Positions 1 through 42,992 of a DNA stretch of 42,992 bases are shown in pieces. The notes below the pieces were generated by a model that did no database searches, was not told where the DNA came from, and worked only from the letters and a program-made list of their open reading frames with translations. Position numbers and translations under genes: made by a program. Each line of letters begins with the position of its first letter. Position 1 is the stretch's first letter. Origin of the DNA: an uncultured Flavobacteriaceae bacterium (lineage in GTDB: Bacteria > Bacteroidota > Bacteroidia > Flavobacteriales > Flavobacteriaceae); assembly GCA_965367355.1 (NCBI GenBank), contig CBDUIO010000001.1, positions 1 through 42,992 on the forward strand, given 5' to 3'.

Positions 1-29
1 AAAAAACCACGCAATTTGCGTGGTTTTTT
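1..29. terminator. Bidirectional rho-independent terminator hairpin
   Basis: The sequence is A6-CCACGC-aattt-GCGTGG-T6. This is a perfect 6-bp GC-rich stem flanked by an A-run and a T-run. It lies about 20 nt beyond the stop of the minus-strand kinase gene. Confidence 0.7.
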
Positions 30-48
30 ATTTATGTATCAATCCATT

Positions 49-666
49 TTATTTAAACAGACCAAAAATTTCAGCATCAATCTTATTAATTATGCTTCCC
101 AGATCTTCAGGGTTAGCAACAAAATCAAGTTCATCAACATCAATGATCAATAGATTTCCTTTATCATATCCATGAATCCAGGCTTCATAACGTTCGTTCA
201 ATCGGCTTAAATAATCAATACTAATCGAATTTTCGTATTCACGCCCGCGTTTATGAATTTGTTCAACCAAATTAGGAATCGAACTTCTTAAATAAATTAA
301 AAGATCTGGTCCCTGGACTAAAGATTCCATCAAATCAAACAAGGATCTGTAGTTTTCAAAATCCCTATTGGTCATCAATCCCATAGCATGTAAATTGGGT
401 GCAAAAATATGAGCATCTTCATAAATGGTTCTATCTTGAATAATCTCTTTGCCGCTTTTTCTAATTTGTAAAACCTGTCTAAAACGACTATTTAAGAAGT
501 AAACCTGTAGGTTAAAACTCCATCGCTCCATCTGATTGTAAAAATCATCCAAATAAGGATTGTCTACCACATCCTCTAATTGTGATTCCCATTTATAATG
601 TTTTGCCAGAAGTTTTGTTAGTGTTGTCTTTCCTGCGCCAATGTTTCCTGCAACTGCAACATGCAT
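49..666 (-). CDS. Deoxynucleoside kinase (dAK/dGK/dCK family)
   Basis: 205 aa. It has an N-terminal P-loop GNIGAGKTT, a DRTIYED motif and a lid-like HKRGREYE motif, all typical of the dNK family. The length is also right for this family. Confidence 0.8.
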   Translation of the reverse strand: MHVAVAGNIGAGKTTLTKLLAKHYKWESQLEDVVDNPYLDDFYNQMERWSFNLQVYFLNSRFRQVLQIRKSGKEIIQDRTIYEDAHIFAPNLHAMGLMTNRDFENYRSLFDLMESLVQGPDLLIYLRSSIPNLVEQIHKRGREYENSISIDYLSRLNERYEAWIHGYDKGNLLIIDVDELDFVANPEDLGSIINKIDAEIFGLFK

Positions 667-668
667 AG

Positions 669-1445
669 TTAATTAATTTTTAATTGGTATTTATAAAGAA
701 ATTCGTTGTCGTAAATATACAAGGTTTCATTGTTTACAAAAAATGCATTTATTAACAATTTTGGCAGTTGAATTTCTACAGGTTCGGAGGCGTTATTTTT
801 TAAAAAAAATAATTTATTGTCCTTTTTTAAAACCAGGTTTTCATTATAATTGAATACACTTGAAAATCCCTGATTCTTTTTTTTTAAGATATTGATACCA
901 AAATAATTGAATGTATACAGGTAATCCTTAGTAAGTAGCCAACAGTAATTATAATTGCTTTTTAAGTCCAAAACCATTGATTCTACCGGTAAGGTCTTTG
1001 TTTTTGTAAAATTAGATCTGTAATCAAAAAGTTCCAGTTGCTGGGTGTCTTGATTAAATACCCAGATAGTATTGTCATATCCGGTTGAAACATGAGTTAC
1101 ATTTTTGTAAGATTTATTGGCATTAAAATCAATTTTATAAATTTCGGCTAATCGATTATCCAATATCACAACCGAATTAAAATCTTTATAAAATACATTG
1201 ATCTTTAAAGGGTTAAAAATATCAACGGATTCTACTGGACCCAATTGTAAATTGTTATAATTTAAGATCTGATTTTGATTTTTTTTAATAAGGGAATTGT
1301 CAATTAAAAAATAGGAATAATTAAAATTATCCACCCCAATTAAACTATTATCATTTATGGGAGTCTTATCAAGTAAGGTCGTTTCTATTATTGGTTTTGT
1401 TTGAGAATAACAAAGGAGAAATAAAAGGCAAAAAAAGTATTTCAT
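669..1445 (-). CDS. Hypothetical secreted protein (signal peptide, Asn/Tyr-rich, probably beta-rich)
   Basis: The ORF-track start at 1541 gives an implausible extension. Met33 (ATG at 1443-1445 on the minus strand) begins MKYFFCLLFLLCYSQ, which is a signal peptide. The stop lies 2 nt from the kinase start, so the two genes are co-transcribed. I recognised no family. Confidence 0.5.
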   Translation of the reverse strand: MKYFFCLLFLLCYSQTKPIIETTLLDKTPINDNSLIGVDNFNYSYFLIDNSLIKKNQNQILNYNNLQLGPVESVDIFNPLKINVFYKDFNSVVILDNRLAEIYKIDFNANKSYKNVTHVSTGYDNTIWVFNQDTQQLELFDYRSNFTKTKTLPVESMVLDLKSNYNYCWLLTKDYLYTFNYFGINILKKKNQGFSSVFNYNENLVLKKDNKLFFLKNNASEPVEIQLPKLLINAFFVNNETLYIYDNEFLYKYQLKIN

Positions 1446-1549
1446 ATCAGCAAAATACAAAAATAATATTGAATAAATAATTATGATAATATTAATGGAC
1501 AATACTCTCAATAAGTTTATTTTTGAAACTACAAACAACACTTTATAAG

Positions 1550-2428
1550 ATGAATAACATAATTAAATCATGCTCAATTCTCACTTTTTTATTTATTTCC
1601 TATGGCTATGCCCAAAATGATTTTCAAGGGAAAGCATATTACGAAAGTAAAACGTCCATGGATATGGATTTTGGTGGAAGAGAAATGAGTGAAGACATGA
1701 AAAAGCGTATTGCCGAGCGTATGAAAGGGATGTTTGAAAAAACGTTTATCCTCACTTTTAATAAGATTGAATCTACCTATAAGGAAGAAGAGAAATTGGC
1801 TACTCCGGGTGGTCAGGGAGGAGGCTTTAGGATGATGGGAAGTTTTGCTGGCGGATTGCAGTATAAAAATGTAAAAGAAGGAACATTATTGCAGGAACAG
1901 GAGTTCTTTGGCAAGCAGTTTTTAATTAATGATACTTTGCCAAAATTAGAATGGAAAATGTCTGGAGACACCAAACAAATAGGAAACTACATATGCTATA
2001 AGGCAACGGCTGTAAAAAAAGTAGATGAGTTTGATTTTAGGAGTATGAGAAGAAGAGACAGAGAGAATGATGAAAAGGATAAAGATACCACTTCAACTAA
2101 AAATATAATGGATGAAATTGAAGTCCCTAAGGAGGTGATAGTGACTGCGTGGTATACTCCACAAATCCCTGTGAACCAGGGACCTGGAGAATATTACGGC
2201 CTGCCTGGATTGATCCTTGAAGTAAATGCAGACAGAACAACCATTTTATGTTCAAAAATTGTATTGAATCCAGAGGAAAAGGAAGAACTTAAAATTCCAT
2301 CAAAAGGAAAAGAAGTCACACGGCAAGAATACAATGAAATCATGAAGAATAAGATGGAAGAAATGCGGGAGATGTACGGTGGAAGAAATCGTAGAGGTGG
2401 TGAGCGCAGAATTAGGATAGGTGGCTAA
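1550..2428 (+). CDS. GLPGLI family protein (Bacteroidota-specific paralogous family)
   Basis: It contains the eponymous YYGLPGLILEV motif. The signal peptide MNNIIKSCSILTFLFISYGYAQ starts at the internal ATG at 1550; the track start at 1523 overlaps the divergent gene. It also has a charged insert and a C-terminal RGG-like tail. Confidence 0.75.
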   Translation: MNNIIKSCSILTFLFISYGYAQNDFQGKAYYESKTSMDMDFGGREMSEDMKKRIAERMKGMFEKTFILTFNKIESTYKEEEKLATPGGQGGGFRMMGSFAGGLQYKNVKEGTLLQEQEFFGKQFLINDTLPKLEWKMSGDTKQIGNYICYKATAVKKVDEFDFRSMRRRDRENDEKDKDTTSTKNIMDEIEVPKEVIVTAWYTPQIPVNQGPGEYYGLPGLILEVNADRTTILCSKIVLNPEEKEELKIPSKGKEVTRQEYNEIMKNKMEEMREMYGGRNRRGGERRIRIGG

Positions 2429-2458
2429 GTCCACCTTCAGACAATCTAAATTAAATCA

Positions 2459-5155
2459 ATGAAACAAATTTCATGTTTTTTACTGCTTTTGGCAGTTCAA
2501 TTGTCATTTTCCCAAATAAAATTAGAAGGAGTTGTAAAGGATAGCATTGGACAGCCATTAGAGTTAGCCAACGTCATTGCCATTATTCAAGAAACTAATG
2601 TTCTAGAATCTTTTGGAATCTCCAATGATCAGGGAAGATATAAGTTAAGTTTAGAAAAAAATACTAATTACAAGATCCAGGTAAGCTATATTGGAATGAA
2701 ACCTTTTGAGGAATTGATTTCAACGGAGGAGGAAAATATTGAAAAGGACTTTTTTCTTCAGTCAGACACAGATCTGGACGAGGTTGAATTAGTCTATGAA
2801 ATGCCTGTAACGGTAAGAGGCGATACTCTTGTCTACAATGCAGATTCATTTAAAACCGGTACAGAGAAAAAACTGGAAGATATCCTTGAGAAACTTCCCG
2901 GAGTTGAAATTACTGACGATGGTGAAATTGAAGTCGAAGGTAAGAAGGTTACTAAGGTTATGGTCGAAGGGAAGGACTTTTTTGATGGAGACAGTAAACT
3001 GGCAGCAAAGAATATTCCATCAAATGCGGTGGACAAGGTACAGGTTCTTAGAAATTTCAATGAAATAGGGCAATTAAGCGGAGTTACTAATAACCAGGAT
3101 AATGTTGCCTTGAATTTAAAACTTAAAAAAGGGAAAGATAAATTTTGGTTTGGCGATATTACTGTTGGAGGAGGAACATCACCAGATGATGAGCTTTACA
3201 AAGTTCAACCTAAAGTGTTTTATTATAGCCCCAAGAACAGTATCAATATTATTGGAGACGTTAATAATACGGGTGAAGTCGCATTTACCAGAAGGGACTA
3301 TTTCAATTTCACAGGAGGTTTCAGGAATTTTAACCAAAGCAGTGGTACCAATATAAGTTTAGGTGATAACAGTTTAAATTTTTTAAATACGAGAAATAAT
3401 CAGGCAGAGGCCATCGATATAAAGTTTGGAGCTGCAAATTTTAGTTTTTCACCAAATAAAGCGTTGAGTATTAGTGGTTTTGGAATTTATTCCGGGAATG
3501 AGACAGATATAAGGGAAGTCAATGATGTCGTTTATACAGATGAAGAACTTAATATTCCTGATGAATCAACATCCAGTTTTACAGAGCAGAAAAGTGATCT
3601 TGGTTTGTTGAAATTAAGTTCGGTTTATAAGCCGAATGCAAATAATCAACTGGATTATGATGTTTTTGGACGACTGTCAAAACAAACACAAATCAGGTAT
3701 TTTAATTCTTCAGTGCTTGGTGAAATTGATCAAACTGAAGACCAGACGCCTTACAGTATCAATCAAAACTTAAATTATTATTACACATTGAACGATACCA
3801 ATATCTTTTCATTTGAAGCACAGCATTTGCTGCAGGATGAAGACCCTTTCTATAATGCATTTATTGAGCAGAAGTCTACTTTTCAAAACACAGCAGATGG
3901 ATTAGGATTTGATAATGATCAGTTGGGTTATGATACCAATCAGGATAAACGTATTAAGTCCAATAAGTTTGATGGACGTCTTAATTATTGGAATGTATTG
4001 AATCTAAAAAGTAATTTAAATTATACTTTAGGCCTGGTCTATAGCAACCAAAATTTCAACTCGAATATTTTTCAAATCCTTGACAATGGTTCAATTTTCA
4101 ATCCAACACCAACATCAGGATCTGTTATAAATGAGGTTGACTTTACTTTTTCAGATACATATTTCGGATTCCATTATAATCTTAAAGCAGGTAAATTCAC
4201 CTTAACTCCAGGTTTTTCTGCTCATGCTTATAAAACGATTGATAAGCAATTTGGAACGGAAAACTCGAATAGCTTTTTTAGGCTTTTACCTGATGCTAAT
4301 GTGCGGTTGCAATTAAAATCGAGTGAAAATCTGAACTTGCGTTATAGTTTGCAAACCAGTTTTACTGATGTTACCCGTTTGGCAGAAGGTTTCGTGCTTA
4401 ACAACTATAATTCGATTTTTTCGGGTAACAGAGAACTTGAAAACGCTTTAACTCATAATGTGAATCTATCCTATTTTAGTTTTAACATGTTTAATTATAC
4501 CAACATTTTTGGTTCTGTTAATTATGTAAAAAATATCGATGGTATTCGTAATAGGTCGATTTTTGATGGTGTTATTCAATCATCAACACCATTTAACTCG
4601 AATTTTGCTGATGAATCTGTAAGTGCTAATGGCCGCTTTGAACGCAGATTCGGAAAGGTGAAAACGTCTATAGGAGGTAATTTCTCTTGGTCTAAATTCA
4701 CCCAGTTTATTAATGATCGCGTGAGTACAAACAAAAGTTTTACCCAATCTTACAGATCCAGGATCAGTACATTTTTTAAAAAAGCGCCAAATGTAGAAAT
4801 TGGCTATAATCTTACCATAAATGACAATAACCAGGGGAGTCAATCAACAGTTTTTTACACCCACAGCCCTTTTATAAATTTTGATGCGGTTATTTTTAAA
4901 GATTTTATGTTCAATACAGAATTTAGCTTTTATGATTTTAGAGATAAGGACAATTCAATTAACAGCTATGAGTTCTGGGATGCTTCTTTGATTTACCAAA
5001 AAGAAGACAGTAAATGGGAATACAAGTTGGGTACTACCAATTTGTTAAACACTAAATCATTAAATCAAACCAATACGAGCAATATTTCTGTTTCAAATCA
5101 GGAATATTTTGTTCAGCCACGATTTGTTGTATTAAGTGTGAAGTATAATATTTAG
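2459..5155 (+). CDS. Outer-membrane beta-barrel protein with carboxypeptidase-regulatory-like N-domain (TonB-dependent-receptor-like)
   Basis: 898 aa. It has a signal peptide and a CarbopepD_reg-like start (IKLEGVVKDSIGQPLELANV). A plug-like segment follows (LEDILEKLPGVEI...VEGKKV). The rest is a long Asn/Ser/Tyr/Phe-rich region with alternating-strand character that ends in ...VVLSVKYNI. Confidence 0.7.
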   Translation: MKQISCFLLLLAVQLSFSQIKLEGVVKDSIGQPLELANVIAIIQETNVLESFGISNDQGRYKLSLEKNTNYKIQVSYIGMKPFEELISTEEENIEKDFFLQSDTDLDEVELVYEMPVTVRGDTLVYNADSFKTGTEKKLEDILEKLPGVEITDDGEIEVEGKKVTKVMVEGKDFFDGDSKLAAKNIPSNAVDKVQVLRNFNEIGQLSGVTNNQDNVALNLKLKKGKDKFWFGDITVGGGTSPDDELYKVQPKVFYYSPKNSINIIGDVNNTGEVAFTRRDYFNFTGGFRNFNQSSGTNISLGDNSLNFLNTRNNQAEAIDIKFGAANFSFSPNKALSISGFGIYSGNETDIREVNDVVYTDEELNIPDESTSSFTEQKSDLGLLKLSSVYKPNANNQLDYDVFGRLSKQTQIRYFNSSVLGEIDQTEDQTPYSINQNLNYYYTLNDTNIFSFEAQHLLQDEDPFYNAFIEQKSTFQNTADGLGFDNDQLGYDTNQDKRIKSNKFDGRLNYWNVLNLKSNLNYTLGLVYSNQNFNSNIFQILDNGSIFNPTPTSGSVINEVDFTFSDTYFGFHYNLKAGKFTLTPGFSAHAYKTIDKQFGTENSNSFFRLLPDANVRLQLKSSENLNLRYSLQTSFTDVTRLAEGFVLNNYNSIFSGNRELENALTHNVNLSYFSFNMFNYTNIFGSVNYVKNIDGIRNRSIFDGVIQSSTPFNSNFADESVSANGRFERRFGKVKTSIGGNFSWSKFTQFINDRVSTNKSFTQSYRSRISTFFKKAPNVEIGYNLTINDNNQGSQSTVFYTHSPFINFDAVIFKDFMFNTEFSFYDFRDKDNSINSYEFWDASLIYQKEDSKWEYKLGTTNLLNTKSLNQTNTSNISVSNQEYFVQPRFVVLSVKYNI

Positions 5156-5201
5156 CAACTAGAATGAAGTAATATTTCTTTAAGCTAAGTAATCGATTTT
5201 T

Positions 5202-6593
5202 TTATACTTTCATATTTTTCCAATTGCCTTTTTTGAACCATATTATTCCAATTATTGCAATAGAAACCTCTGCCAAAGTAATTGCCCAAAAGACACCTTT
5301 GGGTCCAAAATCAAGAGTTATGGAAACTAAATAAGCAAAAGGTAGCTGAAACAGCCAAAAACAAATAAAATTTATATAAGTAGGAGTTTTGGTGTCTCCT
5401 GAGCCATTAAAGGATTGAATGATAACCATGCCGTATGCATAAAAAATGTAACCGGCTGCAATGATCTGTAAGCATAAAGCTCCATTTTGAATAACTTCTA
5501 CCTCATTAGTAAACCAACCAATAATTGTTTTTGCAAATAACAGATAGGCAATCGATACAATTGCCATAAATATAGCCGTATATTTTCCTGTTTTCCAAAC
5601 AGAATCTTCGGCACGCTGAGGTTGTTTTGCTCCTAGGTTTTGTCCAACTAAAGTAGCTGCAGCGTTACTCATTCCCCAGGCAGGCATTAAGGTAAACATC
5701 ATTACGCGAATGGCAATTGTGTAACCTGCCAAAACTTCACTGCCAAACTCACTCATGATTCGCATCAAGAATATCCAGCTGGACGTACCTATTAAAAATT
5801 GACCAATACCTCCCAGAGACACTTTTATAAGATTAAGCATCACTTTAGCTCGAATAACCAAATCCTTAAGAGTTATTTTTATTCGGCTCCAGCCATAGAA
5901 TAGAATTGCTAATTGAAATACGACTGCTGTTCCGCGTCCAATAGTTGTAGCAATAGCAGCACCCTGAACACCATAAGCAGGTATTGGACCAAACCCAAAA
6001 ATAAACATTGGATCCAGAATGATATTTAAACCATTGGAAAGTACTAAAGTCCACATTGCGACAGATGCATCACCTGCGCCTCGAAAAATAGCATTAATTA
6101 AAAACAGTAACATTATTGTAACATTACCACCAAGCAATACTCTGGTATAGCCAAAACCTTCCTCAATAAGATCTGGTTCGGCTCCCATAAGACCTAATAT
6201 CTCTTTAGGATAAACTATGCCAATTACACTAACTACGGCTGCTACGGAAATTCCAAGAAATATGGCTTGCACAGCAGCTTGAGAAGCTCCATTCAAATCT
6301 TTTTCACCAACACGTCTGGCTACAACGGCTGTAGCTGCCATGCTTAGCCCAATTGCTACTGCATAAACCAATGTTATGACAGATTCTGTTAATCCAATTG
6401 TAGCCACGGCATTTACACTTACTTTAGACACAAAGTAAATATCAACTACAGCAAAAACACTTTCCATCATCATTTCCAGGATCATTGGTACAGAAAGCAT
6501 AAAAACGGCTCGCCTTATACTACCTGTTGTGAACTCCTGTTCCTTACCGGTAAGAGCAATTCTTAAGTATTCAAGAAATTTTGATAGTGTCAT
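5202..6593 (-). CDS. MATE family efflux transporter
   Basis: 463 aa, about 12 hydrophobic helices, with NorM/DinF-like sequence such as PMILEMMMESVFAVVD near the N-terminus. Confidence 0.8.
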   Translation of the reverse strand: MTLSKFLEYLRIALTGKEQEFTTGSIRRAVFMLSVPMILEMMMESVFAVVDIYFVSKVSVNAVATIGLTESVITLVYAVAIGLSMAATAVVARRVGEKDLNGASQAAVQAIFLGISVAAVVSVIGIVYPKEILGLMGAEPDLIEEGFGYTRVLLGGNVTIMLLFLINAIFRGAGDASVAMWTLVLSNGLNIILDPMFIFGFGPIPAYGVQGAAIATTIGRGTAVVFQLAILFYGWSRIKITLKDLVIRAKVMLNLIKVSLGGIGQFLIGTSSWIFLMRIMSEFGSEVLAGYTIAIRVMMFTLMPAWGMSNAAATLVGQNLGAKQPQRAEDSVWKTGKYTAIFMAIVSIAYLLFAKTIIGWFTNEVEVIQNGALCLQIIAAGYIFYAYGMVIIQSFNGSGDTKTPTYINFICFWLFQLPFAYLVSITLDFGPKGVFWAITLAEVSIAIIGIIWFKKGNWKNMKV

Positions 6594-6707
6594 TTTATTA
6601 CATTAAGTAAAAGGGGAGTAAAACGAAATTACCTTAATTAAATAATAAAAGCAAAATACCTTAAATCTGTTTATTGAGAGAGATATTTTCTATAATTAGA
6701 AATATTA

Positions 6708-6739
6708 TTTGCTTAACCATAACATAAAACCTACATTTG
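6708..6739 (+). promoter_or_regulatory. Bacteroidota-type promoter (-33 TTTG / -7 TAnnTTTG)
   Basis: TTTG lies at 6708-6711 and TACATTTG at 6732-6739, with a 20-nt spacer. The -7 box ends about 40 nt upstream of the small ORF ATG at 6780. Confidence 0.5.
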
Positions 6740-6779
6740 TGAAAATTGAGAATAACAAAAATCTAAAAATCAAAACATT

Positions 6780-6920
6780 ATGGAAGCATATTGCGTAAAA
6801 TGTAAATCAAAAAAAGAAATGAAAAATGCCAATGAAGTAACAATGAAAAATGGCAGAAAAGCGATGAAAGGCACTTGTCCTTCATGTGGTACAGGTATGT
6901 TCCGTATTTTAGGAAAGTAA
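6780..6920 (+). CDS. Small zinc-ribbon protein (DUF5679-like), 46 aa, absent from the ORF track
   Basis: It translates to MEAYCVKCKSKKEMKNANEVTMKNGRKAMKGTCPSCGTGMFRILGK. The pattern CxxC...CxxC is a zinc ribbon. The ORF is bracketed by a consensus promoter and a strong terminator. Confidence 0.6.
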   Translation: MEAYCVKCKSKKEMKNANEVTMKNGRKAMKGTCPSCGTGMFRILGK

Positions 6921-6944
6921 AAACCGCAGGCATAACAACAGCAT

Positions 6945-6981
6945 AAAAAAACCTCATATTTAATTGAATATGAGGTTTTTA
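6945..6981. terminator. Bidirectional rho-independent terminator
   Basis: ACCTCATATT (6951-6960) pairs perfectly with AATATGAGGT (6967-6976). This gives a 10-bp stem and a 6-nt loop, flanked by an A-run and a T-run. It sits between the convergent small ORF and metK. Confidence 0.75.
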
Positions 6982-6997
6982 TATTTATTTAAACTGT

Positions 6998-8251
6998 TTA
7001 TAAGCCAAAGGCTTTCTTAACTGTATCTACATAGTCTAATTTTTCCCAGGTAAATAAATCGACATCCATAGTAACACTTTCTCCGTAAGGTTGGGAGAAC
7101 GTTTTTGTTACAGTTTGCGGCTCTCTTCCCATATGTCCATATGCAGCCGTTTCACTATAAATGGGTTTTCTTAATTTCAGGCGCTTTTCTATGGCTGCTG
7201 GCCTCATATCAAAAATATCTGCAACTTTTTCTGCAATTTCTCCATCTGTCATATTAAATGGACAGGTCCCAAAAGTATCTATAAAAATTCCCATAGGTTC
7301 TACGACACCTATGGCATAGCTTACCTGCACCAAAATTTCATCACATACACCTGCAGCAACAAGGTTTTTAGCAATATGTCTTGTGGCGTAAGCCGCACTT
7401 CTGTCCACTTTACTTGGGTCTTTACCGGAAAACGCTCCACCACCATGCGCACCCTTACCTCCATATGTGTCTACTATTATCTTTCTGCCTGTTAATCCAG
7501 TATCACCATGAGGTCCGCCAATTACAAATTTACCTGTTGGATTGATATGGTAGGTGATATTATCATTAAATAAGGCTTTGGTTTGCTTAGGCAATTTTGC
7601 AATGACCCTTGGGATAAGAATTTTTTTGATATCTTTTCTTATTCTTTCCAGCATCTCATCATCAGAACCAAATTCATCATGTTGAGTTGACAGTACAATC
7701 GAATCTATTCTTTGCGGAATATTATCATCGCTATATTCTATTGTTACCTGGCTTTTGGAATCCGGTCTTAAATAGGTGATCTCTTTATTTTCACGTCTTA
7801 TTTCTGCTAATTCCTTTAGTATTCTATGAGATAGATCTAAAGCCAAAGGCATGTAGTTTTCTGTTTCTCTTGTCGCATACCCAAACATCATACCCTGATC
7901 TCCGGCACCTTGTTCTTCTTCATTACCTCTGTCCACACCACGATTAATGTCTTCCGATTGTTCATGAATTGCCGATAATACACCACACGAATCACCATCG
8001 AACATATATTCGCTTTTGGTATATCCAATTTTATTAATGGTATCACGTGCTATTTGTTGAACGTCCAAATAGGTGTGTGATTTAACCTCACCTGCCAGAA
8101 TCACTTGACCTGTAGTCACAAGTGTTTCACAAGCTACCTTTGAATTGGGATCAAATGCTAGAAAATTATCGATTAATGCATCGCTAATTTGATCTGCTAC
8201 TTTATCAGGATGTCCTTCTGATACACTTTCTGAAGTAAATAAATATGCCAT
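6998..8251 (-). CDS. metK: S-adenosylmethionine synthetase
   Basis: 417 aa. It has [30 protein letters not shown] and [16 protein letters not shown] signatures. Confidence 0.95.
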
Positions 8252-8438
8252 TTCTTTAATTTTATTTTGAAGATCTGACGAGAGTGCTTGCGGAAGGAAG
8301 TATTGGTACTGCCTTTAGCATTTTTTTAGTCCTGTCCAGATAATTATCGGGATTATTTCAGGATATGTTTATCATAAACGACAAACACAGAGGTTGCAAT
8401 CAGTCAAATCTATCCTCTTTTTTGATACGGCAAAAGTA
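8252..8438 (-). promoter_or_regulatory. metK promoter -7 box and about 170-nt structured 5' leader (possible SAM-responsive element, class unresolved)
   Basis: On the minus strand there is an exact TACTTTTG at 8438-8431. The leader contains UAUCAAAAAAGAGG, UUGCAACC and AUGCUAAAGGCAG strings. It also contains a nested hairpin TCCTG...GATAATTATC...CAGGA (8363-8330). Confidence 0.35.
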
Positions 8439-8483
8439 CATATAATATTATAACTAAAAAACAGGGATTAAAAGTTTAACAAT

Positions 8484-8523
8484 AAAAAAACCACCAAAAG
8501 TAAAACATTACTAAAGGTGGTTT
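8484..8523 (-). terminator. Rho-independent terminator of the porin-glnK-amtB operon
   Basis: AAACCACC (8488-8495) pairs with GGTGGTTT (8516-8523). An inner AGTAA/TTACT helix extends the stem. On the minus strand the stem is followed by a T7 run. It lies 24 nt past the amtB stop. Confidence 0.6.
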
Positions 8524-8546
8524 CAACTAACTAAAAAATAACTATA

Positions 8547-9788
8547 TCAATGTTCGTTCATTCTAAAGTCAGGGTATGCATCCATACCATGTTCGTATCC
8601 GTCAAGTCCTTCAACTTCTTCTTTTTCAGAAACGCGGATTCCAACAGTTTTCTTGAGTATAAATAGTATTAAAAATGACGATACAATACATATGGCAGCA
8701 TATGAAAGTACGCCAACCAATTGACTCACAAATTGAGCTCCACCGGCAAGTTCGCCAAATAAACCAACTGCTAATGTTCCCCAAATACCACAAATTAAGT
8801 GCACTGCAATTGCTCCAACAGGATCGTCCAATCTAATTCTGTCAATAAATGACACTGCCAACACAATGATTGCACCGGCAACACCACCAATAATAATGGC
8901 ATCTGTGGGGCTCATTTGGTCGGCACCTGCTGTAATTCCTACAAGACCACCCAAAATACCATTTAAAAACATGGTAAGATCTAAATTTTTAAACATCGCT
9001 GAGGATACTAAGAACGCCACTACACCACCTGCCGCTGCTGCTAAGCAAGTTGTTACTAAAGTTAAGGATGTTAAAGCAGGGTCTGCAGATAGTACAGATC
9101 CACCGTTAAAACCAAACCAACCTAGCCATAGTATTAAAACACCTGCTGTTGCCATAGGGATGTTGTGACCGGGAATGGCATTAATTTTGCCATCTGTGTA
9201 TTTACCTATTCTAGACCCAAGCAGGTAAACCGCAACTAATGCTGCCCAACCACCTACAGAATGAACCAGTGTAGAACCTGCAAAATCATAGAAAGGTGTT
9301 TCTCTCATGTCCAAGAAGCCACCACCCCATTTCCAGGATCCTGCTAACGGGTATATTATTCCGACATACAATATTACGAATATCATAAAAGGAACAATTT
9401 TAATTCTTTCTGCTACCGCTCCAGAGACTATTGTCGCTGCAGTAGCTGCAAACATTCCCTGAAACAGGAAGTCGGTCCAATAGGTATACCCTTCGCTGTA
9501 AGTAAGGTCTAAAGCTCCATCAGCAGTTAATGGCGAATCAAGTCCAAAACCTGCAAATCCGAAGAAACCTGAAGAACCTTCAGCAAATCCAGGATACATT
9601 AAATTAAATCCTACTAAAGCATACAATAATAACCCAACAGTTATGATGAATATATTTTTAAATAGAATGTTAATTGTGTTCTTTTGTCTTGTCAACCCAA
9701 TTTCTAAAAATGCAAAACCTAAGTGCATAAAGAAAACGAGTGCTGTACAGATCATCATCCATACATTATTTGTAGTTAATAATTCCAT
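8547..9788 (-). CDS. amtB: Ammonium transporter
   Basis: 413 aa and polytopic. It has Amt/MEP signatures (FAFLEIG, DFAGSTLVHSVGGWAAL, AVHLICGIWGTLAVGLF). Confidence 0.9.
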   Translation of the reverse strand: MELLTTNNVWMMICTALVFFMHLGFAFLEIGLTRQKNTINILFKNIFIITVGLLLYALVGFNLMYPGFAEGSSGFFGFAGFGLDSPLTADGALDLTYSEGYTYWTDFLFQGMFAATAATIVSGAVAERIKIVPFMIFVILYVGIIYPLAGSWKWGGGFLDMRETPFYDFAGSTLVHSVGGWAALVAVYLLGSRIGKYTDGKINAIPGHNIPMATAGVLILWLGWFGFNGGSVLSADPALTSLTLVTTCLAAAAGGVVAFLVSSAMFKNLDLTMFLNGILGGLVGITAGADQMSPTDAIIIGGVAGAIIVLAVSFIDRIRLDDPVGAIAVHLICGIWGTLAVGLFGELAGGAQFVSQLVGVLSYAAICIVSSFLILFILKKTVGIRVSEKEEVEGLDGYEHGMDAYPDFRMNEH

Positions 9789-9811
9789 AATTTAATTTGT
9801 TAGTTTTATTT

Positions 9812-10150
9812 TTACTTTAAAGTTTGACCTCCCTTTTCGCCGGTTCGAATTCTGTAACTCTCTTTTACGTCTGATACAAAGATCTTTCCGTCACCAACTT
9901 CACCTGTTACAGCAGCTTTAAGAATAGCTTTAATGGTTGGTTCCTCAAAATCATCATTGACTACAATGGATAAATAACGTCTTTGAATATCGCTTGTACT
10001 ATAAGAGATGCCTCTGTAAACATGACCTTCCTTTTCGTGGCCTATTCCTGTTACATCCCAGTAAGAGAAAAATTGAACATCTACAGCATGAAGTGCTTCC
10101 TTTACTGCACCATACTTGGATTTTCTGATTATTGCTTCGATTTTTTTCAT
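9812..10150 (-). CDS. glnK: P-II nitrogen regulatory protein
   Basis: 112 aa. It has MKKIEAIIR, a T-loop YRG and a TGEVGDGKIFV...IRTGE B/C-loop pattern. It lies immediately upstream of amtB. Confidence 0.9.
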   Translation of the reverse strand: MKKIEAIIRKSKYGAVKEALHAVDVQFFSYWDVTGIGHEKEGHVYRGISYSTSDIQRRYLSIVVNDDFEEPTIKAILKAAVTGEVGDGKIFVSDVKESYRIRTGEKGGQTLK

Positions 10151-10183
10151 AATTAATTTATTTAGTTAGAATGAATATTTATG

Positions 10184-11191
10184 TTAGAATGATACAATTG
10201 CGGCTATTGTAGCGGCAGCTAAGTTGTCTGAAGCCGCTCCATCATTGTCAAAATATGGCATACTATTGCTCCAGGAATCTAATCGGATCTCTGGCTTAAT
10301 AATTAAGTTGTCTTGAACAACTAAGCTTCCTGTTAACGTAAGGCCTAAAACACTTGGCAAGTCGTCTCCATCTCCATGGAATCCATAGAACTCACCTCTT
10401 AAGCCTAATGAAAAGATATCAGAAGTTGCTAATTGTGGATACAGAGCTGCACCGTAGAAACCTGAACCATCATTGTCATTATAAGCGGCATTAATACCTA
10501 AGAAGAAATCATCAGATAAATCGAAACCACCTGTGTAATCAATTTCAAAACCTAAGCCACCGTTGTTGCCACTATCATAATATAAGTTTAAATATTGACC
10601 GGCATATCCCAATTGAGCTCCAAGAGCATATTCTCCAGATGCAGATGTATTGTTCGTGTCCCAAGGATTTGTAATAGCTAGCATAAGGCTTACATCGTCA
10701 GATAGAGCAAAATCAGCTTTTATACCCATATGTGAAAATGGACCGCTAGAGAACAAATAAGATGTACTGTAGTTAAAGTTTGCTGCCGGGGCAATAACTT
10801 CGTAACCTAAAAAGGTATTCCATCTACCAAAAGTTAATGTAGTACTTTCTGATACACTCCAGTAAACATAAGCTTGGTTTACAATACCATCAACAATATC
10901 ATTGCTAAAAGTAGCACCAGCACCACGTGGTCCGGTAACCAAATCAAGAACTGCACCTACTTTACCACTTTCGTAGCTCACAATCAAGTTTCCCATTCCG
11001 AATGCAAAACCAGATTGATCAGCAAAAGCAGTTCCAAAAGCAGGAGCTTGATTGTCTGGGGCTGTTAAATATGTCTGGTAGTAACCGTCTACACTACCGC
11101 TAATAGATAATTTTTTCTCGGTTGTTTCTTTTTCTTGCGCAATTACATTAATACTACTGATTAATAGAAATGCTAAAATAATTTTTTTCAT
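10184..11191 (-). CDS. Putative outer-membrane porin co-operonic with glnK-amtB
   Basis: The internal ATG (11189-11191, minus strand) gives the signal peptide MKKIILAFLLISSINVIAQE. The protein is Gly/Tyr/Asp-rich with alternating beta-strand character and a C-terminal ...AAIVSF aromatic end. It lies 33 nt upstream of glnK. Confidence 0.55.
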   Translation of the reverse strand: MKKIILAFLLISSINVIAQEKETTEKKLSISGSVDGYYQTYLTAPDNQAPAFGTAFADQSGFAFGMGNLIVSYESGKVGAVLDLVTGPRGAGATFSNDIVDGIVNQAYVYWSVSESTTLTFGRWNTFLGYEVIAPAANFNYSTSYLFSSGPFSHMGIKADFALSDDVSLMLAITNPWDTNNTSASGEYALGAQLGYAGQYLNLYYDSGNNGGLGFEIDYTGGFDLSDDFFLGINAAYNDNDGSGFYGAALYPQLATSDIFSLGLRGEFYGFHGDGDDLPSVLGLTLTGSLVVQDNLIIKPEIRLDSWSNSMPYFDNDGAASDNLAAATIAAIVSF

Positions 11192-11220
11192 AATTTTTAG
11201 TTTATTAGTTATTGAAGCCC

Positions 11221-11228
11221 CAAAACTA
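11221..11228 (-). promoter_or_regulatory. Candidate -7 promoter box for the porin-glnK-amtB operon
   Basis: The plus strand reads CAAAACTA, which is TAGTTTTG on the minus strand, an exact TAnnTTTG. It lies about 30 nt upstream of the porin ATG. Confidence 0.4.
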
Positions 11229-11293
11229 TATAAAAAGATTTTATACCACCTAAAAAAAAGGGTAAATAACATCATTTTTACGATAATGATATT

Positions 11294-11320
11294 TTTAACC
11301 CTAAAAAATTAGGGGTTAAA
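11294..11320. promoter_or_regulatory. Strong palindrome / hairpin TTTAACCCTAA-aaaa-TTAGGGGTTAAA in the divergent nitrogen-assimilation control region
   Basis: About 11 bp of complementarity with one bulged G. The only GC-containing core (CCC/GGG) sits in a very AT-rich 450-bp spacer. It lies about 70-100 bp upstream of the candidate porin promoter. Confidence 0.4.
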
Positions 11321-11640
11321 ATAATAAATAGTAATTTTTTATGAATTTAAAAATTAAAATTGTGCTATTTGAACATTATCTGTATTATTACCTAAATGTT
11401 TTAATAGTTTTTAATATATCATTTAATTATCTGTAAAGTAATTATCAAAATGTTGTCAATTTTTTAAATGATATTAGTTTGATAATTCGTATTTTTTGAC
11501 TTCTATTTCCCAAAGAATTTAAAAAATAGAGCTTAAAAATATCAAACTCATAATAATGATTATAAGATTATGATAATTGATAGGTAAGCTATTATATTCG
11601 TCCGACTAACTAATTAATCATTAAATTAAAACAGAAGATT

Positions 11641-14600
11641 ATGCTGAGGAAACAAGGAATGTATTTACCGGAATTTGAACATGATAATTGTGGAGCTGGA
11701 TTTATATGTAGCTTAAAAGGAATAAAGTCCAACGATATAATTCATAAAGCACTGGAAATTCTTGAGAAATTAGAACATCGCGGTGCCGTTAGTGCTGATG
11801 GAAAAACAGGAGATGGTGCCGGAATTTTAATCGATATCCCTCATGATTTTTTTGTTAAAAATTGCGATTTTGAGTTACCCGAATTTGGAGAATATGCTGT
11901 AAGTAATGTGTTTTTACCAAAGAAGGACAATCAGCAGTCGTATTGCATTGGAGTTCTTGAAAAGCATATGGCAGAGCAGGGTCTAAATGTTCTGGGATGG
12001 AGAACTGTTCCTATAGATGTGTCTGTCTTAGGCGAAATAGCTGCAACTACACAACCATTTGTGAAGCAGATTTTTATTGCTAAGGCTGATAAAAAACAAG
12101 ATGATTTCAAATTCAATTTAAAATTATTCATAGCACGAAAGAAGGCTGAACATGAGATTTTTGGTTCTAAACTTTCAGAAAGTAACTTCTTTTATGTGCC
12201 AAGCTTATCAACCAAAACAATTATTTTCAAAGGGCTCCTAATTCCACAGGATATAAAACTTTTCTATAAGGATTTGACAGATCCTACTCTTGTTACTCGT
12301 TTGGCATTGGTACATCAGCGATTTTCTACGAATACATTTCCTACCTGGGATCTGGCACAACCATTTAGATACATGTGTCATAACGGAGAGATTAACACCT
12401 TACGTGGAAATTTATCAAGAATGACCTCCAGAGAAGCTTTAATGGAAAGTGACTGGTTTGGTGACGAAATAAAAAATATTTTACCTGTTGTATTAAAAGG
12501 TAAGTCTGATTCAGCATCAATGGATATGGTAGTTGAGTTACTCCTTATGACCGGAAGATCCTTGCCAGAAGTCATGATGATGTTAGTGCCCGAAGCCTGG
12601 GAAAAGAATACAGAAATGTCTGAAACTAAAAAGGCTTTTTACGAATATAATTCATGTGTCATGGAGCCTTGGGATGGTCCTGCTTCTATTCCGTTTACAG
12701 ATGGTAATTACATTGGAGCTGTTTTAGACAGAAACGGATTGCGTCCTTCCAGATATTCTGTAACTAAAGATGGCTATGTGATCATGTCCTCTGAAACCGG
12801 AGTTATAGAAATTGCTCCGGAAAACATCGCGCAGCATGGAAGATTAGAACCCGGAAAAATGTTTTTGGTTGATATGAATGAAGGGAGAATTGTGAATGAT
12901 GAAGAAGTAAAAGAAAATATTGTTAAAAAATATCCCTATAAAAAATGGCTAAAGGAAAAACTTTTGTACTTAAAGGATATACCATATAACGATTGTCCTG
13001 TTCATTTTAATGAGGAGACTTTAAACAAAAGACAAACAATTTTTGGTTACACAAAAGAAGATATAAATACTATTATACTACCAATGGCTAAAACAAGTAA
13101 GGAGCCTATAGGTTCTATGGGAAATGATACTCCTATTGCTGTTTTGTCAGAAAGGCCACAATTATTATTCAATTATTTTAAGCAATTATTTGCTCAGGTA
13201 ACTAATCCGCCATTAGACGGTATTCGTGAAGAGTTAATTACAGATATAAGCCTGACTCTTGGCAAAGATTCCAATATTTTTGAAATAAGTCCGGACCATT
13301 GTAAAAAACTAAAAATTGAGAATCCTGTTATTTCTAAACAAGATTTAGATAAAATAAAGAGCAATAAAAAATCAGGGTTCAAAGCAACTACAATTCCTAT
13401 ATTATATAAAATTGATAAAGGCCACAACGGGTTAGAAAATGCTCTTGAAGAAATGCTTGTATCCGTTTCCAAGGCAATAGATGAGGGAACCCATATTATT
13501 ATATTGTCAGACAGGAATGTTGATAAAGAGAATGCTCCAATACCATCATTGCTTGCCTGTTCCTATGTCAATAGCGGACTCCAAAGTTTAGGTCAGCGAT
13601 CCAAAATAAGTATTATTGTTGAATCTGCAGAACCTAGAGAAGTTCATCATTTCGCCTTGTTATTCGGCTATGGAGCAAGTGCCATAAATCCATATATGGT
13701 CAATGAGATTATTGAAAAGCGAGTTAAACGAAATGAAATTGAAGTAACATCATCTATTGAGGCAGTAAAAAATTACAATAAGGCTGTTGGCAAAGGAATA
13801 CTTAAGGTCATGAACAAGATTGGAATCTCCACTCTAAATTCATACAGAGGCTCTCAATTATTTGAGTGCATTGGTATTAATACGAATGTGGTAAATAAAT
13901 ACTTTCCAAATACAGCAACCAGAATTCAGGGAATAGGATTGCATGAAATTGAAAAGGAGATCAACAAACGCTATTCCAATGCTTATAAAGAAAGAACAAT
14001 TGATGGTGACCTTGAACTTGAAATTGGAGGTCAATACCGATGGAGAAGAAATGGCGAACATCATTTATTTAATCCGCTTACCATTGCAAAGCTGCAGGAA
14101 GCAGTTAGGGCAAATAAACCAAATACATATAAGGAATATGCTGAATTGGTGAATAACCAGTCCAAACAATTAATGACCATCAGAGGTTTGTTCGAATTCA
14201 CCAATTATGACCCAATTCCTATAGATCAGGTTGAATCCTGGACTGATATAGTAAAGCGATTCAAAACAGGAGCAATGTCATACGGATCTATAAGTAAGGA
14301 AGCTCACGAAAATCTTGCTATTGCTATGAACAGGATTGGTGGTAAGAGCAATTCCGGAGAAGGAGGAGAAGATGAGGAACGATATTATAAGGATGGTACG
14401 GGAGACTGGAAAAATAGTGCAATAAAGCAAGTAGCTTCTGGTCGATTTGGGGTAACTTCAAATTATTTGACCAACGCATCAGAGATTCAGATAAAAATGG
14501 CTCAAGGAGCAAAACCCGGTGAAGGTGGGCAACTGCCTGGAGCTAAGGTTAATCCACAGATTGCGAAAACAAGAAATTCTACGCCTTATGTAGGATTGAT

Positions 14601-16143
14601 TTCACCGCCACCACACCATGATATTTACTCTATTGAAGATTTATCTCAATTAATATATGATTTAAAATCTGCAAACAGACAAGCTAGAATCAACGTGAAG
14701 TTGGTATCAGAAGTAGGCGTGGGAACTGTCGCAGCCGGTGTAGCAAAGGCGAAAGCAGATGTTATTTTAATTTCGGGACATGATGGCGGAACAGGTGCTT
14801 CACCTTTAACCTCTTTAAAACATGCAGGATTGCCATGGGAATTAGGCTTAGCTGAAGCCCAGCAAACTTTGGTCATGAATAATTTAAGAAACAGAGTTGT
14901 TCTGGAATGTGATGGCCAGCTAAAAACAGGAAGAGATGTGGCTATAGCATGCTTGTTAGGAGCCGAAGAATTTGGTTTTGCAACAGCACCTTTAGTTGCT
15001 TCCGGCTGTATTATGATGAGAGTGTGCCATTTAAATACATGTCCCGTTGGAATTGCTACTCAAAATCCGGAATTGCGTAAAAAATTTGAAGGTCAACCGG
15101 AACACGTCGTTAACTTTATGTATTTCATTGCTCAGGAATTAAGGGAGATCATGTCTCAACTTGGGTTTAGAACTGTGAATGAAATGGTAGGTCAGGTTCA
15201 AAAACTGAACAGAAGTAAAACGATTGATCAATACAAGGCTCTAGGAATTGATTTATCACCAATTTTACATAGAGTACCTGTTTCAGAAAATATCAAATTA
15301 TACAATACAGAAACGCAGGATCATCATATTGAAAAGGCATTAGATTTTCAAGTGATTTCTCAAGCGCATCCTGCCATTTTCAGAAAAGAAAAAATAACTT
15401 TAGATTTCAAAATAACAAATGAAGACAGAGCATTTGGAGCTGTTTTAAGTAATGAGATTTCAAAGATATATGGATCACAGGGATTACCGGAAAATACACT
15501 AAAAATAAATTTCAAGGGATCTGCCGGTCAAAGCTTTGGTGCATTTGCTACTAAAGGACTTACCTTGGTAATAAGGGGAAACACAAACGATTATTTGGGT
15601 AAAGGCTTATCTGGAGCAAAAATAATAGTCAAGGTTCCGGAAGAAGCCACAATTATACCGGAAGAAAATATCATAATTGGCAACGTCGCGTTATACGGAG
15701 CAACTTCAGGAGAAGCTTATATTAACGGTAAGGCAGGCGAACGTTTTTGCGTTAGAAATTCAGGTGCTAAAGCTGTAGTTGAAGGAATTGGAGATCATGG
15801 ATGCGAGTATATGACAGGAGGTGTAGCGGTGATATTAGGTGAAGTTGGAAGGAATTTTGGAGCTGGAATGAGCGGCGGAATAGCCTATATCTATGATTCC
15901 CATAAAACATTCAAAAAAAGATGCAATTTTGAAGGATTGAACTTAGATCCGGTAACTAACAAGGAAGATAATAAGCAATTAAAGCTACTAATTGAGAATC
16001 ATTATAATGCCACTTTGAGTCCGCTGGCTCAACGAATATTGGAAAACTGGGAAAAAGAATTGCGTAAATTCATTAAGGTTCTTCCTGAAGAATACAGGCA
16101 AGCCTTAATAAGATTGGAAAAAGAAAATCTTATAAAACTTTAA
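11641..16143 (+). CDS. gltB: Glutamate synthase large subunit
   Basis: 1500 aa. It has an Ntn-amidotransferase Cys (DNCGAGFI), FMN/Fe-S domain motifs and a GXGXG C-terminal domain. Confidence 0.95.
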   Translation: MLRKQGMYLPEFEHDNCGAGFICSLKGIKSNDIIHKALEILEKLEHRGAVSADGKTGDGAGILIDIPHDFFVKNCDFELPEFGEYAVSNVFLPKKDNQQSYCIGVLEKHMAEQGLNVLGWRTVPIDVSVLGEIAATTQPFVKQIFIAKADKKQDDFKFNLKLFIARKKAEHEIFGSKLSESNFFYVPSLSTKTIIFKGLLIPQDIKLFYKDLTDPTLVTRLALVHQRFSTNTFPTWDLAQPFRYMCHNGEINTLRGNLSRMTSREALMESDWFGDEIKNILPVVLKGKSDSASMDMVVELLLMTGRSLPEVMMMLVPEAWEKNTEMSETKKAFYEYNSCVMEPWDGPASIPFTDGNYIGAVLDRNGLRPSRYSVTKDGYVIMSSETGVIEIAPENIAQHGRLEPGKMFLVDMNEGRIVNDEEVKENIVKKYPYKKWLKEKLLYLKDIPYNDCPVHFNEETLNKRQTIFGYTKEDINTIILPMAKTSKEPIGSMGNDTPIAVLSERPQLLFNYFKQLFAQVTNPPLDGIREELITDISLTLGKDSNIFEISPDHCKKLKIENPVISKQDLDKIKSNKKSGFKATTIPILYKIDKGHNGLENALEEMLVSVSKAIDEGTHIIILSDRNVDKENAPIPSLLACSYVNSGLQSLGQRSKISIIVESAEPREVHHFALLFGYGASAINPYMVNEIIEKRVKRNEIEVTSSIEAVKNYNKAVGKGILKVMNKIGISTLNSYRGSQLFECIGINTNVVNKYFPNTATRIQGIGLHEIEKEINKRYSNAYKERTIDGDLELEIGGQYRWRRNGEHHLFNPLTIAKLQEAVRANKPNTYKEYAELVNNQSKQLMTIRGLFEFTNYDPIPIDQVESWTDIVKRFKTGAMSYGSISKEAHENLAIAMNRIGGKSNSGEGGEDEERYYKDGTGDWKNSAIKQVASGRFGVTSNYLTNASEIQIKMAQGAKPGEGGQLPGAKVNPQIAKTRNSTPYVGLISPPPHHDIYSIEDLSQLIYDLKSANRQARINVKLVSEVGVGTVAAGVAKAKADVILISGHDGGTGASPLTSLKHAGLPWELGLAEAQQTLVMNNLRNRVVLECDGQLKTGRDVAIACLLGAEEFGFATAPLVASGCIMMRVCHLNTCPVGIATQNPELRKKFEGQPEHVVNFMYFIAQELREIMSQLGFRTVNEMVGQVQKLNRSKTIDQYKALGIDLSPILHRVPVSENIKLYNTETQDHHIEKALDFQVISQAHPAIFRKEKITLDFKITNEDRAFGAVLSNEISKIYGSQGLPENTLKINFKGSAGQSFGAFATKGLTLVIRGNTNDYLGKGLSGAKIIVKVPEEATIIPEENIIIGNVALYGATSGEAYINGKAGERFCVRNSGAKAVVEGIGDHGCEYMTGGVAVILGEVGRNFGAGMSGGIAYIYDSHKTFKKRCNFEGLNLDPVTNKEDNKQLKLLIENHYNATLSPLAQRILENWEKELRKFIKVLPEEYRQALIRLEKENLIKL

Positions 16144-16147
16144 TGCT

Positions 16148-17614
16148 ATGGGAAAGATAACAGGATTTTTAGAATATAAAAGAGAGGTAGAAAAATACGA
16201 ATCGGTCAATAAAAGATTGAAAAACTATAAGGAGTTTACTATTCCAATGAATGGGAAGAACTTAAGTGAACAAGGAGCGAGATGCATGGATTGTGGTATC
16301 CCGTTTTGCCATAGCGGTTGTCCTTTAGGTAATTTAATTCCGGATTTTAATGACAAAGTTTACAATGGAAGATGGAAGGATGCTGCTAAAATTTTACATT
16401 CAACAAATAACTTCCCGGAGTTTACAGGTAGATTATGTCCTGCTCCATGCGAAGAAGCTTGTGTTTTAGGTATTAATGAAGATCCGGTTTCAATAGAGAA
16501 TATTGAAAAGAATATTGTTGAAACCGCTTTTAAAGAGGGGTGGATCACGGCTAATCCTCCAGAAAAAAGAACAGACAAAAAAGTTGCAGTAATAGGGTCC
16601 GGACCATCTGGTTTGGCCGCTGCTCAACAATTAAATAGAGCAGGACATCATGTAACTGTTTTTGAAAGAGATAAGAAAGTTGGCGGATTATTGAGATATG
16701 GCATCCCTGATTTCAAAATGGAGAAGTATGTAATAGACCGAAGATTGAAAATATTAGAAGAAGAAGGAATTGTCTTTAAGACGGATGCTCATGTTGGAAT
16801 AAATGTGAAAGCAGATGATATTAAAAAAGAATTCGATGCTGTTTTACTTTGTGGAGGAGCAACAGAAAGAAGAGGAATACCTGTAAAAGGATCAGATTTA
16901 AAGGGGGTTTATCAGGCTATGGATTTCTTAAAGCAAAATAATCAAAGAGTAGACGGTATATCCGGTTTTGAAGAAGAGATTTACGCGAAGGATAAAAATG
17001 TCATTGTAATTGGTGGTGGAGATACAGGTTCAGATTGTATAGGAACGAGTAACAGACATGGTGCCAAATCGGTTGTTAATTTTGAAATTTTAAGTAAACC
17101 TACAACAGGTCGTCCTGCTCATCAGCCCTGGCCATATTGGCCAATGAGATTAAGAACCAGTTCTTCACATAAAGAAGGTGTTGAACGATTTTTTAGTATT
17201 TCAACCAAAGAGTTTATTGGAGATAAAAAAGGCAATCTAACGGGACTGGTAACTGTTGAGGTTGAGTGGATATTTAAAGAAGGGGAGCGACCTGAATTAA
17301 GAGAGATTCCTAATACAGAAAAACACTGGGATTGTGATTTAGTTTTTCTGGCACTTGGATTTACAGGACCAGAGAAAACTTTACCTGAAGCATTTGGTTT
17401 AAAGACAGATTTCAGATCTAATATTGATGCATCGGCTAAAAATTATAAAACAAATGTTCCCGGAGTATTTGCTGCAGGTGATATCAGACGTGGACAATCT
17501 TTAATTGTCTGGGCGATCTCAGAAGGAAGGCAGGCAGCCCATCATATTGATAAGTATTTGATGGGAAATAGCTTTTTACCTTTAAAAGACGATAATGATC
17601 TTCCCAGGGTTTAG
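16148..17614 (+). CDS. gltD: Glutamate synthase small subunit (NAD(P)H-dependent)
   Basis: 488 aa. It has N-terminal Cys clusters (CMDCGIPFC, CPAPCEEAC) and dinucleotide folds VAVIGSGPSGLAAA and VIGGGDTGSDC. It starts 4 nt after gltB. Confidence 0.95.
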   Translation: MGKITGFLEYKREVEKYESVNKRLKNYKEFTIPMNGKNLSEQGARCMDCGIPFCHSGCPLGNLIPDFNDKVYNGRWKDAAKILHSTNNFPEFTGRLCPAPCEEACVLGINEDPVSIENIEKNIVETAFKEGWITANPPEKRTDKKVAVIGSGPSGLAAAQQLNRAGHHVTVFERDKKVGGLLRYGIPDFKMEKYVIDRRLKILEEEGIVFKTDAHVGINVKADDIKKEFDAVLLCGGATERRGIPVKGSDLKGVYQAMDFLKQNNQRVDGISGFEEEIYAKDKNVIVIGGGDTGSDCIGTSNRHGAKSVVNFEILSKPTTGRPAHQPWPYWPMRLRTSSSHKEGVERFFSISTKEFIGDKKGNLTGLVTVEVEWIFKEGERPELREIPNTEKHWDCDLVFLALGFTGPEKTLPEAFGLKTDFRSNIDASAKNYKTNVPGVFAAGDIRRGQSLIVWAISEGRQAAHHIDKYLMGNSFLPLKDDNDLPRV

Positions 17615-17719
17615 ATTTTTTTCTTAAAAAATACCCTCTTTTGGACATCATAAAAAGAACTAGTTAAACATTTAATAATCAGTGGTATAGGTCTTATAAA
17701 GTTACTCTGACAATAGTCT

Positions 17720-17749
17720 ATGATTGTCATTGTTAATTCTTATAACTAG
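17720..17749 (+). promoter_or_regulatory. Candidate Ile/Val mini leader ORF (MIVIVNSYN) upstream of ilvD
   Basis: The sequence is ATG ATT GTC ATT GTT AAT TCT TAT AAC TAG. GACAAT (17709-17714) can pair with either ATTGTC (17723-17728) or ATTGTT (17729-17734). I found no convincing downstream terminator. Confidence 0.25.
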
Positions 17750-17809
17750 CCATTAATATAATTTAGAAATTTTATTGCCAAAATTTGTAAAAGCGGAAGC
17801 TTAAATTGT

Positions 17810-19489
17810 ATGAATAAATTAAATAAATATAGTAAGACAGTCACCCAGGATCCAACCCAACCGGCGGCTCAAGCCATGCTTCATGCAATTGGACTGACCA
17901 AAGAAGATTTTTATAAACCAATTGTTGGAATAGCAAGTACGGGATACGAGGGAAACCCTTGTAATATGCACCTGAATGATCTGGCAAAACTAGCTAAAAA
18001 GGGGACAGCAAATGAAGATGTAATTGGATTGATCTTTAATACAATTGGCGTAAGTGATGGAATATCAATGGGAACACCCGGAATGCGTTATTCATTGCCA
18101 TCAAGAGATATTATTGCAGATTCTATGGAAACTGTAGTACAAGCCATGAGTTATGATGGGTTGATCACTGTAGTTGGATGCGATAAAAATATGCCCGGAG
18201 CATTAATGGCCATGATAAGGTTAAACCGACCATCTATATTAATTTATGGAGGAACCATTGATTCAGGTTGTCATAATGGTAGAAAATTGGATATAGTTTC
18301 TGCTTTTGAAGCATGGGGAAGCAAAGTAGCAGGTACTATGGACGAAACGGAATACCAACATATAGTAGAAAAAGCCTGCCCTGGAGCTGGTGCTTGCGGA
18401 GGCATGTATACCGCAAATACAATGGCTTCGGCAATTGAAGCTTTAGGTATGGCGTTACCTTATAATTCATCGAATCCTGCAACAGGTGAAGAAAAGAAAT
18501 TAGAGTCAGTTAGAGCTGGTGAAGCGATGAGAAACTTACTTGAAAAAGACATTAAACCTTTAGATATTATCACTCGGAAATCATTGGAAAATGCAGTTCG
18601 TTTGGTAACTATTTTAGGTGGCTCAACAAATGCCGTATTACACTTTCTGGCCATTGCAAGAGCAGCCCAAATAGAATTTACTTTAGAAGATTTTCAAAAA
18701 ATTAGTGACAATACACCATTCCTGGCAGATCTTAAACCAAGTGGAAAATATCTTATGGAAGATGTTCATGCAGTTGGAGGTATTCCGGCGGTTTTAAAAT
18801 ATTTGCTGAAAAAAGGATTGTTGCATGGCGACTGCTTAACCGTAACAGGTAAAACTCTTGCTGAAAATTTATTGGATGTAAATGATTTAACTGAAGGCCA
18901 GGAGGTTATAAAGCCAATTGAAAATCCTATCAAAATTTCGGGTCACCTAAGAATGTTATATGGCAACCTTGCCGAACAAGGGAGCGTTGCAAAGATTACC
19001 GGGAAAGAAGGGTTGAAATTCTCTGGAAAAGCAAAAGTTTTTGAAGGAGAATATGATGCCAATGATGGTATAAGAGAAGGAAAAGTTGAAAAAGGAGATG
19101 TCGTTGTTATCCGTTATGAAGGACCAAAAGGAGGACCTGGAATGCCGGAAATGTTAAAACCTACTGCCGCAATAATGGGTGCAGGATTGGGAAAAGATGT
19201 GGCTTTGATCACAGACGGACGTTTCTCTGGAGGTACGCACGGCTTTGTAGTTGGTCACATAACGCCTGAAGCTCAGGAAGGTGGAAATATTGCTTTGGTA
19301 AAAGACGGAGATATTATAACTATAGATGCTGAAACTAATTCAATTATTCTTGAGGTTTCAGAGGAAGAATTAAATCAAAGACGAAAAAATTGGAAAGCAC
19401 CAAAATTAAAATTTGATAGAGGTGTCTTATATAAATATGCAAGAACCGTGTCATCAGCATCTAAAGGATGTGTTACTGATGAATTTTAA
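17810..19489 (+). CDS. ilvD: Dihydroxy-acid dehydratase
   Basis: 559 aa. It has [14 protein letters not shown] and [15 protein letters not shown] motifs. Confidence 0.95.
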
Positions 19490-19559
19490 AATATAACAAG
19501 TTCAATTCCTTGAACATAGTCAAAAAGGACTCTAAAGAAAGTAAGAAAAAATAAATCTT

Positions 19560-21296
19560 ATGAAAGAAACTCAAACAATTGAATCCAAATTAAATCCATC
19601 AGAAACTACTGAAAGAATTTCTGGTAGCGAAGCTGTTATAAAATGTTTGCTTGCAGAAGGTGTCGATGTGCTCTATGGTTACCCTGGAGGCGCTATCATG
19701 CCAATATATGATGAGCTTTATAAATATCGGGATAAGATCCATCATGTTTTAACACGCCATGAACAGGGAGCAACGCATGCAGCACAGGGATTTGCAAGAA
19801 TCTCCGGAAGAGTAGGTGTAGCTATGGCGACTTCAGGACCAGGTGCGACAAATCTTATTACCGGAATTGCAGATGCTCAAATAGATTCAACTCCAATGGT
19901 ATGTATTACGGGTCAGGTAGCATCACATTTATTAGGTAGTGATGCTTTCCAGGAAACTGATATTGTTGGAATTTCAACGCCGGTCACAAAATGGAATTAT
20001 CAAATAACTAAGGCTTCCGAGATTCCTGAGATCCTGGCTAAAGCATTTTTTATAGCCAAAAGTGGTCGTCCCGGACCTGTTTTAGTCGATATTACTAAAG
20101 ACGCTCAATTTGAAGAATTTGATTTCAAATATGAAAAATGTAAAAGTGTAAGAAGTTATAAGCCCGTTCCAACAACCGATTTTTTCAAGCTTCAGGCAGC
20201 AGCAGATGCCATAAATTCGGCTAAAAAACCATTGATTGTCTGGGGTCAGGGAATAATTTTAGGGGAAGCAGAAAAGGAGCTGACTGAGGTTATTGAAAAA
20301 GCGGGAATTCCTGCCGCATGGACAATTCTTGGTGCTTCGGCAATTCCTACCTCTCATCCATTAAATGTCGGTATGGTTGGTATGCACGGTAATTATGCGC
20401 CTAATGTTTTAACAAATGAGTGTGATGTTCTTATTGCAATAGGAATGAGGTTTGATGATCGTGTGACGGGTAATTTAGAAACTTATGCAAAACAAGCTAA
20501 GATCATACATTTTGAGATTGATCCGGCAGAAGTTGATAAAAATGTAAAAACAGACATTGCTGTCTTAGGAAATGCAAAAGAAAGTTTAAAACTTTTATTG
20601 CCTTTACTCAACAAAAACAAGCATACAACATGGCTCCAAAAATTTAAGGAATTGTATGAAATTGAGTATGAAAAGGTCATAAAAGGTGATCTGCACCCAA
20701 CAAAGGAAGGTTTGACAATGGGTGAGGTTTTAAAAGAAATCAATAAGCAAACAAAAGGTGAAGCTGCTATAGTTTCAGACGTTGGTCAGCACCAGATGAT
20801 TGCTTGCAGATATGCCGAATTCAATAAAACAAAAAGTAACATTACATCAGGTGGATTAGGTACAATGGGATTTGGACTTCCGGCAGCAATTGGCGCAAAA
20901 ATGGCAGCCCCGGAAAGAGAAGTCGTATGCATCTCTGGTGATGGTGGTTACCAAATGACCATACAGGAATTAGGAACTATTTTTCAAACCAAAGCTGCTG
21001 TTAAGGTAGTTGTTTTGAATAATGACTTTTTAGGTATGGTGCGTCAATGGCAACAATTATTCTTTGATAAGCGATATGCTTCAACAGAAATGGTCAATCC
21101 GGATTTTGTAGCCATCGCCAAAGGATATTACATCAATGCGAAACGAGTTTCTAACCGCGCAGATTTAAAGGATGCGGTTGCTGAAATGATTGCAAGTAAA
21201 GAACCTTATTTCCTAGAAGTTAAAGTAGAAAAAGAGGATAATGTATTTCCAATGATACCATCCGGAGCGAGTGTATCAGATATAAGATTAAGTTAA
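19560..21296 (+). CDS. ilvB: Acetolactate synthase (AHAS) large subunit
   Basis: 578 aa ThDP enzyme. It has GYPGGAIMPIYD, GSDAFQETD and GGLGTMGFGLPAAIGAK...GDGGYQM motifs. Confidence 0.9.
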   Translation: MKETQTIESKLNPSETTERISGSEAVIKCLLAEGVDVLYGYPGGAIMPIYDELYKYRDKIHHVLTRHEQGATHAAQGFARISGRVGVAMATSGPGATNLITGIADAQIDSTPMVCITGQVASHLLGSDAFQETDIVGISTPVTKWNYQITKASEIPEILAKAFFIAKSGRPGPVLVDITKDAQFEEFDFKYEKCKSVRSYKPVPTTDFFKLQAAADAINSAKKPLIVWGQGIILGEAEKELTEVIEKAGIPAAWTILGASAIPTSHPLNVGMVGMHGNYAPNVLTNECDVLIAIGMRFDDRVTGNLETYAKQAKIIHFEIDPAEVDKNVKTDIAVLGNAKESLKLLLPLLNKNKHTTWLQKFKELYEIEYEKVIKGDLHPTKEGLTMGEVLKEINKQTKGEAAIVSDVGQHQMIACRYAEFNKTKSNITSGGLGTMGFGLPAAIGAKMAAPEREVVCISGDGGYQMTIQELGTIFQTKAAVKVVVLNNDFLGMVRQWQQLFFDKRYASTEMVNPDFVAIAKGYYINAKRVSNRADLKDAVAEMIASKEPYFLEVKVEKEDNVFPMIPSGASVSDIRLS

Positions 21297-21298
21297 TT

Positions 21299-21820
21299 AT
21301 GGAAGAGAAAGAAAATTTTACGGTTTCGGTCTATACCGAAAATAATGTGGGAATATTGAATCGCTTATCTGCAATATTCTTGAAACGTCACATTAATATA
21401 GAAAGTTTAACAGTTTCAAAATCTGAAATTGATAATGTCCATAGATTCACTTTTGTAGTTATTGTTCCTAAAACATTAATAAGAAAGGTTGTTGGGCAGT
21501 TAGAAAAGCAAATAGAAGTTATTAAGGCATTCTATCATACAGAAGATGAGATCATATATCATGAAACGGCCCTGTTCAAAATCTCTTCAGAGCATTTATA
21601 TGATGAACAGATTCAGGATAAAATGAAATTCAGAAGGGCTCATATCATTGCGATTACAGAGCGGTATTTTGTGATTGAAGCTTCAGGGTTAAGGGATGAC
21701 ATAGATAATATGTATGAAAAATTAAAACCTTATGGTTTGTTGCAGTTCGTTCGCTCAGGAAGAATAGCAATATCAAGACCCAAAATGGCAATATCAGAAT
21801 TATTAGCAGAAATTAATTAA
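21299..21820 (+). CDS. ilvN: Acetolactate synthase small (regulatory, ACT-domain) subunit
   Basis: 173 aa. It has the N-terminal ACT pattern VYTENNVGILNRLSAIFLKRHINIESLTV. It starts 2 nt after ilvB. Confidence 0.85.
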   Translation: MEEKENFTVSVYTENNVGILNRLSAIFLKRHINIESLTVSKSEIDNVHRFTFVVIVPKTLIRKVVGQLEKQIEVIKAFYHTEDEIIYHETALFKISSEHLYDEQIQDKMKFRRAHIIAITERYFVIEASGLRDDIDNMYEKLKPYGLLQFVRSGRIAISRPKMAISELLAEIN

Positions 21821-21835
21821 AAGATAAAATAGAAA

Positions 21836-23335
21836 ATGGTAAATTATTTTAACACACTTTCATTAAGAGAACAATTAGATCAATTGGGAAAATGCAGGTT
21901 TATGGATTCCTCAGAATTCAGTGAGGGTGTTTCAGCATTAAAAGGAAAAAAAATTGTAATAGTAGGTTGTGGGGCTCAAGGTTTGAATCAGGGATTGAAC
22001 ATGAGAGATTCAGGCCTGGATATTTCTTATGCATTGCGGGATGGAGCGATAAAAGAAAAAAGAGCGTCATATGTAAATGCGACTAAAAATAACTTTAAAG
22101 TTGGCACTTATGAAGAATTGATTCCAGGTGCAGATCTGGTTGCCAATTTAACCCCGGACAAGCAACACACAAGTGTTATAAAGGCCGTTATGCCATTGAT
22201 GAAAAAGGGAGCTACTTTATCCTATTCACATGGATTCAATATAGTTGAAGAAGGTATGCAAATCCGTAAGGATATTACTGTAATTATGGTTGCACCTAAA
22301 TGTCCCGGATCTGAAGTTAGGGAAGAATATAAACGCGGATTTGGAGTACCAACACTAATTGCTGTGCATCCTGAAAATGATCCACAAGGAAAAGGATTAG
22401 CCGAAGCTAAAGCATATGCAGCAGCAACCGGAGGTGATAGAGCAGGTGTTTTACAATCCTCTTTTGTAGCCGAAGTTAAAAGTGATTTGATGGGTGAGCA
22501 AACCATTTTATGTGGCGTTTTGCAAACAGGATCCATTTTATGTTTTGATAAAATGATCGAAGAAGGAATCGAACCGGCTTATGCTTCAAAATTAATTCAA
22601 TTTGGTTGGGAAACTATTACCGAAGCATTGAAACATGGTGGAATTACCAATATGATGGACAGATTGTCCAATCCGGCAAAAATTAAAGCCTTCCAATTAT
22701 CAGAGGAATTAAAAGTTATAATGAAACCATTGTTTGAAAAGCATATGGACGATATCATGTCCGGTCATTTCTCGAAGACCATGATGGAAGACTGGGCTAA
22801 TGATGATGTGAATTTATTAAAATGGAGAGCTGCTACAGGTGAAACAAATTTTGAGAAAACAGCTGCAACATCAGAGCATATCAAAGAGCAGGAGTATTTT
22901 GACCATGGCGTTTTAATGGTTGCCTTTGTACGTGCAGGGGTTGAATTGGCTTTTGATACTATGGTAGCATCAGGAATTATTGAAGAATCAGCTTATTACG
23001 AATCGTTACACGAATTGCCATTAATTGCAAATACTGTGGCAAGAAAAAAATTATTCGAAATGAACAGAATCATTTCTGACACGGCTGAATATGGTTGTTA
23101 TTTATTCGATCATGCATGTAAACCTCTATTAACTGATTTCATGAAAACAGTTAAAACAGATGTTATTGGTAAATCATTTTCTAAATCCAATTCAGTTGAT
23201 AACGTTGAGTTGATAAAGGTTAATGAAGTAATCAGGCAGCATCCTATTGAATCCATTGGAAAAACATTGCGAAGTGCAATGACGGCAATGAAAGTCATAA
23301 AATCTGACACAAAGCAAGAAGCAATTTTATCTTAA
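21836..23335 (+). CDS. ilvC: Ketol-acid reductoisomerase, long (class II) form
   Basis: 499 aa. It has [25 protein letters not shown] and a duplicated knotted C-terminal domain length like E. coli IlvC. Confidence 0.9.
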
Positions 23336-23345
23336 GAAAAACTAT

Positions 23346-24932
23346 ATGCCATTTTTAGAAATCCCTCAAGAATATAAAATTACATCCTTATTGCATCAGG
23401 ACACCTATTTGGTGTCAGGAAAATTAAAACAATGGAAAGGAGATACGGCTCAGGTTTTCTCAACAATTTCATCAACTAAAGGGTATAAGAAAACACTCTT
23501 AGGCACGGTGCCTAATCTGGGTGAAAAAGAAGCAATAGAAGCCCTGGAATCTGCCTGTACAGCATACGATAAAGGACAAGGTCTTTGGCCGACAATGAAA
23601 GTAATTGACAGAATTACTTGTATGGAAAAATTTGTCAAACAAATGATAACCAAACGAGATGAGATTGTTAAATTACTCATGTGGGAAATTGGAAAAAACC
23701 TACCGGACTCTCAAAAGGAATTTGACAGAACAGTTGATTACATCTACGATACAATTGAGGAATACAAACAAATCGACAGAGATGCAGCCAAGTTTGAAAA
23801 GCATGACGGTATCTATGCCCATATTCGAAGAGGTCCTTTAGGAGTGGTTTTATGCCTTGGTCCGTACAATTATCCTCTTAATGAAACTTTTGCACTTCTG
23901 ATTCCTGCCTTGTTAATGGGAAACACAACTATTTTTAAACCGGCTAAATTTGGAGTATTGCTTATTGCTCCTTTAATGGAGGCCTTTCAAAATAGCTTTC
24001 CAAAAGGTGTGGTAAATGTGATCTTTGGTAGAGGCAGAACATTAGCTTCACCAATTATGCAAACGGGAAGGATCGATGCTTTGGCTTTAATTGGTAATAG
24101 TAAATCGGCAAAATCATTGCAAAAGCTGCATCCAAGAAGTAACAGATTGAAACTTATTTTGGGTCTTGAGGCAAAAAACCCGGGAATTGTTTTGCCAGAT
24201 GCTGATTTGGATTTGGCCATAAGCGAATGTATTGCAGGAACTTTATCATTTAATGGCCAGCGTTGTACGGCTTTAAAAATATTATATGTTCATGAGGATA
24301 TTATAGATGAATTTAATAAGCGGTTTTCTGCGAAAGTGGATGCCCTTAAATTTGGAAATCCATGGGATGAAGGGGCAAAATTAACGCCTTTACCAGAGCC
24401 GGATAAACCGGAATACATTCAGGAATTAATTGATGATGCAATTGCAAAAGGAGCTAATATATTGAATGCAAAAGGAGGAGAAACAACAGATAATTTCATT
24501 TTTCCGGCAGTTCTGTATCCTGTTTCTAAGGATATGAGAGTTTACGAAGAAGAGCAATTTGGTCCTGTTATTCCTGTTGTAGCCTTTAAAAACATCAGTC
24601 AGCCTTTAGATGATATTGCAGAATCAAATTATGGACAGCAAGTAAGTCTGTTTGGTAAGGACATTAAAACCCTGGCACCGTTAATTGATACATTGGTAAA
24701 CTTGGTATGCCGAGTTAATTTGAACAGCTCATGTCAGAGAGGTCCTGATGTTTATCCGTTTACCGGAAGAAAAGATTCAGCAGTTAGTACCCTGAGCGTT
24801 CATGATGCTTTGCGTGCTTTTTCAATAAGAACCTTTGTAGCTTCCAAGGATAACGATTATAATAATGCCATTTTACAAGAATTGTTAGATTCTAAATCAT
24901 CTAATTTTATCAGTACAGACTATATTTTATAA
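23346..24932 (+). CDS. GapN-like (non-phosphorylating, NADP-type) aldehyde dehydrogenase family protein with atypical active-site motif
   Basis: 528 aa. It shows ALDH-fold motifs YNYPLNE, FKPA, the nucleophile motif [17 protein letters not shown] and [15 protein letters not shown], all GapN-like. The canonical LELGGK reads LGLEAK here. It starts 10 nt after ilvC. Confidence 0.7.
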
Positions 24933-25068
24933 TATAGAAGTATGATAAAACAGATTAAAAATGAATTATTTATAATAAAATAATGTCATTTTGTTGAATT
25001 TCATAATTATTAATAAAAAGTCAAGCGGATTAAACAGTTAATTCAATTTAATTTTTAGTTTTACACCA

Positions 25069-25137
25069 ATGAATACTCAAAAAAATAAAATACGTACGTT
25101 TTTACCCAGGTTACCCGAGCGCAACCGTCGCCGCTAA
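25069..25137 (+). promoter_or_regulatory. Candidate arginine leader peptide uORF1 (MNTQKNKIRTFLPRLPERNRRR)
   Basis: 22 codons, of which 6 are Arg. Four of the last five codons are Arg (CGC AAC CGT CGC CGC TAA). It lies in the 430-nt leader of the arg operon. Confidence 0.45.
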
Positions 25138-25186
25138 TTCTTCTTTTTAGGAACAAACCTTTTTACGTAATTTTTATTTATTCATC

Positions 25187-25279
25187 ATGTTTACATCAAG
25201 TTTTAAGTCAGTCTTTATAAAATTAGTTATTAAAAATAACGTGATTTCAAGTCGACCTAATTTTCCGCGTCGCCCTTAA
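25187..25279 (+). promoter_or_regulatory. Candidate second leader uORF2 (MFTSSFKSVFIKLVIKNNVISSRPNFPRRP)
   Basis: 30 codons ending CCG CGT CGC CCT TAA (Pro-Arg-Arg-Pro-stop). It shares the CGTCGCC string with the end of uORF1. Its last codons form the 5' arm of a GC-rich hairpin. Confidence 0.35.
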
Positions 25280-25287
25280 GGGTGTGC
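25267..25287 (+). promoter_or_regulatory. GC-rich hairpin over the uORF2 Arg-Arg-Pro-stop
   Basis: GCGTCGCCC-TTAA-GGGTGTGC gives 8 pairs, including 2 G-U pairs and 1 bulge. The stop codon TAA lies in the loop. It is unusual for its GC content in this leader. Confidence 0.4.
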
Positions 25288-25296
25288 TATTAATTG

Positions 25297-25325
25297 GGAA
25301 CTCAAGGTGTGTCCGGTTCTGTTTT
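25297..25325 (+). terminator. Weak stem plus U-tract (possible attenuator terminator) 40 nt before the first arg gene
   Basis: GGAAC(u)C(aa)GG-UGUGU-CCGGUUCU is followed by GUUUUC. The stem is interrupted by bulges. Confidence 0.3.
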
Positions 25326-25365
25326 CGAAAATCAATTTTAATAACAATAATAAAAGATCAAAATA

Positions 25366-25989
25366 ATGGAAATCATTATTGCCGATAAATCACATAGCAT
25401 TTATGCAAATATTATTTGCGAATCTATTGCTGAAGCCGCTCAGGTCAGGGGAACAGGTATTGCCAAAAGAACTCCAGATTACATTATAAATAAAATGGAG
25501 AAAGGTAATGCTGTCATTGCGCTGGACGGAGATAAGTTTGCTGGATTTTGTTACATTGAATCCTGGAGTCATGGCAAATTTGTAGCCAATTCCGGACTAA
25601 TAGTTCATCCGGATTATCGGGGAAATGGGCTGGCTAAAAAAATAAAAAAAGTAGTTTTTGAACAGTCCAGAAATAAATTTCCAGACTCCAAAGTATTCAG
25701 TATTACTACTGGATTGGCTGTTATGAAAATGAACAGTGAATTAGGATACAAACCGGTTACCTTTTCTGAATTAACAGATGATCCATCATTTTGGAGCGGC
25801 TGTCAGACTTGTAAGAATTATGATGTTTTACAACGTACAAATCAAGCCATGTGCTTGTGTACAGGAATGCTTTATGATCCAGTAAAAATCAATGAGTCTA
25901 AAAGGCATGAGCACAAATATGATAAAAAAGTTTGGACGCGATTAAAAAATATAAAACAGATCAGGTTTTTAAAAAACAATAAAAAATGA
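25366..25989 (+). CDS. GNAT-family acyltransferase, first gene of the arginine operon (candidate N-acyl-glutamate synthase)
   Basis: 207 aa. It has a GNAT acyl-CoA motif region (VHPDYRGNGLAKKI). The C-terminus has a CxxC-x13-CxC cluster. Its stop overlaps the argG start (ATGA). Confidence 0.6.
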   Translation: MEIIIADKSHSIYANIICESIAEAAQVRGTGIAKRTPDYIINKMEKGNAVIALDGDKFAGFCYIESWSHGKFVANSGLIVHPDYRGNGLAKKIKKVVFEQSRNKFPDSKVFSITTGLAVMKMNSELGYKPVTFSELTDDPSFWSGCQTCKNYDVLQRTNQAMCLCTGMLYDPVKINESKRHEHKYDKKVWTRLKNIKQIRFLKNNKK

Positions 25990-27173
25990 GTCAATCAAAA
26001 AAATTAGTCATTGCATATAGTGGCGGATTAGATACTTCGTATTGTGCTGTAAGTCTTTCTCAAGAAGGTTTTGAGGTACATGCTGTGAGCGTGAATACCG
26101 GCGGGTTTTCAAAAAAGGAAATTAAACAGATAGAGGAGAATGCCTATAAAATGGGCGTGTCAACCTATAAAAACATTGATGCCGTTTCAACATTCTATCA
26201 AAAGGTCATAAAGTATTTGGTTTTTGGTAACGTATTGAAAAATAATACATATCCATTGTCTGTTAGTGCTGAGCGAATCATTCAGGCCATTGAAATTGTT
26301 GAATATGCTAAAAGTATTGATGCTAAATATATTGCCCATGGCAGTACAGGAGCAGGAAATGACCAGGTGAGGTTTGATATGATATTTCAAACATTGGCGC
26401 CGGATATCAAGATCATTACTCCTATAAGAGATAAAAAATTGTCAAGACAAGAAGAGATCGAATTTTTAAAAAGTAACGGAATTGACATGTCCTGGGATAA
26501 GGCTAAATATTCAATAAATAAAGGACTTTGGGGGACAAGTGTTGGGGGACAGGAAACATTAACTTCAGATAAACCCTTACCAAGCGAAGCCTATCCGTCA
26601 CAATTAGAACATACTGAAGATGAAAAGGTTACTTTGACTTTTATAAAAGGCGAATTGTTTGCTGTTAATGGAATAGAGAACGATCCAGAGGTTAATATAG
26701 AAGTGTTAAACAGACTGGCTTCAGCCTATGCAATAGGAAGAGATATTCATGTAGGTGATACCATAGTCGGGATAAAAGGCAGGGTAGGTTTTGAAGCTCC
26801 TGCGGCCTTAATAACCATAAAAGCACACCATTTATTAGAAAAACATACGCTTACCAAATGGCAATTACAGCATAAGGAATATTTAGCCAGCTTTTATGGT
26901 ATGCATCTTCACGAAGGTCAGTACCTTGATCCTGTTATGAGAAATATTGAAGCTTTTCTGGAAAGTAGCCAAAAAATGGTTTCAGGTGATGTTCTTGTGA
27001 CTTTAAAACCGTATCATTTTACTTTGGATGGAATCATTTCAGATCATGATCTCATGAAGGCAAAGTTTGGCAGTTATGGAGAAATGAATACAGGATGGTC
27101 GGCAGATGAAGCTAAAGGTTTTATTAAGATCCTTGGCAATCAAAACAAAATATATCATCAAGTAAATTCATAA
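25986..27173 (+). CDS. argG: Argininosuccinate synthase
   Basis: 395 aa, with AYSGGLDTS and HGSTGAGNDQVRF motifs. Confidence 0.9.
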   Translation: MSQSKKLVIAYSGGLDTSYCAVSLSQEGFEVHAVSVNTGGFSKKEIKQIEENAYKMGVSTYKNIDAVSTFYQKVIKYLVFGNVLKNNTYPLSVSAERIIQAIEIVEYAKSIDAKYIAHGSTGAGNDQVRFDMIFQTLAPDIKIITPIRDKKLSRQEEIEFLKSNGIDMSWDKAKYSINKGLWGTSVGGQETLTSDKPLPSEAYPSQLEHTEDEKVTLTFIKGELFAVNGIENDPEVNIEVLNRLASAYAIGRDIHVGDTIVGIKGRVGFEAPAALITIKAHHLLEKHTLTKWQLQHKEYLASFYGMHLHEGQYLDPVMRNIEAFLESSQKMVSGDVLVTLKPYHFTLDGIISDHDLMKAKFGSYGEMNTGWSADEAKGFIKILGNQNKIYHQVNS

Positions 27174-27175
27174 AT

Positions 27176-28153
27176 ATGATAAAAGCAGGAATTATTGGAG
27201 GTGCAGGATATACGGCAGGAGAATTGATCAGGTTATTGATTAATCATTCCAATGTGAATATAAATTTTGTTTACAGTACGTCCAATGCGGGAAACAAAAT
27301 TAGCGATATCCACCAAGACCTGGTTGGTTCAATTGATCAGTGCTTTACCAATGTTGTAAATTACGAAGTTGATGTAGTATTTTTATGTTTAGGTCATGGA
27401 AATTCAAAGGATTTTCTGGATAAAAATGAATTTTCTTATGAGACGAGGATCATCGATTTAAGTAATGATTTCAGATTACAACATCATGAATTATATCATG
27501 GCAATACTTTTGTTTATGGCTTGCCGGAATTGCAAAAGGACATCATAAGATCTGCTAATCATATAGCAAATCCGGGATGCTTTGCTACAGCTATTCAACT
27601 CGCCATTCTTCCGTTGTCCGCAAATGGGTTGTTATTCGATGATATCCATGTGAATGCCGTTACAGGAGCGACTGGTGCCGGAACATCGTTATCCAAAACC
27701 ACTCATTTTACTTGGAGAGATAATAACTTTTCCCATTACAAAGCTTTTAAGCATCAGCATTTAGCAGAGATATATCAATCTGTTGTTCAGTTGCAGAAAG
27801 ATTTTAAGGCTGAAATCAATTTTATACCTAACAGAGGAAATTTTTCGAGAGGAATTTTTGCGACGGTTTATACCAAATTTGAAGGGACTCTTGAAGAAGC
27901 CAAAGCATTATATCAAGAATTTTATAAAGATGCCGCTTTTACATTTGTTTCAGATGACGAAGTGCATTTAAAGCAAGTGGTTAACACAAATAAATGTCTT
28001 ATTCACTTGCATAAACATAATGATAAAATATTGATTACCAGCATTATAGATAATCTTTTAAAAGGTGCCTCCGGACAAGCAATTCACAATATGAATTTAA
28101 TGTTTGATTTTGAAGAAACGGAAGCATTAAAACTTAAAGCCAACTTCTTTTAA
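27176..28153 (+). CDS. argC: N-acyl-gamma-glutamyl-phosphate reductase
   Basis: 325 aa, with GGAGYTAGELIRLL and the catalytic NPGCFATA motif. Confidence 0.9.
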   Translation: MIKAGIIGGAGYTAGELIRLLINHSNVNINFVYSTSNAGNKISDIHQDLVGSIDQCFTNVVNYEVDVVFLCLGHGNSKDFLDKNEFSYETRIIDLSNDFRLQHHELYHGNTFVYGLPELQKDIIRSANHIANPGCFATAIQLAILPLSANGLLFDDIHVNAVTGATGAGTSLSKTTHFTWRDNNFSHYKAFKHQHLAEIYQSVVQLQKDFKAEINFIPNRGNFSRGIFATVYTKFEGTLEEAKALYQEFYKDAAFTFVSDDEVHLKQVVNTNKCLIHLHKHNDKILITSIIDNLLKGASGQAIHNMNLMFDFEETEALKLKANFF

Positions 28154-28163
28154 ATTTTTTTAC

Positions 28164-28964
28164 ATGAAAATAGCAATTATAGGAACCGGAAATTTAGGAT
28201 GTTCAATCGCGAAAGGACTGATCACTACCAATGCAATAACTACTTTGTATTTAACCAAACGGAATCTTGAAGATATTAAAGATTTTGAAGGATACAAAAA
28301 TGTAACCGTGACTTCAGATAACTCTGAAGCCGTAAGAAATTCAGATATTTTAATCTTCGCGGTACAACCTGCACATTTTGAAAGAATATTGATTGAAGTA
28401 AAACCATTACTGCATGATAATCATGTCCTGATATCAACCATTACCGGTTTTGTAATTTCAAAAATGGAAAGTATAGTTGGGGATGATAAATTTCTGATTC
28501 GAGCAATGCCGAATACCGCTATTGCCGTTGGAAAATCAATGACCTGTCTGTGTAGTAATGAAAAGGGCAGTGAGCGTATAAAAGTTGCGCAGGCTATTTT
28601 TAACAGACTTGGTACATCTATTTCTATTCCTGAGAATCAGATGCAGGCAGCAACCGTAGTTTGCGCCAGTGGAATCGCATTTTGGATGCGTTTAATACGT
28701 GCTACTACGCAAGCAGCAATCCAATTAGGATTTGACGCAAAAGAAGCACAGGAGTTAGCAATGCATACCTGTGAAGGTGCAGCAAGTTTATTGATAACCA
28801 CTGGGAATCATCCGGAGCAGGAAATTGATAAAGTGACCACACCTAAAGGCTGTACTATTGAAGGTCTTAATGAAATGGAGCATAAAGGATTGAGTTCTTC
28901 CTTAATTCAGGGAATGGTTTCGTCATTTAATAAAATTAATAGTATTAAAACGGATCAATTATGA
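28164..28964 (+). CDS. proC: Pyrroline-5-carboxylate reductase
   Basis: 266 aa. It has IAIIGTGNLG Rossmann start and the C-terminal TTPKGCTIEGL motif. Confidence 0.85.
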   Translation: MKIAIIGTGNLGCSIAKGLITTNAITTLYLTKRNLEDIKDFEGYKNVTVTSDNSEAVRNSDILIFAVQPAHFERILIEVKPLLHDNHVLISTITGFVISKMESIVGDDKFLIRAMPNTAIAVGKSMTCLCSNEKGSERIKVAQAIFNRLGTSISIPENQMQAATVVCASGIAFWMRLIRATTQAAIQLGFDAKEAQELAMHTCEGAASLLITTGNHPEQEIDKVTTPKGCTIEGLNEMEHKGLSSSLIQGMVSSFNKINSIKTDQL

Positions 28965-30088
28965 AACTGTTCGATGTGTATCCTTTGTTTGATATTACAC
29001 CAGTAAAGGCGAAAGATGTTTTTGTATTTGATGAACACAATACAAAGTACTTAGATCTTTACGGAGGACATGCTGTAATATCCATTGGTCATTCTCATCC
29101 CGATTATGTTAAGAATATAAGTGAGCAACTGAATAAACTAGGATTTTATAGTAATTCCATTGTAAATCCATTACAGATTGAATTGGCCTCAAAATTGGGC
29201 AAACTATCTGGTTGTGATACATATGAATTGTTTTTATGCAATTCAGGAGCAGAGGCAAATGAAAATGCATTAAAACTGGCTTCATTTCATACAGGAAAAA
29301 AGAAAGTGATTGCATTTTATAACGGATTTCACGGAAGAACCTCTGCAGCGGTTGCAGCCACAGATAATACTAAGATAGTTGCGCCTTTAAATGCACAACA
29401 GGAAGTTGAATTTTTTGATTTTGGAGATTTGGCTTCAGTTGAAAAAGCGCTTAAAAAAAATGATGTGTGTGCTGTTATTATAGAAACCATTCAGGGAATT
29501 GGAGGTTTAGATGAGGTCACCACAGAATTCTTACAAGGCATAGTAAAATTGTGCAATCAAAATAATACCTTATTTATTGCAGACGAAATTCAATGCGGAT
29601 TTGGAAGGACAGGAGATTTCTTTGCTTTTCAAAAACATAAAGTCACTCCGGACATCATTTCTATGGCAAAAGGAATGGGTAATGGTTTCCCTGTTGGAGG
29701 TATATTAGTTCATCCAAAAATTAAATCTTCTTTTGGATTATTGGGAACAACCTTTGGAGGAAATCATCTGGCTTGTGCGGCATCCATAACGGTTTTAGAT
29801 GTGCTTGAAAATGAAAACCTGATGCAGCACGCAAAAGAGGTTTCAGACTATTTTATTGAAAAAGCCAAGGATTTACCAAAAGTAAAGCGAATAAAAGGAA
29901 GAGGTTTGATGCTGGGTTTAGAGTTCGATTTTCCTATTGCCAAATTAAGGAAAGCGCTCATTGAAAAGCATCATATTTTTACTGGAAGTGCAAAGAATCC
30001 TAGCGTTTTAAGGATTCTTCCACCTTTGACCATTCAAAAAGAACATTTTGATGAATTCTTTGGAGCTTTAAAAACTGAATTATCATGA
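28961..30088 (+). CDS. argD: N-acyl(acetyl/succinyl)ornithine aminotransferase
   Basis: 375 aa class-III PLP aminotransferase (SGAEANE, DEIQCGFGRTG, and the lysine in SMAKGMGNG). It has 4-nt overlaps with both neighbouring genes. Confidence 0.9.
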   Translation: MKLFDVYPLFDITPVKAKDVFVFDEHNTKYLDLYGGHAVISIGHSHPDYVKNISEQLNKLGFYSNSIVNPLQIELASKLGKLSGCDTYELFLCNSGAEANENALKLASFHTGKKKVIAFYNGFHGRTSAAVAATDNTKIVAPLNAQQEVEFFDFGDLASVEKALKKNDVCAVIIETIQGIGGLDEVTTEFLQGIVKLCNQNNTLFIADEIQCGFGRTGDFFAFQKHKVTPDIISMAKGMGNGFPVGGILVHPKIKSSFGLLGTTFGGNHLACAASITVLDVLENENLMQHAKEVSDYFIEKAKDLPKVKRIKGRGLMLGLEFDFPIAKLRKALIEKHHIFTGSAKNPSVLRILPPLTIQKEHFDEFFGALKTELS

Positions 30089-31020
30089 AGAAATATACCA
30101 ATATAGATGATATTGAAAACGTTCCCGAAATTATTCAGGAAGCTATAGAATTAAAAAAGAATCCATATCAATTTGAAGATTTAGGCAAGCATAAAACCTT
30201 AATTATGCTTTTCTTCAATTCGAGTCTGAGAACACGATTAAGTACAGAAAAAGCAGCGAAGAATCTAGGAATGCATGTCATGGTATTAAATGTAAATGAT
30301 GCCTGGAAACTGGAGTATGAAGACGGAACAGTCATGAGTATGGATACTGCGGAACATATCAAGGAAGCTTGTCAGGTGTTATCTCAATATGGAGATATTA
30401 TTGCGGTTAGAGCATTCCCGGATTTAAAGGATAAAGAAAAAGATGAATCAGAATTTATGCTTAATAGTTTTATAAAACATGCAACAGTTCCTATTGTTAG
30501 TATGGAAAGCGCTACAGCACATCCTTTGCAGGCACTAGCAGATGCAATGACTATTGAGGAATGCAGAACTAAAAAGAGACCAAAAGTTGTTTTATCCTGG
30601 GCTCCTCATCCTAAGGCATTGCCTCAGGCAGTTCCTAATTCCTTTGTTAGTATGATGCATGAATTGGATGTCGATTTTATTATAACGCACCCAAAAGGAT
30701 ATGAGTTGAATCCGAATATAACAAAACATACGCCCGTTTTTTATGATCAGAATGAAGCATTAAATGATGCAGATTTTGTATATGTTAAGAATTGGAGTAG
30801 TTATAATAAATACGGCCAGATATTGAGTGAAGATAGTAACTGGATGATGACAAAAAAGAAATTGGGCAAGGCTAAATTCATGCATTGTTTACCGGTGAGA
30901 AGAAATTTTGTGGTGGAAGATGCGGTTTTGGACAGTGACCAGTCAGTCGTAATTCAAGAAGCTAATAACAGAACGTTTTCTGCGCAAATTGTGTTGAAGA
31001 AAATATTGGAAAATCTGTAA
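30085..31020 (+). CDS. argF: N-acyl-ornithine carbamoyltransferase of the ArgF' type (probably N-succinylornithine transcarbamylase)
   Basis: 311 aa. It has SLRTRLS and HCLPVRRN carbamoyl-phosphate motifs but lacks the DxxxSMG ornithine loop of classical OTC. By my recollection it is close to the Bacteroides fragilis ArgF' sequence. Confidence 0.8.
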   Translation: MKKYTNIDDIENVPEIIQEAIELKKNPYQFEDLGKHKTLIMLFFNSSLRTRLSTEKAAKNLGMHVMVLNVNDAWKLEYEDGTVMSMDTAEHIKEACQVLSQYGDIIAVRAFPDLKDKEKDESEFMLNSFIKHATVPIVSMESATAHPLQALADAMTIEECRTKKRPKVVLSWAPHPKALPQAVPNSFVSMMHELDVDFIITHPKGYELNPNITKHTPVFYDQNEALNDADFVYVKNWSSYNKYGQILSEDSNWMMTKKKLGKAKFMHCLPVRRNFVVEDAVLDSDQSVVIQEANNRTFSAQIVLKKILENL

Positions 31021-31027
31021 AGAAGAT

Positions 31028-31054
31028 GTCACATTGAGCTTGTCGAAATGTGGT
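31028..31054. repeat. Small intergenic hairpin element (CACATT-gagcttgtcga-AATGTG)
   Basis: A 6-bp perfect stem (31030-31035 / 31047-31052) lies between argF' and argB. It resembles an AT-drifted copy of the GTCACCCTGAGC..GTCGAAGGGTG-type intergenic repeat common in Bacteroidota. This resemblance is from memory. Confidence 0.3.
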
Positions 31055-31076
31055 CAAAAGGAGTTAGAATGACGAT

Positions 31077-31853
31077 ATGAAAACTTTAAAAATAATAAAA
31101 ATAGGAGGAAATGTCATTGATGAGGATCAGGCATTACAGGAGTTTTTAGCGAAGTTCTCCAAGATAAAAGGCCCAAAACTTTTGGTTCATGGCGGTGGAA
31201 AACTGGCAACCAAATTAGCCAATCAAATGGGAATTGAAGTAAAAATGACCAATGGGAGACGAATCACAGACGCTAACACTCTGGATATCATCACAATGGT
31301 TTATGCGGGAAAGATCAACAAGAATATAGTTGCCAGATTACAGTCTTTAGATTGCAATTCAGTTGGTTTTTCAGGTGCTGATGGGAATTCGATAGTATCA
31401 GTAAAAAGACCGGTTAAGGATGTCGATTTTGGTTATGTTGGTGATGTTGAAAACGTACATACAGATACATTGAATGTGCTCCTAAATAATGGTATAACAC
31501 CGGTTTTTTGTGCAATTACCCATGATAAAAAAGGTCAGCTTTTAAATACGAATGCCGATACAATCGCATCAGAACTGGCCATAGGATTTGCAAATCAATA
31601 TAAAACAGAGTTATATTATTGTTTTGAGAAAAAAGGTGTTTTGAAAGATATAAATGATGATAATTCAGTAATCGAACTAATTAATACTAAGAACTTTCAA
31701 GCATTAATTGATGAAAGTATTATATCAGAAGGTATGCTGCCTAAAATTGATAATTGTTTTCATGCCGTAGCGAATAATGTAGAAAAGGTATGCATAGGTA
31801 AAACAGAAATGTTGTTTGATGCCCATTCAATTTTCACAACTATTGAAAAATGA
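31077..31853 (+). CDS. argB: N-acyl-glutamate kinase
   Basis: 258 aa amino-acid kinase fold, with IKIGGNVIDE, LVHGGG and NTNADT motifs. Confidence 0.9.
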   Translation: MKTLKIIKIGGNVIDEDQALQEFLAKFSKIKGPKLLVHGGGKLATKLANQMGIEVKMTNGRRITDANTLDIITMVYAGKINKNIVARLQSLDCNSVGFSGADGNSIVSVKRPVKDVDFGYVGDVENVHTDTLNVLLNNGITPVFCAITHDKKGQLLNTNADTIASELAIGFANQYKTELYYCFEKKGVLKDINDDNSVIELINTKNFQALIDESIISEGMLPKIDNCFHAVANNVEKVCIGKTEMLFDAHSIFTTIEK

Positions 31854-32914
31854 AAAAGAAAGAATTGACACAGAGCGCCATTGAATTGCTCAAAAATCTT
31901 ATTGAGACACCTTCTTTTTCATCGGAAGAAGATAAAACCGCAACACATATTGAGAACTGGTTTGCAGATTATAAGATTCCTTGTGTGAGGACAAAAAATA
32001 ACGTTTGGGCTATAAACCTGCATTTTGATGAAAGCAAACCCACATTGTTGCTTAATTCTCATCATGACACGGTTAAACCCAATAATGGTTACACCAAAGA
32101 TCCGTTTAAGGCAATAGAGGAAGCAGGGAAACTATATGGATTAGGAAGTAATGATGCCGGAGGATGTTTAGTTTCATTGATGGCAACCTTTACATATTTT
32201 TATAATAAAAAGAACTTAAAATATAATCTGGTTCTTGTAGCTTCGGCAGAAGAAGAAAGCAGTGGAGAAAATGGATTGAACAGCATGCTGGAATTCATTC
32301 CGAAAATTGATGTTGCAATCGTTGGCGAACCCACCTTAATGAATTTGGCAATTGCCGAAAAAGGATTGGTAGTATTTGATGCCAAAGTAAAAGGAACACC
32401 TAGTCATGCAGCCCATCCAAATACTGATAACGCTATTTATAACACGGTAAAAGTGTTGAAATGGTTTCAGGATTATAAATTTGAGAAAAAGTCTCCCGTT
32501 CTAGGTGATGTGAAAATGACAGTCACTCAAATTCATGCGGGAAAACAGCACAATGCTGTTCCATCTGAAGTTGATTTGGTTATTGATGTTCGGGTAAATG
32601 ACAGGTATACCAATAAAGAGATTGCGAAGATTTTAAAAGAGAAATCGCCATGTACAAGTATTGAGCCAAGAAGCTTGCGTTTAAACTCGTCCTCTATTCC
32701 GGTCAGTCACCCACTGGTTGAGGCAGGAGTAGAATTGGGAAGAGAACTTTATGGGTCTCCAACCTTGTCCGATCAAGCAGTTTTGACCTGTCCATCGCTA
32801 AAATTGGGTCCTGGCGACAGCACTCGTTCGCATACAGCAGATGAGTTTATTTATTTAACTGAAATTGAAGAAGGCATTGACATTTACATTCAATTATTAG
32901 AAAAAATATTATAG
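31850..32914 (+). CDS. argE: M20-family deacylase (ArgE-like; N-acyl-citrulline/ornithine deacylase)
   Basis: 354 aa. It has LNSHHDTV, GSNDAGG and EEESSG metal-ligand motifs. It overlaps argB by 4 nt. Confidence 0.8.
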   Translation: MKKKELTQSAIELLKNLIETPSFSSEEDKTATHIENWFADYKIPCVRTKNNVWAINLHFDESKPTLLLNSHHDTVKPNNGYTKDPFKAIEEAGKLYGLGSNDAGGCLVSLMATFTYFYNKKNLKYNLVLVASAEEESSGENGLNSMLEFIPKIDVAIVGEPTLMNLAIAEKGLVVFDAKVKGTPSHAAHPNTDNAIYNTVKVLKWFQDYKFEKKSPVLGDVKMTVTQIHAGKQHNAVPSEVDLVIDVRVNDRYTNKEIAKILKEKSPCTSIEPRSLRLNSSSIPVSHPLVEAGVELGRELYGSPTLSDQAVLTCPSLKLGPGDSTRSHTADEFIYLTEIEEGIDIYIQLLEKIL

Positions 32915-33037
32915 AATAAGACAATAGAATCAAGAGCCAAGGATAAAGACGAAATTTTAATTGAAAATGTCTTTGTTCTAAATGCAAAGCGGTCTAAATA
33001 TATTGGTTCTAAATTTTAAGAATTAAAATTTACAAAA

Positions 33038-34318
33038 ATGAAGCTGTGGGATAAAGGATTTTCAATTGATAAAAAAATAGAGCGATTTACGGTTGGTAAT
33101 GACCGAAAAATTGACTTGCATATTGCCAGGTATGATGTTCAAGCCTCAATAGCACATGCAAAAATGTTAAAGAACATCAACATTTTAACTGAGGATGAAC
33201 TGCAGAAACTGGAAAAAGGATTAAATGAATTACAACAACAAATTTCAAATGGAAAATTCATCATCGAGGATCAATTTGAAGATGTACATTCTAAAATTGA
33301 ATTTGAATTAACTCAAAAATTAGGTGAAGTTGGAAAGAAAATCCACACTGCACGATCCAGAAACGATCAGGTATTGGTAGCGTTGCAACTGTATTACAAG
33401 GAAAATCTTAGAGAAGTTAATTTAAAAGTTAAATCCCTGTTTGATTCACTTTTAAAACTAGCAGACACTCATAAAGGAAAATTGCTACCAGGTTATACAC
33501 ATTTACAGGTTGCTATGCCGTCCTCCTTCGGGTTGTGGTTTTCTGCCTATGCAGAATTGTTGATTGACGATGTGTATATGCTCAATGCAGTTAAAAAGAT
33601 TGTAGATCAAAACCCGTTAGGATCTGCTGCAGGTTACGGAAGTTCGTTTCCAATTGATAGAGAATTTACTACAAAAGAATTGAATTTTTCTACTCTAAAA
33701 TACAATGTGGTAGCCGCCCAATTAAGCAGAGGAAAAAGTGAACGATCCATTGCCGGTGCTTTAGGAGGATTGTGTAATACTTTAAGCAGATTTGCCATGG
33801 ATATTTGCCTGTATATGAGTCAGAATTTTGGGTTTATAAGTTTCCCGGATGAATTAACAACAGGTAGCAGTATTATGCCTCATAAGAAGAATCCGGATGT
33901 ATTTGAGCTTATAAGAGGGAAATGCAATAAAATTCAAAGTTTGCACACAGAGATGCTATTGATCACTAATAATTTACCAAGTGGTTATCACAGAGATTTT
34001 CAGTTATTAAAAGAAAATATGATAAATGCCTTTGAAGACGTAAAAGACATTTTGGATATCTTCAATTTTGCTATACAACAGGTCATTATAAAGGATGTTG
34101 ATCTGTCTGACGAGAAATATAAATACCTTTTTACAGTAGACAGCATTAACAATCTTGTGACTGATGGTTTATCGTTTAGAGAGGCTTATCAGAAAATAGG
34201 ATTACAAGTACAAGACGGCACTTATAAACCAGATATGGATAAGCAACATTCCCATGTTGGCAGTATTCATAATCTTAGTTTAAATAAGATTAAACAGAAA
34301 ATGAAAAATGCTAATTAA
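33038..34318 (+). CDS. argH: Argininosuccinate lyase
   Basis: 426 aa, with TARSRNDQV and GSSIMPHKKNPD signature motifs. Confidence 0.95.
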   Translation: MKLWDKGFSIDKKIERFTVGNDRKIDLHIARYDVQASIAHAKMLKNINILTEDELQKLEKGLNELQQQISNGKFIIEDQFEDVHSKIEFELTQKLGEVGKKIHTARSRNDQVLVALQLYYKENLREVNLKVKSLFDSLLKLADTHKGKLLPGYTHLQVAMPSSFGLWFSAYAELLIDDVYMLNAVKKIVDQNPLGSAAGYGSSFPIDREFTTKELNFSTLKYNVVAAQLSRGKSERSIAGALGGLCNTLSRFAMDICLYMSQNFGFISFPDELTTGSSIMPHKKNPDVFELIRGKCNKIQSLHTEMLLITNNLPSGYHRDFQLLKENMINAFEDVKDILDIFNFAIQQVIIKDVDLSDEKYKYLFTVDSINNLVTDGLSFREAYQKIGLQVQDGTYKPDMDKQHSHVGSIHNLSLNKIKQKMKNAN

Positions 34319-34343
34319 ATACTGAATTTAAGTTTAAAAAAAA

Positions 34344-34366
34344 TGTAAATATGAATTACATTTACA
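34344..34366 (+). terminator. Candidate terminator after argH
   Basis: TGTAAAT-atgaattac-ATTTACA forms a 7-bp AT-rich stem followed by CCTTATTTT. Confidence 0.35.
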
Positions 34367-34388
34367 CCTTATTTTGACACCTATTTTT

Positions 34389-35165
34389 ATGATTGAATCA
34401 TTAAAAAAGTTAGATAGATCAGCCGATATTTTACTGGAAATATCTTCAATATTGATGCAAGCAGGTGCAAACACAAATAGAGTGAATTTAAATGTTGACA
34501 GATATGCTTCTGTTTTAGATTGCTCAGCTTCATGTTTAATAAGTCATAAAACGATTGTCCTTACTATAAAGGACAACATGAATGGAAACAATTATACAAA
34601 AACTAAAAATATACCGCCTTATTTATTGAATTTTTCGACAATTTCTCAAGTAAGCTTAGGAAGTTGGAAGGCAATGGATGAAAACTGGACTATCGAAGAA
34701 ATTGAATCTGAAATAGAAAAAATAAAGGAAAAAAAAAGATTTCCCAGAATACTGGTGCTGTTGGCTGTTAGTTTTGCAGGAGCAGGTTTTTGTAACATAT
34801 TTGGAGGTGACTATTTGAATATGACGGTCGCATTTGTATGTACTTTTATAGGATTGTTCATTTTTCAATTTGCTGCACAAAAAAAATACAATTTATATCT
34901 ACGTGTTTTTTTTGGGTCATTTACGGCTTCTGTTTTGGCTTGTATTGGAATTTTATTTAATCTGGGAGCGAATCCCCAAACTGCATTGGCGACTTCCGTT
35001 CTATTTCTAGTTCCCGGCGTACCACTAATTAATTCATTTACCGATTTAATGGATAATAATATTTTAAACGGTTTAGTAAGGTTTTCCGTTGGAATAATGA
35101 CAGTACTTTTTATAGCCCTTGGACTTTTTGCAGCTATGGTAATATTTCATTTAAAAATAGCATGA
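34389..35165 (+). CDS. Threonine/serine exporter family protein (ThrE / YjjP-like, DUF1212)
   Basis: It has a cytoplasmic N-domain followed by about 5 TM helices. It is paired with a YjjB-like partner through a 4-nt overlap. I prefer the ATG at 34389 to the TTG at 34374 used in the track. Confidence 0.65.
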   Translation: MIESLKKLDRSADILLEISSILMQAGANTNRVNLNVDRYASVLDCSASCLISHKTIVLTIKDNMNGNNYTKTKNIPPYLLNFSTISQVSLGSWKAMDENWTIEEIESEIEKIKEKKRFPRILVLLAVSFAGAGFCNIFGGDYLNMTVAFVCTFIGLFIFQFAAQKKYNLYLRVFFGSFTASVLACIGILFNLGANPQTALATSVLFLVPGVPLINSFTDLMDNNILNGLVRFSVGIMTVLFIALGLFAAMVIFHLKIA

Positions 35166-35650
35166 ACACTATAATATTTGAATTAATTGAACTTTCTATT
35201 TGGTCGGGAATTGCAGCCGTTGGCTTTAGTATCCTTTTTAATGTACCTAGAAAATCGATAATAACCATTTTTATTTTAGGTTTTGGCGCTGGATTGATTA
35301 AATTTTTGATGCTTCATTTTAATGTCAATATTGTATTTTCCAGTTTTCTTGGAGCATTTTTTGTTGGTTTGATAAGTATTCCACTTGCCCACAAAATTCA
35401 CTTGCCTCCGGTTGTTTTTACAATTCCAACCATTATACCAATGATTCCGGGATTTTATGCATATGAAACAGTACTTTATGTTATGAAATATACATTGGTA
35501 GAAAAGGATATTTCAAAGAAATATGAGTTGATAAATGGGATATTTTCTAATGGGTTTAATATGGTTTTTATATTGATCGCCATTACTTTAGGAATTACAA
35601 TTCCTATGCTGTTACTAAGAAAAAGTACCGTAAAAAGAGTTAATAATTAG
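35162..35650 (+). CDS. Threonine/serine exporter family protein, small subunit (YjjB-like)
   Basis: 162 aa with 4-5 TM helices. It is translationally coupled to the preceding gene. Confidence 0.6.
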   Translation: MNTIIFELIELSIWSGIAAVGFSILFNVPRKSIITIFILGFGAGLIKFLMLHFNVNIVFSSFLGAFFVGLISIPLAHKIHLPPVVFTIPTIIPMIPGFYAYETVLYVMKYTLVEKDISKKYELINGIFSNGFNMVFILIAITLGITIPMLLLRKSTVKRVNN

Positions 35651-35671
35651 CTTTTATTTAATAGCAGGGTT

Positions 35672-36733
35672 TCATTCCTTTCTCGCACTATCAATAATTT
35701 GACTTTTAAATTTTTTGTCATTGATCATAATATCGAAGAAACCTAATATATATGATTTAGATATCTCAAATTCTCTTGGATCTGAAAAATATGTCTCGTT
35801 TTTATCTAAAATTGAAAGCATGTCATTTTTCTTATCTAAAAATTCGTTTCGGACTTGATAAAAAACGGATTCATCTCTAACAAAACCCCTGTAAAGTCTA
35901 TCTTTTACCGACGTTATGCCCAGGCTCTCTCCCTGAATTTGAGAAACTACTGCATAACTGCAATTCACAAAACCGGACATGTCAAAATCATAAGGTAATG
36001 GGATCATGTTATTGTCAATATATACAACTTTTACGTTATGCAGGTAAGCTTGGGAGAAATCTGTGTTACCAATCATAAATTGAAAAAGAGTATTTTTTAC
36101 TGATGCAACTGGCTCGTGATTCAAAGGATGAGAATACCTTTTATAAACTTTTCCGTTAAACCGGTTTGCTACTGATTTATCATCTTCAATTAAAATTCCT
36201 TTTATAAGATGAGTTTTGATTTTTTGTCCTTTAATTTCATCAAAAGTCAAATCGACTAATCGTGTTTTGAAATGATACGGAGATATAGACTCAAACAATT
36301 TATAAGCTAAATATTCTTTAATGACGTTGTCATTATTATCTTTTTGAAGCAAACAAGGCATAACCAGTTTTAACTTTTTATGTCCTTTAAAGGCTGTTTT
36401 TTTGACCTCCTTCTTGTTGAATTTTACTGTAATAGGAGGGAAATAACATTTTTTAAGTCGGTAATTGCCTCTTCGCCTGATCATTATTTCCAGGGCATGC
36501 TCTGTGCTGTCTTTGAGTTTGTATGCTAATGTGGTATTGACATATGTAGAATCGTTCGTGTTTTTTTTAATGTCTTTAATATCGAATGATAAGGTTATGG
36601 GTAAAGGTTCTTCTTCTTGAAATATTTTGTGAAAAAGGTTTGAATCTTCAATTTGTAAAGTTTCCTGAGAATTACCAATATTAAAAAATATTATATTCAG
36701 AAAAAGGATGAGATAACTTAATGGCTTATTCAT
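35672..36733 (-). CDS. Hypothetical secreted protein (possible CotH-like fold)
   Basis: The internal ATG (36731-36733) gives the signal peptide MNKPLSYLILFLNIIFFNIGNSQ. The motifs EYLAYKLFE, GILIEDD, IGNTDFS and HNVKVVYID..IPLPYDFDMSGF are reminiscent of CotH-type domains. This comparison is from memory. Confidence 0.4.
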   Translation of the reverse strand: MNKPLSYLILFLNIIFFNIGNSQETLQIEDSNLFHKIFQEEEPLPITLSFDIKDIKKNTNDSTYVNTTLAYKLKDSTEHALEIMIRRRGNYRLKKCYFPPITVKFNKKEVKKTAFKGHKKLKLVMPCLLQKDNNDNVIKEYLAYKLFESISPYHFKTRLVDLTFDEIKGQKIKTHLIKGILIEDDKSVANRFNGKVYKRYSHPLNHEPVASVKNTLFQFMIGNTDFSQAYLHNVKVVYIDNNMIPLPYDFDMSGFVNCSYAVVSQIQGESLGITSVKDRLYRGFVRDESVFYQVRNEFLDKKNDMLSILDKNETYFSDPREFEISKSYILGFFDIMINDKKFKSQIIDSARKE

Positions 36734-36771
36734 AAAATATAGTATTTTTAACAAATGTAATATTTTTAAAA

Positions 36772-37515
36772 TTGGATATCAGACAATATTATTCCATCAT
36801 AAATTACAGAACCTATCTTGCTTTAGGGATTTCTGTTGTTGTGACTTATGTCTTTTATAAGTTTGATTTTACATTCAATTTAGATCTTACACTCTTAAGT
36901 ATTGCAATTATATTTCCATTGGTGTTTGCCATAAGAACATCTTTTAAACGCCGCGAGAAAGCCCTGGAGCATTTAAGTGAATTTAGAAGCTCTCTAAAAA
37001 CTCTGTATTATTTTTTTAATAGCAATGATAAATTAAGTGAGGAGGACCTCAAGGAGATAAAAGGCATATTATCAGAGATCAATACAGTTACTTTGAACAA
37101 TTTAAAATCGAAGGATTTTGTAGTAAAGGACTTTGATGCTATTTTAAATAAAGTGTTTCAATTTACACGAGATAAATCTGCCATAATACCGAGAAATCTG
37201 CGTGAGAAGGTTTTTAGGTTCATGAAGGACCTTCATGAATCTGTTGAAAATGTATTTGCTATTCATACCCATAGAACACCTATAAGTCTAAAGGCTTATT
37301 GTGAAATTTTTATTTATATCTTCCCTTTTCTATATGTTCCTACTATTATTTACAATATAGGAATAGAAAATTCACAATCAATTGTTTACTCTATTGTACA
37401 ACTTACCCAGTTTATTTTAATATCGCTCTATAATATTCAAAATCAATTAGAATATCCTTTTGACAACATAGGTTTAGATGATATTAAACTGGATGGTTTT
37501 ATGATCGAAAGATAA
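36772..37515 (+). CDS. Membrane protein, distant bestrophin / UPF0187 (YneE)-like
   Basis: 247 aa. It has a TTG start, because no in-frame ATG occurs until residue about 150. TM helices are followed by FAIRTSFKRREKAL. Later motifs HRTPISLKAY and LEYPFDNIGLDDIKL parallel the bestrophin TPVPFAY and LEDPFG..DLPL motifs. Confidence 0.45.
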   Translation: MDIRQYYSIINYRTYLALGISVVVTYVFYKFDFTFNLDLTLLSIAIIFPLVFAIRTSFKRREKALEHLSEFRSSLKTLYYFFNSNDKLSEEDLKEIKGILSEINTVTLNNLKSKDFVVKDFDAILNKVFQFTRDKSAIIPRNLREKVFRFMKDLHESVENVFAIHTHRTPISLKAYCEIFIYIFPFLYVPTIIYNIGIENSQSIVYSIVQLTQFILISLYNIQNQLEYPFDNIGLDDIKLDGFMIER

Positions 37516-37568
37516 TTTTCAATTAATCTATTATGTTTTTAAGGATCAGTGGCTGGAAAAATTAATAA

Positions 37569-37763
37569 TTAATTTTTAGGAACACATTCAATGAATTGAT
37601 CTCCATGTTCGAAATGTGCTTCCCATGCATTTGGTGCAATTTCTATTTCCAGTCCGTTATGCATAATTAATATTTTTTCACAATCTGAATCTTTTTTATC
37701 ACATTTAGCACTTAATGTTGTTAACAATACTAATGCAAATAATGCAAGTCCTACTTTTTTCAT
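37569..37763 (-). CDS. Small secreted Cys-containing protein, unknown function
   Basis: 64 aa. It has the signal peptide MKKVGLALFALVLLTTLSA followed by a 45-aa mature part with 3 Cys. Confidence 0.45.
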   Translation of the reverse strand: MKKVGLALFALVLLTTLSAKCDKKDSDCEKILIMHNGLEIEIAPNAWEAHFEHGDQFIECVPKN

Positions 37764-38000
37764 AATATTTGTTTTTATTGGTTAGTCTAAATTATTTTAT
37801 TTAATATCTAAAAAAAGGTTTGGGGAAGTAATTTGAACTGAAAATTATGAGTTTTAGGTTTAGAAAAGATCAAAATCATTATTTCTTATCAAGACCTTAT
37901 TAACAATTCTCAAAAAACAATGCTTTTTATTAATTGTCATAATAAAAGTATAACACTAATTGGTGGGAATTGTAATGACACTATATTGATTTTCAGAATG

Positions 38001-38030
38001 AAAAAAACGCATTGTATTGACCATGCGTTT
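38001..38030 (-). terminator. Rho-independent terminator of leuA-leuB
   Basis: AAACGCAT (38005-38012) pairs with ATGCGTTT (38023-38030), giving an 8-bp stem. On the minus strand it is followed by a T7 run. It lies 35 nt after the leuB stop. Confidence 0.7.
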
Positions 38031-38064
38031 TAGTGTCCCATAATTTAATTTTTCACTAACCCAA

Positions 38065-39183
38065 TTAAATAATAGTGGACTGTCCCAGATGTATGTTTTG
38101 AAAATTAAAGTTGGAGTCATTTGGATTATTAATGACATCTTCTATAAAATCTCCTACTTTATTTGTGGTTATATTATCAAATTTTGTGTTTAGATCTGGG
38201 GTGGTGATATAAAGTCTCAAAGATTTATCTACTGCTTTTCTTATTAAATATGCCTCATCATGTAATTCAAAATGATCCAGCAGCATTGCTGCCGATAAGA
38301 TGGATGCAATTGGATTTGCTATGCCTTTACCAGTTGCCTGAGGATACGAACCATGAATTGGTTCGAACATCGCATGTTTATCTCCAATTGATGCCGAAGC
38401 TAACAATCCTATAGACCCGCCAATAACGCTTGCCTCATCGCTTATAATATCGCCAAACATATTCTCAGTCAGGATTACATCGAACTGTCTAGGATTAATT
38501 ATCATTTGCATCGCAGCATTGTCAACAAATAAAAAGTCCAGTTCCACCATTGGATATTGTGTGCCAATTTCAGTCACTACCTTGCGCCAAAGTCTGGAAC
38601 TTTCTAACACATTGGCCTTATCTATTAGTGTTACCTTATTTTTTCTTTTCTGTGCAGCTTTAAATGCTAGATGCGCAATACGCTCAATTTCAAAACGAGA
38701 ATACTTACATAGGTCTGATGCAGTATTCCCATCATCGCTAATTTCTTTCTCTCCAAAATATATCCCACCTGTGAGTTCACGATAAATGCTAATATCAGCT
38801 CCTTTGATATTTTCCTTTTTTAAAGGAGATTTTTTTAACAAAGAATCGTAAGCTTTTACAGGTCTTATATTTGCGAACAAGCCTAATTCTTTTCTTAATC
38901 TTAATAAGCCTTGTTCCGGACGCACTTTAGCATTGGGATCATTGTCATATTTTGGATGGCCAATGGCTCCAAAAAGTATGGCATCACTTTTACGACATAG
39001 ATTTAATGTCTCATCGGGTAATGGATTTCCAGTTTCATCTATGGCAATAGCGCCAACCTTGGCATTTTTAAATACAAAATGGTGATTGAATTCGACAGCA
39101 ACTGCCTTTAAAACCTTTATGGCCTGATTTGTAACTTCAGGACCAATGCCATCACCGGATAATACTGCAATATTTAGTTTCAT
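38065..39183 (-). CDS. leuB: 3-isopropylmalate dehydrogenase
   Basis: 372 aa, with LSGDGIGPEV, NLFANIRP and NMFGDIISDEASVIGGSIGL motifs. Confidence 0.9.
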   Translation of the reverse strand: MKLNIAVLSGDGIGPEVTNQAIKVLKAVAVEFNHHFVFKNAKVGAIAIDETGNPLPDETLNLCRKSDAILFGAIGHPKYDNDPNAKVRPEQGLLRLRKELGLFANIRPVKAYDSLLKKSPLKKENIKGADISIYRELTGGIYFGEKEISDDGNTASDLCKYSRFEIERIAHLAFKAAQKRKNKVTLIDKANVLESSRLWRKVVTEIGTQYPMVELDFLFVDNAAMQMIINPRQFDVILTENMFGDIISDEASVIGGSIGLLASASIGDKHAMFEPIHGSYPQATGKGIANPIASILSAAMLLDHFELHDEAYLIRKAVDKSLRLYITTPDLNTKFDNITTNKVGDFIEDVINNPNDSNFNFQNIHLGQSTII

Positions 39184-40358
39184 TAAGCTGACTTTATTTC
39201 ATTGTAAACCTTACTGGTTTCTACGATTCGGTGAATATCATTATCATCGATTTCTTTTTTGTTATCTGCAAAGGTTAAAAAATTAGAATAAACCTCGTCT
39301 AATTGCAGTTTAGTCAACTCATAACCAATCTTTTTTGCTCTATAAGCCAAGGCTGCTCTTCCGCTTCTGGCTGTAAGAACAATTGCGGAGTCTGTCACAC
39401 CTACATCTTTAGGATCGATGATCTCATATGTTTGTCTATTCTTGATCACACCATCCTGGTGAATCCCTGAGCTATGTGCAAAAGCATTGGCTCCAACGAT
39501 TGCTTTGTTAGGTTGTGTGTATATTCCCATGCTATCAGATACTAACTGACTAATACCATATAACATCTCAGTTTGAATATTAGTTTCAAGGTTTAAATAT
39601 GGGTGTTGCTTCAGTATCATGACAACCTCTTCAAGAGCGGTGTTTCCAGCACGTTCTCCAATTCCATTGATTGTGCATTCTATTTGGCGAGCACCATTGA
39701 TAACGCCTTCAATTGAGTTTGCAGTTGCAAGCCCCAGATCATTGTGGCAGTGACAAGATAAAATTGCTTTATCAATTCCTTTGACGTTTTCCATTAAATA
39801 TTTCATTTTTGCTCCATACTCGTGCGGAAGGCAATATCCTGTGGTATCCGGAATATTTAAAACCGTCGCACCGGCTTTAATGACTGCTTCACAAACTCTG
39901 GCTAAGTATTCATTATCGGTTCTACCGGCATCTTCTGCATAAAATTCAACATCTTCAACAAAAGACTTGGCATAAGTAACTGCAGCTACTGCACGCTCAA
40001 TTATTTCTTTCCGATTTGAATTGAATTTGTGAATGATATGAGAATCAGAAGTACCAATTCCAGTATGTATTCTAGGTTTTTTGGCATATTTCAAAGCCTC
40101 GGCAGCTACTTTTATATCGTTTTCAACAGAACGAGTTAAACCGCAGACTGTAGCATTTTTCACTAATTTTGCTATTTCTTCAACCGATTTGAAATCGCCG
40201 GGACTGGAAACCGGAAAGCCGGCTTCAAGAACATCCACCCCCAAATTATCAAGCTGTTCTGCAATAATAAGTTTTTGACGTGTATTTAATTTACAGCCAG
40301 GAACTTGTTCACCATCTCTTAGTGTTGTATCAAATATTTCTACTTTATTCGTCGACAT
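39183..40358 (-). CDS. leuA: 2-isopropylmalate synthase-like (short form without C-terminal LeuA allosteric domain; citramalate/homocitrate synthase not excluded)
   Basis: 391 aa DRE-TIM enzyme, with [21 protein letters not shown] and [12 protein letters not shown] motifs. The protein ends shortly after the catalytic and linker subdomains. Its stop overlaps the leuB start by 1 nt (TAATG). Confidence 0.7.
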
Positions 40359-40504
40359 TTATTCAAATATATTTTCGTATTGTCTAACGAATTTATATTT
40401 TGGATTAGTAATTCATTTTTGCATTGTAAGAACATTACGATGTTCAAACCAGATAAAATAGTTTAAATAACTAATAATCAGAAATATACAGAAGTATTCC
40501 ATTG

Positions 40505-42049
40505 ATGACTAAAGCCCAAAAAGATAATTTATTTTTACTTGTCAAATCTTTGACAAAATCAGAAAAACGACAATTCAAACTTTATGTTGGTCGTTTGGGC
40601 GTAAATACTGATTCTAAATTCTTAAATCTGTTCAACATTCTTGACAAGTTATCAGAGTATAATGAAGCTACTATATTGAAGTCGGGAATCGTAAAAAAAC
40701 AGCAATTGGCTAATGTTAAGGCGCATTTATATAAACAAATTTTAATAAGTTTAAAATTAAATCCGTCACATCAGAATATTCGTTCTCAAATACGAGAGCA
40801 GTTAGATTTTGCGTCCATATTGTATCATAAAGGATTATACAAGCAAAGTTTGAAGATTTTAGATAAGGCTAAGGAAGTTGCAATTCAAAACGAAGAAAAA
40901 AACTTAGCCTATGAGATTGTGGAATTGGAAAAGATAATTGAATCTCAATATATAACCAGAAGTATCAGCGGTAGAGCAGACGAGTTGACTATTCAAGCCA
41001 GGGAGCTTAGTGAAGCTAACGTGTTGACCAGTAAATTATCTAATTTATCCTTGCAGTTATATGGAATATTTTTAAAAACAGGATATGTAAGGAACGAAGC
41101 CGAAAGTAAAGAAATAACAGATTATTTTAATGCCAGACTTCCAAAAATTGACATTAAAGAATTAGGATTCAGGGAAAAACTTTGGTTGTATAAAGCTTAC
41201 CTGTGGTACAGTTTTTTAATGCAGGATTTCTTGAATTGTTACAAATATTCACTTAAATGGGTCGATTTATTTTATCAGAATCCCGATATGATTGTCTTAA
41301 ACCCTGTATTCTTTTTGAAGGGGAATAATTATTTATTGGAATCTTTATATTTTCTTAAAAATAAAGAGAAATTTGAAGAGACTCTTAACAGATTAGTTGT
41401 TAAGGTTAATTCGAAATCCTTTCCAAAAGATGAAAATGTTGAGGCTTTATCCTTTTTATATATAAACCTGAATAAATTCAATTTGTACTTCATCGATGGA
41501 AGTTTTGAAGAAGGATTACCACTCATTCCAAAGGTAGAATCTGAACTAAAACAGTTTACTGATAGAATTGACGAGCATCATATCATGACCTTTTATTATA
41601 AATTCGCAAGCTTACATTTTGGAGCAGGAAACAATAAAAAATGTATAGAATATCTGGACAAGATTATTTCAAATAAAAGTTTATCAATGCGGGAGGATCT
41701 GTTATGCTTCTCAAGAGTATTAAATCTGGTTGCTCATTATGAAGCTGGACTTGACTACCATATAGAATCCTTATTAAGAAGTACATACAAATTTTTAATT
41801 AAAATGAACGACTTGCATGATGTCCAAATTGAAATGATAAAATTCATTAAAAGCCTGCAGGATATTTATCCACAAGATCTGAAAAAGGCTTTTATACAAT
41901 TGCACGACGTTTTAATTAAATTTGAAGACAGGCCTTTTGAAAAAAGAGCCTTTTTGTATCTGGATATTATTTCCTGGTTGGAGAGCAAAATTGAAAATAA
42001 ACCAGTAGCTCAGATCATTAAGGATAAGTATATGGCAAAATATGCTTGA
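40505..42049 (+). CDS. Conserved-looking all-helical (TPR-like) hypothetical protein
   Basis: About 514 aa from the ATG at 40505 (the track uses the TTG at 40502). It is Lys/Leu/Tyr-rich with helical-repeat character. I found no catalytic motif and no signal peptide. Confidence 0.5.
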   Translation: MTKAQKDNLFLLVKSLTKSEKRQFKLYVGRLGVNTDSKFLNLFNILDKLSEYNEATILKSGIVKKQQLANVKAHLYKQILISLKLNPSHQNIRSQIREQLDFASILYHKGLYKQSLKILDKAKEVAIQNEEKNLAYEIVELEKIIESQYITRSISGRADELTIQARELSEANVLTSKLSNLSLQLYGIFLKTGYVRNEAESKEITDYFNARLPKIDIKELGFREKLWLYKAYLWYSFLMQDFLNCYKYSLKWVDLFYQNPDMIVLNPVFFLKGNNYLLESLYFLKNKEKFEETLNRLVVKVNSKSFPKDENVEALSFLYINLNKFNLYFIDGSFEEGLPLIPKVESELKQFTDRIDEHHIMTFYYKFASLHFGAGNNKKCIEYLDKIISNKSLSMREDLLCFSRVLNLVAHYEAGLDYHIESLLRSTYKFLIKMNDLHDVQIEMIKFIKSLQDIYPQDLKKAFIQLHDVLIKFEDRPFEKRAFLYLDIISWLESKIENKPVAQIIKDKYMAKYA

Positions 42050-42105
42050 TAAATTTGTGGATTTCATAATAATATTAAAATTCTTCAAAATTAAATGCTA
42101 AAAAA

Positions 42106-42138
42106 TTTGCTTTTAAGATTTTTTAAAATATATATTTG
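42106..42138 (+). promoter_or_regulatory. Bacteroidota-type promoter of the SAM riboswitch-metY unit
   Basis: TTTG lies at 42106-42109 and an exact TATATTTG at 42131-42138, with a 21-nt spacer. The -7 box ends about 30 nt upstream of the riboswitch P1 helix. Confidence 0.55.
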
Positions 42139-42168
42139 CGTTCACAAAGTTCAAAAACTTATTGAAGT

Positions 42169-42289
42169 GTTATCAAGAAAGGTGGAGGGATTAGACCCGG
42201 TGAAACCTTAGCAACCCTTGGATTTACTAAGAAGGTGCTAAATTCTACTTGAAATTGCGAGTCATTTTTTGCAAGTTCGGATAGATAAC
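42169..42289 (+). promoter_or_regulatory. SAM-I (S-box) riboswitch aptamer
   Basis: The sequence is GUUAUCAAGAAAGGUGGAGGGAUUAGACCCGGUGAAACCUUAGCAACCCUUGG...AAGGUGCUAAAUUCUACUUG...CAAGU.CGGAUAGAUAAC. P1 pairs GUUAUC with GAUAAC. The kink-turn/GGAGGGA, GCAACC and GGUGCUAAA cores are all present. It lies upstream of a methionine biosynthesis gene. Confidence 0.9.
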
Positions 42290-42295
42290 TAAAGA

Positions 42296-42327
42296 CTAAT
42301 TACTCATTTGTAGTTAGCAATTTCTTT
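42296..42327 (+). terminator. Candidate riboswitch expression-platform terminator
   Basis: CTAATTAC-tcattt-GTAGTTAG gives 8 pairs including 1 G-U, followed by CAAUUUCUUUAUA. The 3' arm TAGTTA can alternatively pair with TAACTA in the 3' strand of P1. That is the classical S-box antiterminator arrangement. Confidence 0.4.
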
Positions 42328-42411
42328 ATAACATTTTTCTATTAGGTATGCTTTTTACAAAGCTTATTTGGCTTTTGGTTTAATTATTTATTAACTCAAA
42401 AACTTAGAAAA

Positions 42412-42992
42412 ATGAGTACACAAAAATTCGCAACCAAAGCGTTGCATGCAGGACATGATGTCCAAAAAAACGGCGGAACCAGAGCGGTTCCCATTTATCA
42501 ATCAACGGCTTACGTATTTAATGATTCAGACCATGCAGCAAATCTTTTTGCCTTGGCTGAAACCGGAAACATTTACACCAGGATCAACAATCCTACAAAT
42601 GACATTTTAGAGCAGCGATTAGCAGCTCTTGAAGGAGGGATTGCTGCAGTAGTAACTGCATCGGGTACTTCGGCCATTGCCACTACCTTATTAACCTTAT
42701 TAAAAACCGGAGACCATATTGTAGCCTCAAACAGTTTATATGGAGGAACTTACAATTTATTAAGTGTAACCCTGCCAAGACATGGAATTACTACAACATT
42801 TGTAGATCCATCCAATCCGGAAAACTTTAAAAAAGCTGCTCAAGAAAATACAAGAGCATTTTTTATCGAGTCTCTTGGAAATCCGAAACTAGACGTTTTG
42901 GATATTGAAGCTATTTCAAAACAGGCTAAAGGATTTAAAGTCCCTTTAATTGTAGATAATACGGTAGCAACTCCATATTTGTTAAATCCAAT
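42412..42992 (+). CDS. metY: O-acetylhomoserine sulfhydrylase / aminocarboxypropyltransferase (5' part, runs off the window)
   Basis: It translates to MSTQKFATKALHAGHDVQKNGGTRAVPIYQSTAYVFNDSDHAANLFAL...YTRINNPTNDILEQRLAALEGG...NSLYGGTY. This is a Cys/Met-metabolism PLP family sequence typical of MetY. It has no stop before the window end, so it is absent from the ORF track. Confidence 0.85.
   Translation, partial: MSTQKFATKALHAGHDVQKNGGTRAVPIYQSTAYVFNDSDHAANLFALAETGNIYTRINNPTNDILEQRLAALEGGIAAVVTASGTSAIATTLLTLLKTGDHIVASNSLYGGTYNLLSVTLPRHGITTTFVDPSNPENFKKAAQENTRAFFIESLGNPKLDVLDIEAISKQAKGFKVPLIVDNTVATPYLLNP

Follow-up and report, generated by a model that had tools for sequence, protein, structure and literature searches.

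A conserved arginine-codon leader upstream of the arg operon of Flavobacteriaceae, a probable ribosome-read sensor of arginine supply

Arginine biosynthesis is normally presented as being controlled by the ArgR repressor. In the literature that we searched, no ArgR data for Bacteroidetes were found, and neither an arg-operon leader peptide nor an arginine-synthesis attenuator was described. The leaders most similar to the one reported here are trpL, hisL, pheL, leuL, thrL, and ilvL of Proteobacteria, the Bacteroid-trp motif, and the leaders of Flavobacterium psychrophilum, which likewise have a 5' leader ORF, codons for the amino acid of the pathway near its end, and conserved hairpins. In the classical attenuators, the ribosome position is the presumed signal, as it is in the arg leader. 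In the tnaC-tnaA leader of E. coli, read-through is permitted when a ribosome held at the close of the leader ORF makes the neighboring RNA inaccessible to Rho; the sensor is the conserved nascent peptide TnaC, which responds to the free amino acid, and the operon that it induces is catabolic. In the pyrBI attenuator of E. coli, the leader ORF enters the terminator hairpin, and the ribosome, not an RNA antiterminator, prevents the hairpin; UTP is read through the speed of RNA polymerase. Flavobacterium psychrophilum has his, ilv, and trp leaders (PMC9723704). In Salmonella, the consecutive Arg codons of speF orf34 sense low arginine via ribosome stalling, and the leader combines alternative RNA states with Rho-dependent termination (PMC6386406). 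The rbfL uORF of Staphylococcus aureus senses arginine limitation by pausing at the Arg codons of a particular tRNA-Arg; the ribosome then obstructs the next gene's ribosome-binding site, with which the uORF overlaps, and starvation turns expression off (PMC13009471).

The arg leader analyzed here was found in a stretch of 42,992 nt (the window) from an uncultured Flavobacteriaceae bacterium, and all of its features lie on the forward strand. It occupies the gap before the first arg gene, which spans 24933 to 25365 (433 nt, in agreement with the earlier estimate of about 430 nt), directly 5' of a complete arg operon comprising GNAT (the first gene, ATG at 25366), argG, argC, proC, argD, an acetyl/succinyl-ornithine carbamoyltransferase gene, argB, argE, and argH. 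The leader differs from the classical attenuators in that arginine is the amino acid, in that two serial uORFs, the first predicted to be leaderless, are joined by a long-range (LR) helix, and in the absence of a terminator/antiterminator alternative. From its sequence and conservation, we consider that it is probably (with a probability of about 0.7) an arginine sensor read by ribosomes through hungry codons, that is, through Arg-tRNA, and that it works in many lineages as a two-stage relay.

Orthologous leaders were collected from about 80 genomes of Flavobacteriaceae and from 16 metagenome contigs and covered about 35 genera. The leader was present at 80 of the 81 genome loci and on the 16 contigs, always immediately 5' of the GNAT-argG-argC operon, with the GNAT arg gene next in all of them. 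An alignment of orthologues had been proposed as a check; both uORFs, their Arg codons, and the hairpin proved to be kept across the 35 or so genera, and this conservation supports the central idea of the original prediction, namely that ribosomes on the uORFs read out the arginine supply. Leader L012 belongs to the only genome whose uORF1 lost the Arg run, and the two hairpins near the end of the leader, P1 and P2, were lost there too.

A Bacteroidetes sigma-A -7 promoter box (TAGTTTTA) is located at 25056..25063, 5 nt 5' of the uORF1 ATG. Across 50 leaders, the box (consensus TAnnTT[TA][GA]) ended 4 nt before the uORF1 ATG in 38 and 5 nt before it in 7. The Bacteroidetes -7 box spans -12 to -5 (PMC9723704) and is 4-5 nt away from the transcription start site (PMC6847099). 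The spacing between box and ATG therefore predicts an mRNA that is leaderless or has a 1-nt leader: transcription is predicted to start at the uORF1 AUG or 1 nt before it, and uORF1 would be translated without a leader. The original prediction had depended on a start that does not lie 3' of 25279, and the box position in the 50 leaders places the predicted start at the uORF1 ATG.

The first ORF, uORF1 (25069..25137, 22 codons, MNTQKNKIRTFLPRLPERNRRR, ending in RNRRR and the stop codon), contains 6 Arg among its 22 codons. Four of its last five codons are Arg, and the Arg run lies at 25120-25134; the position and both Arg counts were reproduced from the sequence as they had been given. An ORF of this type, with 21-24 codons and an Arg-rich tail, was present in 52 of 76 leaders, with a mean of 3.3 Arg per last six codons across the orthologous leaders. 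Its frame was open for at least 20 codons in 52/52 leaders; the two other frames were so in 15 and 4. The Arg codons of uORF1 were drawn from both synonymous families (AGR = 17%). Apart from Arg and the codons constrained by the LR helix, no residue of the uORF1 peptide was conserved, and the rest diverged between clades.

The second ORF, uORF2 (25187..25279, 30 codons, MFTSSFKSVFIKLVIKNNVISSRPNFPRRP), was also recovered as previously described, with its FPRRP-stop end; its Arg codons lie at 25253-25255 and 25268-25273. An in-frame ATG, GTG, or TTG was located 29-31 codons before the stop in about 48 of the 52 leaders with two uORFs, and the start codon was often a weak GUG or UUG. The Arg frame was open for at least 24 codons in 69/71 leaders; for the two alternative frames, the counts were 8/71 and 5/71. 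At its C-terminus, uORF2 has the consensus [VI]RRxF[PF]RR(R)P. Arg-Arg was found at P1 in 66/66 distinct leaders in which the tandem CGN-CGN was locatable, and Polaribacter-type leaders kept one Arg at this place; a second Arg cluster lies 5-6 codons 5' of the P1 Arg pair. The CGTCGCC string said to be common to both uORFs was indeed present in each (25126-25132 and 25268-25274). These open frames point to both uORFs being under coding selection. Additionally, the 433-nt gap was compared with 3000 dinucleotide-preserving shuffles. In 2/3000 shuffles, there arose an ORF that had 15 codons or more and three or more Arg among its last five, and two ORFs with Arg-rich tails likewise arose in 2/3000; since shuffles rarely reproduced Arg-tailed ORFs, chance is an unlikely explanation of the uORFs.

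In the leaders, 75-91% of the Arg codons were CGC/CGU, versus 48% AGA in the GNAT genes of the same loci. This bias could stem in part from the need for G+C in P1 and in a tentative hairpin of uORF1 (H1), rather than from the sensing of a single tRNA.

The end of uORF2 also bears on another kind of sensing, that of free arginine by an arrested nascent peptide of the AAP, TnaC, or SpeFL type, in which high arginine would stall the ribosome on ...FPRRP near the uORF2 stop and turn the operon off. The commonest uORF2 end, [FIL]-[PF]-R-R-P with the stop in the hairpin loop, is what such a peptide would show; a Pro-stop context slows termination, and the TnaC peptide itself ends in RP-stop. Against this, the stop position is not conserved: most leaders have it in the P1 loop, and others have it after P1, within the spacer, or within the 5' arm of P2. 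In Polaribacter- and Tenacibaculum-type leaders uORF2 reads 3-9 codons further (RPLGV-stop), and in the Gillisia clade it ends in PRT, RRT, or FPRRTFVRV before the stop. Where the terminal Pro is replaced by Thr, the P1 stem carries a compensating change, so the terminal residue tracks RNA pairing and not the peptide. In uORF2, conservation is limited to the last 4-5 residues, which fall in the P1 stem; in the uORF1 peptide, nothing beyond Arg is conserved, and thus neither uORF holds a nascent-peptide sequence conserved over many residues. We also reason that an arrest site made of Arg codons would stall the ribosome in starvation too, which would make the two states indistinguishable. The likeness to the ligand sensing of fungal AAP, TnaC, and SpeFL drawn in the original prediction is, accordingly, the less likely mechanism, and we regard arrest by free arginine as very improbable. 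The favored hungry-codon reading would share with tnaC-tnaA a ribosome that waits where the leader ORF ends and keeps Rho away, and uORF2 ends, as TnaC does, in Arg-Pro-stop; the reading departs from tnaC in that the Arg codons are conserved rather than the peptide and in that the operon is biosynthetic.

The two uORFs appear to be connected by the LR helix, a predicted, covarying pairing between the early codons of uORF1 and a U-rich stretch that abuts the uORF2 start. Its 5' strand (25069..25098) contains the start codon and the AAAAAAAUAAAAUACGUACG 'KNKIR' codons, and it pairs with a 3' strand at 25147..25186 that carries a U-rich tract (core 25165-25186) and ends directly at the uORF2 start codon; the helix thus explains the 'KNKIR' motif of uORF1. 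The duplex energy in the window was -11.1 kcal/mol. In 51 leaders, the mean was -12.4 versus -7.4 for shuffles (mean z -2.2), with z below -2 in 31 of them. Three clades had different yet still complementary sequences. The best 13-nt window of the 3' strand held 8-12 U in 51/51 leaders, and the helix ended 0-15 nt from the uORF2 start (0-12 nt in 50/51). Two tentative hairpins were drawn by eye in many leaders, H1 (25109-25126) just 5' of the Arg run and H2 (25134-25150) containing the uORF1 stop codon; their sequences differed among leaders, and their statistical support was weak (mean z about -0.6). Inside uORF2, the RNAalifold consensus gave a hairpin P0 at 25226..25240 (GUUAUU-AAA-AAUAAC), with a mean z of -1.33 and z below -1.5 in 33/71 leaders; its stems varied but remained complementary, for example, AAUUAUC/GAUAAU and CAGGA/UCCUG.

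The GC-rich hairpin predicted at 25267-25287, with the Arg-Arg-Pro codons of uORF2 as its 5' arm and the stop codon in its loop, was borne out as P1, which reads GCG-U-CGCCC / UUAA / GGGUG-UGC in the window, the UAA stop lying inside the loop. The core CGCCC/GGGUG was found in nearly all leaders, and the mean energy was -8.2 kcal/mol. A compensatory change to CGCAC/GUGCG occurred in L070, L073, and L074, where the peptide changes from P to T, and Psychroflexus carried the variants GCCC/GGGC (L018, L020) and CGCCC/GGGCG (L052). The spacer between P1 and P2 (25288..25296) is U-rich and G-free in the window; across 74 leaders, it consisted of 62% U, 26% A, 10% C, and 2% G, and 43/74 had at least five U among the first 8 nt after P1.

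The second hairpin, P2 (25297..25320), has a lower stem of 6 bp and an upper stem of GG/CC, separated by a bulge whose last nucleotide is A, and is capped by a UGNGU loop, which in the window is UGUGU; the stem is followed by GUUUUC. For the claim of a stem with a U tract at 25297-25325, the hairpin was thus conserved, and the U tract was not, as a run of at least four U was present in 22/76 leaders. The sequence AAGGTGTG, taken for a near-duplicate of a P1 arm, turned out to be the bulge, upper stem, and loop of P2. Pairing of the P1 5' arm with this 'duplicated' AGGUG was rejected, because the clade with CGCAC/GUGCG has kept the P2 loop but not the complementarity to it. The lower stem was misregistered by the covariance-model alignment, and MAFFT run on the hairpins alone misplaced the bulge; for this reason, an anchored manual alignment was used for the P2 pair counts. 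In it, 5.85 of the 6 lower-stem positions were paired on average; shuffling of the 3' arms with re-optimisation of the register (n=3000) gave 5.19 +/- 0.07, and 0/3000 shuffles reached the observed value. Three positions of the stem showed three to five pair types, and in Psychroflexus GG/CC was replaced by GA/UC. Downstream of P2, an A-rich, G-poor, unstructured spacer runs into the GNAT translation start region (25321..25365; G 4.7%, C 16%).

A covariance model gave one match in the window (25234-25344, 89.6 bits), found the motif in 80/81 sources, and produced one extra weak match in L009 (E = 0.23). A metagenome scan with a 15-mer of P2 returned 120 matches, of which 16 were true, every one an arg leader; the other 104 were chance matches in coding DNA, mostly in the Walker-A codons of ABC transporters. 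The motif itself was thus encountered in arg leaders only. The upstream regions of ilv and leu in the window were inspected for a P2-like hairpin, and none was found.

This specificity raises the possibility that P1, the spacer, and P2 together, or P2 alone, act as operator or aptamer, binding an arginine-specific partner (protein or small molecule), and exert the main control, which the uORFs would only modulate. The P2 stem covaries while the bulged A, GG/CC, and the UGNGU loop are almost invariant, and P1 and P2 keep a constant separation of 32-35 nt; a bulged A combined with a conserved loop is typical of hairpins to which proteins bind. However, a side effect could not account for the strong coding constraint on both uORFs; the element is also small, and in L057, L079, and L031 the P2 position holds a plain hairpin or no hairpin. 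As a structured RNA, P2 is conserved and covarying with invariant unpaired nucleotides, but the Rfam 15 scan of 25069-25365 gave no family match even at E = 10. No candidate binding protein was identified either: in the AlphaFold model of the GNAT protein, the Cys-rich, basic C-terminal region was of low confidence and uninformative on RNA binding, and a PDB sequence search of the GNAT family returned only generic acetyltransferases. We therefore judge main control by such an operator to be distinctly unlikely. Nevertheless, no model with ribosomes only accounts for the near-invariant P2 loop and bulged A.

The covariation bears as well on a reading without translational sensing in cis, in which the uORFs encode trans-acting small proteins or the conservation is at the DNA level, for instance, in repressor sites. 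The conserved length of both ORFs would fit it. The peptides, however, diverge freely except at Arg and at positions constrained by RNA helices; in the LR helix, P1, and P2, G-U pairs occur and the covariation is strand-specific, both of which show selection on the RNA; and Arg runs just before arg genes fit the classic leader-peptide signature. We consider this reading extremely improbable.

The leader resembles a classical attenuator in its short ORFs between the predicted promoter and the first gene and in the conserved cluster of codons for its own amino acid near their ends; what it lacks is a mutually exclusive antiterminator governed by ribosome position. The terminator scan found none in the leader, with the canonical strong terminators of the window located elsewhere, whereas the hisG leader of F. 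psychrophilum ends in a clear 9-bp stem (PMC9723704). With a mean energy of about -5.9 kcal/mol and a U tract that is not conserved, P2 is weak and unlikely to be a canonical terminator. P1 with its 62%-U spacer could act as a weak one. The whole-leader MFE fold was no more stable than shuffles (z = +1.16), and global stability is thus uninformative for this leader. An antiterminator formed by the P1-P2 spacer and the P2 5' arm was rejected because its energies were like those of shuffles (mean z = +0.19), and a G-rich partner for the P1 5' arm, sought upstream in the leaders, was not found. The original remark that no clean mutually exclusive terminator/antiterminator pair could be derived is confirmed for the P1-P2 region.

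The idea that the uORF2 head, P1, or P2 masks the start of GNAT was likewise rejected (z +0.25 to +0.67). Since no leader element is complementary to the region around this start, control is likelier to act on RNA synthesis or stability than by masking of the start site. In this respect, the leader is unlike rbfL, as the first gene begins about 90 nt downstream and its start region is unpaired with the leader.

The mechanism that we favor would run as follows. Given the predicted leaderless 5' end, a ribosome should load once this end emerges. When Arg-tRNA is plentiful, uORF1 would be translated and then vacated, the LR helix would close, and uORF2 would stay untranslated; the G-poor, C-richer leader RNA would be free of ribosomes, and the operon transcript would be cut short. 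When Arg-tRNA is scarce, ribosomes would stall and queue on the Arg run of uORF1, holding the LR helix open, a role of the queue that is speculative. Then, uORF2 would be translated, a ribosome would park on the Arg codons at or in P1, and read-through into the arg genes would follow. Lineages with a single, near-leaderless uORF ending in RRRP would use the second stage alone.

For the output step, we prefer Rho blocking, although tentatively, at rather less than even odds: the parked ribosome would block Rho; on a leader free of ribosomes, Rho would load and catch up with a polymerase slowed at the U-rich spacer and P2. The C/G ratio of the leader was 1.4-3.2, compared with 0.87 in upstream DNA and 0.72 in coding DNA; measured against the C-rich, G-poor, unstructured RNA that Rho requires, the absolute C content was 15-20%, and three hairpins interrupt the stretch. 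Salmonella speF orf34 and E. coli SpeFL are the nearest precedent for this step. They differ in serving a polyamine (ornithine decarboxylase) gene and in also sensing ornithine via the nascent peptide, they share no sequence or structural homology with the arg leader, and speF is enterobacterial, with Shine-Dalgarno-led initiation.

A second option, rather doubtful, is that P1 and its U-rich tail are an intrinsic terminator occluded by the ribosome; pyrBI is its analogue, except that the arg leader would respond to an amino acid by way of ribosome speed. By our reasoning, under tight transcription-translation coupling, occlusion of a P1 terminator would have the wrong sign in the single-uORF lineages. 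Two further outputs are unlikely, that stalled ribosomes shield the mRNA from decay and that the invariant loop of P2 is the target of a factor or ligand. Equally unlikely in our view is the combined arrangement, in which the relay (a queue on leaderless uORF1, an open LR helix, then uORF2 and a ribosome parked at P1) works without a terminator/antiterminator switch and P2 is in addition the operator for an arginine-specific partner, be it a protein, free arginine, or a related metabolite. If that partner were a metabolite, P2 would be the first natural RNA element to respond to arginine.

The hypotheses can be addressed through mutable elements, namely the Arg codons, the LR helix, P1, and the P2 loop, and the covariance model could annotate arg leaders in hundreds of genomes. 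To our knowledge, the Bacteroidetes phylum makes no use of Shine-Dalgarno sequences; the leaderless uORF1, the weak GUG/UUG starts of uORF2, and a second start gated by a helix would be a form of ribosome sensing built without them. The Flavobacteriaceae are a major group of marine bacteria, and a family-wide Arg-codon leader would fill a gap, as leader-peptide attenuation is not known to have been described for arginine synthesis. It would also suggest how a lineage could manage without ArgR at this operon.

The arginine operon comprises nine genes on the + strand (GNAT acetyltransferase, argG, argC, proC, argD, acetyl/succinyl-ornithine carbamoyltransferase, argB, argE, and argH) and is separated from an aldehyde-dehydrogenase gene by an intergenic gap of 433 nt (24933-25365). 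The two arginine-rich ORFs of the original prediction were located in this gap: uORF1 at 25069-25137, encoding MNTQKNKIRTFLPRLPERNRRR followed by a stop, and uORF2 at 25187-25279, with the tail ...SSRPNFPRRP-stop. As described, they share the CGTCGCC string, and a G+C-rich hairpin (25267-25287, P1) holds the UAA stop within its loop, whereas the 'duplicated arm' AAGGUGUG proved to be merely the apex of the second stem (25297-25320, P2), which is indeed followed by GUUUUC. An Arg-tailed ORF (15 or more codons, with Arg at three or more of the last five) appeared in only 2 of 3000 dinucleotide-preserving shuffles of the gap. The stability of the global leader fold was not unusual.

A nitrogen and amino-acid gene cluster fills the window (8547-23335 and 38065-40358), with an ammonium transporter, a porin, ilvD, ilvB, ilvN, ilvC, the arg operon with its embedded proC, a ThrE-type exporter pair, and, on the opposite strand, leuA and leuB. 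Two large ORFs (11641-17614) that may encode glutamate synthase lay outside the ORF scan, in which none of the 29 window ORFs of at least 120 aa matched a repressor family. The gap before the ilvD-ilvB-ilvN-ilvC cluster contains a 9-codon ORF, MIVIVNSYN-stop (17720-17749, + strand; ATG ATT GTC ATT GTT AAT TCT TAT AAC TAG), 60 nt 5' of ilvD (17810), with its start codon within a GACAAU...AUUGUC hairpin. This ORF may encode an Ile/Val leader peptide; it, too, is not followed by a canonical terminator.

For the comparative analysis, we aligned the family of the GNAT protein and used it to fetch 80 loci with flanking DNA from different Flavobacteriaceae species; the comparison covers sequence only, in one family, at the 80 loci closest to the query. 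The sampled genera were Winogradskyella, Psychroserpens, Polaribacter, Tenacibaculum, Gelidibacter, Psychroflexus, Leeuwenhoekiella, Maribacter, Zobellia, Gillisia, Salegentibacter, and about 25 others, and almost all fetched loci carried the same leader. A covariance model of P1-P2 matched 80 of 81 sources, with one extra weak match (E = 0.23) in locus L009, and gave a single match across the 43-kb window (25234-25344, 89.6 bits). A metagenome scan with a P2 15-mer returned 120 contigs; the full motif was present in 16, in all 16 with the GNAT arg gene downstream, and the remaining contigs were chance matches within coding DNA. Hence, the leader element is specific to arg operons.

In a single genome, the Arg run of uORF1 was lost, and P1 and P2 were also absent. 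About 15 lineages, including Leeuwenhoekiella, Maribacter, Zobellia, Arenibacter, Robiginitalea, and Formosa, have one uORF of 25-45 codons that ends in RRRP-stop and still runs into P1 and P2; therefore, uORF(Arg)-P1-P2 forms the core module, to which uORF1 adds a first stage. In L003, L004, L023, L043, L047, and L169, an insertion of 30-50 nt between P2 and the GNAT ATG contains a strong hairpin of its own (AUUUCCUC-CUUU-GAGGAAAU in L023) and places P2 about 96-113 nt from the ATG in the genome loci, so no fixed distance from P2 to the start codon is needed. One public MAG contig (CAJXUO010000366.1, L008:1-75) opens with ...TCGTCGGCAGCGTCAGATGTGTATAAGAGACAG, which cuts the leader short and resembles a residual Illumina Nextera adapter; a spurious ORF, 'MCIRDR...', begins inside this adapter-like stretch.

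The frame of uORF1 (21-24 codons) was open in all 52 two-uORF leaders, with a mean of 3.3 Arg within the last six codons. Upstream of the P1 Arg-Arg pair, 24 or more codons of the uORF2 Arg frame were free of stops in 69 of 71 distinct leaders, versus 8 and 5 of 71 for the other two frames; the region is A+T-rich, and chance stop codons are frequent in it. About 48 of the 52 two-uORF leaders have an in-frame start (ATG, GTG, or TTG) at 29-31 codons from the uORF2 stop, and the peptide tail follows the consensus [VI]-R-R-x-F-[PF]-R-R-(R)-P. The peptides vary freely among clades except at the Arg residues. Both Arg codon families are used (AGR makes up 17% of uORF1 Arg codons), which points to selection on codon meaning and not on nucleotide sequence alone. 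CGC and CGU account for 75% of Arg codons in uORF1 and 91% in uORF2 (window sites 25120-25134 and 25268-25273), compared with 48% AGA in the GNAT genes of the same loci; this bias could reflect the sensing of one tRNA-Arg isoacceptor or merely the G+C demand of the hairpins. That the uORFs are real coding units, with the Arg codons as the selected feature, is well supported by these alignments.

The leaders carry a Bacteroidetes sigma-A -7 box of consensus TAnnTT[TA][GA], which in the window is TAGTTTTA (25056-25063). Its 3' edge falls 4 nt upstream of the uORF1 ATG in 38 of 50 leaders and 5 nt upstream in 7. In published TSS maps, this box lies at -12 to -5 (PMC9723704) or 4-5 nt from the TSS (PMC6847099), and uORF1 is therefore predicted to be translated from a leaderless mRNA. 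The predicted leaders of the single-uORF lineages measure 0-4 nt.

The 5' arm of P1 consists of the codons CGN-CGC-CCN. In three leaders of the Gillisia/Salegentibacter/Zunongwangia clade (L070, L073, and L074), the stem is CGCAC/GUGCG instead, with Thr replacing Pro in the peptide; thus, the terminal Pro tracks RNA pairing. The uORF2 stop falls inside the P1 loop in most leaders and 3-9 codons farther in Polaribacter- and Tenacibaculum-type leaders. P2 has a 6-bp lower stem, a bulge always ending in A, a GG/CC upper stem (GA/UC in Psychroflexus), and a UGNGU loop. Its lower stem covaries, with a mean of 5.85 of 6 pairs against 5.19 +/- 0.07 for shuffled partners with re-optimised register (0 of 3000 shuffles reached the observed value). 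The loop is almost invariant (25304-25314, AAGGUGUGUCC; consensus UAGGUGAGUCC), and 32-35 nt constantly separate it from the P1 start. The invariant AGGUGA of bulge and loop is complementary to UCACCU near the 16S rRNA 3' end and would thus be Shine-Dalgarno-like. Ribosomes of this phylum normally keep the 16S rRNA tail hidden (PMC7797042, PMC13000453), and nothing on arginine genes appears in a 2026 study of anti-Shine-Dalgarno mutants; the complementarity may be a coincidence.

In the two-uORF leaders, a long-range (LR) helix, AUGAAUA...AAUAAAAUACGUACG, pairs uORF1 codons ~3-12 (25069-25098) with the 20-40 nt ending at the uORF2 start codon (25147-25186). Its duplex energy averaged -12.4 kcal/mol, compared with -7.4 in shuffled sequences (z averaged -2.2 and fell below -2 in 31 of 51 leaders), and its strands diverge by clade with complementarity kept (AAAUAAAAUACGU/ACGUAAUUUUAUUU, AAUAUAGAGU/ACUCUAUAUU, AAAUAAAAACG/CGUUUUUAUUU). 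This pairing accounts for the conserved 'KNKIR' codons of uORF1. In many leaders uORF2 begins at a weak GUG or UUG that follows a U-rich tract, and the pairing implies that the uORF2 start is hidden once the helix forms. A further covarying hairpin, P0, lies within uORF2 (25226-25240); support for two tentative hairpins at 25109-25126 and 25134-25150 was weak.

Selected Arg codons in cis leader ORFs before arginine-making genes are the signature of hungry-codon sensing, and the proposal that ribosomes read arginine supply on these uORFs is, on this comparative evidence, likely. A nascent peptide that senses free arginine is improbable, given that the position of the stop and the last residue both vary, that uORF1 has no conserved peptide, and that starvation would likewise stall ribosomes at an arrest site made of Arg codons. 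Under hungry-codon sensing, a ribosome stalled on the uORF1 Arg run would cause a queue, for which a 22-codon uORF has room (about two ribosomes), and early uORF1 would be occupied; the LR helix would thus tie uORF2 translation to this occupancy. The uORF2 ribosome would then park on the VRR and RRP codons, either at the base of P1 or within it. Common to all lineages, a ribosome parked at P1 would mean starvation and the ON state.

The P2-to-GNAT-ATG spacer (about 48 nt, A-rich, 4.7% G) showed no complementarity with any leader element. The GNAT start is never masked, so the output is probably RNA synthesis or RNA stability. We favour, tentatively (probability about 0.35), a parked ribosome that acts as a roadblock to Rho, on the model of tna and speF. 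In composition, the leader is poor in G and enriched in C (C/G 1.4-3.2, versus 0.87 upstream and 0.72 in genes), it would be ribosome-free under plentiful arginine, and the U-rich spacer and P2 could slow polymerase. P1 (mean energy -8.2 kcal/mol), with its 3' spacer of 62% U and 2% G, might instead be an intrinsic terminator occluded by the ribosome; this is somewhat less probable, and its sign would be wrong in single-uORF lineages given tight transcription-translation coupling. P2 is weak (about -5.9 kcal/mol), with a run of at least four U after it in only 22 of 76 leaders. A consensus terminator scan of the leader gave no match, and neither did Rfam families, even at E = 10. Strong canonical terminators occur elsewhere in the window, such as 1-29 and 6947-6980, and the F. 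psychrophilum hisG leader closes with a clear 9-bp stem (PMC9723704 supplement); therefore, the organism uses ordinary terminators, and the arg leader is without an obvious one. Both window terminators are bidirectional and combine a 13-15-bp stem with an A tract and a U tract, in contrast to P1 and P2. The sole candidate antiterminator, in which the P1-P2 spacer would pair with the 5' arm of P2, was no better than chance, and competition of the P2 apex with the 3' arm of P1 runs counter to the clade with covarying P1 and unchanged P2.

Slightly less probable is an output in which stalled ribosomes shield the mRNA from decay, and we give similar weight to a factor or ligand on the invariant P2 loop, the conservation of which is explained by no ribosome-only model. 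Beyond its acetyltransferase fold, the GNAT protein (25366-25989) has an invariant C-terminal CxxC...CxC cluster in the family alignment (residues ~145-207) together with a strongly basic tail, KKVWTRLKNIKQIRFLKNNKK; confidence of the AlphaFold model is low for this part, and PDB sequence matches are confined to the GNAT core. We wondered whether this region binds the P2 hairpin.

Among known systems, the arg leader would work like a classical leader-peptide attenuator but fails the defining terminator/antiterminator test and is therefore set outside that class. The three closest functional relatives are TnaC, in which a stalled ribosome blocks Rho; Salmonella speF orf34, with Arg codons and Rho (PMC6386406); and S. 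aureus rbfL, an Arg-codon sensor that acts on translation (PMC13009471). In a flavobacterium, leader peptides have already been noted for the operons of his, ilv, trp, and aromatic amino acids (PMC9723704 supplement). No arginine-operon leader peptide was found in the searchable literature or in Rfam, where absence is not proof of absence.
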